Sequence record: PV805632.1
Length of the DNA: 64,000 bases
From: a phage
Strand: one strand, 5' to 3'
Shown here: piece by piece, positions 1-64,000 of the stretch
Position numbering within the stretch: the stretch's first letter is position 1
Layout of the letters: each line of letters begins with the position of its first letter
Notes under the pieces: model-generated
Told to the model about the DNA's origin: nothing
The model's input: the letters and a program-made list of their open reading frames with translations, nothing else
The model's database searches: none
Program-made: the position numbers and the translations under genes

Positions 1-10
1 CGGAGAAGAA

Positions 11-271
11 ATGAATATTCATAACCTACGTTTGGTTGAAAGACTGTATGAAGAATACAACGACAACCGACAGCAATTGGCTAGTCTAAAAAAGTCCCCG
101 CATATGGTGAAAGTAACCTTCTGTGATACAGATTTGGGGGTACAAGCTCGTGCAAGCATAATCCCTAAATTACTAGCATTTTATCAAAAGAAAGTGGATG
201 ACTTAGAGAAACGCCTGAAGCATTTAGGAGTTGATCTATCTTTATTACCTGAAGAAGAGGAAGAAGAGTGA
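11..271 (+). CDS. hypothetical early protein (acidic EEEEEE C-terminus)
   Basis: 86-aa ORF in track; 4-nt overlap with next ORF; no recognisable motif. Confidence 0.4.
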   Translation: MNIHNLRLVERLYEEYNDNRQQLASLKKSPHMVKVTFCDTDLGVQARASIIPKLLAFYQKKVDDLEKRLKHLGVDLSLLPEEEEEE

Positions 272-453
272 AACTTACTCAGTCCCAAGCAATTTTCCTT
301 CGCATGGTTCAAGGTGGTTCTGCCACCAGCAACCGTAATAACAAAACCGCACAGTCTCTTAAGAAGCTAGGCTTAGTACAGTTCAATGCTGGTCTTGGGT
401 GGTCATTAACCCCTACCGGTGTACTTCAACTCAACGAGTTAAAAGGTAACTAA
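268..453 (+). CDS. hypothetical small protein
   Basis: 61-aa ORF with GTG start, tightly packed between neighbours; no motif. Confidence 0.3.
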   Translation: MKLTQSQAIFLRMVQGGSATSNRNNKTAQSLKKLGLVQFNAGLGWSLTPTGVLQLNELKGN

Positions 454-780
454 ATGAAAACTTTAATTGCTGTTGTTCTAGTAGCTCTATCAGTTCTGTC
501 ATTCGGTGCTCAAGCATCCAGTCGTGCAACCTTGTTGGAAGCTGCTGCTGATTACAAAGCCAATGAGGGTAACTTTTTGAACCAGGGTTACTTCATGGGC
601 ATGGTTACCATGGCAGCAGAGGCAGGGGATAACTGTGTACCTGATGGTATAAAGTTAGGTCTCCTTTTTGACAAAGTGGCTTCTATTATTCTGTATGACC
701 GAAAGGTTAATGCAGTAAAAAAACCATCAGACATGATTCTGTTAGCGATAGATACAGCGTATCCATGCGTTAAATCTTAA
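454..780 (+). CDS. putative secreted small protein
   Basis: 108 aa; N-terminus MKTLIAVVLVALSVLSFGAQA looks like a Sec signal peptide with AQA cleavage motif. Confidence 0.5.
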   Translation: MKTLIAVVLVALSVLSFGAQASSRATLLEAAADYKANEGNFLNQGYFMGMVTMAAEAGDNCVPDGIKLGLLFDKVASIILYDRKVNAVKKPSDMILLAIDTAYPCVKS

Positions 781-814
781 TTAGTAATTCCATTAACTTT
801 AGGAGAGTAAGTAA

Positions 815-1867
815 ATGGCGAGCATTGACTCCTTGACTGTATGTAATACACGTCAAGCCCGTAACTTTATTATCCGTGCCTTGCAAGCAGGTAACGTACC
901 GTTCCTGACTTCATCACCGGGTATGGGTAAGTCTGCAATTATTCGTTCTATTGCAGAAGAATTTGGTATGAAGCTGATTGACCATCGTCTGTCTACTTCT
1001 GCCCCGGAAGACTTATCTGGTCTACCATTCCGTAATGGTGACCGTGCAGAGTTTATTCCATTTGCTGACTTATTCCCTATCGAGGGTGACGAAGTACCAG
1101 AAGGCTATAATGGCTGGCTCCTGTTCCTTGATGAGTTCAACTCAGCTAAAAAAGAAGTAGTAGCTGCTGCATACAAACTGATTCTAGACCGTATGACCGG
1201 GCAGAAAAAACTTCACCCTAATGTGATGATTATCTGTGCCGGTAATAAAGCTACTGACCGTGCTATCGTTAACCCACTGGGTACTGCAATGCAGTCTCGC
1301 GTTGTCCACTTCGAAATGGAACTTAACTTCGACATTTTTGTTGAAGACGTAATGATTCCTCAAGAATGGGATGAGCGTCTGGTTGCATTCTTACATGCTA
1401 ACCCTGGTTATCTGCACGACTTCGACCCTGCCCATAAGAACAAAACATTCTGTTGTCCACGTACCTGGGACTTTGTTAACAAAGACCTCAAGAACCGACC
1501 AGAAGGTGCTTTGCCTGATGAAGATTCTATCTACTATGCAGGCCACGTTACTGCTGGTAAGGCTACAGAGTTTGTTCAGTTCACTCAGGTATACAATCGT
1601 ATGATTACGATTGATAAGGTAGTCAAAGACCCTTTGGGCTGTGCACTACCAGAGGATAATAACCTGTGCTGGGCTACCGTTAACCACCTGGCTAACAAGA
1701 CCACTGAAGATAACTTCGTTGATGTACTTAAGTACATTGAACGCTTTAAAACGTTCACCCATAAGATTCTGTACTTCCGTACAGCAGGCAAAGCATTACC
1801 AGAAATTCAGGCTACCCCTGAATGGCGTAAAGCTGCTGCCAATATATCTCGTTACATTCACGGATAA
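815..1867 (+). CDS. AAA+ ATPase, MoxR-like
   Basis: Walker A SPGMGKSA, Walker B LLFLDEFN, sensor-1 ICAGN; AGGAGAG RBS upstream of ATG. Confidence 0.8.
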   Translation: MASIDSLTVCNTRQARNFIIRALQAGNVPFLTSSPGMGKSAIIRSIAEEFGMKLIDHRLSTSAPEDLSGLPFRNGDRAEFIPFADLFPIEGDEVPEGYNGWLLFLDEFNSAKKEVVAAAYKLILDRMTGQKKLHPNVMIICAGNKATDRAIVNPLGTAMQSRVVHFEMELNFDIFVEDVMIPQEWDERLVAFLHANPGYLHDFDPAHKNKTFCCPRTWDFVNKDLKNRPEGALPDEDSIYYAGHVTAGKATEFVQFTQVYNRMITIDKVVKDPLGCALPEDNNLCWATVNHLANKTTEDNFVDVLKYIERFKTFTHKILYFRTAGKALPEIQATPEWRKAAANISRYIHG

Positions 1868-1874
1868 TCACAAC

Positions 1875-3050
1875 ATGAACCAGATACCTCAGCACACACT
1901 TAGTGATGAACAACTCATGCGTGAGTATGACCGTATTCAGGCGCAGGCATTTCTTGGACGCAGTGCAGCGTTTTTTGGTTCATTGCTGTGTAGTCTTAAG
2001 TTCTCATGGAAACGTGAGGGCTGTCCCACTGCATGTACCGATGGGATAGAACTCCATTTCAACCCAGACTTCTTTATCTGGATGTGCCCTGATGCAAGAG
2101 AAACGGTGCTAATGCACGAACTCTGGCATGTGGCATACCTACATGGCATCCGTTGTGGAAGCCGTGACCCAGAAGTCTGGAACCAGGCATGTGACCACTT
2201 CATTAACCTTCAGTTAGAGGAAGATGGTTACAAGTTCACTGGTATCGACGAAGGCATTTGCAAAGACCCTCAATATAAAGGATGGGTCGAAGAAGACATC
2301 TACGATGACCTGATGAAGAACCCTCAGAAAAGGCAGAAGCCGTCAGGGGGTGCTGGAGCAGGTCTTGCTGGCGACATGAAAGCTCCCTCTTCGGGGCAGT
2401 CCCAGGGTGCTGTTGTCAACAACGTAGTACGTGCAATGCAAAGCCAGAAGATGGCTGGTGGAATGATGCCCGGTAAAGGTGCTGGTCGTATGGAAGAGGT
2501 TATTACCCAATTCCTTAAACCAGTGGTTCCTTGGCAGGAAGTCCTGCTGAACTTCTTTACCGACATTGATGGTACACACTATACGTGGGCCAGACCTAAC
2601 CGTCGTTTCACTGACGTCTATCTACCTTCTCTGGAAGATGATGAAGGACGCTTACGACACTTAGCCTACTTTGAGGATGTATCTGGTTCTATTAGTAGTG
2701 CTGACTCTCTGCGTTTTAACTCAGAGGTTGCCTACGTTAAGAGCCAGTTCAATCCTAAGAAGATGACCCTAATTACCTTCGACGATATTATCCAAGAAGA
2801 AATAGACATCACTGAAGAAGATACTTTTGAAGAGATTAAGATTACTGGTCGTGGTGGTACAAACCTTGAACCAGTGCGTGAATGGATCATTAAGAATAAG
2901 CCAACCGCTGCAATCATATTCTCCGATATGTATGTTCGTCCTATGGAAGAATTGCCATTTGATATCCCTATCATCTGGTGTGTTCTGAATAATCCTAATG
3001 CTACCGTACCTTTTGGGGAGGTAGTTCATATCCCTAAAGGAATGAAATAA
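1875..3050 (+). CDS. VWA-domain protein (MIDAS motif) with HExxH-like motif, partner of the MoxR-like ATPase
   Basis: MIDAS-like DVSGSIS, HELWH motif; ATG at 1875 chosen because the track start at 1641 overlaps the upstream gene; ATPase-VWA pairing is a known arrangement. Confidence 0.65.
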   Translation: MNQIPQHTLSDEQLMREYDRIQAQAFLGRSAAFFGSLLCSLKFSWKREGCPTACTDGIELHFNPDFFIWMCPDARETVLMHELWHVAYLHGIRCGSRDPEVWNQACDHFINLQLEEDGYKFTGIDEGICKDPQYKGWVEEDIYDDLMKNPQKRQKPSGGAGAGLAGDMKAPSSGQSQGAVVNNVVRAMQSQKMAGGMMPGKGAGRMEEVITQFLKPVVPWQEVLLNFFTDIDGTHYTWARPNRRFTDVYLPSLEDDEGRLRHLAYFEDVSGSISSADSLRFNSEVAYVKSQFNPKKMTLITFDDIIQEEIDITEEDTFEEIKITGRGGTNLEPVREWIIKNKPTAAIIFSDMYVRPMEELPFDIPIIWCVLNNPNATVPFGEVVHIPKGMK

Positions 3051-3556
3051 TGATTGTTAATGGTAATTCTCTATACCGTTCATCTCAATTGCTGGATGTC
3101 CCAGACCGTAAGGTATCCGAGCATGGTGTAAGCTATGGATTAGGCGAAGCTGGTTATGATATTCGTATCAAACAAGACATTACCTTCTATCGCTTATTTG
3201 GGTTAATTCCAATGGTGAAAATCGTTGATGGAAAACAAGTATCACGCCATCTCGGTAAATTCGCATTGGCTTCAGCAATTGAGAAATTCAACATGTCTCC
3301 GTCCTGTGTAGCTATCGTTCACGATAAGTCCACATGGGCAAGACGTGCATTATCTGTGTTCAATACCGTAATAGAACCAGGATGGAAAGGGTATCTTACC
3401 CTCGAACTGGTCTATCATGGTCGTAAGAAACTGCATATCCCGGCTGGTGCTGGGATAGCTCAAGTATTATTTCATCTGGTTCAAGAGCCTGCTAATTACA
3501 ACGGCAAGTATCAGAACCAGGAGGACAAACCAGTAGCTGCAAGAAGCAGTAAATAA
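3050..3556 (+). CDS. dcd: dCTP deaminase (dUTPase-superfamily fold)
   Basis: 168 aa; start overlaps upstream stop (TAATG); sequence resembles dCTP deaminase family from memory. Confidence 0.7.
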   Translation: MIVNGNSLYRSSQLLDVPDRKVSEHGVSYGLGEAGYDIRIKQDITFYRLFGLIPMVKIVDGKQVSRHLGKFALASAIEKFNMSPSCVAIVHDKSTWARRALSVFNTVIEPGWKGYLTLELVYHGRKKLHIPAGAGIAQVLFHLVQEPANYNGKYQNQEDKPVAARSSK

Positions 3557-3565
3557 GGAAACAAC

Positions 3566-3766
3566 ATGTCAGTATTTCAAGTAACTCCTGTTGACAGTAC
3601 CCAACGTAAAACTATTGTTGCAACTAACGTAGTAGATGTAGATGAAACTCCGGCTGGTGCTGTAGTTCATCTGATTGATGGGCGAACTGTAACTGTAAAA
3701 GAAAGCTATCGTTCAGTACGTGGTTACGTCCGTAAAGCTTTAACTGCTGACTCTGACGCAGAGTAA
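3566..3766 (+). CDS. hypothetical protein
   Basis: 66-aa ORF with GGAAACAAC-ATG context; followed by palindromic terminator. Confidence 0.45.
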   Translation: MSVFQVTPVDSTQRKTIVATNVVDVDETPAGAVVHLIDGRTVTVKESYRSVRGYVRKALTADSDAE

Positions 3767-3776
3767 GTAGCTGCCT

Positions 3777-3803
3777 AAATAGCCCAGCATAGCTGGGCTA
3801 TTT
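3777..3803. terminator. palindromic hairpin terminator (9-bp GC-rich stem, 3-nt loop, AAA/TTT flanks)
   Basis: TAGCCCAGC-ATA-GCTGGGCTA at 3780-3800 flanked by AAA and TTT. Confidence 0.5.
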
Positions 3804-3839
3804 GTGAAGAAACTAACTCAACCCCACATAGGAACCATC

Positions 3840-4100
3840 ATGGAATCTTTAGCAGCAATTCTCGTTCTGTTATTTGCACTTGCTATATACCTTATCCCTA
3901 CTATTATTGCTTTTGCACGAGGCCATGCCTCTAAGTGGGGCATTGGTGTACTCAATATCGTATTAGGCTGGTCTTTAGTCTTCTGGGTAGTAGCACTGAT
4001 TTGGTCACTGTCTAATAAAGGACAGTCTCAGACTACAATCGTTAACGTTGGTAGTGGTAACCAGTACAACGTGTCTCAAACGAGCCAGTCTGATAAGTAA
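3840..4100 (+). CDS. small two-TM membrane protein, superinfection-immunity (Imm)-like
   Basis: IYLIPTIIAFARGH...LNIVLGWSLVFWVVALIWSL resembles the Imm_superinfect family motif as I recall it; AGGA RBS 7 nt before ATG 3840; the GTG at 3804 lies inside the terminator. Confidence 0.5.
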   Translation: MESLAAILVLLFALAIYLIPTIIAFARGHASKWGIGVLNIVLGWSLVFWVVALIWSLSNKGQSQTTIVNVGSGNQYNVSQTSQSDK

Positions 4101-4174
4101 CTAACTTAAGCATCATTGTATAGTGGTGCTTGTGGAAGTTGCTTCCAGCTCATTACTTATCCATCTCCTAATCC

Positions 4175-4201
4175 AAGCCCACCTAACCCGTGGGCTTTTT
4201 T
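4175..4201 (+). terminator. rho-independent terminator
   Basis: AGCCCAC-CTAACCC-GTGGGCT followed by TTTTTT. Confidence 0.6.
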
Positions 4202-4222
4202 AATTACAGGTAGTAAATACTA

Positions 4223-4666
4223 ATGCGTATCCCATTCCTAAGAAAAAGGGAACGAAATCCTGTTCTTTATAATAAAGGCATAGAGGATGAGTACGAACTC
4301 AACCGTAAAGCTCGTTCCTACGCAACAAAATTATTCATGGGGACTAGCAACCCTAATAGATTACTGGACTTTGTTTTCGAACAAGTCTTTATCATATACA
4401 GCTTAGCTATGTCTGCTGGTTCACAAGAAGTAAGTGATAAGGCAAGATATGCTCTCTGTATGCTCCGGAAAGAGTACGAAGCCATCCTGTATGAAGACTT
4501 GTACTCCTTTAAGAAAGAAACCGCTGTAGCGTGTTCTGTGGCTCTTACTGAAGGTATAGCAGTATTACAAGAACTGCCCCGTAGTGAGTTTAAACTGGTA
4601 TATGTCCAGGCCAGGAGAATTACAGAAAACCGTAGTGGTATTACCAACTATCTAAGGTCATTCTAA
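4223..4666 (+). CDS. hypothetical protein
   Basis: 147-aa ORF; stop overlaps thyX start (TAATG). Confidence 0.5.
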   Translation: MRIPFLRKRERNPVLYNKGIEDEYELNRKARSYATKLFMGTSNPNRLLDFVFEQVFIIYSLAMSAGSQEVSDKARYALCMLRKEYEAILYEDLYSFKKETAVACSVALTEGIAVLQELPRSEFKLVYVQARRITENRSGITNYLRSF

Positions 4667-5610
4667 TGATTAAGGCAACTGTCATTGCAGATTCCGTTCA
4701 TCATGTAACGGGTACTCGTATTACTACCTTTGAATTGGTTTATCCTCGATTCATTCACAGTGAGTTTATGACCCACCGTGTATTCAACCGCAATGCTTCA
4801 AGTAGTCGTGCTATCCCTACTTCTAAGTTTATTGAACAGGTTCGTAATGAACCAGTAATGCCAAGTCACTGGGGCAAGAACCAGAAAGGTATGCAGGCAT
4901 TTGAAGAATTGTCTGAAGACCAACGTAGTGATGCAACCTTTATCTGGGAACAGGCTGCATCCAGTGCTGCTACCTATGCAGAAATGCTACGTCGTGGACA
5001 AGTACATAAGCAGATTGTTAACCGCATTCTGGAACCATTCACACATATCCGTGTAGTGGTAACTTCAACTAGCTGGGCTAACTTCTACGGCTTACGTGAC
5101 CATGAGGATGCCCAACCAGAAATTCGTTTACTGGCTCAGGCCATGAAGAAAGCTCATGAAGAATCTGTTCCGCAAAAGCTCAAGAAAGGTGACTGGCATC
5201 TGCCTTATATTCGCAGGATTGATTGTATTAACGCTTACGATCATTGCAAATATCAACGAGTTACTTGTGATAAACCAAGTGATGAAGAAGTTTTAGGCTT
5301 ACTGCTTAAAGTCTCTGCTGCTCGTTGTGCTCGTGCCTCCTATAACAACTTTGAAGGCAAGCCATCTACTATTAGTGATGACCTTGCTCTCTTTGCTAAG
5401 TTGGTAGAGAAACAACCAATACATGCATCACCTACTGAGCATCAAGCTACCCCTATGGACTTCAGTACCAAGTTTGTTAACAACCAGAACCCATTAACCT
5501 GGGAACAAGGTGTTACCTCTATGGACCGTGAAGGTAAGCTGTATTCTGGTAACTTAATGGATTTCATCCAATTCCGTAAACTAATCCCCGGAGAAACAAT
5601 TACAGAATGA
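4666..5610 (+). CDS. thyX: FAD-dependent thymidylate synthase ThyX
   Basis: ThyX signature RHRVFNRNASSSR (RHRxxxxxxxSxR) at residues about 37-49; 314 aa. Confidence 0.85.
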   Translation: MIKATVIADSVHHVTGTRITTFELVYPRFIHSEFMTHRVFNRNASSSRAIPTSKFIEQVRNEPVMPSHWGKNQKGMQAFEELSEDQRSDATFIWEQAASSAATYAEMLRRGQVHKQIVNRILEPFTHIRVVVTSTSWANFYGLRDHEDAQPEIRLLAQAMKKAHEESVPQKLKKGDWHLPYIRRIDCINAYDHCKYQRVTCDKPSDEEVLGLLLKVSAARCARASYNNFEGKPSTISDDLALFAKLVEKQPIHASPTEHQATPMDFSTKFVNNQNPLTWEQGVTSMDREGKLYSGNLMDFIQFRKLIPGETITE

Positions 5611-5843
5611 AACGTCTAGCTATCCAAGCAACGATTATAAGTATCATCCTGGTTCTGGAATTTGTATTTGCACTGCATGGTGCACAGAGCCTGGAAGAGA
5701 TGTTTTTCGTAGTAGCCCGTTTCTCTGCGTGTGTTCTTGGTTTATGGTGTGTGTATTACTATGCACGCGACTATGTAGCTATCAAGGAACACGATGATGC
5801 TAAGGAACGTCTACGGCAATTCGTAGAAGAGAATCGTAAGTAA
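5607..5843 (+). CDS. small membrane protein
   Basis: 78 aa with two hydrophobic segments; 4-nt overlap with thyX. Confidence 0.45.
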   Translation: MKRLAIQATIISIILVLEFVFALHGAQSLEEMFFVVARFSACVLGLWCVYYYARDYVAIKEHDDAKERLRQFVEENRK

Positions 5844-5847
5844 ACCT

Positions 5848-5874
5848 AAGACCTCCTCCGGGAGGTCTTTTTTT
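5848..5874 (+). terminator. rho-independent terminator
   Basis: AAGACCTCC-TCCG-GGAGGTCTT followed by TTTTTTT. Confidence 0.65.
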
Positions 5875-5902
5875 GGTTTCAATTACTGTCCCAGGAGGAC
5901 TT

Positions 5903-6127
5903 ATGGCAAGTTGGTACGCAACTATGTTGGAGAAGGATTCCAATGGACTATACAGGGAATCCGTCGGTAGTTTTAAAAACATCTGTATAGATGGGCGTTT
6001 ACATGAAGGTAATGCAATGGATATTGCAGAAGAAGCCCTGTCTAAAGAGTCAGGTTATGCAGGGTTTAAGCTGGAAAAACTTAATAGAGCCTGGGATTAC
6101 AGAAATCCTTTTATTTATAAAAATTAA
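5903..6127 (+). CDS. hypothetical protein
   Basis: ATG 5903 preceded by AGGAGG (5894-5899); the track start at 5873 sits in the terminator T-run. Confidence 0.45.
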   Translation: MASWYATMLEKDSNGLYRESVGSFKNICIDGRLHEGNAMDIAEEALSKESGYAGFKLEKLNRAWDYRNPFIYKN

Positions 6128-6136
6128 GGAAACAGT

Positions 6137-6349
6137 ATGCCTGCTAAATACCGTATCAAAGACACTCCACTAATGTGTGAGGGTGAGAAGGGTGACATTG
6201 TATATGCCTGTATACAGGATGATTTCAATGCTGCTCTGATGTTAACCCAAATGACAAATACACTGCATGTATCAGTAACACTGGACCCTACCGGGGACTA
6301 TCCATGCTTCCCTATCCCTGCTCATAACCTGGAGCAAATCCGTGATTAA
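6137..6349 (+). CDS. hypothetical protein
   Basis: 70-aa ORF with AAGGAAACAGT-ATG context. Confidence 0.45.
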   Translation: MPAKYRIKDTPLMCEGEKGDIVYACIQDDFNAALMLTQMTNTLHVSVTLDPTGDYPCFPIPAHNLEQIRD

Positions 6350-6656
6350 TCCTGAAGTTATTCATAGTAAAACTGGTAAGGCTGTACCACTTAGTGATAT
6401 TGCAGTTACTGGTGATATTGCTGCTTGCCCAGCTAATATCGCCTCCCTATGTATGTGCATTGCTGCACTAGCAGAAGAACGTAAATTATGGCTGGAACCA
6501 AGCAAAGAAATGGTACTGGCTGGCATGTCTGAACTGAATGCACTTCTGAAAGAAATGTATGACGAGGATGGACAATTAGTTGAGCCAACTGATGATCAGA
6601 TTTCGGATGCTGTAGTATTCGTCCTTCAAGCAATGGCAGGTAAACGCAATGATTGA
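6342..6656 (+). CDS. hypothetical protein
   Basis: 104-aa ORF overlapping the upstream gene by 8 nt. Confidence 0.4.
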   Translation: MINPEVIHSKTGKAVPLSDIAVTGDIAACPANIASLCMCIAALAEERKLWLEPSKEMVLAGMSELNALLKEMYDEDGQLVEPTDDQISDAVVFVLQAMAGKRND

Positions 6657-6789
6657 AGTATTCATCTATTTCATGGCTCTACCCTACATACTTAATGAGT
6701 TATTGGGTACATACGGTACAGCCGTAGGCATTTCTGTAGTTGTATTCAGTCTTTTCCTATAAGCAACATTTAAACTGGAGAGTAAATAA

Positions 6790-9354
6790 ATGTTAGTCGC
6801 AGATACCAATCAATCAGCCACTTCAGCGACACTGGGTGGCAAAGAAGCAATCGCTTTTGCCATCTCAGATGACCCGGCATTCTTTCATGTATTAAGTACC
6901 TCCTTGTATAACAACCCTACTCTGGCAGTAGTCCGTGAGACTATCTGTAACAGTTGGGATGCTCATATTGAAGCAGGTAAGACTGATACTCCTATCCGTA
7001 TTACTATTGATACAGACAATTTTATTACCTTCCGTGACTTCGGTAATGGGATACCAGATGAACTCATTGGTTCCATTTACGGTGTCTATGGTGCATCTAC
7101 CAAGAAGTCCAACAGTAGTGTTACTGGTGGCTTTGGTCTGGGATGTAAATCCCCATTCGCTTATACAGATAGTTTCCAGGTTACTTCATGGAACCAGGGA
7201 AAGATGTCGGTATATAACGTAGCTAAGGCTGCAATTGAGAATGATGGTAAACCGGGTATTGTCCCTATTGTTACTGGTATTCCTACTGAAGAATCCGGTC
7301 TGGAAGTTAAATTCCAACTGGGTAAGCATGATGTAAATACCTTTGTACATTACATCACATCAATTGTATTTAACGGCGAGATTAAGGCTGAGCTTAATAT
7401 TCCTAAACTTGTTCGTGAAGAAACGGGTAATAGTATTCAGCAAGGTAACTACACTCTACTGAATACTCTAGGTATGTCATTTGAACCTGGTTCATATGAT
7501 ATGTCTGATAGATGGTATCAAGGCTATATGGGTAACAGCACCATCTTTGTTCGCTACGGTAACGTAATGTACCCAATAGTATCTAGTCCGGCTAGTGAAG
7601 AGGCTGTAGGTCTTATTCTCAACTTCATGAATATCATTGGAGCTGATAATTTAGTAGTTCAGGCTGCACCGGATACCTTAGCTATTGCCCCTAGTCGTGA
7701 AACTCTGTCTAACCAGAAGTTAACCGACGATGGTATTACTACTCTATGCGTAAATTTAGTAGATCGTATGGAGAAAGAAATTAAGGCTAAGATTCCTGAA
7801 GCTATTAAGCAGATTGAAGAATATGCCTCCAAATCTTCTACTCGCTACTGGGAATACCCATCTTTCATTCTTGCTGTTACAGATGAGATTGTTAGACGCT
7901 ATATGTCCTCTAGCTTGTGGGCTAAGCAACGTAAGCATCATATTAAGCACTGGCGTAATCTATCTAATAAGGCATTACTAGCTCGCCCTGAATATGCAGG
8001 TCTTAAAAGACTGTATGGTAAGGCTATGCGTGCTCTTAAGGATACCCGTGAAGATAGTACCAACCATTCTTTCCAGGATTTGGTATATCGTCATCTGCAC
8101 CTACCTCAGCTTGCTGCTTTAAAAGCTACAGGTATTAAGTGGTCTGGTTACATAATGAACCAAGGTAACTGTGTTGACTTAGTGAAGGGTAAACTTACTG
8201 ACTACTTTAAGATGGGTTATAACTCCCACCTAGGTATTGGTATTTTCACTACCAGGAACGTTGTAGTTACCCGACGTTTATCTGACTGTGCAGACTCTTT
8301 CTCATACTTCCCAGAGTACATCCAAGGTGACCTGGAGCGAACAGCTTTTGTTCACGTCGTTGGTCCTAAGAAAGGGGAAGCAGAGAAAGCTGTAGCTAAG
8401 TTCACTGCTATGGGTTATCGGGTTATTGACCTTACTCAATATAATGAGTGGGACAGGCCAACTAACTTCCGCAGGGAACAGGCTAAGATAGCTGCTGAGA
8501 AGCGGGCTAAGACAATAGCTGCCAATAAAACCAAAGCAGGTGGTAAAACTAATGCACTGGTTTCATTGAATGCAGTACTTGGTACTTCCCCTGTACGAGA
8601 TAAAAATGGAGATTTGGTATCTAAACCACACATTGACAAGGATTTTGCTGACCCAAGATTCCATGAGGAACCTAGATTCGTTGAGGTGGATCTGCCTAAG
8701 TACTACGTACCAGCCAGTCAGGTTGTTTCTGGTAGACCAGAAACTGCCAAGATTGGAACCATGTGGAAATGGTGGGAGTTGTCTGATGAGATGAAGGCAG
8801 AGACTGTTGTCTGTCGTAATCAAATCGAAGTTAACAAAGCCAAACGACGTGGTGCTATTCATATTGATGATGTTCGTTTTAACGAACTGATGTCCGTCAT
8901 TACCAGTAAAGGATTCAAGAAATATGCTACTGAACAGCGTATCGGTGTTCTTGAGTATCTTGATTTAAATGACAAAGAGTACTGTGAAATCCTCGACATT
9001 CTTGGACTAACATTCAAACCATTACAGAGTCTGGTTCTTAAACCAGAGTATGAATGGGCATGTAACTTCCTAAGAAATCATTCGAGTAACAAAGATAAAC
9101 TGGTTGAGAAGGGCCTCATTAAGTCAGTAGATGACTTGGAACCATATGTAAAGATGGTTAATCCTCGTATGCATAAGCATTTCGAAGTACTTAACGAGTA
9201 CAAAGGGTTATTTAGATATAGCTGGGCTAAAAATGACATCCTACAGACGCTAGACTTAGGTAGTTTAGTTAAACACCTCAAGAAGAATCCAGAGGATATC
9301 CCTGGGTTTAAGTCCCTCTACCGTAATCGTCTAAATAAACTGAAAGGTAAATAA
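6790..9354 (+). CDS. rIIA: rIIA-like protein (GHKL/HATPase-like N-terminal region)
   Basis: 854 aa; GHKL-type motifs NSWDAH, DFGNGIP, GGFGLG near N-terminus; GGAGAG RBS; adjacent to rIIB-like ORF. Confidence 0.7.
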   Translation: MLVADTNQSATSATLGGKEAIAFAISDDPAFFHVLSTSLYNNPTLAVVRETICNSWDAHIEAGKTDTPIRITIDTDNFITFRDFGNGIPDELIGSIYGVYGASTKKSNSSVTGGFGLGCKSPFAYTDSFQVTSWNQGKMSVYNVAKAAIENDGKPGIVPIVTGIPTEESGLEVKFQLGKHDVNTFVHYITSIVFNGEIKAELNIPKLVREETGNSIQQGNYTLLNTLGMSFEPGSYDMSDRWYQGYMGNSTIFVRYGNVMYPIVSSPASEEAVGLILNFMNIIGADNLVVQAAPDTLAIAPSRETLSNQKLTDDGITTLCVNLVDRMEKEIKAKIPEAIKQIEEYASKSSTRYWEYPSFILAVTDEIVRRYMSSSLWAKQRKHHIKHWRNLSNKALLARPEYAGLKRLYGKAMRALKDTREDSTNHSFQDLVYRHLHLPQLAALKATGIKWSGYIMNQGNCVDLVKGKLTDYFKMGYNSHLGIGIFTTRNVVVTRRLSDCADSFSYFPEYIQGDLERTAFVHVVGPKKGEAEKAVAKFTAMGYRVIDLTQYNEWDRPTNFRREQAKIAAEKRAKTIAANKTKAGGKTNALVSLNAVLGTSPVRDKNGDLVSKPHIDKDFADPRFHEEPRFVEVDLPKYYVPASQVVSGRPETAKIGTMWKWWELSDEMKAETVVCRNQIEVNKAKRRGAIHIDDVRFNELMSVITSKGFKKYATEQRIGVLEYLDLNDKEYCEILDILGLTFKPLQSLVLKPEYEWACNFLRNHSSNKDKLVEKGLIKSVDDLEPYVKMVNPRMHKHFEVLNEYKGLFRYSWAKNDILQTLDLGSLVKHLKKNPEDIPGFKSLYRNRLNKLKGK

Positions 9355-9358
9355 TCTG

Positions 9359-10462
9359 ATGAAAATCGAACTGATTTCTATCATCGCACTGGCAGTTGAC
9401 AGTCGAAACCTCACACTGTGGAAGCCTGATGGCTCCACGGTTGTATACCCTCAGAGCGACCCACGGGTTGCTCGTATTGTATCTGAAGCACAGACTAAAG
9501 GTCTGGGCACTACCCAGGATCAAATAGAAGTAAACATTGCACCAGAAGTAGAACTTCGTACTGAATACCTGGAAGCAGAGAAGAACACCAACGGATTCGT
9601 TCGTTTCTTTAAGGTAGCTAAAGCTAAACTCAAAGAGTTCTTCGAAGATGGTACAGGTGTTTCACCAGCCCGTACCGTTTCAGATATTAAGCTGGGTAAT
9701 CCTACTAAGACACTAGTGTCTAAAGCTATGGATACTTTTCTGGCTGTCCAGGCTAATGAACCAGAAGTAACGGTAGCAGATGGTTACTACGACAAACGTG
9801 ACAATCTGATGTGGGTTACCGGTTGGGATAAAGACCATAACCATCTTGCACTGGTTCGTTTTATTGACTACGTACTTTGTTGGAGTCATAAGCATACTGA
9901 TCATATTCTTGCACAGGAGTGGCCTATTGCAATTCGTGCAGTATCTGATGATGAAATGGGTGAGTTTGCTAAACAAGCCCAATACATCAAAGGTGTACAC
10001 ATTGTATTTACCAACCGTGGAGAAACACCACTGCCTTACGTGGAAGTAGCTAAAACCTCGAACCAGGATAAGCTGGCTGCTGCTTCAGAGAAACTGGCTG
10101 CATTAGGTGCTATCAGTACTGATGACACTAACTTCCATACTGATGTGAAGGAAGATGAAGTGGTTGTTGCTGTTACCAACAATGGGGTTATCCCTGGGGT
10201 TGAGAACCTGCAACGCCACCTGCGTCAGTCTGCCAAGCTGAAAGACTATAAGGGCTTTACTAAGTTCCTTGAGCGTCTGGCTCCGGTTATTAAAGACCGT
10301 CTGCACTCAGTGGAAGACCTGATGAAGTTCATGGAAACTGCTGAACTGCCTATCGCTGATGATGGCTCTATCCTGTTCCTGAAACGACTTAAGTTCAGAG
10401 GTGAAGAAATGGTAAGCGTGTATTCGTTGACTGTCACTCAGGCAACATTCGTCAGTGGGTAG
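9359..10462 (+). CDS. rIIB: rIIB-like protein, N-terminal segment (possibly a frameshifted single gene with 10543..11403)
   Basis: 367-aa ORF immediately after rIIA; the next frame is open from 10405 and the two ORFs together give about 680 aa; assignment by position and size only. Confidence 0.45.
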   Translation: MKIELISIIALAVDSRNLTLWKPDGSTVVYPQSDPRVARIVSEAQTKGLGTTQDQIEVNIAPEVELRTEYLEAEKNTNGFVRFFKVAKAKLKEFFEDGTGVSPARTVSDIKLGNPTKTLVSKAMDTFLAVQANEPEVTVADGYYDKRDNLMWVTGWDKDHNHLALVRFIDYVLCWSHKHTDHILAQEWPIAIRAVSDDEMGEFAKQAQYIKGVHIVFTNRGETPLPYVEVAKTSNQDKLAAASEKLAALGAISTDDTNFHTDVKEDEVVVAVTNNGVIPGVENLQRHLRQSAKLKDYKGFTKFLERLAPVIKDRLHSVEDLMKFMETAELPIADDGSILFLKRLKFRGEEMVSVYSLTVTQATFVSG

Positions 10463-10542
10463 GTTGTAAAGTACAGGTACGAGAAGACCTGGTAGACCCT
10501 GACCGTCGTCAGGACTGCTCTAATGGTCTGCACGTAGCATCT

Positions 10543-11403
10543 ATGAGCTATATCCGTACCTTCGGTGGTAACGTAACTATCCTTGGTAAAGTAGCACCAG
10601 AAGATGTATTTGCTGTTCCTGAGTACAACACTAATAAGATGCGTGTAGCTGCGTATCACATTATTGCTGAACTACCAGAAGAGGAACGTTGCAACGTTAA
10701 CAATGGTATCTATCTGTCTAATACAGAAGTGGGTAAGAAGTTACTTAATGATGCCATCGTTGGGAACCATAGTTCACCTACCACACTTGTTATGGTTGGT
10801 GGGCATCGTGGTACTAACCTCAAATACACCAATCTATCGTCTGGTTCTGTAGAACAATTCCGTACAGTTGCTAATAAAGAGGCACTGAATATGGAAGAGT
10901 CACTGAATGAAGCTGTAGCTGCTGAACCAGTGAAGGCTACTGACCTTAAACCTATTGTTAATAAGGCTCCTACCGTGAAAGAACAAATCCAGGAACTGAT
11001 TAAAGAGTTCCTTAACGCTGCTACTCCAGAAGATAAATTAGCTGCTGCTGATTTACTTGTGGAAATGCGAGGTAAGGCTCGTAAGCCATGGGCTGCTTTA
11101 GGTGTTGGTTCCGATGTGGTATCTAAGATTGCTGATGTACGTAGTACTCGCATTCCTGCACCAAAAGCGAAACCAGTGAAGAAAACTAAGGTTCACCGTT
11201 CGGCTACTGCTACTAAGGTAGCACCGTCTGGTAAACACGCTGATAATCTGCGTAGCATCCTGAATGATACGTCCTACTCTGACTATCAGAAAGGTCATGC
11301 TCTGCAAGACTATAAGCGTCATGCTAAGAAGTCATTCACTGCAATGGGTCTGACTGAAGAAGAAGCTAAGTTAGCTACCAAGCTGGTCAAGGCCGTTAAG
11401 TAA
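10543..11403 (+). CDS. rIIB-like protein, C-terminal segment (frame open upstream to 10405, no RBS at ATG 10543)
   Basis: 286-aa ORF; its frame continues 46 codons upstream and overlaps the end of 9359..10462. Confidence 0.4.
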   Translation: MSYIRTFGGNVTILGKVAPEDVFAVPEYNTNKMRVAAYHIIAELPEEERCNVNNGIYLSNTEVGKKLLNDAIVGNHSSPTTLVMVGGHRGTNLKYTNLSSGSVEQFRTVANKEALNMEESLNEAVAAEPVKATDLKPIVNKAPTVKEQIQELIKEFLNAATPEDKLAAADLLVEMRGKARKPWAALGVGSDVVSKIADVRSTRIPAPKAKPVKKTKVHRSATATKVAPSGKHADNLRSILNDTSYSDYQKGHALQDYKRHAKKSFTAMGLTEEEAKLATKLVKAVK

Positions 11404-11418
11404 TAGCCTGTTCAAATG

Positions 11419-11442
11419 CCCTCACTTATAATAAAGTGAGGG
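11419..11442 (+). promoter_or_regulatory. 9-bp stem-loop just after the rIIB-like stop (terminator-like, no U-tract)
   Basis: CCCTCACTT-ATAATA-AAGTGAGGG. Confidence 0.4.
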
Positions 11443-11465
11443 TAAATTTGAAGAGGAAATGTACT

Positions 11466-11861
11466 ATGAGTTCTGTATACAGAGTTAATCGCAAAGCAAC
11501 TGATGAAGACATCATTCGTATGAATGCTGTTGGTCTGTCCCTCGCAACTATCGCTAAGACGTTGGGGGTTCACCCCACTACGGTTACTTTGCGATTGCGT
11601 TCTTTAAACATTGAACCAGCCGACACACGTCGGACGTTCATGGAGAATGTACTCCGTCCATTACCAACCCATGTGGTAGATTGGCTATCAGAGCAAGTTG
11701 GTCCTGCTTATGAGATTCGTTCATATGTAAGGGACTTGATTCTGGAGGCATATAATAATCGCCACCTTAACCAAGAGAGTGAGCATGACAAGTTCATCCG
11801 TTTGTACGCTGGAAAACACACGGCAATGGTTTCTAAAAGCCGTACCAAATCCGACGAGTAA
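11466..11861 (+). CDS. small putative DNA-binding protein (helix-turn-helix-like)
   Basis: ATG 11466 with AAGAGG 9 nt upstream; segment GLSLATIAKTLGVHPTTV resembles an HTH. Confidence 0.45.
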   Translation: MSSVYRVNRKATDEDIIRMNAVGLSLATIAKTLGVHPTTVTLRLRSLNIEPADTRRTFMENVLRPLPTHVVDWLSEQVGPAYEIRSYVRDLILEAYNNRHLNQESEHDKFIRLYAGKHTAMVSKSRTKSDE

Positions 11862-11882
11862 GAATATTAGTACCCAGATTGG

Positions 11883-12239
11883 TTGCCATCTGGAAGAAGT
11901 AGAGGAAATGCTTCAGACCATTTATCCAATGGTAGTTACGATGCAGAACTACTACAACGTGCACAGGATGCCATTACAAATCTGGCAAACCATATGAAGC
12001 GTAAGGCCGATGCCTACCGTATTGACGTTAGTACTGACCTGCTGGATGCACTGGCAGACCAGATTGTTACAGCAACTGGCGTCGGTACTTTCCTTGGGAT
12101 GAATGTCCCCGGAGCATTGGCTGAGGTCAATCGCTCAAACTATTCCAAGTTCGAAGATGGGGAACCTATCTTCAACGAGAACAAGAAAGTCATGAAGGGG
12201 AAAGATTATACTCCCCCTGATTTAAAACCTTACATCTAA
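11883..12239 (+). CDS. putative MazG-like nucleotide pyrophosphohydrolase, C-terminal part (N-terminal motif lies in another frame, 11779..11997)
   Basis: TTG-start ORF; LLDALADQIV and EVNRSNYSKF resemble MazG-like helices; HLEEVEEML (EExxE-like) is in the overlapping frame. Confidence 0.35.
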   Translation: MPSGRSRGNASDHLSNGSYDAELLQRAQDAITNLANHMKRKADAYRIDVSTDLLDALADQIVTATGVGTFLGMNVPGALAEVNRSNYSKFEDGEPIFNENKKVMKGKDYTPPDLKPYI

Positions 12240-12259
12240 CCCTCTACGGAGGGTTTTTT
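12239..12259 (+). terminator. rho-independent terminator
   Basis: ACCCTC-TACG-GAGGGT followed by TTTTTT directly after the stop codon. Confidence 0.6.
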
Positions 12260-12272
12260 ACTGGAGATTTAA

Positions 12273-13583
12273 ATGTTTTCCAAACCTACCAAAGCCCCAT
12301 TGAACCAGGGGCAAGAAGCGGTTGCGAAGGAGTTCTTCGACTTCCTGCTCGACCCTAATGCCACAGAGTTCGGAATCAGTGGACCTGGAGGAACTGGTAA
12401 GACATTCCTGATGTCGCACCTCATTGATGACACTATGCCTGCATATATGGAAACCTGTTCTCTAATGGGAACCAAGCCTCTGTATAACGAAGTTGTCATG
12501 ACTGCGACCACGAACAAAGCTGCTGAAGTTCTGGCTCAAGCTACTGGGCGTCCAACGTCTACCTATCATTCCTTCCAGGGGCTGATTGTTAAGAATGACT
12601 TTAAAACCGGTGAGGCTACTGTCGTACCGTCTAAGTCATTCGCTATTAAGAAGAACAAAATCATCTTCGTAGACGAAGCATCCATGATTGACCGTCAATT
12701 ACTTAAGTATGCACGTGAAGGCACTCACCAGTGCAAACTGGTATTCGTAGGTGATGCTTCTCAGCTTCTGCCTGTTAAAGAGAGTAAATCTCCAGTGTAT
12801 GCTGGCAATATTCCAACACACTATCTGACTGAACAGATGCGTACCGATACACCAGAACTCAAAGCGTTGCATCAGCAATTGCGTGATACGGTGGAAGGTA
12901 AGACAGGCTTCCTGCCTATTAAATGTATTCCAGGCATTATTGACTGGGTACAGGGGGAAGAGATGGAGAAACTGGTTCTCAGTCACTTCACTCAACCCAC
13001 CAATAGCCGCATTGTTGCTTACACCAATGACCAGGTTATTAATTACAATAACTACATTCGTGAAGCTAACGGTTACGTGGGGGAATATTCCATCGGTGAG
13101 CAGCTAGTTTCTAACTCAGCCGTTCGCTTGGGCGTGGAAGACCGTCTGTCTATTGAGCAGGACGTAAAACTTATTGACCAGGATAGTAGTACTCGCATGA
13201 TTCAAGTCACGGGAGACCTGGAACTGGAAGTCCGTGATAGTACTCTAGACCTTGGTTATGGTGGTATTGTTAGTGAAGTACCAGTTCCTACCGACCCAGA
13301 CTACTTCAACCGTTTGGTTAAGTGGTTAGGTAAAGAGAAGAACTGGGAACCTTACTTCCGCCTTAAAGAAACCATTCCAGACCTGCGTGCTACTCATGCA
13401 TGTACTGTTCATAAATCACAAGGCTCTACTTACGACACAATCTTCATTGATGCAAATGACCTCTCAAGCTGTCGCCAACCTGATATGGTTGCCCGTCTGC
13501 TTTACGTCGCTGTGTCTCGTGCCCGTAAGCGAGTAGTGTTCTATGGCAATCTTGCCAGTAAGTATGGTGGTCTAACTTTCTAA
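12273..13583 (+). CDS. SF1 DNA helicase (Dda/RecD-like)
   Basis: Walker A GPGGTGKT, Walker B IIFVDEASM, C-terminal helicase-like motifs (TVHKSQGST, VAVSRAR). Confidence 0.8.
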   Translation: MFSKPTKAPLNQGQEAVAKEFFDFLLDPNATEFGISGPGGTGKTFLMSHLIDDTMPAYMETCSLMGTKPLYNEVVMTATTNKAAEVLAQATGRPTSTYHSFQGLIVKNDFKTGEATVVPSKSFAIKKNKIIFVDEASMIDRQLLKYAREGTHQCKLVFVGDASQLLPVKESKSPVYAGNIPTHYLTEQMRTDTPELKALHQQLRDTVEGKTGFLPIKCIPGIIDWVQGEEMEKLVLSHFTQPTNSRIVAYTNDQVINYNNYIREANGYVGEYSIGEQLVSNSAVRLGVEDRLSIEQDVKLIDQDSSTRMIQVTGDLELEVRDSTLDLGYGGIVSEVPVPTDPDYFNRLVKWLGKEKNWEPYFRLKETIPDLRATHACTVHKSQGSTYDTIFIDANDLSSCRQPDMVARLLYVAVSRARKRVVFYGNLASKYGGLTF

Positions 13584-13593
13584 GGGAGGGTAT

Positions 13594-14124
13594 ATGCCTC
13601 AGATTGGTTCAGCGACTATTGGTCAGGTTGCCAATAGTAGTGAGATAGTCAAACACCTGTTCTTAGCAGAGCTGGTTCGTCTTGATGGTGTGTTAAACGG
13701 CATTATTGATAAGAATGATCGTATCAATGGTGTAGATGTATCGGCTGGATTCCTTCACCAAGGGGAGTTCTATCAGCGTTCTAACGCTACCAGACCTCCA
13801 ACCTACGGTGAGCGATTAACACTTAATCCAGAACTTTGGCCTGCAATGGACAAGTATCTGAAAGCCTCCAGTCGTCTGATTATGGAAGTACACCTTGTGA
13901 ACCAGACTGTATATCGTCTGGTTCGTGGTTGTATGTCCTATCAGGATGTACGTGATGCTTTACCTGAATGTCTGGTAGCACAAGACCAAACTGGTCAGTA
14001 CAAAGGACTACCACGTACTCGTGAAGCAGCTTGGACTCTTGCTGGTGACGCTATGGCAATCAAACAGTATGAGAAGATTCTACCTTCTATTGAGTACTAT
14101 GCAGCTTCACATCTGATCTTCTAA
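13594..14124 (+). CDS. hypothetical protein
   Basis: 176-aa ORF between helicase and polymerase. Confidence 0.5.
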   Translation: MPQIGSATIGQVANSSEIVKHLFLAELVRLDGVLNGIIDKNDRINGVDVSAGFLHQGEFYQRSNATRPPTYGERLTLNPELWPAMDKYLKASSRLIMEVHLVNQTVYRLVRGCMSYQDVRDALPECLVAQDQTGQYKGLPRTREAAWTLAGDAMAIKQYEKILPSIEYYAASHLIF

Positions 14125-14133
14125 GGTAAAGCT

Positions 14134-16713
14134 ATGCGTTACATCACCTCTCAGGATACTGGCAAGTATCCTATTGCTATCCTCGGTCATCAAATCCGAA
14201 GGGAGGAGATGATTAAAACCTACCTGCTGCCTTATGACCTAAGCATGGAAGATTTCATCTTCCTTGAACTCCATTCTGCCCCCGGCAAGAAGAAAACTCC
14301 TGCAAGGGAGATTAAAGAGTTCATACAGCAGGAACTACAGCAAGTACTGGATGATGCAGAGACTCAGTACATTATCTGTACCGATTCTGACTACTTCAAA
14401 ATACTGACTAAAGAAGCTAAAGCAGAGGCTAACCTCGGCTATGTTTGTGATTCAGTATGGGGTAAGCAGAAGGTTATCTATACACCTAGCTACAGACAGG
14501 TCTTTTATGACCCACCTGTAGTGAAAGCCAAGATTGCTCAGGGAATGGATGCATTACTTAACCACATTCGCGGACAGTATGCTGAACCAGGGCAGGGAAT
14601 AATTGAGTTTGAAGCCTACCCAGATACACCCGAAAAGATTAAAGCCTGGTTGGACCAGTTGCTTGAGATGAATAAGCCTCTGGCTATAGACATCGAATCG
14701 TTCGGTTTAAAGCACTATAACGCAGGTATAGGAACGATTACGTTCTGTTGGAGTAAGACACAAGGCATAGCCTTTAATGTGGACTATGAGCCGATTAAGG
14801 GGGCTACTGAAGCTCCTTATGGGCGTATTAACAGGAACGATGTTGTTCGTAACCTGTTACGTGAGTTCTTCATTAAGTACACTCAACGGCAGATGTATCA
14901 CAACATTAGCTATGACGTGTACATACTTATCTATCAGTTATTCATGGATAACCTGATTGATACAGAAGGCTTACTACATGGCATGGAAATCATGCTGCGT
15001 AATTGGGACTGTACTAAGTTAATCACCTACCTGGCTACTAACAGTTGCGCCGGTAATCACCTTAGTCTGAAAGAACAGGCTCAGGAATATGCTGGTAACT
15101 ATGCTCAGGACGATATTAAAGACATACGTCTTATTCCTAATGAGCAACTGTTACGCTACAACCTCATTGATGGTTTATGTACGTGGTACACCTACGAGAA
15201 GCACTGGGATACTCTCATTGCTGATGACCAACTGGATGTTTACAACAACATCTTTAAACCAGCCTGTGAAGACATTATTCAGATGCAGTTAACCGGTATG
15301 CCCATGAACATGGAAACCGTTAACCAAGTGGCTGAAGAGATGGAAACTGACAGGAACCAGGCTTTGAAAACTATTCGTGAATCTAAGCTCATGAAGAATT
15401 TCACCCTGATGCTGCGTCAGGAATGGGTAGATGATAAGAATGCTAAGCTTAAGAAGAAGCAGGTAACACTGGCTGATTGTGACATTGAGTTTAATCCTAA
15501 CTCCGGTCCTCAATTACAGAAGCTGTTATTTGATTATATTGGCTTACCGGTTCTTGGTCTTACTAAGAGCAAGCAACCTGCTACTGACGGTGACACTATT
15601 AAAGCACTGCGTACACATACGCAGAGTGAAGATGTTAAGGAACTGCTCAATGCACTTATCGACTATAAACTTGTGGATAAGATTATCACTAGTTTTATAC
15701 CAGCTTTCAGGAATGCCCAACCGGGGCCGGATGGCTGGCACTATCTGTTCGGAAACCTCAATCTGGGAGGCACAGTCTCCGGCAGGTTATCGGCTTCAGA
15801 GCCAAATCTACAAACAATTCCATCCGGCTCTAAATATGCCAAGAAGATTAAGAAATGCTTCGAAGCCCCTCCTGGCTGGATATTTTGCGGTTTGGACTTC
15901 GCCTCGCTGGAAGACAGAATATCTGCATTGACTACTAAAGATCCTCAGAAACTTAAGGTGTATACCGATGGTTACGATGGTCATAGTCTTCGTGCGTATG
16001 CTTACTTTGGCGAGCAGATGCCAGATATAGTAGACACAGTTGAGTCAATCAATTCTATTCAGACGAAGTACAAGCACTTGCGCAGCGATTCTAAAGCCCC
16101 AACATTCTTGCTTACCTATGGTGGCACGTATATGGGCTTGATGAAAAACTGTGGCTTCTCAGAAGAGAAAGCTAAAACAACAGAGAAGCGTTATCACGAT
16201 CTCTATGTAGTTAGTGATGCGTGGGTTCAGGCTAAGCTAGACGAAGCTGCCAAGACTGGCTATGTTACTGCTGCATTTGGTTTGAGAGTGCGTACTCCTT
16301 TACTGGCTCAGGTATTACGTGGGACATGTAAGACTCCATATGAAGCAGAAGCTGAAGGTAGAACTGCTGGTAATGCTTTAGGGCAAAGCTGGTGTCTACT
16401 TAATAACCGTGCTGGTTCAGAGTTTATGCGTAAAGTCAGAGCCAGTGAGTTCAGGTTAGATATACGTCCTAGTATTCATATTCATGATGCTCAGTACTTC
16501 ATGATTCGTGACAACATGGATACTTTGCAGTACACGAACAAGCATTTGGTTGAGGCTGTTAACTGGCAAGACCATCCTGATATTGCTCATCCAGAAGTTG
16601 GTTTGGGTGGGGAACTATCCTTGTTCTACCCAACGTGGGCTAACGAGATTGAGATTCCAAATCACGCTACCCCGGAAGAAGTTCATCAAATAATTCAAAA
16701 GGCATTCGCATGA
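14134..16713 (+). CDS. DNA polymerase, family A, with 3'-5' exonuclease domain
   Basis: 859 aa; exo motif DIESFG, YHNISYDVY; motif-B-like KAPTFLLTYGG; motif-C-like HIHDAQYF. Confidence 0.85.
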   Translation: MRYITSQDTGKYPIAILGHQIRREEMIKTYLLPYDLSMEDFIFLELHSAPGKKKTPAREIKEFIQQELQQVLDDAETQYIICTDSDYFKILTKEAKAEANLGYVCDSVWGKQKVIYTPSYRQVFYDPPVVKAKIAQGMDALLNHIRGQYAEPGQGIIEFEAYPDTPEKIKAWLDQLLEMNKPLAIDIESFGLKHYNAGIGTITFCWSKTQGIAFNVDYEPIKGATEAPYGRINRNDVVRNLLREFFIKYTQRQMYHNISYDVYILIYQLFMDNLIDTEGLLHGMEIMLRNWDCTKLITYLATNSCAGNHLSLKEQAQEYAGNYAQDDIKDIRLIPNEQLLRYNLIDGLCTWYTYEKHWDTLIADDQLDVYNNIFKPACEDIIQMQLTGMPMNMETVNQVAEEMETDRNQALKTIRESKLMKNFTLMLRQEWVDDKNAKLKKKQVTLADCDIEFNPNSGPQLQKLLFDYIGLPVLGLTKSKQPATDGDTIKALRTHTQSEDVKELLNALIDYKLVDKIITSFIPAFRNAQPGPDGWHYLFGNLNLGGTVSGRLSASEPNLQTIPSGSKYAKKIKKCFEAPPGWIFCGLDFASLEDRISALTTKDPQKLKVYTDGYDGHSLRAYAYFGEQMPDIVDTVESINSIQTKYKHLRSDSKAPTFLLTYGGTYMGLMKNCGFSEEKAKTTEKRYHDLYVVSDAWVQAKLDEAAKTGYVTAAFGLRVRTPLLAQVLRGTCKTPYEAEAEGRTAGNALGQSWCLLNNRAGSEFMRKVRASEFRLDIRPSIHIHDAQYFMIRDNMDTLQYTNKHLVEAVNWQDHPDIAHPEVGLGGELSLFYPTWANEIEIPNHATPEEVHQIIQKAFA

Positions 16714-17015
16714 CTAAAAGTACTAAAGAAACCGTCGTCAAAAAATATCATTGGATGGTGGCAGCACAGGTAATCTTCCAGCTTCCTAAAGCCGATGATG
16801 GTTCCCTGCTTACCATGAACACAATGCTGCTCACTGACGAACCTCATGTGACTTATAAAGATTTGGCCCGTGTCAATCACTCCCTGAAAATTAGTCTGGA
16901 CCAGCGTTTCGACACCTCAGTTGACCTGAAAGATATTGTTTATCTGTCTCTTAGCAACCTGGGTCTGATGTCTGAACCAGAGTTCCAGGCAAACATGATT
17001 CCCAAGGGGGAATAA
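16710..17015 (+). CDS. hypothetical protein
   Basis: 101-aa ORF, 4-nt overlap with polymerase. Confidence 0.45.
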   Translation: MTKSTKETVVKKYHWMVAAQVIFQLPKADDGSLLTMNTMLLTDEPHVTYKDLARVNHSLKISLDQRFDTSVDLKDIVYLSLSNLGLMSEPEFQANMIPKGE

Positions 17016-17299
17016 TGACTAAGCTCTCCGGTGGTCTTAATAACTACTATGTAGTTTCAATTAAGAATCCCCAACGGAAAGAGCAAGAGCCATATCAAGC
17101 AGAGTGTGAGGATATTATCCAAGCACTGGGCATGACCTTCGATGAAGGTTGTGCCTTTAAAGCTCTATGGCGAAATGCTGCTGCCCGTATGGGTAATGGT
17201 AAACCTGGCAACTCTTCAGTGTACGACTCAGAGAAGATTGTGCATTATGCCAATCGAATATTGAAAAAGGCTTACAATGAAAGTAACCAACAATCATGA
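17015..17299 (+). CDS. hypothetical protein
   Basis: 94-aa ORF, overlaps the upstream stop. Confidence 0.45.
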   Translation: MTKLSGGLNNYYVVSIKNPQRKEQEPYQAECEDIIQALGMTFDEGCAFKALWRNAAARMGNGKPGNSSVYDSEKIVHYANRILKKAYNESNQQS

Positions 17300-18257
17300 T
17301 GTCTCACTGGCTCTGGCTGTATGGCTATTACATGATGAGTATGATTATGTAGACAATCCCAAGTACCTGTCTGCTACTACATTGCTTAAGCCCATTAAGC
17401 AAATCGTCATGAAGCATCGTGTAGATTTTAGTGACCAGTCCATTGATGTTATGGATTTTGTTTCCACATCAATGGGTACTGGCTTACATGATTCTATCGA
17501 GAAAGCCTGGAAGCTAGGCCATAAGACTGCATTGAAGAAGCTAGGTTATCCTCAGCGAGTAATTGATGCAGTAGTCATTAACCCAACCAAAGAAGACTTT
17601 GCTGCTAACCCTGACCTTATCCCAATCTACATTGAACAGCGTGGAACCAAGCAGGTTAAGGGATGGACTATTGGTGGTAAATTCGACATCGTAACAGAAG
17701 GTCTGTTGCAAGACTTCAAGTCTACCTCAACCTATTCCTGGGTTGCTGGTTCCCGTGATGATGAACACAAGATGCAAGGCAGCTTGTACCGTTGGATTCA
17801 CAACGACATCATTACTGAGGATGTCATTCGTATTAACTACATCTTCACCGACTTCATGAAACACATGGCTAACAGCAATCCGAACTATCCTGCTAATCGT
17901 ATTATGCATAAGGATATACCATTGCTATCTGTCGAGAAGACTGAGCGTTGGGTGGAAGAGAAGATTCACTTAATCGAAAAGTACTGGGATGCACCTGAAG
18001 AGGAAATCCCTGAATGTACTGACGAGGAGTTGTGGCGAACAGAGCCACAGTTCAAATACTTCTCTGATGCTTCTAAGGTAGATGTACCTGGGGCCAGAAG
18101 TACCAAAAACTTTGGCGATATGGCATCTGCCCGTATCTTCATGGCTGAAAAAGGTGGCAAGGGTGCTATCAAGGTTGTGGAGGGGCAGGTTAAACGCTGT
18201 TTATATTGCCCTGTCGCATCCATTTGCAAACAAAGAGAGAGATATTTTCCATCATGA
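17277..18257 (+). CDS. PD-(D/E)XK-family nuclease with C-terminal Cys cluster (Cas4/RecB-like exonuclease)
   Basis: GKFDIV ... LQDFKSTS (D...D/E-x-K-like) and C-terminal CLYCPVASIC (CX2CX5C). Confidence 0.5.
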   Translation: MKVTNNHDVSLALAVWLLHDEYDYVDNPKYLSATTLLKPIKQIVMKHRVDFSDQSIDVMDFVSTSMGTGLHDSIEKAWKLGHKTALKKLGYPQRVIDAVVINPTKEDFAANPDLIPIYIEQRGTKQVKGWTIGGKFDIVTEGLLQDFKSTSTYSWVAGSRDDEHKMQGSLYRWIHNDIITEDVIRINYIFTDFMKHMANSNPNYPANRIMHKDIPLLSVEKTERWVEEKIHLIEKYWDAPEEEIPECTDEELWRTEPQFKYFSDASKVDVPGARSTKNFGDMASARIFMAEKGGKGAIKVVEGQVKRCLYCPVASICKQRERYFPS

Positions 18258-20407
18258 GCATTGACCTTACCGGAGTAGTGCATCATCCAGCGATTGAAGA
18301 AATCGTAGATGTGCTCTGCAATAAAACCCAGAATAACGACCGGGGATTCTTCCGTGTCGAAGTAGCCTACTTCTTGGCTAAAATGGCATCCTGCATGGGT
18401 GCAACCATCGTAACTAAAGACCGTGGTGACCTGCCGGTAAACATCTACGCTATGGCGTTGGCTACATCTGGTTTCGGTAAAGGTCACTCGGTAAATATCA
18501 TTGAAGACGGGTTCATGACTGGCTTCCGTAAACGTTTTATGGAAGACACCATGCCCGTCATTGCAAATGACCGTTTATGGAAGATTGCTAACGAACGTGC
18601 TGCTCGTCAGGGTACGGACCAGAATGATGAGTTCGATAAAGTTGAGGCAGAGTATAAGCGTGCTGGGGCATTCCCATTCACATTCGACTCTGGTACAGCA
18701 CCTGCTGTAAAACAGCTTCGTCACAAGCTGCTTATGGCTGGTTGTGGTGCTATTAACTTACAAATTGATGAGATTGGTTCCAACCTCATTGCCAACGTTG
18801 AAGTTCTTAACCTGTTCCTTGAGTTGTATGACCAGGGGAAAGTAAAACAGAAGTTAACCAAGAACACTGCTGAAAGTATTCGTGGTGAAGAACTGGATGG
18901 TAAAACTCCTGCTAACCTGCTGCTGTTCGGTACTCCGAGTAAGCTGCTGGATGGTGGTCAGACCGAAGACCAGTTCTATGACTTCCTCGATACAGGGTAT
19001 GCACGTCGTTGTCTATTTGCCATTGGGCACTTAGATAAACGAGCACATGCAACGATGACTCCGGAAGAAATCTACCATAACCTGATTAAGCAGGATAACG
19101 TTCAGTCTCTTGGTAAGTGGGCCAACCACTTCCATAGTCTGGCTGACCCAAACCTGTTTGGCTTTAAGATGATTGTGGAAGATGCAGTGGGTATTGCTCT
19201 GATTGCTTACAAAATTGATTGTGAGAAACAAGCAGAGGCTATGGCTGACCACGAAGAAATTCGTAAGGCTGAAATCTCCCATCGTTACTTCAAGGCTCTT
19301 AAACTGGCAGGTGCATTGGCGTTTGTTGACCAGAGTTCATTCATTGAGATGTCTCACCTTAAACAAGCAATCCTGCTCGTAGAAGAATCTGGGGCAGCAT
19401 TCCAGGGTATTCTCAATCGTGAGAAAGCCTATGTGAAGCTGGCTAAGTACATTGCCTCCGTAGGTAAAGAGGTTACTCATGCTGACTTGCTGGAGTCGTT
19501 ACCATTCTATAAGAGTGGTAATGCAGCTCGTAATGAGATGATGACTCTTGCTACAGCATGGGGTTACAAACAGCACATCATTATTAAGAAGACCTTCAAT
19601 GAAGGTATTGAGTTCTTCCGTGGGGAGACTCTGAAAGAGACTGACACCAATGAGATGATAGTGGCATATAGTGATAGCTTTGCTTATGACTATGTTGGTG
19701 AACGTGTACCGTTTGACCAGCTACATGTATTAACCCAAGCTCCCGGTATGCACTGGGTAAACCATCACATGAAGAATGGGCATCGTTCTGAAGAGAACGT
19801 TATTCCAGGATTTAACATGATTGTTATTGACTGTGATGGTGGAGTACCACTGCATACGTGCCATGAACTGATGAAGGAATATAAGTTCATGACCTATACC
19901 ACTAAGCGTCATACCGATGAAGAGAACCGTTTCCGTTTGATTATTCCAATGAACTATGAGTTACACCTCGACACTGAGGAATACAAAGAGTTCATGAATA
20001 ACGTTATGGCTTGGCTACCATTCGAAACGGATGAGTCTGCTAACCAACGAGCTAAGAAGTGGATGTCCTGTGAGACTGGTTCCTATCATTACAACCTTGA
20101 TGCGAATCTGTTGGATGTACGTGACTTTATTCCTCGTACCAGTAAGAACGAGCAGTTCCAGAACCAGATGAAGGAAGTTCAGTCGTTGGATAATCTGGAG
20201 CGTTGGTTCGCTGGTCGTATTGCCTCCGGTAATCGTAATAATCAAATGATTAAATACGCACTGGCATTAGTAGACAGTGGTTGGGACTTTGCTCAGGTAC
20301 AGCAAGCCGTCTACTCATTCAATAAGAAACTGGCTAATCCATTACCAGATGATGAATTGAATTCAACCGTAATGGTCACCGTGGCTAAACGCTTCGCTGG
20401 CAAGTAA
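18254..20407 (+). CDS. putative DNA primase / replication protein
   Basis: about 717 aa from ATG 18254 (ATGA overlap with upstream stop, AGAGAGAG RBS); assigned by size and position, no motif confirmed. Confidence 0.45.
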   Translation: MSIDLTGVVHHPAIEEIVDVLCNKTQNNDRGFFRVEVAYFLAKMASCMGATIVTKDRGDLPVNIYAMALATSGFGKGHSVNIIEDGFMTGFRKRFMEDTMPVIANDRLWKIANERAARQGTDQNDEFDKVEAEYKRAGAFPFTFDSGTAPAVKQLRHKLLMAGCGAINLQIDEIGSNLIANVEVLNLFLELYDQGKVKQKLTKNTAESIRGEELDGKTPANLLLFGTPSKLLDGGQTEDQFYDFLDTGYARRCLFAIGHLDKRAHATMTPEEIYHNLIKQDNVQSLGKWANHFHSLADPNLFGFKMIVEDAVGIALIAYKIDCEKQAEAMADHEEIRKAEISHRYFKALKLAGALAFVDQSSFIEMSHLKQAILLVEESGAAFQGILNREKAYVKLAKYIASVGKEVTHADLLESLPFYKSGNAARNEMMTLATAWGYKQHIIIKKTFNEGIEFFRGETLKETDTNEMIVAYSDSFAYDYVGERVPFDQLHVLTQAPGMHWVNHHMKNGHRSEENVIPGFNMIVIDCDGGVPLHTCHELMKEYKFMTYTTKRHTDEENRFRLIIPMNYELHLDTEEYKEFMNNVMAWLPFETDESANQRAKKWMSCETGSYHYNLDANLLDVRDFIPRTSKNEQFQNQMKEVQSLDNLERWFAGRIASGNRNNQMIKYALALVDSGWDFAQVQQAVYSFNKKLANPLPDDELNSTVMVTVAKRFAGK

Positions 20408-20463
20408 GTAAACAGGAGTCTTTCTTTGGTTTGAAGGACTCCTAAACTAAACGAGGAAAAATA

Positions 20464-21216
20464 ATGTCCGAAGAAATCTCCAATGATATGAACACTCAGC
20501 TAATTCTGATTGCAGGATTCTCAGCGAGTGGTAAATCAGCATCATTGCGTAATATCCGGAACCAGGATCGCTGGTTGTATCTGAATACGGAAGCAGGTAA
20601 GCGTCTACCTTTCCGTAATAAGTTCAACACCTACAACATTGAAGACCCATATCAGATTTGGGAAGCATTTGATGTTGCATCTCCGGGTGGTGAAATGGCA
20701 GACGATGTTGATGGTATCATTATCGACTCTGCTACCTTCATGATGGACATGCTGGAATCCCAGTATGTATTGCCATCTGCTAATACCCAGAAAGCCTGGG
20801 GAGACTTTGCACAGTTCTTTAAAATACTGCTGCAACAAAAAGTCGTTAAGTTTGGTAAGCCAGTAATCATTACTGCTCATGCCAAAGATGAACTCGATGA
20901 AGCTGCTGGTGTGATGAAAACATTCATCCCAGTTAAGGGTTCACTGAAGAACAATGGCCTTGAGGCTTACTTCTCTACAGTGGTTTACGCAGAACGCGTA
21001 GACATTAAAGAGCTGGAGAAGTATGGCAACAAGATGCTTGATATTACGGAAGAAGAACGTGACTTAGGCTATAAGCACGTATTCCAGACACGTCCAACCA
21101 AGAAGTCTGTTGGTAAACGACTTCGCTCACCAATGGGTATGTTTGATAAGTCGCAGACTTATATTGATAATGATGCCCAAAAACTCTTAGACCATCTGGC
21201 TGAATACTACGCTTAA
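20464..21216 (+). CDS. P-loop NTPase (small phage ATPase, possibly recombination/replication-associated)
   Basis: Walker A GFSASGKS, Walker B-like GIIIDSAT; 250 aa. Confidence 0.5.
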   Translation: MSEEISNDMNTQLILIAGFSASGKSASLRNIRNQDRWLYLNTEAGKRLPFRNKFNTYNIEDPYQIWEAFDVASPGGEMADDVDGIIIDSATFMMDMLESQYVLPSANTQKAWGDFAQFFKILLQQKVVKFGKPVIITAHAKDELDEAAGVMKTFIPVKGSLKNNGLEAYFSTVVYAERVDIKELEKYGNKMLDITEEERDLGYKHVFQTRPTKKSVGKRLRSPMGMFDKSQTYIDNDAQKLLDHLAEYYA

Positions 21217-21256
21217 GCGTTTGCCTGGTTGTTAATCACTTATTAGGAAAAATATT

Positions 21257-22060
21257 ATGTCACTGTTCGGTAACTTGAAAGAAAAGACCAAAAACGTTGA
21301 AGCTGCAAAAGACACTCTTGGTGGTGGTGGCTTCGGTGTGAAAGAATCTGATATCTACACCGGTACTGTAAAAGTAGCTTACGTAGGTAAAGCTGATTCT
21401 GGTGCAGACTGGATGCAATTAATCATCGAAAACCTGAAAGGTTCTGACGGCAATAATGCTGGTGAGTTCCGTGCTCAGGTGTACTTTACTTCTGGTAATG
21501 CTAAAGGCAATAAGCCAACTTACGAGAAGAATGGTAAAGAATACTTCCTGCCTGGTTACACTGTCATTAATGACATGATGCTTATGGCTACTGGTTGTGA
21601 ACTGCCGGATGCAGACTTTGAAGAGAAGATTGTTAAAGTCTATGACTTCGATCTGAAAGCTGAAACCAACAAGTCTGTCATGGTTCCAGTTGACCTGGTT
21701 GGTCAGACTGTTACCTTCGCTCTGGAAAAGGTTCTGGAAGCTAAACAGGTTAAAGGTGACAACGGTTACGTTGACTCCGGTGAAACTCGTGAAGTAAACG
21801 AGATTCAGAAAGTGTTTCACCCGGAACTGCTGGTCACAGTCGTCGAGGCTCAGGAAGCAGAGAAGGCTGAGAAAGAACTGACTCCAGAACTGGCTGTATT
21901 CTATGGAGCATGGCTGGAAAAGAACAAAGGTAAAACCCGTGATAAGACCAAGGGTTCTGCTGGTGGCAATGGTAAAGGTGGATTGCCTCCTAAACCAGGT
22001 GCAGGTGCTGGCACTGGTACTACTCCAGCTGGTGGTAAATCTCTATTCGGTAAGCGTTAA
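21257..22060 (+). CDS. putative single-stranded DNA-binding protein (N4 SSB-like by position), Gly-rich C-terminus
   Basis: 267 aa; downstream of primase and ATPase; Gly/Pro-rich tail; positional call only. Confidence 0.4.
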   Translation: MSLFGNLKEKTKNVEAAKDTLGGGGFGVKESDIYTGTVKVAYVGKADSGADWMQLIIENLKGSDGNNAGEFRAQVYFTSGNAKGNKPTYEKNGKEYFLPGYTVINDMMLMATGCELPDADFEEKIVKVYDFDLKAETNKSVMVPVDLVGQTVTFALEKVLEAKQVKGDNGYVDSGETREVNEIQKVFHPELLVTVVEAQEAEKAEKELTPELAVFYGAWLEKNKGKTRDKTKGSAGGNGKGGLPPKPGAGAGTGTTPAGGKSLFGKR

Positions 22061-22614
22061 TGAAAATCCCAATTGTCGGCGCAGATATTAGCCTCCGCAA
22101 TTGGGGATTAGCTCGTGGGATGCTGGACATTGAGTCCGGCGTCTTCGAGCAGGTCGAACTTAAACTGGTTCAAACTGAAGTTGACCATAACAAACAAGTT
22201 CGAACCAACTCCAAAGATATACAAGCTGCCCATGATTTGTTTCTTGGTTGTGAAGAATGGTTACGGTCTGCTAAAGCAGTATTTGTAGAAGTACCAGTAG
22301 GCTCTCAGTCTGCTAATGGTATGAAGTCCTATGGTGTATGCGTAGGATTAATCGGTGCATTCCGTGCATTGGGTTGCCCAATCTTTGAAGTATCCCCAAT
22401 TGAAAACAAACTTGCACTGGTCGGTGATAAAACTGCATCCAAAGACACGATGATTCGTGCTGCTCATGCCATCTATCCTGAAGCCAACTGGCTCACGGAT
22501 AGTAAAGGTAAACTTCTGAATAAGAATGAGCACTTAGCTGATGCAATCGGTGCAATCCACGCTGGGGTAAATCTTCCAGCTTTCCAGAATCTCATTAAAT
22601 TAATAAAGGCATAA
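22060..22614 (+). CDS. RuvC-like Holliday junction resolvase
   Basis: N-terminal IVGADIS (catalytic Asp context), FVEVPVG, C-terminal HLADAIGAIHAG resembling the RuvC ADAxxxA/H motif. Confidence 0.55.
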   Translation: MKIPIVGADISLRNWGLARGMLDIESGVFEQVELKLVQTEVDHNKQVRTNSKDIQAAHDLFLGCEEWLRSAKAVFVEVPVGSQSANGMKSYGVCVGLIGAFRALGCPIFEVSPIENKLALVGDKTASKDTMIRAAHAIYPEANWLTDSKGKLLNKNEHLADAIGAIHAGVNLPAFQNLIKLIKA

Positions 22615-22615
22615 T

Positions 22616-23065
22616 ATGCAAATCGTTCTGAACCAGTCTGAAGTTGAAGCTGCTATTGAAGCTTATGTAAATGAGCAAGTTAATCTTGCCGGGGACATTA
22701 ATATCCTGGTGAATGCAGATGGTACTGCCACTATCGGTATTAATGAAGAGGCCGGTCATAGTGATGACACTCCCCCCGTGGTAGAGAAGAAGACTCGTCG
22801 TTCTCGTAAGAATCCACAAGAAGCCAAACACCGTCCGGTAGAACCGGAACCGGTTGTTGAGGATGAAGCTGAAGAAGAGGTAAAGGAAGAAGAAATCCAG
22901 ACCTCTACTGGTGGTGTGAACGGGAGTTCTACGCCGGAACCTGAAGAAGTAGTAGCTGAACCAGAAGCACAAGAAGAAGTTGTGCAGGAGGAAGTTAAGG
23001 CAGAAGAACCAGCAGAGAAACCTGCTGCGAAGCCTTCACTGTTCGCTGGCCTAAAACGTAGTTAA
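22616..23065 (+). CDS. acidic hypothetical protein
   Basis: 149-aa ORF rich in E/V/P low-complexity sequence. Confidence 0.45.
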   Translation: MQIVLNQSEVEAAIEAYVNEQVNLAGDINILVNADGTATIGINEEAGHSDDTPPVVEKKTRRSRKNPQEAKHRPVEPEPVVEDEAEEEVKEEEIQTSTGGVNGSSTPEPEEVVAEPEAQEEVVQEEVKAEEPAEKPAAKPSLFAGLKRS

Positions 23066-23296
23066 TCTGGTAGGTGGCTCAGAAGCTGCTGCTAGGTGTG
23101 GTAGTGTTTATAGTCCTGATGCTACTACTGGTCAGGATTATAGACGTGTCGGCTCCATACATAGCTTTTATCATCACTGTCATTATCCTGTGGAAATGCA
23201 GTGGTAAACACGGTGGTGACAAGCCGCCAGAATAACAACAACCGAACCAGTGGATTGGAATACTCTCCCCAGTCCATTGGTTCAACCGAGGCTAAT

Positions 23297-23467
23297 ATGA
23301 ACAAATTTACTATTCACTGGCTCAATGGAATAGTTAGTTCTTTCATGGGTGGGGAACCTGTTGAAGGAAACAAAGCATTCCACATTGATTCAGAAGGCTG
23401 CAAAATCTTAGTACCATACGCTTGGTATAAGAATGGTGAAGTTGAAGCATTGAAAAAGAGCAGTTAA
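23297..23467 (+). CDS. hypothetical small protein
   Basis: ATG 23297 with GAGG 8 nt upstream; the longer track ORF from 23201 lacks an RBS. Confidence 0.4.
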   Translation: MNKFTIHWLNGIVSSFMGGEPVEGNKAFHIDSEGCKILVPYAWYKNGEVEALKKSS

Positions 23468-24525
23468 TATCGTGAAGGGTTCTGTCAGAATCCTTTGAGA
23501 TAGGAACTCCTATCATAACCTTTCTTAACTTAATCTTTGCCGTATGGCACTGACGCTAGGGGTGGCCCCCCATCCGTCAGACAGACTATTTTAAGAATAG
23601 GTTATCTCAGAAAATGTAAAGCAACATTCGGGTTAATCAATGGCCTCTTCTATAGGGGCCATTTCTGAATCTTAGGCTATATCCCAAAGGTTAGTATCTT
23701 TGGGATAAGGCTTCAGATCCCTTATCAAACTAACTGCTCAATGTTGAGTATATTAACTAACCAAGCCCAGTAAGGGGGCGGGAGTTTAATGCCGGTAAGC
23801 ATAAGCCTATCCGTCTACGACATCGAACTGTTAGATCTTACGTGCAACATAGGGTAATGGGAGGATTCGTCCCCTCCCACCTATTATGAACCAATTCGAA
23901 GTAGCACTGATTGATTAGCTGTGGAAGGTAGGCCGATGTCCACAAGCATGGCCCAGAATCAGTGCTACCCCTAATTGGAAGAATTAAGACGGGTCTGGTG
24001 AAGTAGATGGGGTTCGATTCCCTCCGGTGGAGTAATCCACTAGCGTGCTTGGTGCACGAATAAGACTTAGTACTGGTGGTTCGATTCCATCCCCCGTTAC
24101 CCGAAGTCGCCAGGTACTTATGGCAAACAACGAGGTAGTAACGAACTAGTCATTCGTCAAACGCCTCACCTAATTATGAGTCAGCAAGAACGCCTTCACC
24201 TAAACTTAAACAAAAAAGCTTAACGCAATAATTATGTAGGGGTATGTAAGGATTGCGAAGAAGGAGCCAGTTAGAGCCTGGTATGACTCACCTATTTAGC
24301 AGTAACATAGTCCTGATTGCATAGCACTCTAAAGACAACACTGGTAAGACAGTCCAGTGGCTGCTAATGTATAGTTATTCCCCTCGACGGGAATTTCGCT
24401 AGTGAAGGTAACACTTAAAAATCCAAACCTACGTCTTACTACTATCGGGCTATCAACCCACGGTCGCTTAACCCACTGGTGGTAGCAGTTTGACGGCCTG
24501 CCTCGTTGACTGCGTTAAAGTCACT
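23468..24525. other. ORF-free, highly structured non-coding region (candidate ncRNA / degenerate tRNA-like / origin region)
   Basis: no ORF of 60 aa or more on either strand; many perfect inverted repeats; two GGTTCGATTCC motifs; see findings. Confidence 0.5.
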
Positions 24526-24562
24526 AAGTCCCTCGGAGCCGTCACTCTGGGGGACTTTTTTA
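24526..24562 (+). terminator. strong rho-independent terminator
   Basis: about 12-bp stem AAGTCCCTCGGAG / CTCTGGGGGACTT followed by TTTTTT. Confidence 0.65.
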
Positions 24563-24590
24563 TTTGAGAACTACTTATGAGACGTTTTAT

Positions 24591-24743
24591 ATGATTGACC
24601 TAATCTTAACCCCGTATGCCTATGAGGTAACGGATAACCGAGGACGTAAGTCTTTGGTGTTTGCAGGTAGCGTAGCCTATAACAACGCAGTCATGTTTAA
24701 ATACAAACTTAAACCACTCTATGAGGCTAACAATGGAATTTGA
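24591..24743 (+). CDS. hypothetical small protein (50 aa)
   Basis: hand-translated ATG..TGA ORF; overlaps next small ORF (ATGGAATTTGA). Confidence 0.3.
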   Translation: MIDLILTPYAYEVTDNRGRKSLVFAGSVAYNNAVMFKYKLKPLYEANNGI

Positions 24744-24870
24744 TGATTTAGATTTTGAAGCTATTGAAAAGGCGAACCAGGAGAAGCTGGAACAGGCTAA
24801 TCGTGAAGCTGAAGAGCTAGAAAACGCTAAAGGTAACAACGATTGCACGAGTGGTGGTTGCACCATTTAA
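24733..24870 (+). CDS. hypothetical small acidic peptide with Cys-containing C-terminus (45 aa)
   Basis: hand-translated MEFDDLDFEAIEKANQEKLEQANREAEELENAKGNNDCTSGGCTI. Confidence 0.3.
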   Translation: MEFDDLDFEAIEKANQEKLEQANREAEELENAKGNNDCTSGGCTI

Positions 24871-24947
24871 CAAACAAGTGTAAGGTAGTTTTTACCGAAA
24901 GGTACTGAACTACTTACGTAGTGAGGCTGTAATAGCCAAAACAAAGA

Positions 24948-24969
24948 AAGCCCCTCATTTGAGGGGCTT
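24948..24969. terminator. bidirectional hairpin terminator between plus- and minus-strand blocks
   Basis: AAGCCCCTCA-TT-TGAGGGGCTT with T-rich flanks on both strands. Confidence 0.6.
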
Positions 24970-24975
24970 TCTTAT

Positions 24976-25578
24976 TTATACAGGATTTACTGTTTGAAAT
25001 ACCCTGACAGATACCTTAGTGAGTGTAATAGTTTGTCCACTAACGTTATGCATACCTAATTGTATGCCATTGACCATAAATGGGTCAGTGCTGCCCATGG
25101 TATATGTTGCAAGGTTTACTTCCTCGTTGCTTATATCATTACCCTGGAATTTAGAACTAAAAGCAGAACCCCTTATAGTTGTTCCATTGGGTCGTCTTGT
25201 TTGTGTTCTCCACTCTCTAACTGTCCCATCATCCCCGGCAATACTACCAGTAATCCGTACTACGAAAATTACTTGTGTATTGCCTTCTCTAGCAGGGAAG
25301 AGTAGATTGTTATCTAATATAGTAGTACCAGCAGTTCCTGCCGGATCCTTAGTTAAGCCTTCCAAACTAAAATAATTGAACCAGCTTGTATCAGTGATTG
25401 TCTGGCTTCCAGCCCAATCCCATATATCTAATAAAAAAGGATTTGGCAATTCTTTTGCCAAATCCTCGTCCGTTTTGGATGCAAGTATGCTTTTCCCCTT
25501 GTCTCCGATAAGGGTCATTCCACCCATAACCAAAGGCATTGCATCAAAACCCTGATCGTATTTGTCTTTAATGGTCAT
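24976..25578 (-). CDS. hypothetical protein
   Basis: about 200 aa from the internal Met (MTIKDKYDQ); the first Met of the track ORF lies inside the upstream terminator hairpin. Confidence 0.45.
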   Translation of the reverse strand: MTIKDKYDQGFDAMPLVMGGMTLIGDKGKSILASKTDEDLAKELPNPFLLDIWDWAGSQTITDTSWFNYFSLEGLTKDPAGTAGTTILDNNLLFPAREGNTQVIFVVRITGSIAGDDGTVREWRTQTRRPNGTTIRGSAFSSKFQGNDISNEEVNLATYTMGSTDPFMVNGIQLGMHNVSGQTITLTKVSVRVFQTVNPV

Positions 25579-25605
25579 AAAGTCCCCGTAGATAATAATA
25601 AAAAG

Positions 25606-25630
25606 AAAGCCCACACTACTGGTGGGCTTT
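25606..25630 (-). terminator. rho-independent terminator downstream of the giant ORF
   Basis: AAAGCCCAC-7 nt loop-GTGGGCTTT; on the minus strand followed by a T-rich tract. Confidence 0.55.
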
Positions 25631-25636
25631 ATTTTA

Positions 25637-28600
25637 TCAATTTACAAGGTTTATCCAAGGGTTCAGGTTGTGAGCACGAAGACCCTGACCAAAGCCCCAT
25701 GAGTAATCCAGACTACCCTTAGCAGCAATACTAAAGATGTTGTCCTGAATAGGTAAGCCAACATTACCAAACATGGTAGGAGTTGGAGCCAACATCGCCA
25801 TTGCTGCATGTACTGGGTTGTTACGAATCATGGACACTGCAACCTTAGCTGAACGAATCTTAAAGTTGTAGAACCACATCAAACCAACGCTTTCCATATA
25901 CCCACGGAAGCGACCAGGCAGACGGTCATAGTTAATGAACTCTTCGGTTACACGTCCCAGTGCTTCTTCACGAGTCTTACCTTTACGCTGGGTCAATTCA
26001 TCATAGATGATTGCTTTAGCGATAAAGTCAGAGTACTCAACCGTCTTCTGGATACCCTGGAACAGAGCAGTATCCTTAGTGATAAGTGCATAACGACCAG
26101 CAGCACGTACAGACTTAGGTAACTTATCCGCCAGCTTTTCCATGTATTCGTGAAGTTTACCTTCAGTAATCAGGATGTCATCACGACCAATACCAGCATC
26201 TGCAATTGAAGAGAACTCACCAGCTTCTATCAGAGGCCAGATACTCATACGCTTATGGCTATCAGTAATGGACTGAATCTCAGCCTTAAGTTTACGAATC
26301 TGGTTCGGGTTAGTAGCTGCACGTAATTCTGCTTCTGCATCTACCTGACGTAAACGAGATTTAAGGTATTGGTTAATCTCAGCAGTCTTCCGTGGAATGC
26401 TCTTAGCAATGCTCTTAACCGGTACACCACGAGCAACCATCTGGTAAAGGTTAGCCAAAAAGTTAACAACAGGTACGACTACTGACTTAACTACAATCAG
26501 AGTCTTAGCATCTTTAACTAAATTTTGAACCAGGTTCTCACCACCCATTAAGTACTTATAGGCACGGTTACCGGCTAAACCCAGAATAGCTTTTTTAAAA
26601 GTATTAAGCGTTTCCGGGGACCAACGAGAATTACCAGACCAAGCATCACCAATCGAAGCTGCACGATAGCCAAGTGCATCATTCAGCATGTCACGACGTA
26701 CCCACAGTTCACCCTCACCAAACAGTTTTTCTGCTTTCCGTCGAGTTTCACTGTTCATCAGCTTAAGAGCATCAGCAGTTACTGGGTCCAGTTTAGAACC
26801 AAAAAGGTTCACGTACTGGGACTTATTAGCAGCAGACATCTTAATGTCTTCCTTGTACATGCTATACAGGTTCTCAATCAGCATATCGTTGAAACGCTGA
26901 GCCTTAGCTTCTTCCACCTGACGACCACGCCATACACCAATTGCACGGGCAAGATGATTTTCACCTTCAATATGCTTCAGCATATTAGGGTTAATTGATT
27001 CCTCATAAGCAACCACATCACCTTTAGCATTATATACGGGCAATAGTGGTTCATTACCACGTTCACCACGAGCTAGTGCTTTAGCGATACGGTCTACAGA
27101 AGGCTTGTCAGTAATACGACCAGCTACCATGGAACCCATCGTAAAGCCTGTACCGAGGTCTACACCACCAGCAGTATTACGAACGTTCTGTAGAATACCT
27201 TGTGAGAACGGAGCCTGTGCCTGTACTGGGGCAAAGTAGTAGCTACGTGCCAGACCTCGGTTAGCAGAGCTACCTTGATAAGTACTCAGACGTACATAGG
27301 ACTTCTCTATCAAATCACCAAACTGGCTATCTTCAGCAACAACCAGACTAACACCCTGTTTAGTCTCACTAGGGATATACCCTTTGTACTGGTTCAGGGT
27401 TGCACGCATATTAGATTTGGCTTTAGCCATTTCATCTTTACGCTGCCCAACCAGGTAAGAAGTAGCAAAGTCCATTCCCTCAACTTCTGTCTGAGCCAGT
27501 GAAGATAACATCTCACGGTCGGACTTGTTCATTGCTTCCAGTGCATACAGGGTAATAAGTTTATCCAGTTGAGCTACATCTACAATAGAGCGAGTAGTCT
27601 TACGTTCACCTAACATACGAGAGATTGCAGTAGCATTCCGCAGCAAGTTTTTACCGACTGTGCCATTAATCATGTACTGAGCCAGTTGCTTAGATTTACG
27701 GTTAATCAGAGGCCAGTTACGACCAGCTTGTTTCTGCAAATCTGCTTCCAGCTTATTCACTTCACGGTCAACAATCTTCTGGTCAGATAGCAGGTCACGG
27801 ATTTCAGCCAGAGACATGGTGTCACGCAGGACAGCTAAGTCAGTTTTACCCATACCAGTGTACATTGCTTTCCACTCATCCTTAGTCAGCTTACGGCTGA
27901 ACTTAGATGCGATAGTGGTAGGCAGGTGTTCACGGAACTGCTGACGGTCAGCCTGCACCTGTGCACGAACTGCTTTAATCAAATCGTATACAGAAGCATT
28001 ACTCTTAGTACGACCGGTTAAGTCATTAACCAGGTCATGGAAAGGTTGCCATACTTTACCCTGGTTCATTGCAACCATAACGCCTTCAGCTACGTTTGCA
28101 CCATTCTTCTCTGTAGCAATAGCAGCCATTAGTTGTGCAGCATGAGCAGCACCCTTAACCAATGGATTTTTGGTATTGGCTGCAACTTCACGAGCACTTT
28201 CTAAAACACGGGTAGACAGTACATCAATAGAGTCCACCAAATACTGGTTAGCACGGTCAATAGCATTACCACTAGGAGTAGCAACGGAATCATAGAATGA
28301 CTGTGCATTAAGGCTAGTCTGCATGATTGTTTGAGCCAGTGCATCCATACCTTCCTGTACGTTGGTAGCTTTAGTGTCACCTGCTACACGAGCATTCAGG
28401 CTTGCCATTGCAGCAGTACCAATGTTAGTCAGCATTGCATCGACGGTATTCCCAGATTTCTTATCTGCTTTCATAACAGGAATGTTAGCCAGTACATTAC
28501 GTACCTCTTCACTTACCATTGCCAGACCAACAAAGGTAGGCAGTATTGAAGAACGACCCTGCGCATCAAACTCAATATTGTTAGCACCCATGATGGTATC

Positions 28601-31600
28601 GAACTTCTGCTGTGCATAGTAACGGTCAGCAGGGTTAGTACTATCTGGGTCAGTCATGAATGATTCAACAGTCAGGTTCTTAGTAACGTGTGCATAGTAT
28701 TCCTGTGCACGAGAAAGAGCAGCCGGACTAATAGCAGCTTCAGTAGCGAGTGCAGCAACAATGTTAGTAAAGAGACGCTGCTCCTGCATATTCATAGTGA
28801 AGCCATGAGCCTGAACATCACGGGTTACTTTAGTTGCGTGCTTTTTCGCATCAGAGAACTTACCTTCACGGATTACTTGCTGTACTGGTTCTGAACCAAT
28901 GTAGTTAGTAATCAGCTTATCAAATGTCTGTCCTAACTCTTCCAGACGGGTATTGTCACCATATGCTTTGTTATGGAACAAGGTAGTATCTTTGGCTACA
29001 GCAGCCGTAGGAGCCTGTCCACGCATAACTACTGAAGAGTTAAACAGTAAGCCAGAGAACATATCATCTGCATTAGCAGGTGCTTTCTTGCGACCAAATA
29101 CCAGACGTTTGATTGCTTCATATACTGACTGAACCATGGCTTTCAGTGCAGTGGTCTTCTTCTGCTTACTAATTAATTCACGGTTAGTTAAGCCCCAAGC
29201 CATGTACTCATTCAGTGCAGCAGCTTTAGCCATTGCTGGTTCAATAAAGCCGTTAGACAAGTGACCATTAATGGTATTAAGTGCATCAGCATATGCTTCA
29301 CGTACTGCCGGAGATTCATCCATAACATCCAGATTACGGAACTGGTTCATCAAGTCTTCAATATTCTGGACTGCTTCATTAGGAGTACCCTCATAGTGAG
29401 CCAGTACAGATTCAAAAGTAGAAGCATGTACTAATTCATGAACCAGAGTCTCTAGGGAAGGGGTAACTAAGTAGATGGTTTTATCATCAAAGTTAGTCCA
29501 GCCATACGCATTACCAGCTTCGGCAGCTTCAATATCTTCCGGTGCTGGACGAGTAATGTTCTTCTCAATAGCATAGGCATCCAGTTGAGCAGGAGTACCG
29601 TAAACAACTTTGTAGTCTTTAGCAGCAAGGGATTTCTGTATCTCTTTCAATACTGCTTGCTGTTCTGGAGACATCTCTTTAGCCAGCTTGGTAATAGCAG
29701 TATTAGACAATAGACGTACACCAGACTTAAGTACACGACCAACTTGTTCCATTGCTGGCACTTCTTTAACAGGTGCTTCTTTAGTAGGTACTTCTTTCAC
29801 TGGATCTGCTTTAGCAGCACGTACTGCATCACGACGCTTATTTAATTCAGCATCAAACAGTTCGTTCAGCTTAGCTACTTGCTGGTCTACAGTCAGTCCC
29901 TCAAGAGAAATTTTACCGTTGTTCACATAAGGAGCACCTACAGCAGCCATCTGGTCAACAGTGGTCTGTACCTGGTTCATTACTTTGTGGCGAATATCCA
30001 CACTTAAAGCAATGTTACGCAGGTTACGCTCAATAAGGTTAACACCTGAATTCTTAATCATATCAATCTTATACTGCCTGTCTCCCTCAACGCGACTGAT
30101 ATGAGAAAGCTGTTCAAAATCTAAAGCGGAACGGGCAATGTCATCAATTGTCTTATCTGACAACTTATCAAAGTCTACATTCTTCAAGAACTCAGAGAAG
30201 GATTCATATACAGCCTTGATAGGATTCCCCTGCCAGGAAGTGTATACAGCCTCGTTTGCTTTACGACTTGCATCAGTGATGTCACTAATACCAATGTTCA
30301 TACCATCAAAGATTTTCAGGGTATTCTTCGGAGCACCTTTCATAGTAGAAAGGGTCTGCATCATCATGCCATCACCAGTACCGATGGTCATAAATGGAAT
30401 ACCTGCAACACCTGCTTGTGAAGGAGCATAGATGCTCATTGGCACACGCATACGGTCATCTAAGTTGGTAGCCAGTACTTGGTTAGCAACGTCAGTACTC
30501 TCACTGCCAGCAAGGTAGAAAGTCTGTGAGCCAGTCTCAATCATTGGAGCCAATGGAGATAATGATTCCTGGATTTCATTCAGTTCTTTCTGTGTTAAGA
30601 AATCACCCTTCTTCCAGGTTGGGTCTTTTTCTTTTTCTGCTAGCTTAGCCTGTACTGCTTGCTGGAACATATCCTGCAATACCAGAGACTGAATCTGAGT
30701 AGCCTTCTGCAAGTTCTCAGTAGAGTACATCAGACCTTCACCAACAGTATTACGGATACCGGTACGCATTGGCTCAACGAACAAATGGAGCATGTTCTCT
30801 TGTAAGTTCTTCAGAGCATTACCGGATACGGTAAATTTCTGAGGGTCTAACTTACCAGTCAGAGCACCATCTACTTCCTTAATAAATAACTTACCTTTGC
30901 GCTTAGCTGGAATTTTACCAGTCAGTGCTTCCATAGAAGTAAGGAAGGTATCCAGCATAGCCTGAGCATCTGCCTCAGACGCAGCCTCTTTACCAAACAT
31001 TGCCATAGCCGGGGAAATGCTGGGGTCAGCAGCACGTGCTTGCAGAACGTCGCTGAAACGTTCGTAGATGGTGTCAGTAATTGCACCGACTATATTACCA
31101 GCAATACCACGTGCACCAGCACCATAGATGGTAATGGTCAGGGGGTTTTTAGCGATGCCACGTTTCAGGTCCAGAGTACCATCTTCATTCAGGTTAAAGT
31201 CTTTAATGAACAGGTCCATTAACTTCTGGAGATGATTTATCTGGTTTATAACTGGAACGTTGTTACGGTAAGTAGTACGTAACGCATTCAGTGCTTGTTG
31301 CAGACCATTGGTAGATGCTTCATACAAGTCAACATTATCGTCGATAGAACAATGTTCGTTCATCGTTTTACCAGCACGACCGAAGAACAAACCACCTTTG
31401 GCAGTATTCTTAATCCAGTCTGGGGTGAACTTACCACCAGTCATTAATACCATTGCGTTGATTGGGCCGTTGGTTACACCATCAGCTTCAACGTACAGAG
31501 GGGTAGTAAAATTAGCACGGTCATCACTGTTCAGGTAACGGGCATATTCCATCAGGGCCATGAGAGCTACGAAGGATTTGTTATCACCCAGAGAGGTTTT

Positions 31601-34600
31601 CAGAATATCTACTGCATCAGTAGGTAAATAACCAGACTTATCAAACTCAACCATCATATCAACAGCAGGTTTCAAATTACCTTCCAGAGCTTTGGTCAGA
31701 TTTTCAGACATAGCTTCACGGGACATTTTATGTACCTTGATGCCCAATGCCTGAGCCAGACCTAACTGGAAGTCAGAGAATGCTTGGCTGTTTTCATTAC
31801 TCAAGTCGATAGTGGAGAAGGTTGGCAGAATTGCTTCACGAACCAGTTTACTGGATTGTGGGTTATTCTTACCAAGCATCTGCATACGACCTACACGGGT
31901 CATGTTGTAACCGTAGTGAATGGGGGTATCCAAACCATTCTCTTGTTCTTTTAGCTGATTAATTAAACCGAACAAAGAATCATATGCCATAGATACCGAT
32001 AAGTTCTTACCTTCCAGAGATTTGGCAGTGTTTTCATTCAGCAAATCAGGATTAAGAGAACCAGCACCCATCAGTTCCAGAATGCCGTCTCGGCCTAATG
32101 CTTCATAGAAGTTAACCATCGGCATGTGTACACGGAACTCCGTAGCCTGTTCAGCTTTCAAAGCAGCTTTCTGTTCCGGGGTATTCCTAACAGCAGGGTT
32201 ACGTAACTGAGTTTGAGCCACGGAAGGAATGTCATCACCGAAGTACGTTTTCTCTTCCGGATTTACCAGCACAGCTTCCTCAATTGCTGTAGGGAAATTA
32301 TTAATAGGGTCTTTATCTGCCAACTTATTAATAGTGTACAAACCAATAGTCTTATTAGAATCCGGGTCAATCTCAGACACATCCAGCATAGTCTCAGTAA
32401 CTGCACCCATCTCGATGAGGGAAGACAGAATCTCTGTAGCCATTGCCACTGGAATACCCTTGGTATAACCCAGTGGTGCATTAGGGTTACGGTTTAAACC
32501 CCAGTAGGATTCAATCTTTTGAGCCAGTGAGTTAGTAGCCTCAATCAGAGTCTGGGCATTCTCGAACTCAGCCAGAATACTTTCTGGTAACAGAGATGCA
32601 TCTACACCAGTAATAGCAGCCACGTCTTTCATATCTTTAATGGCAGCATTCTGTGTAGCAGTCAGTCGCCATTGCAGACCAGCAAGTACAGCAGTCTCTA
32701 ACAACTGGTCATTGAACTTAAAGGTATCTCCATCTTTCTCTACGATGTTAAGTAACTTACCACCTACCCAACGGTTAGCCTCAGTACCTTCTGCAAAACG
32801 TTTACCAACATTTTTATTAGCAAGGAACTTAGCCAGTCGTTCAGACAGAGTAGCCTTCAGAGTTTCCCCAAAGTCCATCAAGTCTTGATAGCGTTCTAAC
32901 ACATCACCTGCGAGAACGTTATTTTCTTTTTGAGTGAACGCTTCAAAGCGAGCAGCAGAAGACAGTGCTTGCTTGATATCAGCCAAAGGAGATTCAGAAC
33001 CAATGGTACGGGACTTAGGTTCTTCCGGTAGGGTAAATGCCTTCAGGAACTGGTTCGGTGTCTTCTCATTGTTATAGACAGGGAACACTGCTTCCATTCC
33101 AGAAAGGGGTTTGCCACCCACTGTATAATCTGCTTTCAGCTGAGCCAGTGATACTTCATCCTTCTCCACGTTGTTAGTGTTACGACCAGTGGTATCTACA
33201 CCAACCAGAATCTGTGCATTATTGGCTTCAACGAAAGACTGAACAGTATTGAATTGTTCAGCAGTCAGCTTCTGATTATCAAACAGTTGCAGAGATACAA
33301 ATGGTTGTTCACTGCCTTTATAGAAGGTAGAGCGAATAGCACCTGTATCCAGGGACATATCACGATACCCATCATGCCCAAATACGTCGGACAGGCTGAT
33401 ATGGTCGCCATTAGAACCAACCACAGTACCATCAGCAAACAGCCATGGACTCTCCCTACGATCACCATACTTATTAAGAGTTTCCTGTGAAATAGTATTT
33501 TCTTTCACATAGGCATCTCTTTCAGATTCAGTAGGTTGCTCGATGGTATCCTCATTAGTGGGGGTAGCATCATCTACAACCGGGCTAGTCTTTTCAGACT
33601 TAGGTACTTTCTCTTCCTGTACAGGTGTAACTTCTGGCTGGGAGAATGTATTACGTACATAGTTCATAAAATCATTACGTGCTTGAGAAGGAGAAGACCA
33701 TACTTCCCGTGTGCTACGTAAACTAAAGATTCGACCTTCAGGAGTCATTACGTAAGGTACATTTGTTTTACCGTACTTAAATGAAGTGAGTACATCTGAC
33801 TTACCAGTAACAGTGCTTTCCCCTGGAATGACAATAGTCTTACCACCAGTAGAGGGAACAGCACGAACACCCTCAATATCCTTACCAAGAGAAATATACT
33901 CTTTACCGTTGTAATCAAAGTACTGACCTATCTGCATATAGGTAGCTTGTTGCTTACCAGTAAACTCAGCAGTTTTCATCTCCGGGCCGTTAGGTACAGA
34001 CGTACTTTCAGACTTAGGCTTAGATACTTTCTCTGGTTCTGACTTAGACTCTACAGTGTTAGGAGCAGTTTTATTGTTTACCACTGGTTTAGCTTTAGAC
34101 TGTACAGTAGTAGTGTCCTCTTGCACTGGTGCAGGGGTTTCATCAACCTGATTCACTGGTTCATTAGTCTGTTGGGACTGAGTGGCATTAAGACCACCTT
34201 GACGGAACTCTTTAACTACCTGGGCAGCTGGCTTGTTCAGACGTGAATCCAACGAGGTAACTTTCACATGAGAAACATTAAGCTCCGGGTAAGCCGTAGC
34301 AAGTGCGTTAGCAATATCAGCTACGGTCTTAGCTTCCAGCGCTACTTGCTGGGCAAACTTAACAGACTTGGTATCATAAGGATTAACACCGAGGCCAGTA
34401 CGACTACGTACCCATTCACGCGTAGGCGTGAGAGCCTGATAATGAACAGACTTATTCTTATCCGCATTCCCCGAAATCAGATGCTCATTCAACGCTCCGA
34501 CCTTATTCTGCATGTGCTGGGCGAACTTCATAAAATCGCTCAGATAAGCGGAGGCCAAATCGAAGTTACCAGAGTTATACGCAGAACGAATGCGTTTCGC

Positions 34601-36898
34601 ATGTTGCAACGCAGAGTACTGTCCTTCATTAGAACGAGACTCGTCGGTTTTAATCTGTTTACTAACGATGTCTTGACGACGTAAGCCCAGTTCTTCTGCT
34701 TTAGCATCATACTCACGTGCACCCTGTAACAGAGCAGCAGCTGATTGCAGGGCAGCACGTTGACGATTATTCAGTGTAATCTTACCCTCACTCGCATGCT
34801 TCAGAACCATGTTCACTGAATCTGCATCCAGTACTTCTGGAGACACATCAGCAGCCATAGCAATGTTGTTTGCTTGGGCTTGGTTAGCTTCTTCAGTAGC
34901 TTTCAGCTTACCTGCTTCAGCCTGTTCCTGAATCATAGAATGGATGGCACGGAATGCACGAAGTACTTTAGGGGTATTCTGTATGTTAGCCATCAGACCG
35001 GAGAACTGGTCTACGATTGCAGCAGCAGGGGAACCTTGTTCCAGATTAGCCAGTGCACCTGGGTCACGGTTAATGAAGCTATCCATAGACATGATGTTGT
35101 CATACATCTGGATTGCAGCTTCCATTTGAACGTTAGGGTCTTCAGCAGTATTAACCAGGTCAGCCATCTTCTGAATAGCTTCCACACGGTTAGTGGAACC
35201 AGAAACAGCTTCGCGGATTACTGGGTTAGCTTGCTCCAATTCTACTGGGTCAAACTTCATTGCCTGAGTTAAATCAGCAGCATACTGGGTAGCAGCAGCC
35301 TTCTCTTCTGGAGTGATATCCATTGCATCTACTGCTTCCTGTACAGTTGCTTGTGCTTGCTCTGCCTGAGCAGCAGCTTCCTGTGCAGCAGCATTAACCG
35401 TAGCATCAGCTACAGGGGATGCTTGTTCATTACGCTTAGCAACTTCTTCACCACGTTGAACCAGGATGTTAGTAAGAGGAGATGCAGCTTTTGCTAATGT
35501 TTTACCAACCAGAGAAGCACCAGCCAGAGTAGTACGAAGAGCAGGGCCAGCAGCAGCACCGGCAGCTTTAACAGTTGCACCAGGAGCTTGAGCAACCCCA
35601 GCACTACCGAAGCCATAAAGTGCACCAAGACCAGCTTGCTCACCAACCCCTTTGAGAGTATCTCGGGATGCATCAACATTTTCCTTGATTGCACGGTTCT
35701 GGGCATACTGACCAAAGCCTGACTGAATACCTTCTTCAACTGTTTCACGTAGCATATTGGAACCAGCACCAGCCAGTGAACCTACCTTAAGTGGGTTAAG
35801 TTCAAAGCGAGATACCAGTGGACCGGTAGCAGCAGCAACTGGAGCAGTTAAGCCAGCAGCAAGGATACCTGTTTCAGATGCAGTCTGACGACGTGCTTCA
35901 TCAGGAGATAAACCATCGGCAATATGTTGTTGGTAAACAGGAGACTTACTTGCCAGTTCTGGATGGGACATCTTCATGATTTCAGAAGCAGTCTGTTGGT
36001 ATGCACCACCAGCTTCCATAGCACCGATTGCAATAGCAGGTGCAGCAACACGACCAGTAGACAATGCAACCTGTGCAGGACGTGAACCCAACCCAGCAGC
36101 TAAGGTAATACCCTTAACAGCTTTATCACCACCTACCATTACTTTACCGAGTGCAGATACACCACGGATAAGTGGACCACCGGTAAAGAGGGAACCAACA
36201 CCTTCACTCAGTCCATCTGAGGCAGCCATACCATTATCAAGTGTGTTAGCAACAGAGTCGAAAGCGTCACGACCAATACGAGACAGGGAGGCAACCAAAT
36301 CGCTCTCCCCGTTTTTGATATCCTGTTCATAGAGTTTCTGGTTCTTTTGGGCAGAAATCTGGTTCTGATTCTGAACAACTTTACGGGTAGCATTCAGTGC
36401 ATCAGACTGTAGATTGTGTACACCTTCATTCAACCAATCCATCCCGGAAGCAATGGTTGCCCCGGCATTATCATTGACCAGACCTGCGCCAAGAGCAGCA
36501 ATGCCCCCAAGGGTATTAGCAACACCAAGACCAACACCAGAAAGAGTATCGCCAAATGCTTCTGCGTTAGTACGCTGTTTAGATAAGTCCTGACGTACAG
36601 CATCCGCAGCATTAGCTCGGCTATTAAGAATCTGTAAACCTTGCTCATTACCGTACTTATTAATGATTTCTAATGGGGAGGCTTGAGTGAAATCTGCCTG
36701 AAGTGAACCTGGTTCGAATGCACCGATTCCAAGATTACCTACTCGTCCAGTCTGGAGATTGTAAGCATTCTCTGGGGTTAATTGGAAAGGGTTTTGCCCT
36801 TGTGCAGCTTGCTTCTGAGAGGTTGCAGTAGAGACATCGACTTGCTTAGCATTAGTGATGCTGTCTGCGAAACCTGCCAGACGGTCAAATGTTGACAT
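25637..36898 (-). CDS. giant virion protein consistent with the N4-type virion-encapsidated RNA polymerase (vRNAP)
   Basis: continuous 11.3-kb ORF (3759 aa from the TTG in the track; 3753 aa from ATG 36898 with AGGAAA RBS); size and position in the late operon match the N4 vRNAP; catalytic motifs not verified. Confidence 0.7.
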   Translation of the reverse strand: MSTFDRLAGFADSITNAKQVDVSTATSQKQAAQGQNPFQLTPENAYNLQTGRVGNLGIGAFEPGSLQADFTQASPLEIINKYGNEQGLQILNSRANAADAVRQDLSKQRTNAEAFGDTLSGVGLGVANTLGGIAALGAGLVNDNAGATIASGMDWLNEGVHNLQSDALNATRKVVQNQNQISAQKNQKLYEQDIKNGESDLVASLSRIGRDAFDSVANTLDNGMAASDGLSEGVGSLFTGGPLIRGVSALGKVMVGGDKAVKGITLAAGLGSRPAQVALSTGRVAAPAIAIGAMEAGGAYQQTASEIMKMSHPELASKSPVYQQHIADGLSPDEARRQTASETGILAAGLTAPVAAATGPLVSRFELNPLKVGSLAGAGSNMLRETVEEGIQSGFGQYAQNRAIKENVDASRDTLKGVGEQAGLGALYGFGSAGVAQAPGATVKAAGAAAGPALRTTLAGASLVGKTLAKAASPLTNILVQRGEEVAKRNEQASPVADATVNAAAQEAAAQAEQAQATVQEAVDAMDITPEEKAAATQYAADLTQAMKFDPVELEQANPVIREAVSGSTNRVEAIQKMADLVNTAEDPNVQMEAAIQMYDNIMSMDSFINRDPGALANLEQGSPAAAIVDQFSGLMANIQNTPKVLRAFRAIHSMIQEQAEAGKLKATEEANQAQANNIAMAADVSPEVLDADSVNMVLKHASEGKITLNNRQRAALQSAAALLQGAREYDAKAEELGLRRQDIVSKQIKTDESRSNEGQYSALQHAKRIRSAYNSGNFDLASAYLSDFMKFAQHMQNKVGALNEHLISGNADKNKSVHYQALTPTREWVRSRTGLGVNPYDTKSVKFAQQVALEAKTVADIANALATAYPELNVSHVKVTSLDSRLNKPAAQVVKEFRQGGLNATQSQQTNEPVNQVDETPAPVQEDTTTVQSKAKPVVNNKTAPNTVESKSEPEKVSKPKSESTSVPNGPEMKTAEFTGKQQATYMQIGQYFDYNGKEYISLGKDIEGVRAVPSTGGKTIVIPGESTVTGKSDVLTSFKYGKTNVPYVMTPEGRIFSLRSTREVWSSPSQARNDFMNYVRNTFSQPEVTPVQEEKVPKSEKTSPVVDDATPTNEDTIEQPTESERDAYVKENTISQETLNKYGDRRESPWLFADGTVVGSNGDHISLSDVFGHDGYRDMSLDTGAIRSTFYKGSEQPFVSLQLFDNQKLTAEQFNTVQSFVEANNAQILVGVDTTGRNTNNVEKDEVSLAQLKADYTVGGKPLSGMEAVFPVYNNEKTPNQFLKAFTLPEEPKSRTIGSESPLADIKQALSSAARFEAFTQKENNVLAGDVLERYQDLMDFGETLKATLSERLAKFLANKNVGKRFAEGTEANRWVGGKLLNIVEKDGDTFKFNDQLLETAVLAGLQWRLTATQNAAIKDMKDVAAITGVDASLLPESILAEFENAQTLIEATNSLAQKIESYWGLNRNPNAPLGYTKGIPVAMATEILSSLIEMGAVTETMLDVSEIDPDSNKTIGLYTINKLADKDPINNFPTAIEEAVLVNPEEKTYFGDDIPSVAQTQLRNPAVRNTPEQKAALKAEQATEFRVHMPMVNFYEALGRDGILELMGAGSLNPDLLNENTAKSLEGKNLSVSMAYDSLFGLINQLKEQENGLDTPIHYGYNMTRVGRMQMLGKNNPQSSKLVREAILPTFSTIDLSNENSQAFSDFQLGLAQALGIKVHKMSREAMSENLTKALEGNLKPAVDMMVEFDKSGYLPTDAVDILKTSLGDNKSFVALMALMEYARYLNSDDRANFTTPLYVEADGVTNGPINAMVLMTGGKFTPDWIKNTAKGGLFFGRAGKTMNEHCSIDDNVDLYEASTNGLQQALNALRTTYRNNVPVINQINHLQKLMDLFIKDFNLNEDGTLDLKRGIAKNPLTITIYGAGARGIAGNIVGAITDTIYERFSDVLQARAADPSISPAMAMFGKEAASEADAQAMLDTFLTSMEALTGKIPAKRKGKLFIKEVDGALTGKLDPQKFTVSGNALKNLQENMLHLFVEPMRTGIRNTVGEGLMYSTENLQKATQIQSLVLQDMFQQAVQAKLAEKEKDPTWKKGDFLTQKELNEIQESLSPLAPMIETGSQTFYLAGSESTDVANQVLATNLDDRMRVPMSIYAPSQAGVAGIPFMTIGTGDGMMMQTLSTMKGAPKNTLKIFDGMNIGISDITDASRKANEAVYTSWQGNPIKAVYESFSEFLKNVDFDKLSDKTIDDIARSALDFEQLSHISRVEGDRQYKIDMIKNSGVNLIERNLRNIALSVDIRHKVMNQVQTTVDQMAAVGAPYVNNGKISLEGLTVDQQVAKLNELFDAELNKRRDAVRAAKADPVKEVPTKEAPVKEVPAMEQVGRVLKSGVRLLSNTAITKLAKEMSPEQQAVLKEIQKSLAAKDYKVVYGTPAQLDAYAIEKNITRPAPEDIEAAEAGNAYGWTNFDDKTIYLVTPSLETLVHELVHASTFESVLAHYEGTPNEAVQNIEDLMNQFRNLDVMDESPAVREAYADALNTINGHLSNGFIEPAMAKAAALNEYMAWGLTNRELISKQKKTTALKAMVQSVYEAIKRLVFGRKKAPANADDMFSGLLFNSSVVMRGQAPTAAVAKDTTLFHNKAYGDNTRLEELGQTFDKLITNYIGSEPVQQVIREGKFSDAKKHATKVTRDVQAHGFTMNMQEQRLFTNIVAALATEAAISPAALSRAQEYYAHVTKNLTVESFMTDPDSTNPADRYYAQQKFDTIMGANNIEFDAQGRSSILPTFVGLAMVSEEVRNVLANIPVMKADKKSGNTVDAMLTNIGTAAMASLNARVAGDTKATNVQEGMDALAQTIMQTSLNAQSFYDSVATPSGNAIDRANQYLVDSIDVLSTRVLESAREVAANTKNPLVKGAAHAAQLMAAIATEKNGANVAEGVMVAMNQGKVWQPFHDLVNDLTGRTKSNASVYDLIKAVRAQVQADRQQFREHLPTTIASKFSRKLTKDEWKAMYTGMGKTDLAVLRDTMSLAEIRDLLSDQKIVDREVNKLEADLQKQAGRNWPLINRKSKQLAQYMINGTVGKNLLRNATAISRMLGERKTTRSIVDVAQLDKLITLYALEAMNKSDREMLSSLAQTEVEGMDFATSYLVGQRKDEMAKAKSNMRATLNQYKGYIPSETKQGVSLVVAEDSQFGDLIEKSYVRLSTYQGSSANRGLARSYYFAPVQAQAPFSQGILQNVRNTAGGVDLGTGFTMGSMVAGRITDKPSVDRIAKALARGERGNEPLLPVYNAKGDVVAYEESINPNMLKHIEGENHLARAIGVWRGRQVEEAKAQRFNDMLIENLYSMYKEDIKMSAANKSQYVNLFGSKLDPVTADALKLMNSETRRKAEKLFGEGELWVRRDMLNDALGYRAASIGDAWSGNSRWSPETLNTFKKAILGLAGNRAYKYLMGGENLVQNLVKDAKTLIVVKSVVVPVVNFLANLYQMVARGVPVKSIAKSIPRKTAEINQYLKSRLRQVDAEAELRAATNPNQIRKLKAEIQSITDSHKRMSIWPLIEAGEFSSIADAGIGRDDILITEGKLHEYMEKLADKLPKSVRAAGRYALITKDTALFQGIQKTVEYSDFIAKAIIYDELTQRKGKTREEALGRVTEEFINYDRLPGRFRGYMESVGLMWFYNFKIRSAKVAVSMIRNNPVHAAMAMLAPTPTMFGNVGLPIQDNIFSIAAKGSLDYSWGFGQGLRAHNLNPWINLVN

Positions 36899-36965
36899 AG
36901 CATGTTTCCTGTTCAAACTTATATCGTATATAGGTAACCTACTCTACAGTAAGCCAGTGTAAGAA

Positions 36966-36985
36966 AAAAGCCCCGTAGGGCTTTT
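36966..36985. terminator. hairpin terminator between the 648-aa virion gene and the giant ORF
   Basis: AAAAGCCC-CGTA-GGGCTTTT (8-bp stem). Confidence 0.5.
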
Positions 36986-37001
36986 ATTAGTATGAAGTAT
37001 T

Positions 37002-38948
37002 TTAAGGCATTTTCACATACCCAGGTATGCCTTGGGCTTGGCGTATATACCGTATAGCACGCTCCTGGTTTTCTTTCTCAGCCTCCCGATCTACAGAAGC
37101 CTGTGATCGAAAATTACGTGGAGCCAGGTTTTGAGGGTCAGCCTGAACTTGGCCCTGGGCATTTTTAAGCATTTCAGCAGCTCTACGTACTTGTTCCTGT
37201 CGTGCAGGTAACAGTGCAGTAAGTCCAGTCTGCCCAGTAGCAATCTTATTCTGAGTATTTGTCAGTGCAGCTACAGCAGCATCATATGCAGTCTGTGCTG
37301 CCTGAATATTCTGCATAGCCTGAGCACGACCAAGGTTACGTACACTTGCTTCAAGGGGTTCACCACGTTTTAGCCCCTCAATCATTTGGTCTACCTGACG
37401 GTCATTAAGTCGCAAGCCATTACCGGCTTCTGGGGTTTGTCCTATGGTTAGATAATCAATAAGACGTCCTGTATTACTTTCCGGTACGTTAGTCATTGCA
37501 CGTTGAACAACAACACCTGCCATAGCCGGGGATACATTAGCACGCTGAGCAATATCATTGATACGAGCCACAACCCATTGTTTATCTGCCCCCTTAAAGT
37601 CACCCTCTAGTAATCTGTTAGCAACTTCCCCAACAGTAGAAGTGTCATTTAAGGCAGGTAAATAATCGGGGGCAATACTTCCAGCATTGTCCTCCATAGA
37701 ACGAGTACCAATCATACCGGTAGCCAGAGTAGATACTGCCTGATTGCCCTGAGCCATAGCAAGTGGGTCAGCCCCTACTTCAGCTTGAGCAATAACAGGT
37801 TTCATCTCTTCCCATGTCTTATCCTTATAAGCACCTGGAGTAGCGTTAGGCAGAGCAGCCCAGGTATCTTTAAGGTTACCGTTCTTACGAGCCTCGAAGA
37901 TAGCCCTACCAATCTTATCCTGGTTCTCAGGAGAAAGAGGCTGGCTTTGCCAATCTGAACCAAGAACTTTGGGAGCGAAGTCTAGCAGAGTAGCTTGGTT
38001 AATCTGGAATGCACCAACAGGAGAAGCACCCTGCTTCGTCTTCATACTATCCTGGTGTTTAATTACATCACCAATACTCATTTGAGTAATAGGGGTAGAT
38101 GTACCAGCAAACTGGTAAGTAACATCATAAGGGGAACCCTGACGAGTACCAGCAGTGCCTGGTGCAGACGTAGCACCAACATTGTTACCGTAAACACCTG
38201 GATATGCTCGTGCAAGCATTTCCTGCAAACGTGCCTGTGCAACCGGAGACAGATTCTTACTATAGGATTCTGCCAGAATACGGGCATCGTCAGCATTCTC
38301 AGCACCTCTAGTAATCAGTGCCATTACACCCGTAGCAGCCTGACTATCAGCATCATTACGTTGAGCAACACCCAAATCAAAACGGTTCTGTGCCTGATTA
38401 ATAGCCTGACCACTTTGGCCTTGAAGACGGCTCAGCATGTCCAATTGCTGGTCAGCAGGGAGTGCAGACAATGCATCGCGGGTCTGACTTAATGCAGCAT
38501 TAATACGGTTCTGGTCTCCAGACTGATAAGCCTCAGACAGTAAACGAATAGCTGGGGAAGCATTATCTAATGCAGAGTTAGTATCTTGTAACCGTCCAAG
38601 GTTATAAGAATTGTAGTCATTGGTTCCCTGCTGACCTTGTTGAGTCAGCAATGTACCTGCTCGCTCATCCAGGTTTTGGAGGGTACGCTGGTTTATCAAT
38701 GAACGGTCAACCCCCTGAAATAATGCACCAGATGCCAAAGCATTACGGTACTCAGTAGGGTCTTGGTACTGCATAGCATTCATCATGACGGCATTGCCAG
38801 CCTCCTGCTTGGCAGCGTTCTGGAAATTACCCAGTGCATCACTTAAGCCGGAGGTGGCGTTACCAATCATGCTACCAAATGTGCGAATGCTGTCACCAAC
38901 TCCGGAGAAGTTAGGTGCATCAACATTTCTCCACGTTATCTGAGCCAT
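37002..38948 (-). CDS. virion-associated protein (Q/A/N-rich)
   Basis: 648-aa ORF immediately upstream of the giant ORF; positional call. Confidence 0.45.
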   Translation of the reverse strand: MAQITWRNVDAPNFSGVGDSIRTFGSMIGNATSGLSDALGNFQNAAKQEAGNAVMMNAMQYQDPTEYRNALASGALFQGVDRSLINQRTLQNLDERAGTLLTQQGQQGTNDYNSYNLGRLQDTNSALDNASPAIRLLSEAYQSGDQNRINAALSQTRDALSALPADQQLDMLSRLQGQSGQAINQAQNRFDLGVAQRNDADSQAATGVMALITRGAENADDARILAESYSKNLSPVAQARLQEMLARAYPGVYGNNVGATSAPGTAGTRQGSPYDVTYQFAGTSTPITQMSIGDVIKHQDSMKTKQGASPVGAFQINQATLLDFAPKVLGSDWQSQPLSPENQDKIGRAIFEARKNGNLKDTWAALPNATPGAYKDKTWEEMKPVIAQAEVGADPLAMAQGNQAVSTLATGMIGTRSMEDNAGSIAPDYLPALNDTSTVGEVANRLLEGDFKGADKQWVVARINDIAQRANVSPAMAGVVVQRAMTNVPESNTGRLIDYLTIGQTPEAGNGLRLNDRQVDQMIEGLKRGEPLEASVRNLGRAQAMQNIQAAQTAYDAAVAALTNTQNKIATGQTGLTALLPARQEQVRRAAEMLKNAQGQVQADPQNLAPRNFRSQASVDREAEKENQERAIRYIRQAQGIPGYVKMP

Positions 38949-38960
38949 GATGGTTTCCTA

Positions 38961-39443
38961 TTAACGGGTTAGTTTATTAGCTGCAATGTAAGCGTCAGCC
39001 GAAGACTGGTCACGGTTCTCTGCTGTAGCACGACTACGAGCACGGTCTTCCAGTGCAGTGTTATAAGACTTAATCTGATTATTCAGGTTAGTGTTAGTAA
39101 CGCTCTTAGCAAAGTTCAACTGGTTTTTGGCTAACTTGTTAGCCTGGAAACCGCCATAGATATTGGCTAAGGAACCAAGTGCATCCAGACCTAGTTGGAA
39201 GGTAGGAATGTTCATGCCCAATTGGTCAGTCAAGCCTGAATCGTTACCAGAACCAAACAAAGAACTATCCAAACTACCATTTAAAAAATCCATGCCAACT
39301 GTTTGTCCGGGCCGATAATTCATTGCCGGAGTACTAAAGTTTTGCTTCTGGTTGTTACCAGATAACCAGGACAAAGCCCCTGGCTGAAGGGTTTGGTTGC
39401 CTGTTAAGAATGACAAATCCATGGGGATTCTCCTGTTAAACAA
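38961..39443 (-). CDS. hypothetical virion protein
   Basis: 160-aa ORF in the structural operon. Confidence 0.45.
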   Translation of the reverse strand: MFNRRIPMDLSFLTGNQTLQPGALSWLSGNNQKQNFSTPAMNYRPGQTVGMDFLNGSLDSSLFGSGNDSGLTDQLGMNIPTFQLGLDALGSLANIYGGFQANKLAKNQLNFAKSVTNTNLNNQIKSYNTALEDRARSRATAENRDQSSADAYIAANKLTR

Positions 39444-41571
39444 GGTCTGTATTAAGAGTCATATCAGAGTAGCTGCCAATCATGTTTAAAGACATGTCAG
39501 CTATATCCGAACCAGTCATAAGAGTACGTGAGAGGAAAGAATCCAACGACTCCATTGACACAAATTGCATAGGGTCAATTACACCCTGCCCAGCAGTACC
39601 AAACATTTCTTCATACTGCTTATTGATTGCCATCATATCAGTATTGTACTGCTGCATTACATTCTCTGCTTTCTGAATAGTAGCAGCCGTAGATGCATTA
39701 ATATACTGGCTAATACCATTACCTACTGAACTGGTAAGCTGCATAATGTTCTGAGCATTCATCATTTCACCGGCTAAGGTAGATAAGGATGTACCAGTAG
39801 ACATAGCAGTACCAACGTTCATAGCCACCATTGAAGCAATAGCAGCAATGATAAAACCTAGCTTATCACCAAACAGAGAAGTGGATACTTTAGTGACAAT
39901 AGATATCATAATCATTGCAGCAATGGCGTTTGCTACAGCACCTACTATTACAGCAGCTAATCCAACAAAACCTAGCGATGCACCAACTGCACCATAAGCC
40001 CCAAGAATACCTGCACCACCAGCACTACCAGCACCCATAGTAAATACGGATATAACGACAGCAACTACAACAACCACAATCTTAAAGGCAGAGGACTGAT
40101 ACCACTTTTTCTTAACCTTTTTATATGAGTTCATTACTAAGTAAGAGCAGGCAGTAGATAACTGAGTGCTACGAACTAGTGACATTGAACGATAGATGTT
40201 GGTGTGCAGGGGAATAATGAATCCACTCTCTTCTGCATCACCCATTGCTTCAGCAACATCAATATTTACTGACTTATTTTTATATACCTTGTTGCTATGA
40301 TGAAGGCCCAATACCCTAAGTTTACGGTAGGTATTATTACCATCCTGCCAAAGCAACTCATATTCTTGCATAGTATAAAACGTAGGGGTAACTTCCAGCT
40401 TTTTGCTAGCACCAGCACGCATGTTCTTACGGGTAAGGGTTATATCCCCTGCATATCTGGCTCGAAGTTGTCCTTGTTTAGCACCAGCCCATGCTTCACC
40501 GGAATGGGTAGTTTCAAATACGTAGTTCCAACTAATAGTCATATCATACTTATAATGCTTACTACTATGCACCCTAAACTCCCGCTTAGGTATAACAGGG
40601 TATTCTGGCAGAGGTGGAGGTGTTCCAACAATTTGACCTTCCTGCCTGTTCCACCATTCCTCATATGCATCAACTGCATCATTTGCTGCCTGATAACCTG
40701 CAATCACTGCTTCCAGTGTAGGGTAGGTTGGATCAGGTGGAAATGCTTCAGTAGCCATCTGAAAGAAACGGTAGATGTATTCCTTAGCAGTATCTTCTGG
40801 AGTATTAAGAGATACACCGAATGTGCCATAGATGTATTGAATATCGCCTATGTCATCATTCTTCTTAAGCTCAGTCACTACTTTATCTAGCTTACCACCA
40901 GTAGCTTTATAGAGTGCCTTCTTACAGTGGGGGTAGATTGTGTCATTCTCTACCCATTGCTTATCATTCCTGATTGGAATAAATGGATAGAATCGGTTAT
41001 CAGTAGCCTCAGTTTCAAACAGTGAATCGAGTGTAGCGTTACCTGAGTTCTTCTTATAGATAAGCATCTTAGGTGTACCAACAGCAGTCATCTCAGTGTC
41101 AGTACGAGTAGTCTGGGATGAGTACTTACGAACCAGTGTCTCTGTGGTCGTGGTGATTGTATCTGTGCGAGTAACACCACCACCTAAATTAACTACATTA
41201 GTGGTTACAGTAGTACTGGATTGAACCTCACCGAACTTTCTATGAGTCATTACCCTATCAGATACAACTACAGTTACATCATCAGGCTTCTCAGTGAATC
41301 CTCTACGGTAAACCTTAACGTAAGAGTTCCAGTTATCCACACTTGGTACAGTAACAGTACTGTCTTCATATGGTCTACCATCAGAGTAAACAGAATGAAT
41401 CTGTATAGTCTTAGTAAGATTGGTTGTGTTAGCCGTCGTATTACTTGAGATGGTAGTCCATAACAGAGTAGACGGTAAGTCATTTTCGCTGTTATAGACA
41501 GTAGTCGGACCTACTACCGGTGGATTGGTAGCCGGGGACTTATAGAACGTGTAATCAGCATAGAGATACAA
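39436..41571 (-). CDS. virion structural protein, C-terminal part (likely one gene with 41514..42086)
   Basis: 711-aa ORF with TTG start and no RBS; its frame is open upstream to 41643 and overlaps the preceding ORF. Confidence 0.5.
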   Translation of the reverse strand: MYLYADYTFYKSPATNPPVVGPTTVYNSENDLPSTLLWTTISSNTTANTTNLTKTIQIHSVYSDGRPYEDSTVTVPSVDNWNSYVKVYRRGFTEKPDDVTVVVSDRVMTHRKFGEVQSSTTVTTNVVNLGGGVTRTDTITTTTETLVRKYSSQTTRTDTEMTAVGTPKMLIYKKNSGNATLDSLFETEATDNRFYPFIPIRNDKQWVENDTIYPHCKKALYKATGGKLDKVVTELKKNDDIGDIQYIYGTFGVSLNTPEDTAKEYIYRFFQMATEAFPPDPTYPTLEAVIAGYQAANDAVDAYEEWWNRQEGQIVGTPPPLPEYPVIPKREFRVHSSKHYKYDMTISWNYVFETTHSGEAWAGAKQGQLRARYAGDITLTRKNMRAGASKKLEVTPTFYTMQEYELLWQDGNNTYRKLRVLGLHHSNKVYKNKSVNIDVAEAMGDAEESGFIIPLHTNIYRSMSLVRSTQLSTACSYLVMNSYKKVKKKWYQSSAFKIVVVVVAVVISVFTMGAGSAGGAGILGAYGAVGASLGFVGLAAVIVGAVANAIAAMIMISIVTKVSTSLFGDKLGFIIAAIASMVAMNVGTAMSTGTSLSTLAGEMMNAQNIMQLTSSVGNGISQYINASTAATIQKAENVMQQYNTDMMAINKQYEEMFGTAGQGVIDPMQFVSMESLDSFLSRTLMTGSDIADMSLNMIGSYSDMTLNTDLV

Positions 41572-42086
41572 AGCACCTGGTTCAAAGTTAGTAGGTGTGA
41601 ATGTAATGGGGGAACTCCATCTAAGGAGGTCATAGTGATTACATTAGTATCTTCATCAATGTCTATGTCGAATCGTTCCATGATTCGACTTGGGGCATTC
41701 TCATAAAGATACTGATCACACCATTGCTCAAAGTCAGCAAAGCCAATCTCTGCTGCCTGAACATAGACAGATTCTCCAGCAGGTGGGGTAATTTGATCCT
41801 CTATAACAGTAGGGTCAATCTTAGCCAGTACACCTAACGAAGAACCTGCCATACCAACTTCTGAATCATAGTGATTCTTACTCCAGCTAGAAAACAGTCG
41901 CATACGTATACCAGGCCCCTTCAGATAACTATCAGAGATAGTGTCTGCCATAGTGAATCCTGTATCAGCAACAATCTTACCGATGACTACAGTCTTCATA
42001 TAGTTTGGACGCTTGTGTATATCCCCTGCCATGTTATAGACAGAGGATGCTACGTATACTTTGGTCTTACTACTGAATAAGCCCAT
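41514..42086 (-). CDS. virion structural protein, N-terminal part (possible frameshift at GGGGG 41607-41611)
   Basis: 190-aa ORF overlapping the 711-aa ORF by 58 nt in another frame. Confidence 0.45.
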   Translation of the reverse strand: MGLFSSKTKVYVASSVYNMAGDIHKRPNYMKTVVIGKIVADTGFTMADTISDSYLKGPGIRMRLFSSWSKNHYDSEVGMAGSSLGVLAKIDPTVIEDQITPPAGESVYVQAAEIGFADFEQWCDQYLYENAPSRIMERFDIDIDEDTNVITMTSLDGVPPLHSHLLTLNQVLCISMLITRSISPRLPIHR

Positions 42087-42087
42087 A

Positions 42088-42930
42088 TTAATTCAGCCCG
42101 TTGTTAATCTTCAGCTTGGACAAAATGGTATCAATACTTGCGTTGGTGAAACCATTAGGTGGGTTCAAGCCTTCATCAATAGTCTTCTGTGTAATCCATG
42201 CATCAGTAAACAGCTTAGATGCTTTAACTTCTGCATCACGTTGGTAAGAAGTAATCTGTTGAGAGTACAACTCTTTCTGCTTACCTACGGAACCCCTAAC
42301 GGCTGCACCGTCTGTACGAGTATCCAATGTCTGTGCACGTTGTGCCTCAGTCTGCTCAGTAATCAGTTTAAGCTGTTGAGGTAACATCTGGTTAGCATTA
42401 AACAATGCAGCACAGTATGTTTCAGACTCAGTAGCAATCTTCATCTTAGTGAGGGCATATTCACTTTTAGCAGACAGTGCCTGAATCTTAGCCAGCACAT
42501 ACTGAGCTTTAGAAGTAGCCAATGTAACACGAGCAGTAACAGCCTGAATCTGTGCCATAGCAGCAGCCCAGTATGCTTGGTCACGACCAAGTAAGAACTG
42601 AACAGCATTACTCATGCATGATTCCATCATGGCAATATAGGCTTTGGTATATTCACCACCAGTAATACGGTTAGCTTTAAACTCAGCTTTAAGATGGTTG
42701 TGTGCAGATTCCATTAAAGCATCAAACGTACCGCTACCACCCACTTCACGGGTAGTAAGTGATTCATTAGTTACTTTAGTAATAGCATCAAAGATTGGGG
42801 AATCATCTCCACCAGGGATATCCCATTCAGGACCAGACATATCAATGTCAGGGAGGGTAAAGTCATCACCCTTTGTTAACTCTTCTAGGAGTCGGTTAGC
42901 TTCTACCTCAGCAGAACAAGACATAATCAT
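42088..42930 (-). CDS. hypothetical virion protein
   Basis: 280-aa ORF in the structural operon. Confidence 0.45.
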
Positions 42931-43000
42931 TCCTCTTGGTTCAAAAAGAAACGGCCCACGGAGTTACCCCAGTGAGCCGTGTTGAACTGTAGCTTATACG

Positions 43001-43642
43001 TTAATCGTTCAGGCTACCAGCAGCAATCTGTGCTTGAGCCAGTTGAGCCAATTCTGCTTCAGTCAGCGGAGGCAATACTTCAATGGAGAACTCACGTGCT
43101 TCTGTTGCACGGATATCCGGTAAGCCATTCTTACCTTTACGAGTCGTAATGTTGATGAACTTACGCTCTTTAAGGAACTCGTAGATACAGTACGGAATAT
43201 GATAACCATTGTCGGTGACTTCACCGAACGGAACAAACTTACGTACAGTACCCATATATTCGTTAGCTACGGTGATAATCTCACCCGGCAGGTCTTTCTT
43301 CTTAGGATCAAGGTTCTGGATACGTACACGAATCAGTCGAGTCTGCTCTGCACGAATCTTCTGACCCAGAGTCATCTTCTTAACACCAGCTTCCTGTTTT
43401 TCACCCAAAGGGTTAACAGCAGCTTCTTTTACTTCTGGTTCATCTTTTGCTTGTGCAGCTTCAATCTTCTCACGGAGTTTCTCAACGGAGATGTTGTTAG
43501 AGAACTTAATATTCATCAACGTTGCACGTTGCTTAAGAACCTCAAGTTCGCTAGGCATTGCAATATCGTTAACGGTATCTTCGTTGCCCTGTACGTCCAG
43601 TTCTACGCCAGTGGTCGGTTTATCGTTAATGCTCATGTTCAT
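43001..43642 (-). CDS. hypothetical virion protein
   Basis: 213-aa ORF downstream of the capsid gene. Confidence 0.45.
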   Translation of the reverse strand: MNMSINDKPTTGVELDVQGNEDTVNDIAMPSELEVLKQRATLMNIKFSNNISVEKLREKIEAAQAKDEPEVKEAAVNPLGEKQEAGVKKMTLGQKIRAEQTRLIRVRIQNLDPKKKDLPGEIITVANEYMGTVRKFVPFGEVTDNGYHIPYCIYEFLKERKFINITTRKGKNGLPDIRATEAREFSIEVLPPLTEAELAQLAQAQIAAGSLND

Positions 43643-43672
43643 ATTTCCTGTGGTTCAACTAGTTTTATTAAG

Positions 43673-43692
43673 AGGGGGACACTAGTCCCCCT
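43673..43692. terminator. hairpin downstream of the capsid gene (attenuator/terminator-like)
   Basis: AGGGGGAC-ACTA-GTCCCCCT (8-bp stem). Confidence 0.4.
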
Positions 43693-43709
43693 TATTTTAT
43701 TTAGGACTA

Positions 43710-44912
43710 TTACAGAGGAGCAACAGTCTTAATCAGAGCCAGACGTTCCGGACGTTTAACCAGGATACCGTAGTACCACTTGATGGAGCTGAAGCCAGTC
43801 TCACCATACGGGTCATTACGGTCAGCAGTTTCTCGACCAGGCATCTTAGTCATGATGGAGAACTTAACAGACTTACCATCAGTCTGGAAGCCAATGGTAG
43901 AGAAGGAGTCATCACCAACTACCAGCATCGGGAATACGTCGTAGTGTTCTTGACCACTAACCATAGAAGAACGGTAACCTGGGTTAGTAGAGACTTGAGC
44001 ACCAGCACCTGCCCAATGCAGCATCTCAGGAACCTGGATAATACGGAACTTGTCGATACAACCAATCTCACCATTCATCAGAGTACCAGCATCAGCATAG
44101 TGCTGAACCTCGATGAATGCTTTATTACCGAACAGATCTTTCATCGCTTTCAGTTCTGGAACCAGTTCAGAACCAACGTACATTACACGAGTACCACCAA
44201 GTACTTTGGTATCGGTAAGTTTAGAGCCAGTGATGATAGTAGTCTGAGTCGGAGTACGGTTCTCAGTAAGAATCTGGTCAAGACGCATCAGGTTCTTATA
44301 AGAAACTACAGACGGGGTAGCACCTTCACCAGTGATGGTAGCATCGGAGGTAGCAGCACCTGCATACAGTACAGTACCAGCAGCAGCCAACAGGTCTTTC
44401 TGGAGAACAGCTTCAGTCAGCTGTACAGCACCGTTCATCAGTTCGCGAGACAGGTGTTCTTTCAGTTGGTCATCAGAATCAAAGTCCAGGGACTCTTGAG
44501 TAAATTCGTAGAAGAAACCAAACTTATGAATGGAACCTTCACGAGACAGACGGGTAAAGCCTACACGGTTAACACGACCACCGTTCTCTGTCAGCAGAGG
44601 CAGTTTAGAGGTGATGTTACCAACGTCTCGGGAAGAACCATACAGGTTACCGTTAACGATGGTAGCACCATTAGCATCAATACCCTGGTCGTTGATGTTC
44701 TTATCGTCAAGCAGTGGAACGTACTCATACACCTTAACAGTCTTACCATAGTTCTTCGGCATGTTAATGGTGTTAGCCAGTGGCATGAAGTACTGGTCTT
44801 TACGGGACTGAATAATAGCTTTCTTCAGCCAGTAATAGGTATTCATCTGGTCGGAACCAGCACCATCAATGCTAGATTTCTGGCCGTCAATTGGGGCGTT
44901 ATAGTTTAACAT
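43710..44912 (-). CDS. putative major capsid protein
   Basis: 400 aa, between scaffold-like gene and terminator hairpin; size and position match the N4-type major capsid protein; not motif-verified. Confidence 0.6.
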
Positions 44913-44928
44913 ATCATCTTATTCCTGT

Positions 44929-46161
44929 TTAAAGACTACCCGGTACTGGGAGTTTAGCGAAATCTTCATCACTCATGGCGAGTGGGTTTACAATAGGTGT
45001 TGCTTTACGTGTAGCAGCCCGATTAAGGGAAGCTGCTTTAGCTTGCTCACTGTTAGCCAGAGTCTGCTTAGGTTGTGCTACTCGCACTACCGGCTGAACC
45101 ACTGGTTTAACTGCTTGTACCGGTTCTGGCTTAGCTACTCGGTTAAATGCCCCCTGCTGTGCAAGGAGGTTACCGACGTGGTTATAAGCCTGAATGAACG
45201 GAGTACCTACCGGAATCTGGCCTAACATCTGAAGACGGTTCACTTCGTTTGCAATGGTGTCATAAATACCATTCTCACGTTGTTCGTGAATAGTCTGGAG
45301 TAGGCCACGATTCTGGTAAAGAGCTTCTTTACTGGCAGCATCCCATGTCGAGCCGATAACACCTAATGTAGCTTGTCCTTCTTGAGTAGACTTTAAGTCG
45401 TCAATTTCGGTTGCAAAATCTGCTTCGGTGTCGGTAACACGGTGATTGCCACCCTGGTAGTTAATTTCCTCATCTGGGTTAAAGTCCAGAGGATCTGTAC
45501 CAGAGTCTTTGAGCAACTTCTTAATGGCTTCTGGATTCTTTTTATCCAGGTCAATCAGGAAGGAAAGTTTATCCTCATCCATTAAACCGTTGTTCTGTAA
45601 CATCAGCATTACCTTACGGTAAGGCTTCAGTTCTTGCATCTTACGAGTATAGTTAGCACCCATCTGCATCAGGCTAATGGCCTCCTCCGGTGAACGGGGA
45701 GTAATCACTTTGCCGTTAGCTTTAAAAGGAGCCATCAACTTCTCGTAACCTTCCTTATAGTTGAAGTCAGCAGGCAGACCTTCAGACTGTTTGCCTTCTT
45801 CTTTCTGTTCCTGGCCTAGTTCAGTAGTAGAAGGTTCAGCTTTAGTAATCGGCTCACCGTTACTATCAACTTCTGTGTCAACAACTTTATCAACAACTTT
45901 ATCATCAACTTTATCAGAAGTTAAAGAATTTGCTGAATCTTCTTCATCAGGTTCGGCTTCAGGGGGGGTTTCTTCGGTTGGTAGGTCTTCAACAGCAGGA
46001 GTGTCAACTTCTTCTTCAGGAGTCTGTACGCCGTTGGTTTCTGGGTTGTTCTGAGTGGAAGTATCTTCCTCAGCAATAATTGCTGGGGCTTCCATATTCA
46101 GAATCTCATCATCCGACATTGCGAGAATGTCGGAAGCTGTGGTTGCAGCTTCCGTAGTCAT
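44929..46161 (-). CDS. putative scaffolding protein (acidic, low-complexity N-terminus)
   Basis: 410-aa ORF directly upstream of the capsid gene; E/D/T-rich. Confidence 0.4.
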   Translation of the reverse strand: MTTEAATTASDILAMSDDEILNMEAPAIIAEEDTSTQNNPETNGVQTPEEEVDTPAVEDLPTEETPPEAEPDEEDSANSLTSDKVDDKVVDKVVDTEVDSNGEPITKAEPSTTELGQEQKEEGKQSEGLPADFNYKEGYEKLMAPFKANGKVITPRSPEEAISLMQMGANYTRKMQELKPYRKVMLMLQNNGLMDEDKLSFLIDLDKKNPEAIKKLLKDSGTDPLDFNPDEEINYQGGNHRVTDTEADFATEIDDLKSTQEGQATLGVIGSTWDAASKEALYQNRGLLQTIHEQRENGIYDTIANEVNRLQMLGQIPVGTPFIQAYNHVGNLLAQQGAFNRVAKPEPVQAVKPVVQPVVRVAQPKQTLANSEQAKAASLNRAATRKATPIVNPLAMSDEDFAKLPVPGSL

Positions 46162-46180
46162 AGGAAATATCTCCGGTTAA

Positions 46181-46525
46181 TTATTCGTCTTCAGGTTCAG
46201 CACGAACTGCGTCGAGTTCTTCTTCTACCTGTAGAATAACGTCAGCTTCGTTTTCGCCCATACGAATGGCAAGATCAAGCCAACGACGTAAGTGACCAGC
46301 AGCTTGAGCCATGTTCAATGCATCTGCACGGTTATTAGGTTCAAGCAGTGGGTCACCAGACTCTTGCACGTAACGTGCACAATCTTCCGTACAGAACTGG
46401 CGAAGAATTACTTTACGGAACAGTGGATTCTCCAGAAGTTTACGTACATCTTCTGCATGTGCAACTGCACCTTTAGCAGCTTCCAGTCGATGTTCCAGTC
46501 CAGCGATTGTTGATTCTTTACTCAT
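46181..46525 (-). CDS. hypothetical protein
   Basis: 114-aa ORF between portal and scaffold-like genes. Confidence 0.45.
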   Translation of the reverse strand: MSKESTIAGLEHRLEAAKGAVAHAEDVRKLLENPLFRKVILRQFCTEDCARYVQESGDPLLEPNNRADALNMAQAAGHLRRWLDLAIRMGENEADVILQVEEELDAVRAEPEDE

Positions 46526-46538
46526 GTGAAGGTCTGCC

Positions 46539-48809
46539 TTACAGGTTCATGCCAAGAGCCGATGCTGGGTCTTGGCTAGGGTCATAGTATTGGGAACTAA
46601 GTGAATAAGCTGGGTCTTGCTGAGCAGCTAAATCCCGTTCTGGTATAGAGTTCACGTTAGTCAAAGTATTATATCCAACAGCTGCAGATATGTTGGGGGT
46701 AGTTTCCCCTTCTTTAATAGGTGTTGTCAATGCCTTAGTTATCTGAAGGTTCTGGTTTCCTTGGGATTGTGCTTTTTGTTTTTCCATATCACGAGCATGT
46801 TTAGTACCAGATTCCTGTTCCAGATAATCCAGGTCTTTAAGGTCACCACTGGAAGCAGCCTCTTTAGCCTTAGCCATATTGAGTGCAATCTTACTTTGTA
46901 ACTCTTCATTCTCAAGCTGTGCTTTCTGAATTGCCAATTGCTTAAGCTGTTCTTCCATAGGGTCTGGCTGTGGTTGCCAGGTACGTAACTCATGAGCCAG
47001 GTCGGGCATACGTTTAAGTTCTGCAATCTTAGCTACGAGAGATAACGTAATAGTTTGGTCAACCGTATTACCCAATGTTTGAACCATGAAGCTCAAGTCC
47101 TGGGATTTCTGGTTATCAATTTCAGCAGTGTTGATATCAACCTCAATATCGAAGTTACCTTTAAGGTCTTCACGGTTAATCTCTACATACTGCTCGTTAG
47201 TAATACGTACTACTTCTTTCTCAGATAAGAACACAGCATTCATTGCACAAATCTTAGTACCAATGTCTGCCATGCCCTTAGCTAATCGGCGAAGGATTGC
47301 CATCTCACGTTTGGATGCTGCATCAAGTGCACCACGAATACCGGCAGCCACTTCCCCGTATGCTGAACCAGTTACACCACCAGAGAATGCTTTAACACCA
47401 GTTAATGATTCAGCTTCCTGGTTTTGCATCTGGGTCATTATTATTGCCGACTGAGGTAACTCAGGGAACTTATGTTCCATAATGGCCTGACTAGGATTAC
47501 CCTGCATTGGGTTGTATTCGTAGTCTTGCCCATCGTCATATCGACGACGGTTTAGTGTATCCAACATCCCTTTAGGATAACCACGTTGACCGTTTGCACT
47601 TCGACCTAACAGGTCAATCATCCCACGCATAGTTGCACCAAGAATTGCTTGGTTATCCCCTAACAGTTCAGCATCAGCTTCACCGAAGAGTTCGCGTTTA
47701 CGGGGCATGTAAGGAACAACTACTAAAGGTAATTTACCGTCAGGGAATGGGTTCCTCTCCATACGAATAAGAGTAGAACCAATCCAGGTAGCAACAATAG
47801 GTTCCAGAGAACCATCATCATTGATGTCGTAAAATCCCCAGTATTCGTAGGCAACAACTTTCTTACGAAGTGCATCCTTAAACTGAAAGTCACTTGGAGT
47901 CTTACTTTCATGGTCTGGGTCGGTCATAGGGCTAGAACTTTCCCAGTCAATCTTATCTAAATTGTGATAACGATCTTTGTTCTTCATGAGGTCTGCTTTG
48001 CATGTCTCAAAGGAGATAACTGCATACAGAGCCTTATCCAAATCACCGTTACAGCTTGGGTCAATAACTACGTTATTAGGGTTAAGCATTTCAACGGTAG
48101 GTCTGTTAACTAGTGCCTTCTCTACTTCTACTTCAGTAACTCCAGTCTGGATTGCATAGGTAGCTTCCCCAGTTTCATTAAAGTAGTTAACAGCTTCCTT
48201 AATATCTTCCGGCATTGTCTCATCGTACTCACGAGGATTCTCTGCCTGAAGCTGTAAAGCCTGTTGAAGAACATCTGCTTGTTCCTGGTTCTCGATTGGA
48301 TATAACTGGAAGACTGGTGTTTCTGTTTTAATCTTAACAGTCTTACGTTCCCAACCAATACGAGCAATACCAGTACCGTCATCTACAACACTGTGTACGT
48401 AATCATCCACCAGTTTTACTTTATTAAGCTGGGTACGAAATTGGTAGTTAAGAACTAATTCATTCTGTCGTGCAGCTAACTCATCCTCAAAAGTAACCGG
48501 AGTTACTTTAAAGAGCTTATTAGATGAGAGGAATGGCTCAGACAATGGAGCATATCGCCACTCTGCCTGACGGCGAACCAGTCTGGGTTGGACTTGTGAG
48601 CGTCCCTTAACCTTTGGGGGTTTAGCCTTACCTTTAACTTCCATCAGGTCATTCCACTCACGAATCTGAGCCATAATTGCATCGTGAGCAGGTTTAGCCG
48701 ATTCCAAATCACCCTTCAGTAATTGGATACTTGGTTCCTTCTTCCAGTCCGTTAGCTTCTCTGATTGAGCTGGGTCTGGTAAAGGCTTAAAAGTGTCTTG
48801 GTGTTCCAT
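46539..48809 (-). CDS. putative portal protein
   Basis: 756 aa; size and position (upstream of scaffold/capsid) match the N4-type portal; not motif-verified. Confidence 0.6.
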
Positions 48810-48817
48810 AGTTAATC

Positions 48818-49345
48818 CTATTCAAAAAGTTTACGGTCAGCCTGAATTTGTTTACCCAACTCAATTAGTTGGTTGTCACGGAGTCTAACAGTTGCCCGGA
48901 GTTCTTCAACCAAACGTCTGCCTTCTTCAAGACTGTTGTCGAGTCTGGCTGCATGGCTTGCAAGACTTCTGCACTCAAGGGTTCCGGCTTCGGCTTGACG
49001 TTTATATACCGATGCTCGTCTTTCAGACTGTTGCATCCGGCTGTCGTAATCACTGCTAACGCGAGCAAGCTCGCTTGCGTAATTACTCTCAGCCGTCTGC
49101 AACCTAGAGGTGAGTATCCCGACTTCATAACTATGGTTTCTTTGGAGAGCATTGTATTTGTCCTGTATTTTTTGTGTTGCCTTCAGGTCTTCGGCTTTTT
49201 GGGCATCCCACTTCTTTTGAACAGTAGACTGTCCATTGGAATTGCCCCAAAAGTAAATGGTGGCCCCGAGGACCACCACCAGAAGATAAGGCCAACCTTT
49301 AGAGATTAGCATCTTCATTACATGCCTCCAGTGGTACATTACCAA
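48818..49345 (-). CDS. i-spanin (Rz-like): N-terminal TM helix plus periplasmic coiled coil
   Basis: TM segment [16 protein letters not shown], charged helical remainder; a later Met (49318 or 49312) may be the true start. Confidence 0.55.
48865..49128 (-). CDS. o-spanin (Rz1-like lipoprotein) embedded in another frame of the i-spanin gene
   Basis: signal peptide plus lipobox LAVITTAGC, Pro-rich mature part; fully embedded in 48818..49345. Confidence 0.5.
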   Translation of the reverse strand: MKSGYSPLGCRRLRVITQASLLALAVITTAGCNSLKDEHRYINVKPKPEPLSAEVLQAMQPDSTTVLKKADVWLKNSGQLLDSVTTN

Positions 49346-49934
49346 TTCGGTTAGCTACCCAACCATACGTAAAGTCTGGCATGTTCAATGAGGTGTAGTG
49401 GTTCAGTTGTTTAGCATCGAGTAACTTAATCATTACCTTACATGCTGCAACTTTGCCTCGTTTTTTCTGTAATGCTTTATATGCATTAACAGTACCTGCA
49501 CCGACTTTACCATCAACTTGTATTTTAGGGTAGTCTTTGCCATCACGGGACATTTCATTAAGAGATTGCTGCAACCACTTGGCTGGTCTGGTTACACCAG
49601 TGTTAACACCAGCATCAACCAGTTTGTGTGTTACAGCAGGAGATATATCAGCGAAGGCTACGAAGTTAGGCTTAATAACGTAGTCATCAATGTATATCTC
49701 AGCAGCCATCTCTTTAGATAAACCCTTCATGGAACCATCCCAACCATACTCAGTAGCCAGAACTTCTTTATGAGACTTAGCTACTGATTGGGTAATACCA
49801 TGATTAGTTTCCCCACCCGGGTCACGAGGATTGTTTACGTACCCTCCTTCCATATAGAACACTGCCCCCAGAATAGCAGCGATAACTCCTCCCACTGCAC
49901 CCCCTTTTGCAGCAAGTTTCTGTTTAGCTTTCAT
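49299..49934 (-). CDS. endolysin: GH108 N-acetylmuramidase with C-terminal peptidoglycan-binding domain, possible SAR N-terminus
   Basis: YMEGGYVNNPRDPGGETNHGIT matches the GH108 catalytic motif; Gly/Ala-rich hydrophobic N-terminus GGAVGGVIAAILGAVF. Confidence 0.8.
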   Translation of the reverse strand: MKAKQKLAAKGGAVGGVIAAILGAVFYMEGGYVNNPRDPGGETNHGITQSVAKSHKEVLATEYGWDGSMKGLSKEMAAEIYIDDYVIKPNFVAFADISPAVTHKLVDAGVNTGVTRPAKWLQQSLNEMSRDGKDYPKIQVDGKVGAGTVNAYKALQKKRGKVAACKVMIKLLDAKQLNHYTSLNMPDFTYGWVANRIGNVPLEACNEDANL

Positions 49935-50184
49935 GAGAATCTTCCTTTGGATGGAATCGTATTAGTCTGCCTACAATATTTAAGGCAAACAGTGCGATTG
50001 TAATACTGGAACCATGGGGAATATATTCAAGGATGTGACGTGGTAGTCCCGTCAACATTGGTTGGATAATATCTACTGTAGAAAACAGAATTAATCCAAA
50101 TGCACTAATCTGAACAGATGCCCACTTCCAGGACTTCTTCCAGTTAGGAACTAGCCCTATTTTTCTTTTTAGCTTGTGAACCAT
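49924..50184 (-). CDS. putative holin (two TM helices; possibly a pinholin if the endolysin is SAR-type)
   Basis: start taken at internal Met MVHKLKRK; two hydrophobic segments; directly upstream of endolysin. Confidence 0.45.
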   Translation of the reverse strand: MVHKLKRKIGLVPNWKKSWKWASVQISAFGLILFSTVDIIQPMLTGLPRHILEYIPHGSSITIALFALNIVGRLIRFHPKEDSHES

Positions 50185-50501
50185 GCGAATATCTCCCGTC
50201 TTGCAGCAGCCAATACACCAATAATTGCACCTGCACCAGCCCACACCCACTTACCAAAAATTCCAGCACCTGCAACCTTATGTTTAATGGTGATGAACTC
50301 TTCGATGGTAGGTTCAGACTTAGTGATGCTCTCCTCTACCCGTCTAAGTCGGGTACTAAGATCACCCATAGACTCGCTTAGCTTTTTAATAGACTCATCC
50401 ATTTTCTCCCTTTCCCTCGATTCACGAGTTTGGTTTTCGAAAATGTTTCTCAGTCTCTCTTCGAGTCGGGCTAGAGTTACGTTATCTGGTTCATTTCCCA
50501 T
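50169..50501 (-). CDS. membrane-anchored coiled-coil protein (lysis-associated?)
   Basis: 110 aa, charged helical N-terminus and C-terminal TM AGAGIFGKWVWAGAGAIIGVLAA. Confidence 0.4.
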   Translation of the reverse strand: MGNEPDNVTLARLEERLRNIFENQTRESREREKMDESIKKLSESMGDLSTRLRRVEESITKSEPTIEEFITIKHKVAGAGIFGKWVWAGAGAIIGVLAAARREIFAWFTS

Positions 50502-50577
50502 AGGGATTTTCTCAGGTTAGTTAAGTCGTAATTGACTGAAACAGTCTACATAAAGGTTTGATTGGGGTACAACAAAA

Positions 50578-50598
50578 AAGCCCCTCCCTCATGGGCTT
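50578..50598 (-). terminator. rho-independent terminator (second of a tandem pair)
   Basis: minus strand AAGCCC-9 nt loop-GGGCTT followed by TTTTTTGTT. Confidence 0.55.
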
Positions 50599-50631
50599 CG
50601 AAGATTAAATACTTTTTCTGATGATAAAAAT

Positions 50632-50649
50632 AACCCCGCCGAAGCGGGG
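50632..50649 (-). terminator. hairpin terminator CCCCGC-TTCG-GCGGGG (18-nt element also present at 53258-53275)
   Basis: minus strand hairpin followed by TTATTTTTAT; exact 18-nt repeat of the element upstream of the gene. Confidence 0.55.
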
Positions 50650-50677
50650 CATAATTTTAGTTAACTGCTATGCCAGA

Positions 50678-53233
50678 TTAGCCCACATTACCAATAGTCA
50701 TGCTGTACTCAAGAGTAAATAACTGACTAGAAGCAGACGTGTTATATAATCCTACATAACCAGATGTAGCTACAGTAGTAGAGAATGCAGACGTAGTTGC
50801 CGTGCCATCATCTGACTCTACGGTAAAGGTATGAGCACCAGTAGAGGCGGAAGTATATTCCCATACTTTAAAGCCTTTATCTTCACGAGTAGTATCACCA
50901 AATACTACCCAGTCAGTTGGGTTAGTATTGTTGAACGTACCGATGCACATATTACCTGCAGCATTCACACCGACTAACACACCAACATTAGTAAGTGGGT
51001 TATAGTTAAGTGCAATATAGGTGTTTTTCTTAAGACCTTTCGGTACAGCCAGATAACCTACAGATGCAGCATTATAAAGGTGAGAGTCTGCGGTTTTACT
51101 GAACTGAGTACCAGACAAAACTTCACCAAATACACCATAGTCATTGGCGTTAGACTGCTTCATTACTGGAGCAGGGCGGGTCATGTTAGGTTCTTTGCTA
51201 AGACGAACCATCGGCAGCTTAACCCCATCCGTTTTGTAAGAACCAAACTTCAGCATAGGGAAGTAAGCATCAGTAGGACTACCATCAATGATATAACGGA
51301 TAAAGTTCAAACCTTTACGTAATCGCCCCATATAGGTAGTAAGGGTTTTGCCACCCCCAAAGTAACTCATGGCAGTCTTGCCATTAAGCACGGTACGGTA
51401 GGCATTAATTTGAGTATTACGCTCTTGGTATTCACCGGACTCAATCAATGCTTTGCCCGCAGGAGACTCAACACGGATGTTGTGCTGTTGCCCAACAACG
51501 GCAGCATTAGTCCATGGTTCTAGAAGGGATACAGTCATACCTTCTTCTTCACACCATACCATTGTGGTCATGGTTACATTTTCATTAGTTACACACTTAG
51601 ACAGAAAACGGAATACGTTCAGAGCAGGAGCACCAGATACAGGTACATACTGTGGTGCATAGTGAGTACCGGAAGGATACCCTACACAATCCCAATAGTT
51701 TTCTACAGCAGCCTGAGTGATCATATCCCCCGGTCTAACACGACGACAGTACTTATTACCAAGGGTCTGCATATACATCGCATTACCCATAGCCATTTGT
51801 CCAAGTTCTTGTGGGTGAGTAGTATCCCAGGTTCCATCCTTCTTAACATAGTAGTAGTACCCAGTTTGCTCATTGCGGCTACTTGCACTAGTCAGATTTG
51901 GTCCCAAGTTAAAATACTCAACACCTAGTTTATCTGCCATGTACTTCTTAGTACTAAGCTCAAATGCCATACGTACTGAGTCATTATCGTTGACTGTTAC
52001 AATACCAACAGCACAACCGTAGCCCCATGCTTTACGAACAAACTTGTCAATCTGGTCACGGTAGGTAGCGATACTAGCACTACTGTCATTCCAACCCATT
52101 GCAAGGATACATACACGAGGAGCTTCTGCACCATAGCGTGTGTTACCGAAGAACCCACGGTCGAAGTTACGATAGCCCCAACCGTCGGATAACTTCTTAC
52201 CAGATACGGAACAGTTAGCTGATTGGTAAATAGTTTCACCACTACGACGAGACTGTGTGAGCAACAAGCCATTCATCCAGTGTTCAGTCCATGAGTGGGA
52301 ACCTCCAGATAAAGAATGATTGTATGTACTTGGGGCATCTAAGTCACCATCTGAGTTAGTTGGCGGAGAACTCCAGTCCTGTTTACCCCATGCACCATCA
52401 GTAATGGAATCGCCAATGATACCGATACGACAAAATGTCTGGTCACGGAATGCACAGTATATTTCGTCATTAACGGTTTTATTGTTACCATTCATTGAAG
52501 CAGCAATGTCAAACGTATGGTCCTTTGCATACCACTGGTTTTTAACAATAAGTTTGCCTTCCCCAACAAACTTACGGACATCATCATCGGGGAGTAAGTT
52601 ACAACGAATGGTAACACCCTTAGGGATAAAGATTTTACCGGGGAAAGCATAAGCAGCTGCACGGTTATCCGTAGTAGTATTAACAACAATACCAGGAACA
52701 TCATATACGGAAGTAGAACCAACAGGAGGAATTAGACCACTGTTTAATTCTTGTCGTATTAATTCATCATTAGCAATAACCCATGCAGTGGGAGAAATAC
52801 CACCTGCACTAAACGGAGTAGAGTTAAGTGGTACGCTCTTGGGTAACCCACCAGCCCAGCGATACTGCGTGCCATTATGAGTAAGCAACTCATTCTTGGT
52901 CTGTATAACTGAGCCAGAAGTAAACGTATCCGGTAAAGTTACATATTCTTTGCGAGTAACAGCTAATGCACCTAAGTCCACGCTACCAGCAGAGTGAACT
53001 AATACACCAGCAGGGCTAAGGCTTATAGCAGTAACACCTGAACCAATGTTAGCAGGTAAGGAATAAGCACGTTGTGTAGCTTTGTCATAGATGACTTTGT
53101 AACCAGTAAGCAGAGCACCCACTGAGAAGTAAACAACCTCAGATTGTTTAACCCCAAAGTGACGTGCTATTGCTTGTTTATTGGTTAGGATTCCTGTTGA
53201 ACCCTTACCGCCTTGTGAGAACATTTCGTTCAT
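50678..53233 (-). CDS. tailspike protein with SGNH/GDSL esterase domain (probable O-antigen/capsule deacetylase)
   Basis: all four SGNH blocks in order: GDSIT, SLSGGSHSW, AMGWNDS, TWDTTHP; 851 aa; in G7C-like N4 phages an SGNH tailspike deacetylates O-antigen (from memory). Confidence 0.75.
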   Translation of the reverse strand: MNEMFSQGGKGSTGILTNKQAIARHFGVKQSEVVYFSVGALLTGYKVIYDKATQRAYSLPANIGSGVTAISLSPAGVLVHSAGSVDLGALAVTRKEYVTLPDTFTSGSVIQTKNELLTHNGTQYRWAGGLPKSVPLNSTPFSAGGISPTAWVIANDELIRQELNSGLIPPVGSTSVYDVPGIVVNTTTDNRAAAYAFPGKIFIPKGVTIRCNLLPDDDVRKFVGEGKLIVKNQWYAKDHTFDIAASMNGNNKTVNDEIYCAFRDQTFCRIGIIGDSITDGAWGKQDWSSPPTNSDGDLDAPSTYNHSLSGGSHSWTEHWMNGLLLTQSRRSGETIYQSANCSVSGKKLSDGWGYRNFDRGFFGNTRYGAEAPRVCILAMGWNDSSASIATYRDQIDKFVRKAWGYGCAVGIVTVNDNDSVRMAFELSTKKYMADKLGVEYFNLGPNLTSASSRNEQTGYYYYVKKDGTWDTTHPQELGQMAMGNAMYMQTLGNKYCRRVRPGDMITQAAVENYWDCVGYPSGTHYAPQYVPVSGAPALNVFRFLSKCVTNENVTMTTMVWCEEEGMTVSLLEPWTNAAVVGQQHNIRVESPAGKALIESGEYQERNTQINAYRTVLNGKTAMSYFGGGKTLTTYMGRLRKGLNFIRYIIDGSPTDAYFPMLKFGSYKTDGVKLPMVRLSKEPNMTRPAPVMKQSNANDYGVFGEVLSGTQFSKTADSHLYNAASVGYLAVPKGLKKNTYIALNYNPLTNVGVLVGVNAAGNMCIGTFNNTNPTDWVVFGDTTREDKGFKVWEYTSASTGAHTFTVESDDGTATTSAFSTTVATSGYVGLYNTSASSQLFTLEYSMTIGNVG

Positions 53234-53257
53234 ATAAACCTCTTTGTTTTTCTAAGA

Positions 53258-53275
53258 AACCCCGCCGAAGCGGGG
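53258..53275 (-). terminator. hairpin CCCCGC-TTCG-GCGGGG between the two tail fibre/spike genes
   Basis: identical to the 18-nt element at 50632-50649; followed on the minus strand by TTTCTT and an AAAGAGG RBS. Confidence 0.5.
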
Positions 53276-53280
53276 GTATT

Positions 53281-56200
53281 CTACCTGATAATGAACTTAC
53301 CGAGGCTAATATCATTTATCAAAGTTGCTACTATGTTTGCCAGTTGGGTGGTTGTTAACGTGTTCACATCACCACCACGCAACTGTCCGGCGTTGGTGAA
53401 CGGGAACTGCTGAGGCTGAGCGCTATTGTAGAACTGGTTACCCTCTTCATACCGAGAAGACGGCGTAGAAGTGTAAAGGATTCCTTTAGTAGTCGCAGGA
53501 ACAGAACAATTCACGATGTTTACATGACCAGCGATGCCAACGCACTCGATAGGGCGATCAACAGTACCAAACGGTTGAACACCAACCAGGCGATGCACGT
53601 TCAAGCTCTGAGCTGCCTGCGCGTACAGATAAGAACTAGGCTGCCCGTTAACACCTCTGATGTTCCAGTTATCCACTTCAATATGACGGGCATTATGAAT
53701 CTGACAGATTGCTTGACCGTCTGCATCAGGAAATGCGCCAACAATACGCACGTTCTTCATAGTGATGTCGGAAGTAGCTGTTGCGTTCAACCCGCAGTTA
53801 ATCATAACAGCTTTAGACCCAGATTGTGTGCAGTGGATTGTTAACCCATCGAATTCAATATCACCTAGATTTACCGTGTGAGAGGATCCATCCTTACGCA
53901 AAAAGAATACAGCCCAATCTGTGTGACCTGTTATTAAGATATTACTAAATCGCAGGCGTGTGCAGACTACCGGATAATATCGACAGAGGATTGGCTGTGA
54001 ACAATTCTTGATTGTGATGTTGTCATACGTGACATCACTGGAACCCTCAATCGCAATACCCGCATTACATGCTTCAATGTAAGCACCGGTCACACTTCCG
54101 TTGGTGAAGTTTGCGCGGATGCCATGCGATTCACAGTTCTTAATTGTTACGTTGCTAATGTTGACGCGAGTAATTGCAGTACCATTACCGCCGCCAACAC
54201 CAGTAACCAAATCGTCAGACTGAAGACGCAAACCGTTACCGCCGGATCCATTAATACTAATATCATGAATCATCACATTAAGCGTGCGACCGGGACGTGT
54301 TGAAGTCATAAACACAGAAGATGCCCATGTGTCTCTAGTACGGATATGATGTATATGTGCTTCTGTTGCGTTCCCAACAATAATCGCCATACCCTGACGG
54401 TTGCTGCCGTCCGGCTGTTGGATTTGTCCACGCCCACAATCGTGAGAATACAGGTTGTTTGCAAGCGTCCATCTACCATAATCCATTGTTACGTTGCTAT
54501 TCCATGCCCCCTGCAATTCACACCCTGAAAGCTCAAGCGTACCAGCAGATTGCATAGCCAACCCAACGCCAGGGTCAAATGACGCATCCTGTCGGTAGAA
54601 ATCAAAAAGGAAGTTACCGACAATGCGGATGTCATAAGGGGTATAGTCATATTCATTGTTTGTATCATTCCATGTTCTCGGTGAACGCAGCCAGAACTGA
54701 CGCGAATCTACCGTCACTTTCGGTAATAGCGGTTTGAGGTGAATATCCCCCTGGATGGTGAATATACCCTCAACTGTAACCGGTGAATAGCCAATGTAAA
54801 TATTACCTGCCTTTGGTAGTAGGCGCGAAAGCTGCGCATCGTTCTGCGCAATCTTCCAGCCAGTGATCACTTCGTTGAAGAACGAAGCCGGATATAGCTC
54901 GTGAGCGCCGTTAATGACGGTCTGGTCGAAACTGGTGACTGTCACAGATGACGTAAGCGCGGAACCCAACATCATCAGATTGCCACTCACCCTGACAAAC
55001 AGTACTCCTGACGGAATAACATCACCGACAGACAACGAACGGTTATTTTCTGTTGGGAAGCACGAACCACCGTAAAAACCTGATGGTATGTTGGTGGTAA
55101 AACTATTGTATTCTACCCAGGCGTTTGCCGATACTCCGCCAGTATTTATCGGCGTAGAGTTAGCCCCCACTGTTTTTGGTAAGGTTCCACCCCAGGCGTA
55201 GCACTGACCAGCAGCAACATGCCATACGACATCTAATTTGCTAGTAACTGTTGCACCCTCCTCAAAACTACCATCAACAAGCGTTAAGCCAGCCTCTGCA
55301 AGACTACGACGCCATAGTTCTCTGGTATTTCGCTGTTGGTAGGAATCCAGCAGAGTAACAGTAATATTTCCGGGGGAATAAGTTAACTGCCCATTGGAGA
55401 CAGCGTTGATGTAAACATTAGTAGGTAGAGTGGGTAACCCATAAATGTGTTGTGTAACTACATCATAAATTACCTTCTTACCATTAAGTACCTGAGTAGT
55501 ATCCGTACTAAGGATTACTTCAGAATCTTTTACGTTAGCTGCACGAGCCACTTCCTGAATAGTGTGGTCTGTTATTTCAAGTACCTTAGCTTCACCGCCC
55601 AACTGAACAATAAGACGGTCATTGGTTGCCAATGGTTCAGTAAGAAGGATTCGGTTATTGTCTGAGTCAATCGTATAGGAGTTATTAGTTAACCCTTTAT
55701 GGAAACGTAAACCATTCTTGTATACAGCAGGTACAGACTGGAAAGTGAAAGGAATATCAATTACCTGCTCCCCACCAACAGCAGCACCATGATTGTACAA
55801 CCAGTTAATAGTTACCCAGTCGGATACGTTAGGGTTATCCGGTGTAGCAGGAACACCTGTACGCATAACAACAACAAAGTCACCCTGCTCCAGTGGAGTA
55901 GTAAACTTAATCTCAAAAGCTACTGGGTCATACTCAAAATCGTAACCCTCAGTCTGCCAATCACCATTAACAATCATAAATGGTGCACCAGCCGTCTCAT
56001 CTGGGATACGAATGGTAGTCTCACCACCATTAGCTGAACCAGAGTTATAAACCCAAGGGATATACCCACCACCATTGGTGGACTCACCACCACTTCCACC
56101 AGTACCGGAAGTAGCTACCTTAACCCATGAACCAGTTGCAGTAGTATCATCTGGTAGGATACCGGTACGATCACCATCTACGTACAAATAGTCAGTAACC

Positions 56201-56481
56201 TGACGGTCACCTGCACGGGAGAATCCGTAGATACGGGCATACTTAGCATCAGCAGTAAGAGCCTTAAGTTCAGCCTCAGATTGTACGCCAATAACCATTC
56301 CATATTGATTCAGAAAATCATACAGGAGTTTCAGGTTACCCAAATTACAATACACAGTTCGGACTACGTGGTAAGCATTACCAAGTAGTGCGTCTACCAT
56401 TGGGTCGTTGGATTTATTCTGGCAGTAAGGATTGGACCAATCCTGATTTGCATCGAAGGGGGTATGTGCGTTCATCGCCAT
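53281..56481 (-). CDS. tail fibre/spike protein with right-handed beta-helix (pectin-lyase-like) repeats
   Basis: 1066 aa; G/N/T/S-rich repeats (NISNVTIKNCESHGIRANFTNGS, DNITIKNCSQPI); upstream of the SGNH spike. Confidence 0.65.
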   Translation of the reverse strand: MAMNAHTPFDANQDWSNPYCQNKSNDPMVDALLGNAYHVVRTVYCNLGNLKLLYDFLNQYGMVIGVQSEAELKALTADAKYARIYGFSRAGDRQVTDYLYVDGDRTGILPDDTTATGSWVKVATSGTGGSGGESTNGGGYIPWVYNSGSANGGETTIRIPDETAGAPFMIVNGDWQTEGYDFEYDPVAFEIKFTTPLEQGDFVVVMRTGVPATPDNPNVSDWVTINWLYNHGAAVGGEQVIDIPFTFQSVPAVYKNGLRFHKGLTNNSYTIDSDNNRILLTEPLATNDRLIVQLGGEAKVLEITDHTIQEVARAANVKDSEVILSTDTTQVLNGKKVIYDVVTQHIYGLPTLPTNVYINAVSNGQLTYSPGNITVTLLDSYQQRNTRELWRRSLAEAGLTLVDGSFEEGATVTSKLDVVWHVAAGQCYAWGGTLPKTVGANSTPINTGGVSANAWVEYNSFTTNIPSGFYGGSCFPTENNRSLSVGDVIPSGVLFVRVSGNLMMLGSALTSSVTVTSFDQTVINGAHELYPASFFNEVITGWKIAQNDAQLSRLLPKAGNIYIGYSPVTVEGIFTIQGDIHLKPLLPKVTVDSRQFWLRSPRTWNDTNNEYDYTPYDIRIVGNFLFDFYRQDASFDPGVGLAMQSAGTLELSGCELQGAWNSNVTMDYGRWTLANNLYSHDCGRGQIQQPDGSNRQGMAIIVGNATEAHIHHIRTRDTWASSVFMTSTRPGRTLNVMIHDISINGSGGNGLRLQSDDLVTGVGGGNGTAITRVNISNVTIKNCESHGIRANFTNGSVTGAYIEACNAGIAIEGSSDVTYDNITIKNCSQPILCRYYPVVCTRLRFSNILITGHTDWAVFFLRKDGSSHTVNLGDIEFDGLTIHCTQSGSKAVMINCGLNATATSDITMKNVRIVGAFPDADGQAICQIHNARHIEVDNWNIRGVNGQPSSYLYAQAAQSLNVHRLVGVQPFGTVDRPIECVGIAGHVNIVNCSVPATTKGILYTSTPSSRYEEGNQFYNSAQPQQFPFTNAGQLRGGDVNTLTTTQLANIVATLINDISLGKFIIR

Positions 56482-57182
56482 CCTCGTTGTTCAAATTTAG
56501 TTTCGGTAATTGAAATACTTCCATTAGCCAGGTCGTAATCAACAACCTCACCACAGATGCTTTCATACGTTTGCAGATACTCTGCTGCTTTAGCGTTAGC
56601 TTCAGGAGTATTCAAACCAGTGTGGTAACGATAACCCACCCAGTTATGAAGTGCCGTCATTAGCGTATCAGTTAAATCAACTTCCTGTTCTTCATCACCC
56701 GTAAGAACTGGGTGCTTAGCTTGATACGTTACGTTAAGTGCCTCGAAGTGTCGAGGTCGCATACACTGAATAGTATCAGGCCGTGGGGTGAAAATAGCAT
56801 GAGGGTCTGAATCGTCGTTCAGTCTACGTCGATTCCCCGAGTTATCAAACACATTTAAGATTTTAATAACATCATCCTGGAAAGGTTTCATGAACCCATC
56901 CATGATGTACGGATATTGAACCTCAAGAGTAGGCTTAGTAAATTTGGAGTAAGCATATTTGGATTGAAGAGGGTAATCAGTACGCCCTTCCTTCATCTCC
57001 ACAATGCAGCTATTTGTCTTAAGAGGGAAACGACTATGCAGTCGTACCAGTCCTTCATTAATAGCAGCCAGTATCTCCGGCTTACTATCTGGTTCAATAT
57101 CTAGTCTGTCATCCGTGACTGCACCAGTACCTTTTAAGGTACTTAGTGCTAAGCCTCGGTATACTTCCGATAATTTCTGCAT
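56472..57182 (-). CDS. hypothetical virion/tail protein
   Basis: 236-aa ORF between terminase and tail fibre gene. Confidence 0.45.
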   Translation of the reverse strand: MQKLSEVYRGLALSTLKGTGAVTDDRLDIEPDSKPEILAAINEGLVRLHSRFPLKTNSCIVEMKEGRTDYPLQSKYAYSKFTKPTLEVQYPYIMDGFMKPFQDDVIKILNVFDNSGNRRRLNDDSDPHAIFTPRPDTIQCMRPRHFEALNVTYQAKHPVLTGDEEQEVDLTDTLMTALHNWVGYRYHTGLNTPEANAKAAEYLQTYESICGEVVDYDLANGSISITETKFEQRGWR

Positions 57183-57188
57183 GGTTCC

Positions 57189-58799
57189 TCACACAATGTA
57201 TGAACGTAGTGGGTTAACACTATCTTCTTCTTCCTCATCCCACATTGGGTCACCCTTGTTATCCACCAAAGTCATACCTGCTTGTGGTTTCCAAGGATTG
57301 AGATAACCCAGCATGGAGATAGTATCAATACAGTCATCCTTACCTTTAATTCCATTAATGGTAGCTAGTTTAATCTGGCCCATGAACAGACCCATAATAG
57401 TTGTATCTCTCAACTCTTCCGGGAAGTACATCTTACCAGCTTTGAACCATGGAACTACCAGGTTGAAACGTGACAGTTTAGAGGTTACAGGACGGATGCC
57501 TGGCTTACCACCCTCAGAGGATGCAAAGTTAAAGAAGACATTACGGTTAATCATTTCTTTCTGAAGGAGTGAAATGAATCCACCCTGCTGTCCTGTAATT
57601 TCAACACCAACGTTTTGTGGTTGGTATTCCTGAACCAGACGGAACAAGTCGTCGAAGTTCTTATCCATAAGCTGACGATTAGCCACACCATCAACCCAGA
57701 ACCAATCTCCATTAGAACTGTAAGCCCAAACTGATATGACACTATAGTCACTAGTCTGTTTCTCCGAAGTAGCAAAGTCAGTTGTAATGTAATAGTTATA
57801 GCAAGACTTCATCCTTAACAATTGCTGCCTGCTATACCATTTAATCTCACTATCCTGAACAAGACGTTCATCTTCAGAACTAATACGAAGCATAAGTTCC
57901 TGGTAGAAGCCAGCCAACTTACCAGTCTTAACTGCCATGTCGTATTGGGCTTTAATGTAGTCATACGAGAAACGGTCATCCCATGCACCTTGAAACTCTT
58001 CTCTACTACAAGGGAACTTCTCACACACAGGCCATACGTTGACATCCCATGCACCGGACTCTACTGCTTCAATGATAATGTCTTCCTTATTAAAGGGAGT
58101 ACCATTGAAAATTACTTTACGACGTGTTGGGTCAAGAGCATGGTTCACACCTTTATAGACAGTATCCTTAATAGCTTCCATGCTTGTCTTAGAGTTAGCA
58201 TCACCATCACTAATCAAGTCATCCAGTACACATAGTGTCGGACGTTTACCGTATATCTTCGTACCACGAAGACCAGTCTTGGCACCAAACAGTTTAACCC
58301 CTAGGCGATGACCTTCTGCATTACGAAACTCTAACAGGTTATCTGTAAAAATAGCTTCGGGTATCCACTGCTGAAGGAACTCACTATTCTTGTATCGGAA
58401 CTCAATGTTCTTACGTGCAGACTTAGCACCGTTATCCATTGAGTCAGATACGTAAATCATTCCTTCTACTTTACCAAGACTTGGTAAATGCCCAAACACT
58501 GCCAAGAACAAAGTAAAGTATTCCATGAACACAGCAGTCTTACCTGCACCACGGAAACACAGGTTAACTACATACTGATTCGGGGTAATCATCTTATCCA
58601 ACATCTTCAGGTGAACTGGGGGTGTTTTGTTGGATTCACCCTCTTTACCATTAACCAACTTAATAAAGTTGGCAAAGGTAAGAGCAAACTGACTAGGAAC
58701 ATAGTTAGATGAATTAAGGTGGGAGTAATCCACCTGGTCTAGCCATTCATCTAGTTCCTGTTTAATTAACTCAGACATCTGTAATGTCCTCATCTGCAC
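57189..58799 (-). CDS. terL: terminase large subunit
   Basis: Walker A GAGKTAVFM, Walker B-like LCVLDDLISD, C-terminal nuclease-like region; 536 aa. Confidence 0.85.
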   Translation of the reverse strand: MQMRTLQMSELIKQELDEWLDQVDYSHLNSSNYVPSQFALTFANFIKLVNGKEGESNKTPPVHLKMLDKMITPNQYVVNLCFRGAGKTAVFMEYFTLFLAVFGHLPSLGKVEGMIYVSDSMDNGAKSARKNIEFRYKNSEFLQQWIPEAIFTDNLLEFRNAEGHRLGVKLFGAKTGLRGTKIYGKRPTLCVLDDLISDGDANSKTSMEAIKDTVYKGVNHALDPTRRKVIFNGTPFNKEDIIIEAVESGAWDVNVWPVCEKFPCSREEFQGAWDDRFSYDYIKAQYDMAVKTGKLAGFYQELMLRISSEDERLVQDSEIKWYSRQQLLRMKSCYNYYITTDFATSEKQTSDYSVISVWAYSSNGDWFWVDGVANRQLMDKNFDDLFRLVQEYQPQNVGVEITGQQGGFISLLQKEMINRNVFFNFASSEGGKPGIRPVTSKLSRFNLVVPWFKAGKMYFPEELRDTTIMGLFMGQIKLATINGIKGKDDCIDTISMLGYLNPWKPQAGMTLVDNKGDPMWDEEEEDSVNPLRSYIV

Positions 58800-59460
58800 G
58801 TACTAGTTTAGAACCAGCAATCTCTTTAGTAGGTACACCACTATTGATTGCATTAATTTGCTGTTCAGCCAATGCAGCAAGCGTTGCCTTGAGGTCAGTC
58901 AACCCAGAGTTTTCTCTTAAGTCCAGATTGATATTCGTTACCTGATCTTTCGGTTTAGCTAAGTGGGTAAGGATAGAGTTAGCTGCATCACATCTTACCT
59001 TCTCACTTACCGCTGTAGTCATCAGTTCAACCTGAACATTGATTGCCTTCTGATAGTTGTCTTGGTTCACAATCCACACCGGAACCAAACTTTGTTCCAT
59101 GATGAGGTTAACTAACTTACCTCTGTGATAAGCAGATACGTAAGCACTAATATCTTTCTCACTGGTTCCTCGAGCTACAAGTTCTGCTTGTCGGTTAGGG
59201 AATGTTTTGAAGTAGGCTTCCTTATTTGAATAGCCCATGTGTTTGTAAGTCACATACTGAACTGCATTCATGTAGTCCTGTGTCTTAAACTTACCCTCCT
59301 TCATAACACCAGAGTAAGAGATGAAGTTTTCACGGAATGCTTCAGCAACCAGTTGGTCTTGGGTTATGTTGTTAATCGTGTCTACCAACTCCTGGCTTAC
59401 ACTGTTCTTGAAGTTAGCAGGTAAGGCATTAATGATCTGCTGCTTAGTTAGCTCTCTCAT
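58771..59460 (-). CDS. hypothetical protein upstream of terL (possible small terminase subunit)
   Basis: 229-aa ORF overlapping the terL start; positional guess only. Confidence 0.35.
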   Translation of the reverse strand: MRELTKQQIINALPANFKNSVSQELVDTINNITQDQLVAEAFRENFISYSGVMKEGKFKTQDYMNAVQYVTYKHMGYSNKEAYFKTFPNRQAELVARGTSEKDISAYVSAYHRGKLVNLIMEQSLVPVWIVNQDNYQKAINVQVELMTTAVSEKVRCDAANSILTHLAKPKDQVTNINLDLRENSGLTDLKATLAALAEQQINAINSGVPTKEIAGSKLVRADEDITDV

Positions 59461-59631
59461 ACTTATCTCTCTACAAAGTTATGTCTATTATCGAAGATTC
59501 TTTTCTTGGGGTGGGATACCCCTTGAAGAAACTCTAACACACAGTTACACTTTAGTCATGATATAGAAAAAGTTCATGATACTAAATAGTATGTAATGTT
59601 CCGATGACCCTATCCCCAAAAGGAGTAACCT

Positions 59632-59922
59632 TTGAGAATCTATATGAGAGTCATCGACTCTAAAGACGAATACTCAGAGATAGACCATACCAAAGCTGGC
59701 TTTATGGCTGGTGACATAATCCTTACCCATGACGAAGATACATTCCATGAGTTATCTGGAATGATGCTATTAGAGAACCGTCCTGGTATTACCATCTTAG
59801 AACCGCAAGAAACTTACTCTTTAGAAAAGTCTATTCCATCTCTTGTGTTCTTCACAAAATTACCTCATAGTGTCCCCATCAAACGAAGCAAAGATAGCGT
59901 TCGGATGACGGTGATGATGTGA
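59632..59922 (+). CDS. small early protein, member 1 of a tandem paralog family
   Basis: TTG start with AAGGAG 7 nt upstream; shares the motif DEDTFHELSGMMLLEN...ILEP with the next three ORFs. Confidence 0.4.
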   Translation: MRIYMRVIDSKDEYSEIDHTKAGFMAGDIILTHDEDTFHELSGMMLLENRPGITILEPQETYSLEKSIPSLVFFTKLPHSVPIKRSKDSVRMTVMM

Positions 59923-60071
59923 TTAGTCATACCGCCTAGTAGACAGTGGCGGTACTCGTAAAGAGTTAATAACTTCTACAGTCAGGGTTCCCCGGCTCCT
60001 TTCCTACTCCGTAGGTCTAACGGTACATAAGTACCTAGGGGGGTGAACTGACCCGTGATTGAAAACGGTAA

Positions 60072-60108
60072 GGGGTAGGGTCGAGAGGCTCTACCCCATT
60101 TCTTTTTC
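60072..60108 (+). terminator. rho-independent terminator-like hairpin
   Basis: GGGGTAG...CTACCCC stem followed by ATTTCTTTTTCT. Confidence 0.45.
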
Positions 60109-60123
60109 TGGAGGCATGCAATT

Positions 60124-60522
60124 ATGAGCATCTACGCTTTTGATATTGATATTACTGGAGTACTCCGTAAACAGGAACCCTATTACCTTGGGGAACCAGA
60201 AGTAGTAAGTAAGTTCACTGCCCCGTCACAATCAGTATTCTTACCAGATTGCGAAGAGTCCCATGAAGTAATTGGTTCTCTTTTTTTATCCAACCTTCAA
60301 CTTAACACTGTGATATTGTCTGAACCAAGGGTGTATGACCTTACCTATTATGATGGGTTTAACGAGTTCTTCCCCGGCATACGCTTCTATAAGATAGATG
60401 GTTGGGAATTGATAGCTGACCATAACGTCTTTAATAAAACACTTTCCATTTACTTCAGACCTATTCCTAAAGGAAGGAAAATCAATCATGAAATTCATAA
60501 TGACTATCCCCAGTTTTGCTGA
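60124..60522 (+). CDS. small early protein, paralog family member 2
   Basis: motif CEESHEVIGSLFLSN...VILSEP. Confidence 0.45.
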   Translation: MSIYAFDIDITGVLRKQEPYYLGEPEVVSKFTAPSQSVFLPDCEESHEVIGSLFLSNLQLNTVILSEPRVYDLTYYDGFNEFFPGIRFYKIDGWELIADHNVFNKTLSIYFRPIPKGRKINHEIHNDYPQFC

Positions 60523-60802
60523 AAATGAATCCATGTACACAACTGACTTCACTTTAGAAGAGGTCATGAACAGCAACCCTCATCAAGTAATCCTGGTTCC
60601 TACTTTAGAGGATTATCACGAAGTAAGGGGTCAGTTATTCTTAGCAGGCAATGACCGTAAGGTTGTATGCATTATCCCACCTTCTGTCTATACCAACTAT
60701 AACGCTAATGACCCCATACCGTACATGCTGGTATCCGATGAATACCAATGGGGGAGTCGTTACGAGAATGGTGAATATCATTACTACTATGTAAGGAAGT
60801 AG
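60488..60802 (+). CDS. small early protein, paralog family member 3
   Basis: motif LEDYHEVRGQLFLAGN...CIIPPSVY aligns with member 2. Confidence 0.45.
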   Translation: MKFIMTIPSFAENESMYTTDFTLEEVMNSNPHQVILVPTLEDYHEVRGQLFLAGNDRKVVCIIPPSVYTNYNANDPIPYMLVSDEYQWGSRYENGEYHYYYVRK

Positions 60803-60805
60803 GGT

Positions 60806-61102
60806 ATGCACCTGTACTGCCTGATTAGCTATGCCACTACCTGTTATCTATCCCCGTATACAATGGATAATATCCTGGCAGGTAAGGGGAGTGTTGCCAC
60901 CATCCTATATGAACCAAGTGAAGAAGCAGAAGTATTCCTGGGTACTTGCTTAATACTGGGGCAACCTATCCAGTTCATTAAGATAGTGGATTCTGTGGAA
61001 ATACCGGAGCACACCTGTGTGTACATACTGTCTGATAAAGAACCTATGGTAGCTACTACTCTTACAGGTAGACTCATTACCCGAAAGCTCCCTCCTATTT
61101 AA
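60806..61102 (+). CDS. small early protein, paralog family member 4 (more diverged)
   Basis: motif SEEAEVFLGTCLILGQ. Confidence 0.4.
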   Translation: MHLYCLISYATTCYLSPYTMDNILAGKGSVATILYEPSEEAEVFLGTCLILGQPIQFIKIVDSVEIPEHTCVYILSDKEPMVATTLTGRLITRKLPPI

Positions 61103-61128
61103 CTGCTTATAAGTGAGATAGCTATAAT
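61099..61128 (+). promoter_or_regulatory. candidate sigma70-type promoter
   Basis: TTAACT (61099-61104), 18-bp spacer, TATAAT (61123-61128); by-eye match only. Confidence 0.3.
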
Positions 61129-61206
61129 ATTTTTGCATGTCAAAAATGTGATAGTTATGTATGGCTACAGTGGTGTGGCTAGGGCTACACCCTTACACGT
61201 TAACTA

Positions 61207-61220
61207 CCCCCCCCCCCCCC
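61207..61220. repeat. homopolymeric poly-C tract (14 nt)
   Basis: CCCCCCCCCCCCCC read directly from the sequence. Confidence 0.9.
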
Positions 61221-61326
61221 GGTATGTTGACTCATGGGTGTACTACCCTACCCCACCTTACACGTTACACGTTGCTCCGCAACTTATGGACATGTCGTCC
61301 TATCATCAACTATTGGAGCTATCATC

Positions 61327-61650
61327 ATGACTACTACCGCTACTGTACGTATGACCGCAGGAACTCTGCTGGGTACTGTTAACTCTGCTGCTACTACTGT
61401 TGCAGATTCATTCGGTGCTGCTACTAAAGCAGTTGGTATGCTTAATTCTTACGTAGCTACTATGGCAAAGAAACAAGCCATTCGTACTAAATTAGAAATG
61501 CATACTTTCGAAAACAAATTAGCTGAAGAAACAGCTATGAACGAGACTATGCGTAAGAAAAGTATCGAAGAATTCTGCAAAGATCCAGAAAACGCTCGTA
61601 TCTACAACGCAGAATATTCAAGAATAATTGACATCCTGTCTAAAGACTAA
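61327..61650 (+). CDS. hypothetical protein
   Basis: ATG 61327 with GGAG 8 nt upstream; the longer track ORFs run through the poly-C tract. Confidence 0.45.
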   Translation: MTTTATVRMTAGTLLGTVNSAATTVADSFGAATKAVGMLNSYVATMAKKQAIRTKLEMHTFENKLAEETAMNETMRKKSIEEFCKDPENARIYNAEYSRIIDILSKD

Positions 61651-61653
61651 ATC

Positions 61654-61680
61654 AATAGGAGGCTCTTCGAGCCTCCTATT
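61654..61680. promoter_or_regulatory. perfect 12-bp stem / 3-nt loop hairpin (terminator or hairpin-type promoter)
   Basis: AATAGGAGGCTC-TTC-GAGCCTCCTATT immediately after a stop codon; no U-tract. Confidence 0.5.
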
Positions 61681-61740
61681 AAGGGCATTAGATAGATAGA
61701 TAGTCAGTTCTGTATAAAAAGATAGGAGAGATACCTACTA

Positions 61741-61886
61741 TGAGCAAACTAAAAAACGCATTCATGCTGATTGTCAGTGTCCTTGCACTTGTTGCTATGG
61801 TTTCCGTATACATTGGAAAACCTCTGGTAAACACTGACTATGGTCATGGTCAGAAAGTAAAATCCATCCTGCTAATGGATAAGTAA
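61741..61886 (+). CDS. hypothetical small membrane protein (48 aa)
   Basis: hand-translated; single hydrophobic helix FMLIVSVLALVAMVSVYI. Confidence 0.3.
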
Positions 61887-62070
61887 AATGTCCCTGAATC
61901 TAAATCACCGTAAGAATCTCTGGATATCTTACATACCCTAAAAGACAACGACGCTCCGCGTCTTATGGATGATGTAAATGCATCCACTAATCATTGAAAT
62001 TTTATCCTTTTGTTTGGGTGTTCTCACCGACGAGTTCACCCGTAAATCACATAAATCTGGAGAGTACAAA

Positions 62071-62454
62071 ATGTCTATTCAAAAATTCACTTTCGGTCAA
62101 TCTAACGCTGCTGCTACTTCTACTGCTAAAACTGATAAACCAAAAGCTCAGTTCTGGCTGAACATTGGTTATGTAGCTAATGAAGGCTCTGATGATGAGA
62201 AATTCATCTCGCTGCCTACTGGTATTCCACTGGATACTCAGGAACCACTGCCAACTAACAGCAGCAATGCTGACTTCCGTGCTATGCGTTGTGCACAGAA
62301 CGATTTGTTAGAACAGTTAATCGAATATGCTCAGAACCTGAAACCAGGTGAAGAAGGCATCATTAACCTGCAAGTTCAACTTCGTCGTGTGAAAGCAGAG
62401 GCTGCTGACATCCCAGCAGACGAGAATAAATATGCTCGTAAACTGACTTTCTAA
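62071..62454 (+). CDS. hypothetical protein
   Basis: ATG 62071 with GGAGAG RBS; the track start at 61978 lacks an RBS. Confidence 0.45.
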
Positions 62455-62463
62455 TCAACCACT

Positions 62464-62492
62464 GGACTCCCTTCGGGGAGTCTTTTATTTTT
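62464..62492 (+). terminator. rho-independent terminator
   Basis: GGACTCCC-TTCG-GGGAGTC followed by TTTTATTTTT. Confidence 0.65.
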
Positions 62493-62597
62493 AACTCAGC
62501 GATAAACTAAGTTTAACTTTTAGGGGCTTTTCGACGAAGAGTCACTAAAACTTAAACGTAAACAGAAGCAGATAACTTAGAGTAAGGAGTAATCAAG

Positions 62598-62897
62598 ATG
62601 CGTACACTATGTAACCGTTATAATCCAACCGGACTGATTAACATCATGGCCTTATATGGTAGCAAAATGACTTATGGTGCTCGTTGGCAAGTGTCTGTAG
62701 AAGACAAGAATGGCAAATGTCATGACCACTACTTCGTAGCTAAGCCTACTCGTAAACAAATCCGTAAACTTCACAAAGTACGTAAGCATTACTTACTAAG
62801 TAAATGCTACGAATGTGGCAAAAGGATAGAACTAGGTAAAGAATTTACTTTTGATGATCTCAACTATGCTCACAATAACTGCTTAGGAACTAAATAA
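62598..62897 (+). CDS. hypothetical protein with Cys/His cluster (possible zinc ribbon)
   Basis: CHDH ... CYECGK ... HNNC. Confidence 0.4.
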   Translation: MRTLCNRYNPTGLINIMALYGSKMTYGARWQVSVEDKNGKCHDHYFVAKPTRKQIRKLHKVRKHYLLSKCYECGKRIELGKEFTFDDLNYAHNNCLGTK

Positions 62898-62898
62898 A

Positions 62899-63303
62899 AT
62901 GACTACTCATAAAATTGTAAAAAGCTGGACTACTGAAGCTGGTTTATCTGCTGTAATCCTGCTAGTAAATGATGGTTCTCACCATTGTGGTTACGTAGCA
63001 TTGCCTGCTGATTTAGCAGACAAAGACTTTATTAATTATGATCCAGAAGAATCCATTTCTGTTCATGGTGGTGTTACCTATCAAGATGCACTTCCTCAAT
63101 TAGAGGATAAAATCGCTATCGGTTTTGATTGTGCTCATCACGGTGACCTCATGAAATGCCCTGAGAAGTACAAAGGTACTCCTCTGGAAGGACTGCGCAT
63201 GTATTCAGAAGGTGTATGGCGAGATGAGCAATATTGCACCAATGAGTGTGAGTCTATGGCTAAACAACTAATGGCAATGTTGCCTAAACAACTAGAAGGA
63301 TAA
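62899..63303 (+). CDS. hypothetical protein with His-rich motifs (possible metal-binding)
   Basis: GSHHCGY ... CAHHGD. Confidence 0.4.
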   Translation: MTTHKIVKSWTTEAGLSAVILLVNDGSHHCGYVALPADLADKDFINYDPEESISVHGGVTYQDALPQLEDKIAIGFDCAHHGDLMKCPEKYKGTPLEGLRMYSEGVWRDEQYCTNECESMAKQLMAMLPKQLEG

Positions 63304-63307
63304 TGCT

Positions 63308-63460
63308 ATGAAGCTACTAGCAGAGATTCTGTGTATTTTATTAATGATACTGCTGGTAGCTGCATTTCCGTGGCTATTAGCCGTAGGCATTATTATTGGT
63401 ATGCTCGTAGCCGGAGCGAGTGATGCTCGTGGCAGAGATGAGCCAGGTGGAGATGTGTAA
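63308..63460 (+). CDS. small hydrophobic membrane peptide (50 aa)
   Basis: hand-translated MKLLAEILCILLMILLVAAFPWLLAVGIIIGMLVAGASDARGRDEPGGDV. Confidence 0.35.
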   Translation: MKLLAEILCILLMILLVAAFPWLLAVGIIIGMLVAGASDARGRDEPGGDV

Positions 63461-63658
63461 ACACTGCCAGAAGAGTATGTACGGGGGAACCAGTGATATT
63501 CACTAACATTGAGGATGCCATTGAAGAATGTATCTTCCGTAGATATCACACTGGAGTACAGAAACGACACTATGGTGTTGTGCAACTCAATGGCTATCAA
63601 ATGGCTGTAAGAATTGTACGTAACAATAAACCTTTTAACTTTATGTGGAGTACTAAAC

Positions 63659-63787
63659 ATGCGTAAGTCATTAATCATGGGAACCAAAGCTGACGTACAA
63701 AAGATGAAAGAGCGTCTGGCTGCTAAGCAACAGGCATCTGAACCAGTACGTAAGATTGTTACCTTCAATCATCCGTGCATCAAATAG
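63659..63787 (+). CDS. hypothetical small protein (42 aa)
   Basis: hand-translated ORF ending just before a strong terminator. Confidence 0.3.
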   Translation: MRKSLIMGTKADVQKMKERLAAKQQASEPVRKIVTFNHPCIK

Positions 63788-63789
63788 TA

Positions 63790-63821
63790 AGGAGTCCTCC
63801 AATAGGAGGCTCCTATTTTTT
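63790..63821 (+). terminator. rho-independent terminator
   Basis: AGGAGTCCTCC-AATA-GGAGGCTCCT (1-nt bulge) followed by TTTTTTATTTTT. Confidence 0.65.
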
Positions 63822-64000
63822 ATTTTTGAATAGTTAGATATGTATTTAAATAGGAGAAAGAACCTTGAATGAAATAGTATGCATACTTCCACACTTAGCT
63901 AAAGTAGCTGATAGGAATATACGGATACATTTACCCTTCCCATTAAGTAACCCATTCACTCGTAATGAAAGAACCACAGTAGAGGATATAGAGGTAGCTT

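Follow-up and report, generated by a model that had tools for sequence, protein, structure and literature searches.

Predicted Cas4/RecB-like exonuclease of the N4 gp42 type with an unusual layout of four invariant cysteines

Cas4-family enzymes are 5'→3' exonucleases that contain Fe-S clusters (PMC3466216, PMC4176176). The canonical Cas4 ligands are one N-terminal and three C-terminal Cys, which in Pcal_0546 are Cys64, Cys200, Cys203 and Cys209 (PMC4176176). In AddB and Dna2 the ligands (C519, C768, C771 and C777 in yeast Dna2) “span the nuclease site”, an arrangement known as the iron staple (PMC3439918). The first Cys of AddB, Dna2, EXO5 and AdnB is located approximately 250-320 residues upstream, so that the nuclease motifs lie within the span of the cluster (PMC3439918). 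RecB-family nucleases also carry a signature termed the QhXXY motif (PMC4176176, PMC3439918). A different set of exonucleases, which includes lambda Exo (Red alpha), RecE and LHK-Exo, has no Cys cluster; lambda Exo and RecE accompany the annealases Beta and RecT, respectively. N4-like phages encode Sak4, a RecA-core single-strand annealing protein whose cognate SSB stimulates it (PMC5928155). An “N4 gp42-like exonuclease” is listed among the conserved genes of these phages (PMC11934525), although gp42 was still entered as “unknown” in an earlier paper (PMC2784036).

The gene described here was found in a window of 64,000 nucleotides of phage DNA (sequence record PV805632.1). An earlier note, made from the sequence, had read it as a Cas4/RecB-like nuclease of the Cas4/AddB type, with PD-(D/E)XK-like motifs and a C-terminal CX2CX5C cluster, that lies in a replication module and probably acts in recombination-dependent replication or end processing. 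Classical work on N4 is said to have described a phage-coded 5'→3' exonuclease (the “exo” function) that is needed for replication.

An N4-type gene in a conserved replication operon

The open reading frame at 17277..18257 (+ strand) starts with ATG and ends with TGA, as read from the sequence, and codes for a protein of 326 aa (37.5 kDa, pI 6.2). Its start codon is right, because residues T4 and N5 are invariant in 58 close homologues, which also share the same start Met. The protein matches the PHROG 2139 profile (“exonuclease”) with E=6.3e-152, residues 1-325 being aligned to profile positions 2-324 of 330. With gp42 of coliphage N4, which carries the RefSeq label “exonuclease”, it shares 71% identity, and with the counterparts in G7C-like Gamaleyavirus phages 98-99%. 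N4 gp42 and its Schitoviridae orthologues have the same length and the same place between gp41 and the gp43 primase, and there is no difference of substance between them and the gene in the window. On sequence comparison, the gene is an orthologue of the coliphage N4 gp42 “exonuclease”. It was therefore rightly called not novel in the earlier note: it is an already known gene, annotated as “exonuclease” in N4, G7C and many other records, and represented by PHROG 2139.

The family is large. A tblastn search found matches in 472 phage records, none of them with less than 80% coverage of the protein, and the hosts of these phages include Escherichia, Klebsiella, Pseudomonas, Vibrio, Achromobacter, Erwinia and roseobacters. 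Among the clusters of protein databases, 1591 of those built at 90% identity are matched at E<=0.001, as are 2538 of those built at 50%, 356 of the latter even at E<=1e-30. When plasmids were searched with tblastn, the sole match was an N4-like phage that had been deposited as an Acinetobacter “plasmid”.

The surrounding region is typical of N4-like phages. Positions 14000-21500 of the window have a nucleotide identity of 97.5% with Escherichia phage vB_EcoP_G7C and of 95-96.6% with the other Gamaleyavirus-type N4-like phages among those listed; as judged from its nucleotide sequence, the window is the genome of an N4-like phage. A Dda-like helicase is found at 12273..13583, in a gene order matching N4 and Bas96. 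The upstream neighbour is DNA polymerase A (N4 gp39-like; 14134..16713, + strand), identified from the open reading frame list and the annotation of N4 and Bas96, and two small ORFs (16710..17015 and 17015..17299) lie between it and the exonuclease gene, which overlaps the second of these, a gp41-like ORF, by 23 nt. Downstream is the primase (N4 gp43-like; 18254..20407, + strand), which is annotated as such in N4 and Bas96 and contains a PriCT_1 domain (Pfam, E=2.6e-7). The exonuclease and primase genes share an ATGA stop/start overlap at 18254..18257 (+ strand), and the same overlap is annotated in Bas96 and N4, which suggests that translation of the two genes is coupled. The next gene, at 20464..21216 (+ strand), encodes a Sak4-like annealase (Pfam AAA_24, E=6.4e-11; annotated as Sak4-like in N4 and Bas96). 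It is followed at 21257..22060 (+ strand) by the N4-type single-stranded DNA-binding protein (gp45-like), which returned no match in a Pfam scan and was assigned by synteny with the annotated SSB of N4 and Bas96.

The operon order of polymerase, two small ORFs, exonuclease, primase, Sak4-like annealase and SSB is common to the window, N4 and Bas96. Roseophage R7L has the same order, but without the two small ORFs upstream of the exonuclease. Insertions of homing endonucleases or introns are seen in neighbouring genes of some close relatives and are absent from the window. The position of the gene between DNA polymerase A and primase agrees with the replication module proposed in the earlier note, and the gene belongs to the core set of N4-like phages from many host genera, where it is located inside a replication operon.

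Fold and catalytic motifs

From sequence alone, the family assignment of the protein is weak. Pfam PDDEXK_1 (PF12705) gives 17.4 bits, below the gathering cut-off of 22, and is matched at E<0.1 by only 32 of the 58 family members, the best at 9.3e-5; by these scores the gp42 family sits at the edge of the model. No match to the protein was returned by a scan of NCBIfam profiles, and nothing relevant was found among all PDB sequences, whether these were searched by phmmer with the protein or with a profile of the 58-sequence family. Since the matches at the level of sequence are weak, the question of the fold was settled by structure comparison.

An AlphaFold2 model built from the 58-sequence alignment has a mean pLDDT of 90.6 and a pTM of 0.80, with no segment below 50. 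Its best structural match is Cas4 SSO0001 (PDB 4ic1; Foldseek E=4e-7), followed by RecE, a phage-related exonuclease and EXO5, and the top six structural neighbours include Cas4 SSO0001, EXO5, Cas4-Cas1, Dna2, MGME1 and LHK-Exo. The modelled core has the alpha/beta fold of restriction endonucleases, and comparison of the model thus confirms a PD-(D/E)XK fold of the Cas4/RecB type. This is the class that had been named in the earlier note, where the fold was expected to emerge from a profile search; it emerged from AlphaFold2 and Foldseek instead, the Pfam score being sub-threshold and the PDB profile search empty. Among predicted viral structures, the only close match is an N4-like representative from Delftia phage RG-2014 (TM 0.91). 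Other viral Cas4-like predicted structures reach a TM of only about 0.4, because the gp42 family has approximately 120 residues more than Cas4.

Conservation was followed in three sets of sequences: the 58 close homologues, 144 mutually distant representatives that are 36-52% identical to the query, and 45 distant relatives (approximately 23% identity) that were reached through Leptospira phage LE4. Residues H71, D137, D146, K148, Q167 and Y171 do not vary in any of the three sets, that is, in about 250 homologues. Motif I (G67-TGL-H71-DSI-E75; 17475..17501, + strand) includes the candidate metal-ligand His, and neither G67 nor H71 varies among the representatives (144/144) or the distant relatives (45/45). 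The strand that precedes motif II carries an acidic/basic pair, E120-Q-R122 (17634..17642, + strand), for which a role may be presumed from its conservation: E120 is invariant in the close homologues, in 144/144 representatives and in 44 of the 45 distant relatives, and R122 is found in 143/144. Motif II (G-G-K-F-D137; 17673..17687, + strand) ends in the predicted catalytic Asp, which is invariant and pairs with the Asp of the Cas4 “GKIDLV” motif in hhalign. Motif III (D146-F-K148; 17712..17720, + strand) is the (D/E)XK motif, and its D146 and K148 pair with the “E/D-x-K” of Cas4. Motif IV (Q167-GSL-Y171; 17775..17789, + strand) corresponds to the QhXXY signature of RecB-family nucleases; its Q167 and Y171 are invariant, and the Q is paired with the Cas4 Q. 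Motifs II, III and IV of the PD-(D/E)XK/RecB class are thus present together with a candidate metal ligand in motif I, which bears out the PD-(D/E)XK-like motifs of the earlier note, and we infer that the gene encodes a metal-dependent PD-(D/E)XK nuclease, its activity being predicted from these motifs and from the model.

For comparison with Cas4, four solved Cas4 sequences were taken from the PDB. These had been fetched with an artificial, hand-written Cas4-like consensus as query, and only the returned PDB sequences were used, not the consensus. Alignment of the family to the four sequences by hhalign had a weak probability of 10-19%. It pairs D137, K148, Q167 and the CX2CX5C trio with their Cas4 counterparts, and it is only the pairings of motifs II-IV and of the Cys trio that are trustworthy. 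The profile comparison proposed in the earlier note therefore supports the likeness to Cas4 at these positions, but at a low overall probability. In an extended alignment of low confidence, G67 and H71 are placed opposite a conserved G-x-x-x-H of the solved Cas4 sequences.

The protein is nevertheless not a Cas4 in the strict sense (DUF83/PF01930), since neither the profile, nor cas1/cas2-CRISPR linkage among the neighbours, nor the Cys layout of Cas4 was found. It is only 14-20% identical to Cas4 SSO0001 (PDB 4ic1) and Pcal_0546 (PDB 4r5q), with no significant match at the level of sequence, and its gene has polymerase, primase, annealase and SSB genes as neighbours in place of a cas/CRISPR context. 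These points bear on the idea of a counter-defence Cas4 that alters spacer acquisition by the host CRISPR system or otherwise affects host immunity. A Cas4-like protein of Campylobacter phages, for which such a role was proposed, offers a precedent (PMC5704561, PMC4283603), and the idea would fit both the rank of Cas4 as best structural match and a weaker match of the protein to PHROG 1706 (“CRISPR/Cas system associated”, Cas4-like; E=1e-11). However, there is no match to Pfam Cas_Cas4 (PF01930) even at E up to 10 and none in a PADLOC scan, and this core N4-like gene is found across many host genera always within the replication operon. The gene consistently lies near genes for annealases, SSB and a resolvase (see below), not near genes related to defence, and we consider a counter-defence function to be very improbable.

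Four cysteines bracketing a basic C-terminal stretch

There are only four Cys in the whole protein, at positions 247, 308, 311 and 317. The last three form the trio C308-x2-C311-x5-C317 (C308LYC311PVASIC317; 18198..18227, + strand), which is invariant and pairs with the CX2CX5C of solved Cas4, and the C-terminal CX2CX5C reported in the earlier note is thereby upheld. The note had also raised the matter of a fourth ligand. This is provided by C247 (P245-E-C247; 18015..18017, + strand), which lies after the catalytic core, in a non-canonical position, and is present in 58/58, 144/144 and 45/45 sequences within the conserved context P-E-C-T-x-E-E-L-W. All four Cys columns are invariant in the three sets, save for one or two C-terminally truncated sequences among the 144 representatives, and this conservation is far beyond chance. 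In the LE4-like branch the spacing of the trio is CX3CX5C or CX4CX5C, and each of the 45 distant relatives has 50-65 aa between the first Cys and the trio. It is very likely that the four Cys form a metal site.

The location of the site is unusual. All four Cys are C-terminal to Y171, within 71 residues downstream of the motifs, and on the N-terminal side of the motifs no conserved Cys is seen in any family member among the 144 and 45 sequences. In the low-confidence part of the hhalign alignment the canonical “yCPR” Cys of Cas4 is placed opposite K38/P39, where no member has a Cys and where the LE4-like branch has D, N, S, G, A or P; an alternative pairing, also of low confidence, sets C247 against the leading Cys of the canonical trio. 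The protein therefore differs from Cas4 in that it lacks the N-terminal “yCPR” Cys and has its fourth Cys after motif IV. It also differs from AddB, Dna2, EXO5 and AdnB in being a stand-alone protein without a helicase domain, and from lambda Exo, RecE and LHK-Exo, to which it has no detectable sequence similarity, in having four invariant Cys. Four conserved Cys including CX2CX5C are shared with the iron-staple nucleases, but in the gp42 family these do not span the nuclease motifs. Of the “Cas4/AddB type” assigned in the earlier note, the fold, the motifs and the trio can thus be retained, but not a set of Cys spanning the active site. When the alignments are compared, the layout of the gp42 family differs from that of all characterised iron-staple nucleases.

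Along the chain, the four Cys bracket a basic stretch of approximately 55 aa, and not the active site. Residues 254-306 (18036..18194, + strand) have a beta-beta-alpha-beta secondary structure in the AlphaFold2 model and a pI of 9.8, compared with 6.2 for the whole protein, and in view of the model they are a possible DNA-binding or arch element. A home-made mean-field DCA of contacts between the C247 region and the trio region (262 sequences, Meff 188) gave a noisy output dominated by aromatic residues and was set aside.

By analogy with Cas4, the four invariant Cys probably hold an Fe-S cluster. Because the first Cys is placed unlike that of the canonical Fe-S nucleases, the analogy with their cluster is less direct, and because C247 is not N-terminal, a “staple” across the active site, of the kind seen in Cas4, AddB and Dna2, would not be formed by the cluster. 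The nuclease and its role could be the same and the Cys bind structural zinc, or form no cluster. All four Cys are found in the C-terminal 80 residues around a small sub-domain, which is more reminiscent of a zinc module than of an iron staple, and the family is not uniform in the distance between the first and second Cys of the trio (CX2C, CX3C, CX4C). Against this, the CX2CX5C trio pairs with the Fe-S ligands of solved Cas4, and four of the top six structural neighbours (SSO0001, EXO5, Cas4-Cas1 and Dna2, but not MGME1 and LHK-Exo) are Fe-S binders (PMC4176176, PMC3439918). A zinc site, or no cluster at all, therefore seems unlikely, and an Fe-S cluster remains our preferred reading of the four Cys.

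A more speculative view, which we advance tentatively and with some doubt, is that the gp42 family is a distinct Cas4-like branch with a relocated metal cluster. The N-terminal ligand would have been lost, and C247 together with the old CX2-4CX5C trio would close the basic sub-domain of approximately 55 residues. This could be a clamp that binds DNA ends or partner proteins, and it might allow one family of nucleases to serve Sak4, RecT and Sak/Rad52-like annealases.

Annealase neighbours and predicted role

In the window, the Sak4-like gene is located two genes and the SSB gene three genes downstream of the exonuclease. Annealase genes also accompany distant members of the family. Leptospira phage LE4, which is not N4-like, encodes a homologue annotated as “similar to some gp42-like proteins”, and a RecT-like annealase lies two genes upstream of it. 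An environmental sample of 44 viral contigs with LE4-like homologues was examined by clustering the neighbouring genes and scanning them with Pfam and PHROGs. The commonest neighbour, found on 30 of the 44 contigs (at +1 to +3 in 29, at -1 in one), is a protein of approximately 240 aa that belongs to the Sak family of single-strand annealing proteins (PF06378, E=1.3e-47; PHROG 659). A RusA-like resolvase is encoded upstream of the LE4-like homologue in 18 of these environmental loci, and primase-helicase and SSB genes are found near LE4-like homologues in other environmental contigs. In a tblastn search of 46 LE4-like loci with the Sak4, SSB and primase of the window and the RecT of LE4, nothing was found beyond LE4 itself, and a relative of polymerase A was present in only 1/46.

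Three unrelated types of annealase (Sak4-like, RecT and Sak/Rad52-like) thus accompany the family, with the exonuclease gene near that of a single-strand annealing protein. This pairing with three annealase families supports a role as the exonuclease half of two-component recombination systems, and the recombination role suggested in the earlier note is strengthened by it. The likeness to lambda Exo/Beta and RecE/RecT is that of an exonuclease accompanying an annealase, and such exonucleases are also among the structural neighbours of the model. Lambda Exo-type systems differ in one respect: in N4-like phages the primase gene separates the annealase from the exonuclease, so that the two are not direct neighbours. 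By analogy, the evidence supports an end-resection exonuclease for recombination-dependent replication.

The position of the gene in the N4-like operon, right after the polymerase and with primase before annealase, would fit a role at the replication fork equally well. A Dna2-like nuclease that removes 5' flaps or primers during Okazaki-fragment maturation, and does not resect ends, would also be consistent with the ATGA overlap and the coupling to primase that it suggests, with the presence of Dna2 among the structural neighbours, and with the N4-type polymerase being devoid of a 5'→3' exonuclease domain (PMC2784036). Distant members, however, travel with RecT, Sak and RusA-like resolvase, and not with polymerases, as shown by the single locus with polymerase A. 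Moreover, N4 replication reportedly depends on the 5'→3' exonuclease of host Pol I, which would already cover primer removal. We therefore regard the fork nuclease as a minor alternative of low probability.

Some phages degrade host DNA with PD-(D/E)XK or other nucleases, and a predicted exonuclease that is grouped with replication genes might similarly supply nucleotides for phage DNA synthesis. We found no context in favour of this, the annealases that accompany the family in three lineages point to recombination, and N4 is said not to degrade host DNA. Such a function is extremely improbable.

The reading that we favour, and hold to be fairly probable as a whole, is that of a Cas4/RecB-like exonuclease of the N4 gp42 type, with an Fe-S cluster, that resects 5' ends for recombination-dependent replication by Sak4 and SSB. 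The enzyme would load on double-stranded DNA ends, such as those of the terminally repeated genome or of broken forks, and degrade the 5' strand. The resulting 3' single-stranded tail would be coated by the phage SSB, and the Sak4-like protein might then anneal or pair it with homologous sequence, thus priming recombination-dependent replication and giving rise to concatemers. The four Cys would hold an Fe-S cluster that serves in structure or in the binding of DNA. This cluster would close the basic loop or sub-domain of approximately 55 residues at the C-terminus, and would not bridge the sides of the active site.

As a discovery this adds little, the gene being a core, already annotated gene of N4-like phages for which the earlier reading was right. 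No dedicated exonuclease partner for Sak4-type systems was found in the literature searched; gp42-like proteins are likely to be the exonuclease half of these systems, and the pairing of gp42 with Sak4 could aid the development of recombineering tools from N4-like phages. The only non-trivial addition is the invariant four-Cys layout, which is unlike that of any characterised iron-staple nuclease and extends across a family of 472 phage records and more than 2500 clusters at 50% identity. It makes the Fe-S prediction of the earlier note slightly more informative than one would have expected, since the N4 gp42 family could reveal if a RecB-type nuclease can make use of an Fe-S cluster that does not span the active site.

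Replication module of the window and its relatives

The replication module of the window (14000..21500), which encodes DNA polymerase A, the N4 gp42-type exonuclease, the primase, and a Sak4-like annealase, was compared with those of the N4-like phages G7C, Bas96, PhAPEC5/7, and SP5M. In these close relatives the equivalent module carries homing-endonuclease or intron insertions. For example, the Sak4-like gene of Bas96 is joined from two pieces with an endonuclease gene between them, the DNA polymerase genes of PhAPEC5/7 and SP5M are split, and the module of G7C is ~770 bp longer than that of the window, the extra DNA including an HNH gene. By contrast, none of the insertions seen in these relatives is present in the module of the window, where both the polymerase and the Sak4-like genes are intact. 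An antisense ORF of 173 aa (17966..18487, - strand) spans the exonuclease/primase junction; it is absent from the annotations of the relatives N4 and Bas96, and is most likely spurious.

Organization of the flanking regions

The homologue of rIIB (9359..11403) is present as two ORFs (9359..10462 and 10543..11403), with the break near 10406-10462. Alignment with the intact rIIB of Bas96 (93% nucleotide identity) reveals a 1-nt deletion within an A-run at ~10406, which shifts the reading frame and leads to a stop at 10460-10462. The split could be a sequencing error in the homopolymer, or rIIB could be a real pseudogene.

GC skew changes sign at ~24 kb, the same point at which gene orientation flips from the + to the - strand. 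Early and middle genes lie on the + strand before ~24 kb, while the late genes after the flip are on the - strand, as is the gene for the giant virion RNA polymerase (25637..36916). Between the replication module and the latter gene is a stretch of small ORFs (23065..24976); the syntenic stretch of Bas96 has an annotated 85-nt tRNA-Val, whereas ARAGORN predicts no tRNA in the entire window.

Exonuclease homologues in other genomes

A tblastn search against plasmids identified a homologue of gp42, full-length and with 43% identity (E=2e-75), in NZ_CP110465.1, an Acinetobacter baumannii record deposited as a plasmid. The size of this record (75126 bp), together with the gp42 homologue, suggests that it is an N4-like phage genome and not a plasmid.

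Amongst the 44 environmental contigs (loci L005-L048) encoding distant exonuclease homologues related to that of Leptospira phage LE4, 23 contain an ORF of ~98 aa (e.g., L016:3834-4130) that lies 2-4 ORFs downstream of the exonuclease, generally directly beyond the Sak annealase gene. The one representative product examined has no match in Pfam or PHROG and ends in an acidic tail, EEDLPF, that resembles the C-terminal tip of SSB proteins; the ~98-aa ORF may encode a minimal SSB-like or partner-binding protein.

What the first reader, a model, noticed from the sequence alone, without database searches (positions are those of the whole stretch)
23468..24590. 1.1-kb ORF-free, hairpin-dense region with two tRNA T-arm-like motifs that do not fold into canonical tRNAs
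Between the last replication-module gene (ends 23467) and the terminator at 24526-24562 there is no ORF of 60 aa or more on either strand, unlike the tight packing elsewhere. Seen directly: (a) GGTTCGATTCC twice (24011-24021 and 24079-24089), the consensus tRNA T-stem/loop; the second has a clean T-arm GGTGG-TTCGATT-CCATC. Neither has a 7-bp acceptor partner at the canonical distance; the only partner for the 3' side CCCCGTT (24092-24098) is GATGGGG (24006-24012), giving a 94-nt element whose D and anticodon arms I could not fold. (b) A perfect 12-bp inverted repeat GTAGCACTGATT (23901-23912) / AATCAGTGCTAC (23957-23968). (c) Stem-loops at 23641-23661, 23681-23706, 23703-23726 and 23859-23878. 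(d) CTGGT occurs five times within 24.0-24.5 kb (three as ACTGGT), and ACGCCTCACCTAA / ACGCCTTCACCTAA form a near-direct repeat (24161-24173, 24190-24203). Possible explanations: degenerate or non-canonical tRNA genes, a structured ncRNA, or an iteron-containing origin. This is the least explained part of the window.
Basis: seen in the sequence. Interest (0 to 1): 0.7.

Follow-up and report, generated by a model that had tools for sequence, protein, structure and literature searches.

The report
Phage tRNA-like RNA with two T-arms
The gene-free stretch is this N4-like phage's tRNA island, which has lost its ordinary tRNAs but keeps a previously undescribed, evolutionarily conserved 114-base RNA that imitates the upper half of a tRNA twice over and has no anticodon.

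Summary
23468-24590 has no credible ORF, and two exact GGTTCGATTCC T-arm motifs lie 67 nt apart on the + strand. ARAGORN and Rfam find no tRNA or other known RNA family.

The window is a G7C-like (Gamaleyavirus) N4-like phage. The same gap in N4 and other relatives is a tRNA cluster.

The two motifs belong to one 114-nt element (23988-24101). It has a 6-bp acceptor-like stem followed by A-C-C, two T-arms, a variable hairpin and a D-arm-like hairpin. There is no anticodon arm.

In 22 distinct homologues, 99.5% of pair cells stay paired and 14 of 26 pairs show compensatory changes. The homologues come from Gamaleyavirus, Klebsiella Kaypoctavirus and T4-like phages, where the element sits between tRNA genes. 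Stems diverge faster than loops.

The iteron idea fails: CTGGT is mostly T-stem sequence.

Best reading: a tRNA-like non-coding RNA gene, probably matured by host tRNA enzymes and acting by tRNA mimicry. Expression and function are untested.

The inner T / closed-stem / D order resembles bacterial YrlA, but membership tests fail. Several other conserved non-coding modules flank it.

The parts
23988..24101 (+). Whole tRNA-like RNA element (two T-arms, no anticodon arm), from the first base of the terminal stem to the encoded A-C-C
   Evidence: CM R1 scores it 133.9 bits. The five-helix consensus has 99.5% of cells paired and 14 of 26 pairs with compensatory changes. Window coordinates of the pairs are listed.
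23988..23993 (+). 5' strand of the acceptor-like terminal stem (GACGGG); pairs with 24093-24098
   Evidence: Helix 1: 4 of 6 pairs have changes on both sides (G-U/A-U/G-C; A-U/G-C/C-G/U-A; C-G/G-U/U-A).
23994..24008 (+). 5' linker with invariant GG (23997-23998) and near-invariant GUAGAU (24003-24008)
   Evidence: Invariant columns listed. No conserved helix with the 3' linker was found.
24009..24023 (+). T-arm-like hairpin 1: GGGG / UUCGAUU / CCCU
   Evidence: Helix 2 (G-C / C-G / U-A at the second pair). The only Rfam matches are local T-arm matches to tmRNA and mascRNA models.
24026..24041 (+). Variable hairpin, an acceptor-like stem closed by a loop (GGUGGA GUAA UCCACU)
   Evidence: Helix 3: 5 of 6 pairs are compensatory. 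Loop length varies from 4 to 8 nt among homologues, so it is not an anticodon loop.
24042..24058 (+). UAG plus a D-arm-like hairpin (CGUGC UUGGU GCACG) with invariant UUGG in the loop
   Evidence: Helix 4 (G-C/A-U and C-G/A-U changes). UAGC..UUGG matches the start of a canonical D-arm (sequence).
24059..24074 (+). 16-nt single-stranded linker where an anticodon arm and variable loop would be; conserved CUUAxUA
   Evidence: 14-16 nt in all homologues, with no helix possible.
24075..24091 (+). T-arm 2: GGUGG / UUCGAUU / CCAUC
   Evidence: Helix 5 (G-U/G-C/U-A/A-U and U-A/A-U changes).
24093..24101 (+). 3' strand of the terminal stem (CCCGUU) followed by A-C-C at the discriminator/C74/C75 positions
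   Evidence: Purine-C-C follows the stem in 16 of the 17 N4-like sequences. The relatives' genuine tRNA-Ile gene also ends ...A-CCC.
23468..23740 (+). Hairpin-dense leader segment, nearly invariant among Gamaleyaviruses
   Evidence: Alignment of 12 distinct sequences shows almost no substitutions. Fold z-scores reach -4.65. Function unknown.
23753..23885 (+). Module W: non-coding block ending in the GGGAGG AUUCGUCC CCUCCC hairpin
   Evidence: About 77% identical to unannotated intergenic DNA in roughly 100 phiEco32-like phages and one Grimontviridae phage.
23891..23978 (+).
   Evidence: I1. Its core, 23913-23956, is shared with a Mimir124/PhAPEC5 unit that has a different but also self-complementary outer stem. 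The window's outer stem belongs to another unit in those phages.
24101..24292 (+). Segment D: about 190 nt of non-coding sequence, almost invariant in 14 distinct Gamaleyavirus sequences; ends ...CUCACC
   Evidence: It is present in most Gamaleyavirus records, including many that lack the two-T-arm element.
24289..24296 (+). Empty site of the tRNA-Ile(AAT) cassette carried by relatives
   Evidence: BLAST junctions. The cassette is flanked by CCCATT/CCTATT direct repeats. ARAGORN finds the tRNA in PhAPEC5, UE-S5a and Mimir124.
24293..24362 (+). Module E: terminal stem abutting the hairpin CACUGG UAAGACAGU CCAGUG, plus one inner hairpin
   Evidence: Conserved in N4 (77%) and Kaypoctavirus (87%), with compensatory changes in the hairpin (CACUGG / UACUGG / UAUUGG). 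The stem matches the T-stem of the relatives' tRNA-Ile.
24526..24557 (+). Intrinsic terminator that closes the + strand transcription unit
   Evidence: 13-bp stem followed by TTTTTATTT. Annotated as a terminator in PhAPEC5 and G7C.

Best explanation
The 1.1-kb gap is the tRNA and small-RNA island that Enquatrovirinae (N4-like phages) carry between the replication genes and the late region. In this genome the island has no canonical tRNA.

The two T-arm motifs belong to one RNA gene at 23988-24101 on the + strand. Its fold has these parts:
- A 6-bp acceptor-like stem followed by A-C-C.
- A canonical T-arm next to that stem.
- A nested module in the order T-arm, stem closed by a loop, then D-arm-like hairpin. 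This is the order expected if a tRNA had its acceptor closed and its anticodon end opened.
- Two invariant GG dinucleotides, available to dock the two invariant T-loops.
- No anticodon arm.

Shown here: the fold is maintained by compensatory evolution in three phage lineages. The element travels as a cassette of about 115 nt. In T4-like phages it occupies a tRNA slot in the tRNA operon.

Inferred, not shown:
- It is transcribed with the upstream + strand genes, up to the terminator at 24526-24557.
- It is released by RNase P and 3' trimming, completed to ...ACCA by the host CCA-adding enzyme, and modified at both T-loops.
- It then acts in trans as a mimic of the upper half (acceptor plus elbow) of a tRNA, titrating or recruiting a host factor that reads that part. 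It would not decode or carry an amino acid.

I put about 0.8 on 'expressed, structured tRNA-like RNA gene'. I put about 0.25 on the specific decoy role.
For: Locus identity:
- The closest relatives are Mimir124, PhAPEC5 and G7C.
- Relatives carry tRNA-Ile, Cys, Thr, Ala or Val genes here.
- KP8-like phages carry five or six tRNAs here.
- N4 itself has four canonical tRNAs in the same gap.

Not a known RNA:
- ARAGORN finds 0 genes in the window; only a poor 'tRNA-???' appears at an 80% threshold.
- Rfam gives 0 matches at gathering score and only T-arm fragments at E up to 10.

Fold:
- Across 22 distinct sequences and 26 pairs, 99.5% of cells are paired, against 40-57% when partners are slid.
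- 14 pairs have changes on both sides, against 1-4 when slid. No shuffle out of 500 reached the observed values.
- Paired columns are 48-66% identical between clades, unpaired columns 76-82% and T-loops 81-92%.
- Conserved G-U pairs (for example 20 of 22 sequences at 24026:24041) make the fold specific to the + strand.

Context in T4-like phages:
- The element is on the tRNA strand, 2-19 nt after tRNA-Met.
- In VR5 the tRNA-Arg gene starts 10 nt after the element's terminal stem.

Cassette behaviour:
- Similarity to T4-like phages is confined to 24003-24093.
- No flanking protein is shared.

3' end: purine-C-C follows the stem, as in the relatives' own tRNA-Ile gene.
Against: - There is no expression, end-mapping or modification data for any member.
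- The element is accessory. Many Gamaleyaviruses match only 24101-24296 and lack it, so it is dispensable for growth on laboratory hosts.
- Only three clades plus within-clade variants are available, so the number of independent compensatory events is modest.
- Some sequences were retrieved with patterns that required the T-loop and the UAGC..UUGG motif.
- The single-sequence minimum-energy fold of the window copy differs from the consensus fold (-40.3 versus -34.0 kcal/mol).
- The terminal stem has 6 pairs plus a mismatch, not 7. T-arm 1 has 4 pairs.
- T4-like copies encode no CC.
- Acceptor-stem bases and the discriminator are not conserved between clades.
- No partner protein is evident.
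Confidence: 0.7

Rival explanations
1. It is a cis-acting processing or stability signal rather than a trans-acting RNA. A tRNA-like fold recruits RNase P and 3' trimming to punctuate the long + strand transcript and set defined ends for neighbouring RNAs, as tRNAs do in mitochondrial transcripts and mascRNA does for MALAT1.
For: - It lies inside a long transcription unit that ends at the 24526-24557 terminator.
- It sits among other conserved non-coding modules separated by short spacers that often follow ...ACC or ...CCA.
- It has the acceptor/T-arm geometry that RNase P reads.
Against: - In T4-like phages it sits between genuine tRNAs that already provide such cleavage sites.
- The inner T / closed-stem / D module and the conserved linkers are far more than a cleavage signal needs.
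- It moves between phage families without its neighbours.
Confidence: 0.12
2. It is decaying junk: the fused remains of two neighbouring tRNA genes (the T-arm of one; the D-arm and T-arm of the next) left by deletions in a fast-changing tRNA cluster.
For: - The two T-arm regions are a 24-nt direct repeat.
- UAGC..UUGG is the start of a canonical D-arm.
- The locus is a mosaic with many breakpoints and scars, such as ACTGGTGGT at 24477.
- Rfam's YrlA model scores 19.5 bits on the tRNA-Ser/Thr junction of N4, so tRNA dimers give this same T / acceptor / D order.
Against: - Pseudogenes do not keep 99.5% pairing through 14 compensated pairs.
- They do not show stems evolving faster than loops.
- They are not kept at about 79% identity in unrelated phage families.
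- A tRNA-dimer origin is plausible as history, not as the present state.
Confidence: 0.08
3. It is a functional but highly unusual decoding tRNA, with an extra arm or an intron, that the tRNA finders miss.
For: - It has an acceptor-like stem plus A-C-C and a canonical T-arm, and it lies in a tRNA island.
- The D-like hairpin, read as a 4-bp stem with a 7-nt loop, would present U-UGG.
- ARAGORN at a relaxed threshold reports a 96-nt 'tRNA-???'.
Against: - The closing pair of that loop covaries (C-G / A-U), so the loop has 5 nt.
- The other hairpin's loop varies from 4 to 8 nt.
- Only 14-16 unpaired nt stand where the anticodon arm should be.
- ARAGORN intron, pseudogene-threshold and tmRNA modes give nothing credible.
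- The Rfam tRNA model finds N4's tRNAs at 50-77 bits but nothing here.
- Acceptor identity positions differ between clades.
Confidence: 0.03
4. It is a DNA-level element: a replication origin with iterons, or a recombination or homing site.
For: - The region is ORF-free.
- It has short repeats (CTGGT five times; ACGCCTCACCTAA / ACGCCTTCACCTAA) and inverted repeats.
- Homing endonuclease genes lie near tRNA clusters in G7C, T4 and Bas92.
Against: - No repeat family has more than two copies, and there is no regular spacing.
- Two CTGGT copies (24073, 24331) lie in T-type stems, and 24477 looks like a scar of one.
- Conserved G-U pairs would be C-A mismatches on the other strand.
- In T4-like phages the element lies inside a tRNA operon.
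Confidence: 0.03

Closest known systems
Canonical tRNA (Rfam RF00005)
   Same: It has an acceptor-type terminal stem with a discriminator-like purine and CC, T-arms with the UUCGAUU loop, a UAGC..UUGG D-arm start, a location in a phage tRNA island on the tRNA strand, and tRNA-like spacing to neighbouring tRNAs.
   Different: It has no anticodon arm. It has a second T-arm and an extra closed stem, and it is 114 nt long. The terminal stem has 6 pairs plus a mismatch. ARAGORN and the Rfam tRNA model do not detect it.
YrlA, the tRNA-like bacterial Y RNA (Rfam RF02553; Chen et al. 2014, PMC4201824)
   Same: The inner module has the same unusual order: T stem-loop, acceptor-like stem closed by a loop, then D stem-loop. 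It has tRNA-like conserved loop bases and no anticodon loop (for the definition; for the fold).
   Different: It has no Ro60-binding helix or GNCGAA motif and no Ro60/Rsr gene nearby. It gives no RF02553 match. The strands that form the Ro60-binding stem in YrlA here lead into a second T-arm and a true acceptor-like stem ending in ACC. It is carried by virulent coliphages, and I found no copy of the element in bacterial genomes.
Phage T4 stable RNAs, species 1 and 2 (rnaC, rnaD)
   Same: They are non-tRNA small RNAs encoded inside a phage tRNA operon on the tRNA strand. rnaC also ends in a T-arm preceded by ACUUAAUA. From my own knowledge, not tested here: they are processed by RNase P, and their function has remained unknown for about 50 years.
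   Different: There is no detectable homology. CM R1 does not match rnaC or rnaD at E up to 10. VR5 and VR25 carry rnaD/rnaC homologues in addition to this element, so it is a separate family.
The 69-nt 'tRNA-OTHER / tRNA-Undet' mini element of N4, KP8, PhAPEC5 and UE-S5a
   Same: It lies in the same island and has the same plan for the outer part: acceptor stem, GG, CUAG plus a hairpin (CUAGCGU..GUGCAC..ACG), a short linker, a T-arm and ACCA. The sequences are visibly related.
   Different: It lacks T-arm 1 and the closed stem, and it encodes a complete CCA. It is absent from this window.
tRNA-like domains of tmRNA, mascRNA and plant-virus 3' TLS
   Same: They are partial tRNA mimics built around an acceptor/T-arm stack that tRNA enzymes recognise. 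The only Rfam matches here are local T-arm matches to tmRNA and mascRNA models.
   Different: This element has no tag reading frame or pseudoknots (ARAGORN tmRNA mode finds nothing). It is not at a genome or mRNA 3' end in the TLS sense, and it has two T-arms.

Membership tests
tRNA | Anticodon arm: 5-bp stem with a 7-nt loop between the D-arm and the variable region | tested here: not met
   Only a 14-16-nt unpaired linker lies there. The candidate loops are 5 nt (closing pair covaries) or vary from 4 to 8 nt.
tRNA | 7-bp acceptor stem, discriminator base, CCA end | tested here: inconclusive
   There are 6 covarying pairs plus a constant mismatch at the 7:66 position, then A-C-C in N4-like copies and no CC in T4-like copies.
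tRNA | T-arm with a UUCRANY loop | tested here: met
   Present twice, at 24009-24023 and 24075-24091. Both loops are nearly invariant.
tRNA | Recognised by tRNA gene finders or the tRNA covariance model | tested here: not met
   ARAGORN default, intron and 90% modes give 0 genes. Rfam gives no tRNA match at E up to 10. The same tools find 4 tRNAs in N4's homologous gap.
YrlA (Y RNA-like, RF02553) | tRNA-like domain in the order T stem-loop, closed acceptor-like stem-loop, D stem-loop | tested here: met
   24009-24023, 24026-24041 and 24044-24058, each helix with compensatory changes. Family definition from PMC4201824.
YrlA (Y RNA-like, RF02553) | Ro60-binding helix formed by the 5' and 3' ends, with the GNCGAAN0-1G motif | tested here: not met
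   No G-N-C-G-A-A in the element (read from the sequence). The ends form an acceptor-like stem next to a second T-arm instead.
YrlA (Y RNA-like, RF02553) | Encoded next to a Ro60/Rsr (TROVE) gene | tested here: not met
   The neighbours are N4-like ORFs of PHROGs 14773, 34266 and 17779, or tRNAs and T4 genes. None of the flanking ORFs or annotated neighbours is a Ro60/Rsr gene. This rests on annotation and PHROG matches; no Pfam TROVE scan was run.
YrlA (Y RNA-like, RF02553) | Match to the Rfam covariance model | tested here: not met
   No RF02553 match at E up to 10 in a 141-nt search. The model does score 19.5 bits on a tRNA dimer junction in N4.
T4 rnaC / rnaD stable RNAs | Sequence or structure homology to rnaC or rnaD | tested here: not met
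   CM R1 gives no match to T4 rnaC or rnaD. BLAST with rnaC and rnaD finds their own homologues in VR5, VR25 and PEi20, not this element.
T4 rnaC / rnaD stable RNAs | Non-tRNA gene embedded in a phage tRNA operon, co-oriented with the tRNAs | tested here: met
   VR5: tRNA-Met, then the element, then tRNA-Arg. In PEi20 and KLB31 it lies directly after tRNA-Met.
T4 rnaC / rnaD stable RNAs | Accumulates as a stable RNA released by RNase P | not testable with these tools
   Needs Northern blots or RNA-seq and in vitro RNase P assays.
tmRNA | tRNA-like domain plus a tag-peptide reading frame and pseudoknots | tested here: not met
   ARAGORN tmRNA mode finds nothing even at an 80% threshold. Rfam tmRNA matches cover only 13-17 nt of T-arm.
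Iteron-type replication origin | Three or more regularly spaced direct repeats of about 17-22 bp | tested here: not met
   All ten direct-repeat families in 23440-24620 have two copies, irregularly spaced.
tRNA / small-RNA island of Enquatrovirinae | Non-coding gap after the gp46/gp47-like genes and before the gp48/gp49-like genes or the virion RNA polymerase gene, carrying + strand tRNA or tRNA-like genes | tested here: met
   Same position in PhAPEC5, UE-S5a, G7C, Mimir124, KP8 and N4. [quoted passage not shown]

The most novel reading that the evidence does not exclude
The element is a 'double-elbow' mimic of the upper half of a tRNA. It would present two acceptor-type helices, each stacked on a T-loop docked to an invariant GG, within one 114-nt RNA. 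Host tRNA-maturation enzymes would make it stable. It would act in trans to block, saturate or redirect a host factor that reads the tRNA elbow or acceptor end, for example an anti-phage toxin that modifies or cleaves tRNA ends, or a tRNA-processing enzyme. Unrelated virulent enterobacterial phages (N4-like and T4-like) would trade it as a self-contained cassette of about 115 nt because it works with host factors alone.
Probability: 0.2. Interest if true: 0.85.

Novelty: new variant of a known kind. Interest (0 to 1): 0.65.

Why it matters
Phage tRNA clusters are usually read only as codon-supply or anti-defence tRNA sets. Anything the tRNA finders miss is left blank. This element is unannotated as an RNA in all 76 matching GenBank records: where anything is annotated there, it is an overlapping protein call.

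The element is a clean, covariation-supported RNA family that Rfam 15 lacks. It occurs in well-studied phage groups (G7C-like and T4-like), and it has an architecture I found described nowhere: a tRNA-like shell containing a permuted tRNA-like module, with two T-arms and no anticodon.

It gives a concrete, testable candidate for what non-decoding 'tRNA-like' RNAs do in phage infection. This is the same open question posed for about 50 years by T4 species 1 and 2 RNAs.

It also shows that non-coding modules of about 100 nt are exchanged between unrelated virulent coliphage families. The island holds at least three further conserved modules of unknown function.

Practically, the same gap in N4's RefSeq record holds four unannotated tRNAs.

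Tried and rejected
- **ARAGORN modes.** Default, intron, 90/80/70% thresholds, tmRNA and mitochondrial modes gave nothing credible.
- **Rfam.** Gathering threshold on the whole window, then E up to 10 on 1.45 kb and on 141 nt, gave only T-arm fragments.
Tested on the alignment and rejected.
- **Homology to T4 rnaC/rnaD.** Only a short 'ACUUAAUA + T-arm' resemblance. There is no CM match, and both kinds of RNA coexist in VR5 and VR25.
- **A sixth helix between the two linkers, or pseudoknots.** A scan of all pairs of unpaired columns found no run of covarying pairs, only isolated column pairs such as 9:17. A small hairpin at 23994-24007 that appears in a constrained fold of the window copy is not conserved.
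- **Protein coding.** The internal ORFs tested (34-57 aa) match no PHROG family.
- **Shared neighbouring protein between N4-like and T4-like carriers.** None found.
- **Host or prophage origin.** No copy in 100,044 species-representative bacterial and archaeal genomes (pattern scan). No match in 5,426 complete E. coli genomes.
- **Wider family.** Two viral-contig pattern scans and one metagenome scan returned only N4-like and T4-like phage contigs.
- **Literature.** Searches for a described phage RNA of this kind found none. The supplement of the 2023 viral structured-RNA catalogue is not held, so I could not check that catalogue.
- **Covariation in segments A and D.** Not assessable, because the sequences are nearly invariant.
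Full report
**1. What is in the sequence**

The stretch 23468-24590 has no ORF of 60 aa or more on either strand. The largest are 57 aa (- strand, overlapping the end of the upstream gene), 48 aa and 43 aa. None of the internal ORFs tested matches a PHROG family, whereas the flanking ORFs do: phrog_14773 upstream, and phrog_34266 and phrog_17779 downstream.

GGTTCGATTCC occurs exactly twice in the 64-kb window, at 24011-24021 and 24078-24088, both on the + strand. With up to one mismatch 0.38 matches are expected, and 5 of 100 shuffles gave two or more.

The other listed features are present. The 12-bp inverted repeat extends to 22-nt arms, 23891-23912 / 23957-23978. The listed hairpins, the near-direct repeat and the terminator at 24526-24557 are all there. 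Fold z-scores are strongly negative at 23500-23700 and 23860.

**2. No known RNA gene is detected**

- ARAGORN finds no tRNA or tmRNA in the window.
- With introns allowed or thresholds lowered, it gives only implausible calls.
- Rfam 15 gives nothing at gathering score.
- At E up to 10 it gives only 13-17-nt T-arm matches to tmRNA and mascRNA models.
- As a positive control, the same tools find four tRNAs at 50-77 bits in the homologous gap of phage N4.

**3. What the locus is**

The window is a G7C-like (Gamaleyavirus, Schitoviridae) phage. Its closest relatives are Mimir124 and PhAPEC5, at about 95% identity.

In relatives the same gap carries annotated tRNA genes (Ile, Cys, Thr, Ala, Val, 'OTHER'). 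[quoted passage not shown] N4 has a 1.5-kb unannotated gap between gp47 and gp48 that holds tRNA-Asn, Ser, Thr and Pro.

So the region is the tRNA and small-RNA island of this phage subfamily. It is a mosaic of cassettes with breakpoints near 23889, 23957-23960, 24095-24105, 24289-24296, 24366 and beyond.

The relatives' tRNA-Ile(AAT) sits exactly at 24289-24296, between CCCATT/CCTATT direct repeats. It is missing here. One metagenomic relative (L029) shares the window's tRNA-free arrangement from 23960 onward.

**4. The two T-arm motifs belong to one conserved element**

BLAST of 23960-24296 against phage records hit Gamaleyaviruses and Kaypoctaviruses, as expected. It also hit T4-like phages of three genera (Dhakavirus VR5/VR25, Kanagawavirus PEi20/KLB31, Karamvirus CkP1). 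That match is about 79% identical over only 24003-24093, and nothing is annotated there.

In those phages the match lies inside the tRNA cluster, on the tRNA strand:
- In VR5 it lies between tRNA-Met and tRNA-Arg.
- In PEi20 and KLB31 it starts 2 nt after the CCA of tRNA-Met.
- No flanking protein is shared with the window.

Pattern scans of viral and metagenome collections added a few more N4-like and T4-like copies. There is none in 100,044 bacterial and archaeal genomes or in 5,426 E. coli genomes.

**5. The fold**

An alignment of 22 distinct sequences supports five helices.

| Helix | Coordinates | Notes |
|---|---|---|
| Terminal stem | 23988-23993 with 24093-24098 | followed by A-C-C |
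| T-arm 1 | 24009-24012 with 24020-24023 | loop UUCGAUU |
| Variable hairpin | 24026-24031 with 24036-24041 | loop 4-8 nt among homologues |
| D-arm-like hairpin | 24044-24048 with 24054-24058 | preceded by UAG; loop UUGGU |
| T-arm 2 | 24075-24079 with 24087-24091 | loop UUCGAUU |

The covariation statistics are:
- 99.5% of 572 pair cells are standard pairs, against 40-57% when the 3' partners are slid by 1-3 columns.
- 14 of 26 pairs have changes on both sides, against 1-4 when slid.
- No shuffle out of 500 reached the observed pairing, compensated-cell count or covariation score.

Every helix has at least one compensated pair. Changes occur within clades as well as between them, for example in UE-S5a, VLCpiP4a, PEi20 and CkP1.

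Paired columns are only 48-66% identical between clades. Unpaired columns are 76-82% identical and T-loops 81-92%. That is the signature of selection on an RNA fold.

Conserved G-U pairs make the fold specific to the + strand. This is the strand of the upstream genes, of the relatives' tRNAs and of the terminator.

One of its pairs is broken in 12 of 22 sequences.

**6. Why it is not a tRNA**

- Between the D-like hairpin and T-arm 2 there are only 14-16 unpaired nucleotides.
- The D-like loop has 5 nt, because its closing pair covaries (C-G / A-U).
- The variable hairpin's loop ranges from 4 to 8 nt.

So no anticodon loop exists.

The first three acceptor pairs and the discriminator differ between clades, so no single aminoacylation identity is kept. 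This follows from the alignment combined with general knowledge of identity rules.

**7. Anatomy and likely mechanism**

The outer part is the acceptor/T-arm stack of a tRNA: terminal stem, T-arm 2, then purine-C-C. The window reads ...GUU-A-CC-C. The relatives' genuine tRNA-Ile gene likewise ends ...A-CCC.

The inner part runs T-arm, closed stem, UAG, D-like hairpin. This is the order a tRNA would have if its acceptor were closed by a loop and its anticodon end opened. It is the arrangement that defines the tRNA-like domain of bacterial YrlA RNAs (PMC4201824).

Two GG dinucleotides are invariant, at 23997-23998 and in the D-like loop at 24051-24052. So are the two T-loops. I infer that each T-loop docks on one GG, as G18-G19 do in tRNA, giving two 'elbows'. 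This is an inference from conservation and has not been tested.

From established knowledge of E. coli and T4 tRNA maturation I infer the following:
- RNase P makes the 5' cut.
- 3' trimming removes the trailing bases, and the CCA-adding enzyme repairs the end.
- TruB and TrmA modify the T-loops.
- The product is a stable RNA that mimics the part of a tRNA read by enzymes recognising the acceptor end or the elbow.

That it acts as a decoy or recruiter for such a factor is my preferred function, at about 0.25. That it is an expressed, structured tRNA-like RNA gene I hold at about 0.8.

**8. Comparison with known families**

- **YrlA.** The module order is the same. There is no Ro60-binding helix or motif, no Ro60 gene nearby and no RF02553 match. 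That model scores 19.5 bits on N4's tRNA-Ser/Thr junction. So the element is not a member.
- **T4 rnaC/rnaD.** They occupy the same kind of niche: non-tRNA RNAs inside a phage tRNA operon. rnaC shares a short 'ACUUAAUA + T-arm' motif. The covariance model does not match them, and VR5 and VR25 carry rnaD/rnaC homologues in addition. So this is a separate family.
- **The 69-nt 'tRNA-OTHER' element.** It is found in N4, KP8, PhAPEC5 and UE-S5a, and is the nearest sequence relative. It has the same outer plan (acceptor, GG, CUAG plus hairpin, T-arm, ACCA) without T-arm 1 and the closed stem.
- **A 127-nt CCA-ending element.** Relatives also carry this in the same island.

The 24-nt repeat around the two T-arms and the canonical D-arm start suggest an origin from duplicated or neighbouring tRNA genes. 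That concerns history and does not describe the present state.

**9. The rest of the region**

- **CTGGT repeats.** The copy at 24073 is the 5' strand of T-arm 2 plus U54. The copy at 24331 lies in the T-derived hairpin of module E. The copy at 24477 looks like a scar of a T-arm (ACTGGTGGT). This disposes of the iteron idea. So does the absence of any repeat family with more than two copies.
- **The repeat ...CUCACC-UAAUU / ...CUCACC-UAUUU.** These look like junctions between units, where a 3' ...ACC is followed by a short spacer.
- **Hairpin 23891-23978.** It combines a core shared with a Mimir124/PhAPEC5 unit and an outer stem that belongs to a different unit in those phages.
- **Module W (23753-23885).** About 77% identical to intergenic DNA of roughly 100 phiEco32-like phages.
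- **Module E (24293-24362).** Conserved in N4 and Kaypoctavirus, with compensated hairpins.
- **Segments 23468-23740 and 24101-24292.** Nearly invariant among Gamaleyaviruses.

I could not assign a function to any of these.

**10. Limits and verdict**

There are no expression data. The family is narrow and accessory: many Gamaleyaviruses lack it. Only three clades are available, and part of the set was retrieved with motif patterns. The single-sequence minimum-energy fold differs from the consensus fold (-40.3 versus -34.0 kcal/mol).

The best-supported reading is a new tRNA-like non-coding RNA family within a tRNA island that has lost its tRNAs. Its function is open. This is a new variant of a known kind (tRNA mimics), of moderate to high interest.

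Noticed in passing
L038 (phage N4, NC_008720) 2952-3631, i.e. record 32451-33130: The RefSeq record of the type phage N4 annotates nothing between gp47 and gp48. ARAGORN and the Rfam tRNA model find four canonical tRNAs there (Asn, Ser, Thr, Pro), plus the 69-nt tRNA-like element at L038 3368-3436.
   Followed up: partly
window 23753-23885: This non-coding block, which includes the GGGAGG/CCUCCC hairpin, is about 77% identical to unannotated intergenic DNA in roughly 100 phiEco32-like phages (Gordonclarkvirinae: SU7, LAMP, Bas92) and one Grimontviridae Salmonella phage. It is a second non-coding module shared across unrelated phage families.
   Followed up: partly
window 24293-24362 (similarity to N4 extends to about 24432): A conserved structured module: a terminal stem abutting a 6-bp hairpin with a 9-nt loop, plus one inner hairpin. 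It has compensatory changes between N4, Gamaleyavirus and Kaypoctavirus. The hairpin stem matches the T-stem of the relatives' tRNA-Ile, but its loop is not a T-loop.
   Followed up: partly
window 23468-23740 and 24101-24292: These two non-coding segments are almost invariant in 12-14 distinct Gamaleyavirus sequences that differ by 5-15% elsewhere. 24101-24292 is present even in relatives that lack the two-T-arm element. Their function is unknown, and there is too little variation to test for covariation.
   Followed up: partly
window 24289-24296; L001 2378-2456; L002 2384-2543: The tRNA-Ile(AAT) cassette of relatives (in UE-S5a, two tRNAs) is inserted or deleted precisely between CCCATT/CCTATT direct repeats. 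G7C has an unrelated 129-nt insert at the same site.
   Followed up: partly
L004 1548-1674; L001 1783-1851 (relatives, inside the 370-720-bp stretch absent from the window at 23957-23960): Relatives carry two further anticodon-less tRNA-like elements that end in CCA, one of 127 nt and one of 69 nt. Each shows some compensatory changes. The 69-nt element is annotated 'tRNA-OTHER' in KP8.
   Followed up: partly
L010 (phage VR5) 2682-2798: An unannotated homologue of T4 rnaD (species 2 RNA, 86% identical) lies directly after tRNA-Arg. VR25 has both rnaC and rnaD homologues.
   Followed up: no
window 23201-23467: The upstream ORF as listed (88 aa, GTG start) matches phrog_14773 only over residues 33-88. 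The real gene probably starts at the ATG near 23297 and encodes 56 aa.
   Followed up: no
window 24880-25630: A 212-aa ORF on the - strand (24976-25614, phrog_17779, unknown function) lies between very stable terminator-like hairpins (24944-24973 on the - strand, and bidirectional 25606-25630). Fold z-scores here reach -8. PhAPEC5, KP8 and N4 have gp48/gp49-like genes in this position instead.
   Followed up: no
window 24475-24483: ACTGGTGGT repeats the 5' half of T-arm 2 (ACUGGUGGUUCG) but lacks the loop and the 3' strand. It looks like a recombination scar of another T-arm.
   Followed up: no

Follow-up and report, generated by a model that had tools for sequence, protein, structure and literature searches.

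The window analysed here, a 64,000-nucleotide stretch of phage DNA (PV805632.1), carries on its minus strand a giant ORF (25637..36916) that runs for 3759 codons from a TTG without internal stops, confirming the single uninterrupted frame of about 3750 codons described in the earlier note. Such length in 44% GC DNA excludes a chance origin, and the dN/dS of 0.06-0.18 against phage Bp4, with all domains under purifying selection, indicates that the ORF is constrained coding sequence. The biological start is almost certainly the first in-frame ATG at 36898 (MSTFDRLAGFADS...), since N4 gp50 and G7C gp50 as annotated both begin at this ATG, and there is an AGGA 8 nt before it. This putative ribosome-binding site (36907..36910, minus strand) sits inside a conserved AGGAAAC block, and the predicted coding sequence (25637..36898, minus strand) specifies 3753 aa plus the stop codon.

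The entire window is colinear with the G7C genome. On the minus strand, genes for the capsid, portal and other virion proteins (gp69 to gp51 homologues) precede the giant gene, and the ejection-protein genes gp52 and gp51 are directly upstream of it, as in G7C and N4; the synteny comparison with both phages was complete. Colinearity with G7C also confirmed the previously proposed plus-strand module of rIIA, rIIB, dCTP deaminase, thymidylate synthase, helicase, DNA polymerase, primase and SSB. The gene had been placed at the downstream end of the late operon, and its position after the capsid, portal and virion genes holds, but it is not the last gene: another minus-strand gene of 200 aa follows at 24976-25578, past a bidirectional terminator hairpin (25606..25630) that lies 7 nt beyond the stop codon of the giant gene and has annotated equivalents in G7C and PhAPEC7.

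Searches with phmmer matched the full-length N4 virion RNA polymerase (vRNAP; 11gp, 9pnq and 9pnr) and the mini-vRNAP structures (3q0a, 3c2p and 2po4) at E=0, and homology to N4 gp50 spans residues 1-965 and 1257-3752 with 66% identity. The Pfam models N4_RNAP_helical, vRNAP_dom_2, vRNAP_dom and vRNAP_plug were hit with E-values of 1e-25 to 3e-99 (PF21624, PF21894, PF21867 and PF21769, all far over the gathering cut-off), and a match to PHROG 2206, 'virion RNA polymerase', covers residues 25-3752. The polymerase catalytic motifs, left unverified in the earlier note, proved to be intact. Structure, Pfam and PHROG matches, motifs and synteny all agree with the N4-type identity first suggested for the ORF, and on this sequence evidence we consider it very nearly certain that its product is the gp50 orthologue of a G7C-like coliphage of the N4 family, a single-subunit RNA polymerase that is encapsidated in the virion and injected into the host. 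A structural protein (tail fibre, tape measure or internal scaffold) in place of a polymerase is suggested solely by the size of the ORF and its place among virion genes. This reading is already refuted by the end-to-end homology to N4 gp50 and the intact T7-like motifs, and its probability is negligible: no tail-fibre, tape-measure or spike family was matched in Pfam, PHROG or other family searches, and the tailspike genes sit elsewhere (gp63.1 and gp66 homologues at 50678-56481).

Alignment to N4 divides the protein, all on the minus strand, into an N-terminal domain (NTD; aa 1-901, 34196..36898; N4 aa 1-906, with roles taken from PMC13434306), linker 1 (aa 902-1265, 33104..34195; N4 aa 907-1006), the polymerase or mini-vRNAP domain (aa 1266-2361, 29816..33103; delimited by structure and Pfam matches and motif alignment), linker 2 (aa 2362-2385, 29744..29815) and a C-terminal domain (CTD). 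Within the NTD, aa 224-274 (36077-36229) align to the predicted membrane-spanning helices of N4. The CTD comprises subdomain C1 (aa 2386-2629, 29012..29743; PMC5512222, PMC13434306), which contains a zincin-like HExxH motif (HELVH, aa 2487-2491, 29426-29440) aligning with HELVH at 2228 of N4, and subdomain C2 (aa 2630-3753, 25640..29011), aligned to N4 aa 2376-3500, a region reported to be mostly alpha-helical (PMC13434306). The T7-like motifs are conserved at R1671 (T/DxxGR), D1806 (motif A), R1913, K1917 and Y1925 (motif B) and D2198 (motif C), corresponding to R424, D559, R666, K670, Y678 and D951 in mini-vRNAP numbering, with identical local sequence. The promoter-contact residues K1362, R1367, W1377, K1516, K2096, K2097, D2148 and R2151 (K114, R119, W129, K268, K849, K850, D901 and R904) are likewise kept in identical local context; the sole change is at K267, a beta-intercalating-hairpin contact in N4, which is N here.

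The window also holds two hairpins that are predicted to be cognate early promoters. The N4 promoter grammar requires template -8G, -9C, -10G, -11G and -12A together with a 4-nt ruler (PMC4496689), and exactly two hairpins in the 64 kb satisfy it, against 0.015 expected. The P1-like hairpin (61271..61283, plus strand; coding GTTGC-TCC-GCAAC followed by TTATGG, template GTTGC-GGA-GCAAC) has a predicted start at 61288, upstream of the gp1 homologue. The P2-like hairpin (61950..61962, plus strand; template GACGC-GGA-GCGTC) has a predicted start at 61967, 11 nt ahead of the gp2 ATG (61978). Both occupy positions homologous to P1 and P2 of N4 (hairpins 90-102 and 557-573), upstream of the homologues of the RNAPII cofactor genes gp1 (~61327-61650) and gp2 (~61978-62454). 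An N4SSB (gp45) homologue was located at ~21257-22060; the RNAPII genes gp15 and gp16 are not in the window, since their expected position (G7C 5265-7885) falls in the ~6 kb of genome outside it, and the window therefore does not display the complete scheme of three polymerases.

Between the stop codon of the gp51 homologue (37002-37004) and the vRNAP gene lies an intrinsic-terminator-like hairpin (36966..36985, minus strand; AAAAGCCC-TACG-GGGCTTTT, then a T-run). The hairpin noted there earlier is real (dG -12 kcal/mol, z -5.4, equalled by 0 of 200 shuffles), is conserved as far as N4 and carries a putative-terminator annotation in PhAPEC7. A generic terminator scan overlooked it. Its canonical form, stability and conservation would fit full termination of the upstream late transcript, with the vRNAP gene served by its own promoter in 36899-36965, and N4 and G7C-like phages alike retain a GATATAAGTTTG block between hairpin and ribosome-binding site, within a flanking spacer that has diverged. 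At N4 late promoters host RNAP has to be activated by N4SSB (PMC4496689), so that resemblance to consensus is not required. However, no sigma-70-like site was found in 36899-36965, and a conserved TATAAG (36918-36923) has no T at -7 and is placed so near the ribosome-binding site that its transcript would start at or in it. We regard a dedicated promoter as possible but somewhat unlikely. Alternatively, the hairpin may allow partial read-through as an attenuator, which would fit the stoichiometry reported for the N4 virion of 4 +/- 1 gp50 against 12 gp51/gp52 (PMC13434306).

The vRNAP gene is known biology, a near-copy of the annotated G7C gene, and is ordinary except for two modules in linker 1, an expansion shared with G7C and of which we found no description in the literature searched. 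The linker consists of a low-complexity P/E/T/K-rich spacer and the two inserted modules, both under purifying selection (together dN/dS 0.02-0.13). Block 1 (aa 971-1088, 33635..33988, minus strand; insert boundaries from vRNAP alignments) comprises 118 aa, beta-rich with a C-terminal helix in a predicted model of low confidence. It is 100% identical to G7C, missing from N4, Bas96, Bp4 and PhAPEC7, and 76% identical, over 118 gap-free residues, to a block at the same linker position of the vRNAP of Shigella phage B2 (gp30; Humphriesvirinae, Ithacavirus), which lacks block 2. Outside block 1 the B2 vRNAP is just 26-34% identical (dN 0.66-0.93, versus 0.14 in block 1), and the block itself has a dN/dS of 0.125 against B2 although dS is ~1.1. 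These sequence comparisons point to lateral exchange of block 1 with a phage of another subfamily (Enquatrovirinae/Humphriesvirinae).

Block 2 (aa 1140-1262, 33113..33481, minus strand) is a 123-aa domain with a confident predicted model (pLDDT 93.7) of compact alpha/beta form, carrying SPWL-x2-DG, GDH and TGA-x-R motifs. Its dN/dS of 0.02-0.09 is below the 0.13 of the polymerase domain, and it is conserved over ~20 clusters at 50% identity with invariant polar residues D, H, R and Q. Block 2 also occurs in other Gamaleyavirus vRNAPs, in one distant vRNAP and, at 62-66% identity, in non-vRNAP giant polyvalent proteins of wholly different architecture, where its partners are ART-PolyVal, LPD39, LPD38, LPD22, ddrB-ParB, SLT and methyltransferase domains. 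Neither module had a sequence match in Pfam, PHROG, NCBIfam or PDB, and fold searches returned no significant match. A PD-(D/E)XK or splicing-endonuclease-like fold was considered for block 2 and rejected; the combination of a significant fold match and a catalytic D...(D/E)xK signature on the core strands was not found.

The presence of the blocks varies between vRNAPs that are >90% identical elsewhere. The Gamaleyavirus vRNAPs of Bas96, Bp4, PhAPEC7 and Klebsiella phage K57alpha1.2 share 90-96% aa identity in NTD, polymerase and CTD with the protein described here, but Bas96 and Bp4 have block 2 only and PhAPEC7 and K57alpha1.2 have neither (linker lengths of 242, 223, 103 and 96 aa, respectively, versus 386 aa here). 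Since the last two are viable phages, the modules are dispensable. Our best guess is that they serve an accessory host-interaction or anti-defence role, as proposed for polyvalent-protein domains. Tentatively, linker 1 of Schitoviridae vRNAPs may be a recombination-permissive 'cargo slot', in which small autonomously folding domains are gained, lost and laterally exchanged, to be co-injected with the polymerase and then kept on the cytoplasmic side of the inner membrane. Block 2 (SPWL-DG/GDH/TGAxR) would then represent an uncatalogued polyvalent-protein domain family of unrecognised fold with an early effector role, either host-directed or anti-defence, and block 1 a second cargo recently moved between Enquatrovirinae and Humphriesvirinae.

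A doubtful though possible alternative is that the modules are not effectors and act in structure or ejection, lengthening or stiffening the tether between NTD and polymerase or oligomerising the few injected copies at the inner membrane. They lie in the exact linker by which, in the published model (PMC13434306), the refolded polymerase is attached to the membrane, and at 118 and 123 aa they are small enough to pass the tail as 'beads'. A profile of block 2 also gave a marginal match to the FliF ring-building motif (E 0.014), but this short match falls below significance, and ring-building domains were not returned by the fold searches. The presence of block 2 in unrelated non-vRNAP giants argues for autonomous function, its invariant D, H, R and Q resemble a functional site more than a spacer, and relatives without the modules work normally. 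Variable presence, a low-complexity linker that tolerates length change and the many other indels of this genome relative to G7C (for example, HNH endonuclease genes) would also suit neutral or selfish insertions, junk without a function for the phage that a permissive disordered linker picked up through illegitimate recombination. We consider this improbable: it is already disfavoured by the strong purifying selection on both blocks, the insertions are in frame every time, and block 2 is predicted to fold confidently and is kept across its clusters.

By homology to N4 (PMC13434306, PMC13492108, PMC4496689), we infer how this vRNAP would be packaged, ejected and active. The gene would be expressed late, and a few copies would be packaged into the capsid, for which the CTD would be required. 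On infection, the vRNAP would be expelled via the tail behind the ejection proteins gp52 and gp51, and its NTD would insert at the inner membrane. In the cytoplasm, the T7-like polymerase domain would refold and transcribe early genes from hairpin promoters of single-stranded DNA, extruded by host gyrase and stabilised by host SSB, while the CTD would pack on the polymerase and autoinhibit it. In our reading, the linker modules, additional to N4, would be accessory beads that enter together with the polymerase and lie beside it on the cytoplasmic side of the membrane.

The closest relative is gp50 of vB_EcoP_G7C (Schitoviridae, Gamaleyavirus; HQ259105/NC_015933), the same gene at the same locus, 96.8% identical in nucleotides across 100% of the gene and 97.9% identical in amino acids from end to end. 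Both linker modules, the neighbouring gp51 homologue and the terminators are shared; the differences are 79 substitutions and a 5-aa repeat-unit insertion present here in linker 2 (aa 2368-2372). At the genome level, four G7C HNH endonuclease genes are absent and the gene directly downstream of the vRNAP gene differs. N4 gp50 (PDB 2PO4, 3C2P, 9PNQ, 9PNR and 11GP) has the same order of NTD, linker, polymerase, linker and CTD (C1 with HExxH, then C2) and 66.4% aa identity over NTD, polymerase and CTD (59-68% by region), so that orthology extends from end to end; the catalytic residues are identical, the promoter contacts nearly so, and the promoter grammar and the conserved upstream hairpin are shared. 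In contrast, linker 1 of N4 is a low-complexity segment of ~100 aa without a folded domain, versus ~360 aa with two modules here, and the Asp partner of the N4 D2012-R2279 'clasp' salt bridge is replaced by Glu. A further parallel is with polyvalent proteins (Iyer, Burroughs, Anand, de Souza and Aravind 2017, PMC5512222), although N4 vRNAP, in contrast, is reportedly packaged without processing, and blocks 1 and 2 match no Pfam LPD or PBECR model, whereas ART, lysozyme and PBECR domains have been reported for N4-like RNAPs (PMC5512222). Like polyvalent proteins, which are giant multidomain proteins delivered with DNA and which add a variable set of accessory domains to a zincin-like HExxH domain, the protein described here is giant, is encoded in a virion-gene neighbourhood, and combines an MPTase domain with accessory domains common to other such proteins.

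Translation of the minus strand confirmed an uninterrupted, stop-free reading frame at 25637..36916, which counts 3759 codons from a TTG; no other ORF listed for the window comes near it in length. Its first in-frame ATG, at 36898, has an AGGA 8 nt to its 5′ side and is the start annotated for gp50 of Escherichia phage vB_EcoP_G7C (G7C, Gamaleyavirus); the protein then starts MSTFDRLAGFADS..., the same N-terminus as that of N4 gp50 (MSVFDRLAGFADS...). On this basis the coding sequence was taken as 25637-36898, encoding 3753 aa. Megablast against 50,697 phage records returned 88 matches to the gene, nearly all of them N4-like coliphages and relatives, with G7C as the best (100% coverage, 96.8% identity), in which the matched feature is 'virion RNA polymerase' (vRNAP). 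The protein displays 97.9% identity to G7C gp50 and 66.4% to N4 gp50. A phmmer search of PDB sequences yielded N4 vRNAP entries only, all with E=0, comprising full-length gp50 (11gp, 9pnq, 9pnr and others) and its polymerase domain, mini-vRNAP (3q0a, 3c2p, 2po4). Four N4-vRNAP-specific Pfam domains (plug, helical, vRNAP_dom and vRNAP_dom_2) were detected, and PHROG 2206, 'virion RNA polymerase', spans residues 25-3752.

The catalytic motifs, which the earlier note had left unverified, are all intact with identical local sequence: in mini-vRNAP numbering, R424 of T/DxxGR lies at aa 1671, D559 of motif A at aa 1806, R666/K670/Y678 of motif B at aa 1913, 1917 and 1925, and D951 of motif C at aa 2198. 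The reading as an N4-type virion RNA polymerase is thus supported by PDB, Pfam and PHROG matches, catalytic residues and synteny. Transfer of the published N4 domain boundaries (PMC13434306) by alignment gave an N-terminal domain (NTD) at aa 1-901, linker 1 at aa 902-1265, the polymerase domain (Pol) at aa 1266-2361, linker 2 at aa 2362-2385, and a C-terminal domain (CTD) made up of C1 (aa 2386-2629, with HELVH at aa 2487-2491) and C2 (aa 2630-3753). Within linker 2, a five-residue insertion relative to G7C at aa 2368-2372 (29783-29797, minus strand) in a proline/lysine-rich repeat (..KEVPTKEAPVKEVPA..) is a length polymorphism of this second flexible linker. Labels of the orthologue vary among public records: it is misannotated as 'DNA polymerase' in GenBank records of U1G, ST4 and PD205, called 'gram positive anchor domain protein' in ECBP1 (JX415535) and 'hypothetical protein' in KKP 3715, and covered by ~30 small opposite-strand pseudo-ORFs in Klebsiella phage K57alpha1.2.

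The entire window is colinear with G7C at ~96-97% identity. The plus-strand module described earlier was recovered as homologues of rIIA, rIIB, dCTP deaminase, thymidylate synthase, helicase, DNA polymerase and primase, within a block of gp24 to gp47 homologues that also encodes a Sak4-like gp44 and N4SSB (gp45). The proposed late-gene order likewise held, with gp69 and terminase first in the minus-strand block and gp50 last; between them lie tail proteins, tailspikes, lysis genes, portal and the major capsid protein, followed by gp54, gp53 and the ejection proteins gp52 and gp51. The window then passes through a collapsed terminal repeat, the physical genome end, into the early region. Positions 61182-61650 match both G7C 7-468 (left terminal repeat) and the right-end continuation (G7C up to 72225), and 61878-64000 match G7C 1156-3290 with gaps; these matches across the G7C ends indicate that the repeat was collapsed and that the assembly is circularly permuted relative to G7C. 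Genes for gp15 and gp16 (RNAPII) were not found in the window because the corresponding position, G7C 5265-7885, falls in the ~6 kb outside it.

The G7C HNH homing-endonuclease genes gp24.1, gp41.1, gp47.1 and gp2.1 are missing here, at otherwise colinear junctions (1867-1884, 17259-17277, 23262-23304 and 62512-62524), which is the pattern expected of mobile endonuclease genes. Directly downstream of the vRNAP gene, a 200-aa gene (MTIKDKYDQG..., 24976-25578, minus strand) is flanked by terminators at 25606-25630 and 24944-24973; this DNA (24971-25599) stands in place of ~256 bp of G7C and is not common to both phages. Full-length homologues of at most 58% identity occur in N4-like phages (Bp4, pSb-1, Salmonella and Aeromonas phages) under inconsistent labels (hypothetical protein, 'tail needle knob', 'protease'), and the gene gave no match in Pfam or NCBIfam. 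The ~1.7 kb between the gp47 homologue and this gene (~23305-24975) contains only short ORFs (≤88 aa) and a strong plus-strand terminator (24526-24557), with no tRNA and no Rfam match; comparable unannotated gaps are found at the same place in G7C (34295-36187) and N4 (32112-33632). Early-region DNA at 62778-63296 has no G7C counterpart, and the 134-aa ORF at 62899-63303 (plus strand) has no Pfam match. Neither a tRNA nor any Rfam family was detected in the entire 64-kb window.

The hairpin reported between the gp51 homologue and the vRNAP gene is present at 36966-36985 (AAAAGCCC-TACG-GGGCTTTT then TTCTT) and begins 16 nt past the stop codon of the gp51 homologue. Its folding energy is -12 kcal/mol, compared with -3.2 ± 1.6 for shuffled sequences, none of which (0/200) was as stable. 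It was absent from a generic terminator scan, probably because the maximal-stem rule leaves too few tail T's. The hairpin is kept from N4 to G7C-like phages though the flanking spacer diverged, and it is annotated in PhAPEC7 as a putative terminator. That the vRNAP gene has its own promoter between hairpin and start codon (36899-36965) seems doubtful to us: a sigma-70 scan detected no promoter in this interval, and GATATAAGTTTG is the only stretch conserved there besides the RBS, its TATAAG (36918-36923) being without the -7 T and too near the RBS for a normal leader. Such a promoter might nevertheless be atypical, as may be the case for N4 late promoters, which are activated by N4SSB (PMC4496689). 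Alternatively, transcription might partially read through the hairpin, which would then attenuate vRNAP expression; attenuation would fit the 4 ± 1 copies of gp50 versus 12 of gp51 or gp52 per virion (PMC13434306).

Cognate early promoters were sought by comparing hairpins with a short stem and 3-nt loop between the N4 and G7C left ends and window 59.4-64 kb. This de novo comparison superseded a promoter pattern, GAAGCNNNGCTTC, which had given one match, at chance level. N4 carries hairpin elements at 90-102 and 557-573, the template strand of the latter being AAGAAGC-GGA-GCTTCTT. The window contains two predicted vRNAP promoter hairpins, at 61271-61283 (template GTTGC-GGA-GCAAC) and 61950-61962 (template GACGC-GGA-GCGTC), each followed on the coding strand by TTATGG. 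Both obey the published grammar (-8G, -9C, -10G, -11G, -12A, a ruler of four bases and transcription starting 8 nt downstream of -8; PMC4496689), and the strict composite motif occurs twice in 64 kb on both strands, versus 0.015 expected from shuffles. Transcription is predicted to start at 61288 and 61967; the second site precedes the gp2 ATG by 11 nt, and the corresponding distance in N4 is 10 nt. In N4 co-crystals the promoter hairpin is read by K114, R119, W129, K268, K849, K850, D901 and R904 (PMC4496689), all of which are conserved in this vRNAP; the only changed promoter-contact residue is N4 K267, which is Asn here. The window thus contains both the polymerase gene and matching recognition sites.

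A third hairpin at 60003-60015 (plus strand), located close to the right end of the genome and upstream of the gp71 homologue, has a vRNAP-type GGA loop on the template (CCTAC-GGA-GTAGG), but position -8 is A instead of G and the ruler downstream has diverged. It has an identical copy at G7C 70584, and may represent either a vRNAP promoter that is weak or degenerate or a chance occurrence. Two strong related plus-strand hairpins with a common AATAGGAG arm, one directly after the gp1 homologue (61654-61680, 12-bp stem) and one followed by a T-run (63801-63817, 7-bp stem), are likely early-transcript terminators.

The sequence-level prerequisites of the N4 mechanism (PMC4496689, PMC13434306, PMC13492108) are present in this phage, and by homology its physical steps would proceed as follows. 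The vRNAP would be made late and packaged at ~4 copies per virion, for which the CTD would be needed. It would be ejected after gp52 (outer-membrane complex) and gp51 (periplasmic tunnel), its lipid-binding NTD becoming part of an inner-membrane complex. Gyrase-driven supercoiling would extrude the promoter hairpins, E. coli SSB would stabilise the template-strand hairpin, and the Pol domain would transcribe gp1, gp2, gp15 and gp16. Packing of the CTD on the Pol domain would cause autoinhibition.

Alignment of the protein to N4 gp50 is interrupted between query residues 965 and 1257. Linker 1, which tethers the NTD to Pol, is ~360 aa here, whereas that of N4 is a low-complexity segment of 100 aa (residues 907-1006; PMC13434306). 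The extra residues form block 1 (aa 971-1088) and block 2 (aa 1140-1262), set in a P/E/T/K-rich spacer. Measured from the VVKEFRQG anchor to the FTLPEE anchor, the linker is 386 aa in this phage and G7C (both blocks), 242 and 223 aa in Bas96 and Bp4 (block 2 only), and 103, 96 and 128 aa in PhAPEC7, Klebsiella phage K57alpha1.2 and N4 (neither block); the compared vRNAPs other than N4 are 90-96% identical to this one outside the linker. By tblastn against all phage records, block 2 occurs in ~28 Escherichia and Shigella records and block 1 in G7C and Shigella phage B2 only; IMG/VR holds block 1 only in the G7C record itself.

Phage B2 belongs to another subfamily, Humphriesvirinae. Its vRNAP shares only 26-34% identity with this one across NTD, Pol, C1 and C2 (dN 0.66-0.93), whereas its block 1, which occupies the same place in the linker, aligns without gaps over 118 residues at 76.3% identity (dN 0.143, dS 1.15, dN/dS 0.125). 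Similarity so far above that of the rest of the protein, together with the low dN/dS, indicates that block 1 is a discrete module that moved laterally between vRNAP genes and then came under purifying selection. Nothing significant was found for it in Pfam, PHROGs, NCBIfam or PDB (gliomedin, E 0.12). Weak FG-GAP repeat matches (proteins P0021 and P0022) were judged beta-hairpin noise, and a single-sequence AlphaFold model was unusable (pLDDT 38.6).

A word-indexed protein search gave two fragments only, so 1.84 billion cluster representatives were searched exhaustively with HMMER; of the 22 matches, essentially all are to block 2. One matched protein (P0012) is a distant true vRNAP with block 2 in the same pre-polymerase slot. 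The others include giant proteins such as P0003, with methyltransferase, ddrB-ParB and LPD39 domains (block 2 ~66% identical; the apparent reach of its match into block 1, which would place the two blocks in tandem, is spurious), P0004, with 3675 aa and an HExxH motif (block 2 62% identical, no similarity elsewhere), and P0005, P0007 and P0008, with LPD38, LPD22 and SLT, respectively. Block 2 is also encoded on six divergent IMG/VR contigs, in one case within an ART-PolyVal plus LPD39 protein. Alignment of 20 sequences (A1) revealed S, P, L, G, D, H and R residues that never vary, within the motifs SPWL-x2-DG, GDH and TGA-x-R, and an invariant Q in a conserved Q-x-LT-x2-Q around a helix start in the predicted model; D1165, H1166, R1189 and Q1215 are among these invariant positions. 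AlphaFold2 on A1 predicted a compact alpha/beta domain (mean pLDDT 93.7, pTM 0.88), for which Foldseek found nothing in PDB at E ≤ 0.001 (best TM 0.36) and only the orthologous pSb-1 segment in BFVD. A FliF ring-building-motif match (E 0.014, 37 residues) is a weak lead only. The dN/dS of block 2 (0.02-0.09) does not exceed that of the polymerase domain (0.13). Its presence in unrelated giant proteins, its conserved motifs, the lack of a structural relative and the low dN/dS identify block 2 as an uncatalogued, unnamed family that adds to the polyvalent-protein domains described by Iyer et al. (PMC5512222).

Our best guess, offered tentatively, is that the linker modules may be co-injected accessory effector domains, since block 2 distributes autonomously among polyvalent proteins and has invariant polar residues; given where they sit in the tether, they would end up beside the polymerase on the cytoplasmic side of the inner membrane once ejected. 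That they serve the tether structurally or in ejection is conceivable, if rather unlikely, whereas neutral insertion is highly improbable given the dN/dS values. The viable relatives with neither block show that the modules are dispensable for core function.

The gene is therefore an orthologue of annotated, well-understood genes (G7C gp50, N4 gp50) and already known; being essentially the annotated G7C gp50, it brings nothing new to vRNAP biology, and the main result is confirmation that an N4-family phage and its hallmark gene were correctly recognised from raw sequence. The laterally exchanged modular domains of linker 1 merit a note as a finding of modest weight. No description of them was found in a non-exhaustive literature search, the sequence itself having long been public in G7C, and a recombination study of the G7C set listed 22 variable loci, none in g50. 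The accessory domains listed for N4-like RNAPs are ART, lysozyme and PBECR (Iyer et al., PMC5512222). In two structural studies from 2026, N4 gp50 is portrayed as beads on a string, in which a disordered NTD-polymerase tether holds the enzyme at the membrane; near-identical phages with zero, one or two extra folded tether beads provide a natural experimental series that could test both the tolerance of this tether during ejection and vRNAP as a vehicle for extra domains.

Follow-up and report, generated by a model that had tools for sequence, protein, structure and literature searches.

A well-described counterpart of the gene considered here is gp53 of phage N4, which was detected in virions by LC-MS and placed by cryo-EM as a single-copy tail plug (PMC13434306). 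This plug has a globular core and a beta-feather outside the tube, and its hydrophobic knot (residues 29-56 and 670-716) closes the dodecameric tail tube of gp54 like a cork (PMC13434306). It is gripped by domains D9-D10 of one subunit of the receptor-binding gp65 sheath, with a 12:6:1 symmetry mismatch, and receptor binding has been proposed to displace the plug, which frees gp52, gp51 and the virion RNA polymerase gp50 (PMC13434306).

A second kind of system that has to be considered is the programmed -1 frameshift site as in dnaX and the tail-chaperone genes, because such sites also involve a pair of overlapping frames in which the downstream member is shifted by -1. In E. coli dnaX, the sequence A_AAA_AAG is preceded by an SD and followed by a hairpin, and the tail-chaperone genes of tailed phages use G/GT sites.

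The window analysed here, a stretch of 64,000 nt from record PV805632.1, belongs to a G7C-like coliphage (Gamaleyavirus, N4-like Schitoviridae). Using positions 39400-42100 as megablast query, 59 phage records were matched, all of them Gamaleyavirus-type N4-like coliphages, and the best match was vB_EcoP_G7C with 99.0% identity over the full query (2701 nt vs 2702 nt in G7C). Over the full length of the window, identity to G7C is ~96-97% and the gene order is collinear.

Two open reading frames at the gp53 locus

In G7C, gp53 is a single CDS of 2652 nt between gp54 and gp52 (883 aa, YP_004782183.1; NC_015933 50016-52667), and Bas96 and PhAPEC7 each have one annotated gp53 CDS of 884 aa. The window carries the gene at the same place with 99.0% DNA identity to G7C, that is, between gp54 and gp52 in the late operon as in the N4 tail-plug family (Table 1). 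The gp54 stop overlaps the gp53 start region (TAATATG), the gp52 start equivalent to that of G7C is 39422, and tblastn of the G7C proteins aligned gp54 to 42924..42091, gp53 to 42086..39439 and gp52 to 39422..38964.

As written, the window has no single continuous polypeptide of ~880 aa at this locus; such a frame appears after one G is restored at 41615. Instead, there are two ORFs with an overlap of 58 nt (41514-41571), the 711-aa ORF being in the -1 frame relative to the 190-aa ORF. The first-pass annotation had described exactly this pair, and both the ORF coordinates with their overlap in different frames and the upstream extension of the open 711-aa frame were borne out. It had also proposed that a frameshift divides a single virion structural gene, which agrees with the single CDS of G7C and with tblastn of G7C gp53, in which aa 1-161 align at 42086..41604 in one frame, while aa 155-883 follow in the adjacent frame at 41625..39439. 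On the profile level, the 190-aa ORF covers positions 1-147 of the 850 positions of PHROG 2220 (E = 4e-57) and the 711-aa ORF positions 161-847 (E = 1.5e-264), and intact G7C gp53 covers phrog_2220 positions 1-847. None of the three proteins searched, gp53 included, was assigned to a Pfam family. Because the two ORFs match one protein family in successive segments, the pair is not a chance pattern; judged by homology, the two ORFs are the N- and C-terminal parts of one known gene, gp53. The 190-aa ORF is made up of ~157 aa of the native gp53 N-terminus, followed by ~33 out-of-frame residues and a premature TAG.

Table 1. Positions, within the window, of the gp53 locus, the frame-broken genes and the sites of absent HNH genes
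Feature	Position	Strand	Remarks and basis
gp54, upstream neighbour (tail tube in N4)	42088..42930	-	role from PMC13434306
gp53 (tail-plug) gene, whole once base restored	39436..42086	-	883 aa + stop; G7C synteny, tblastn
190-aa ORF, ATG start	41514..42086	-	ORF list
711-aa ORF, TTG start	39436..41571	-	ORF list
Open -1 frame with remainder of gp53	39436..41643	-	homology from 41625; tblastn, PHROG 2220
Lesion: single G where G7C, Bas96 and PhAPEC7 have GG	41615	-	GGAGGTT -> GGAGTT; alignment
C5 run, coding strand (G5 on + strand)	41608..41612	-	five bases in intact G7C too
gp52, downstream neighbour (ejection protein in N4)	38961..39422	-	role from PMC13434306
rIIB (gp34), split; ORF parts 9359..10408 and 10408..11400	lesion 10407	+	GAAGAAAATGG -> GAAGAAATGG
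gp36, nucleoside triphosphate pyrophosphohydrolase family, split	lesion 11928	+	TCCAAATGG -> TCCAATGG vs G7C
HNH-gene absence sites	1867-1875, 17205-17277, 23262-23268, 62512-62524		comparison with G7C

Full-length homology to N4 gp53 (PHROG 2220; PDB 9YFT) is found via both ORFs and the G7C ortholog, as residues 1-882 of G7C gp53 align with N4 Gp53 in PDB 9YFT chain FA (885 aa, E = 0); the alignment with the "N4 gp53-like protein" of 9ZE4 is weak. From homology and synteny we infer that gp53 of the window does the same job as the N4 tail plug. It would cork the gp54 tube and, on receptor binding, would be displaced, whereupon the ejection proteins and DNA would leave.

Since the two ORFs span nearly the whole family profile, one could also imagine that gp53 is truly split into two functional genes with products assembling in trans. 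However, the TTG of the 711-aa ORF is preceded only by AGGTG, 3 nt away, whereas the other late genes in the window have ATG starts behind AGGA/GGAG-type sites, and independent initiation of this ORF is therefore unlikely. (The TTG start had already been noted in the first-pass annotation, together with the lack of an RBS, for which this AGGTG is the only candidate seen.) Moreover, the first ORF ends with its out-of-frame residues, no relative is split at ~codon 157, and the N- and C-terminal segments of the N4 protein are knotted in one chain (PMC13434306). The corresponding knot segments fall in both ORFs, which argues for one polypeptide. Two separate functional genes are exceedingly improbable in our view.

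The missing G at 41615

The break was mapped by aligning the window with G7C, Bas96 and PhAPEC7. Relative to G7C, the alignment contains 25 substitutions and one indel, and the missing G at 41615 is the sole indel in gp53: the coding strand changes from GGAGGTTCCCCC in the intact gene to GGAGTTCCCCC in the window (window GATGGA-GTTCCCCCATT vs G7C GATGGAGGTTCCCCCATT), and the GG of G7C at this position gives an uninterrupted frame. With one G inserted, the frame is open for 883 aa with 6 aa differences from G7C gp53, close to the fusion product of about 900 aa that had been predicted from the two ORFs. The nucleotide differences that remain after this repair are found on both sides of the break, 18 in synonymous and 6 in non-synonymous codons, and because they are mostly synonymous there is no sign of decay or relaxed constraint on either side.

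The lesion, which throws the frame by -1 at ~157 codons, lies 3 nt upstream of the C5 run. In the first-pass annotation the frameshift had been attributed to this run, seen as G5 on the other strand. The run is indeed present in the overlap, one base away from the 41607-41611 given there, but the frameshift was misplaced by 3 nt, as the only indel is that of the GG doublet. A lesion within the run itself is ruled out: the run is equally long in intact G7C, and 41615 is where the indel falls. Bas96 and PhAPEC7 read TCTACC at the position of the run, without any homopolymer. Since the event lies 3 nt outside the run, little is left of the argument from a homopolymer at the junction.

The loss of one G from the GG doublet at 41615 shifts gp53 into the -1 frame in the window, and most likely the deposited sequence lacks this base through an error in base calling or assembly. 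The phage itself would then most likely make the normal 883-aa gp53. On the sequence evidence we consider it likely that gp53 is interrupted by such an artefact and that the real gene is intact. This reading is the best one because there are three one-directional homopolymer under-calls in 64 kb, one of them in a single-copy virion protein. After mapping ~60 G7C genes on the window, exactly three turned out to be frame-broken, namely gp53, gp34 (rIIB) and gp36, and all three breaks are isolated, uncompensated 1-nt deletions in short homopolymers, each unique to the window: i) GG->G in gp53, ii) AAAA->AAA in rIIB and iii) AAA->AA in gp36. All remaining coding indels relative to G7C either have a length divisible by three or form pairs that compensate each other within divergent stretches. 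At the rIIB site, the extra A is found in G7C, KKP 3715 and Bas96, and PhAPEC7 is of equal length; at the gp36 site G7C is the sole usable witness, the other relatives being too divergent there.

Two points weaken this assignment. The "homopolymer" in GG->G is very short compared with those of classical homopolymer errors, which counts against an artefact, and rIIB and gp36 say less about sequence quality than an essential gene would, as their real inactivation could be tolerated. Of the two explanations put forward in the first-pass annotation, a sequencing indel remains the best reading, albeit at a dinucleotide, whereas slippage lacks support, with no heptamer, no downstream structure and no conservation. 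As rIIB and gp36 are broken likewise, short homopolymers in this sequence call for caution.

Relatives and possible recoding or rescue

Using G7C gp53 as tblastn query, we found the gene in 269 phage records across Schitoviridae. Close records were defined as phage records at >=90% identity to G7C gp53 (n = 56), and in 51 of these 56 gp53 is in one piece by tblastn. The five exceptions represent three phages: Escherichia phages Bp4 and vB_EcoS_Uz-1 (Uz-1) have a common 1-nt deletion at ~codon 368, and Shigella phage pSb-1 has one at ~codon 604, in each case in a short C or G run. As in the window, gp53 of these phages is divided into two ORFs through a 1-nt deletion, but their breaks lie at other codons than the ~157 of the window. 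A recurrent break site in the gp53 family can be ruled out on this basis, and because the breaks are found at differing codons, they represent independent, sporadic events and no conserved trait of the gene. Judging from these sequences, such sporadic, position-independent splits match errors or random mutations and not a recoding signal. In Moo19, the two tblastn pieces are both inside one annotated CDS. Orthologs in the form of two separate genes, which according to the first-pass annotation would speak against a split gene, were not encountered; the orthologs are single genes. Pattern scans of IMG/VR and the JGI metagenomes did not find the deletion allele in other contigs, and the sole match was G7C itself with the intact allele. 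Nor are the exact 190-aa protein and the exact gp51 of the window on record elsewhere.

Some peculiarities of the deposited records were also seen at this locus. Uz-1 (OP312987.1) and Bp4 (NC_024142.2) have the same record length of 72583 and identical CDS coordinates at the gp53 locus; their sequences differ despite the common gp53 frameshift, and Bp4 may have served as the reference for assembling or annotating Uz-1. In Klebsiella phage vB_Kpl_K57alpha1.2 (OY979416.1 14069-17373), an ATPase, a Hoc-like decoration protein, an HNH protein and others are annotated over an intact gp53, on the opposite strand and flagged pseudo, and the annotation appears to be out of register with the sequence there; this record was therefore left aside as a source of annotation.

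Alternatively, the deletion could be a real recent mutation, carried by a defective genome in the population or by a leaky mutant, with the 190-aa fragment as truncated product and full-length plug made rarely, e.g. by a spontaneous -1 slip in the C5 run. The deletion is after all present in the sequence as given, and two other lineages have a split gp53 in their deposited records. If the ribosome slipped by -1 at C_CCA (41610), the reading frame would be regained 2 codons past the lesion and the product would be 883 aa long with only GS->VP changed; with one copy needed per virion (PMC13434306), a little plug could suffice. On the other hand, differences from G7C after the break are mostly synonymous, so any mutation would be very young. 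The same kind of lesion in two other genes points to sequence quality, there is neither a stimulatory element nor a canonical heptamer, and the allele is unique. In addition, Uz-1 lists rIIB twice, and the other records with a split gp53 also carry further broken genes. Overall, a real mutation seems rather unlikely to us, even though it is the more serious competitor of the sequence artefact. If the deletion were real, it would give a modest insight into the smallest amount of a single-copy virion protein with which a phage can manage.

A narrower version holds that a viable phage with the real deletion obtains its plug from low-level spontaneous -1 slippage on the C_CCA motif held by the C5 run and would thus be a naturally occurring leaky frameshift mutant in an essential virion protein present as a single copy. 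The slip of tRNA-Pro from CCA to CCC is predicted to give ...SLDGVPPITF... instead of ...SLDGGSPITF..., with SLDGVPPITFTPTNFEPGALY as the predicted junction peptide of the rescue. Nothing indicates selection for this rescue, and we regard a leaky mutant of this kind as very improbable.

Finally, the two frames share 58 nt, the downstream part being in the -1 frame, and the shared region has a C5 run, which could suggest an evolved programmed -1 frameshift, or transcriptional slippage on the C5 run, giving a short and a long gp53. Scanning 41643-41514 revealed no X_XXY_YYZ slippery heptamer in the 0 frame but only the weak tetramers C_CCA (41610) and T_TTG (41586), and the 77 nt downstream showed no stimulatory structure (-8.7 kcal/mol vs a shuffle mean of -9.2, z = 0.22). 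RNA polymerases slip appreciably only on runs far longer than C5, and known slippage runs are usually A or T. The long homopolymer expected for transcriptional slippage is thus missing, and G7C, 99% identical, has the same C5 run and is yet in frame, whereas Bas96 and PhAPEC7 do without the run. Furthermore, the frame is continuous in N4 as well as in most of the close records, and the two-frame arrangement at ~codon 157 occurs in none of the 56, with G7C, Bas96 and PhAPEC7 in frame there. Having neither heptamer nor structure nor a conserved arrangement, a programmed -1 frameshift was rejected, and an evolved event of either kind can be given only a minute probability.

Further differences from G7C and comparison with known systems

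Besides the frame-broken genes, several other differences from G7C were observed in the window. A C14 run at 61207-61220 corresponds to C7 in G7C (~25-32, inside the annotated terminal repeat). The window passes through the collapsed terminal repeat, with the right end of G7C joined to its left end, and the assembly is therefore circularly permuted; the doubled C run may reflect true variation in length close to the end of the genome, or else an artefact of the junction or of the homopolymer. Of the G7C genes, four that encode HNH homing endonucleases (gp24.1, gp41.1, gp47.1 and gp2.1) are cleanly absent (Table 1). At the gp41.1 site, gp41 has 94 aa in the window vs 156 aa in G7C, so that the endonuclease insertion accompanies a different gp41 C-terminus.

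Within the structural and ejection genes, gp51 (an ejection protein in N4) is 86% identical to its G7C counterpart, compared with 98-100% for its neighbours. The divergence lies mostly in the C-terminal ~250 codons (37000-37760, - strand) with many compensated indels, and this pattern suggests that the 3' part of gp51 is a mosaic or recombinant segment. In-frame changes relative to G7C comprise a 15-nt tandem duplication in the gp50 vRNAP gene (29776-29790), a 12-nt tandem duplication in gp57 (45878-45889, TCAACAACTTTA) and, in the gp59 portal gene (47096-47101), the loss of 15 nt from a short repeat.

With respect to annotation, the two ORFs at the gp53 locus should be joined into one, or else marked as belonging to a tail-plug gene with a frameshift; listing the pair as a recoding site or as two hypothetical proteins should be avoided. 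Unlike the dnaX and tail-chaperone sites, the overlap in the window combines its two frames with no slippery heptamer, no stimulator and no conservation. G7C-type phages carry the tailspikes gp63.1/gp66, so the partner that holds the plug in them may differ from that of N4. The phage analysed here is a Gamaleyavirus and N4 an Enquatrovirus; both have the same gene order gp54-gp53-gp52-gp51-gp50. The split gp53 is a known gene, the N4-type tail plug, with a 1-nt deletion.
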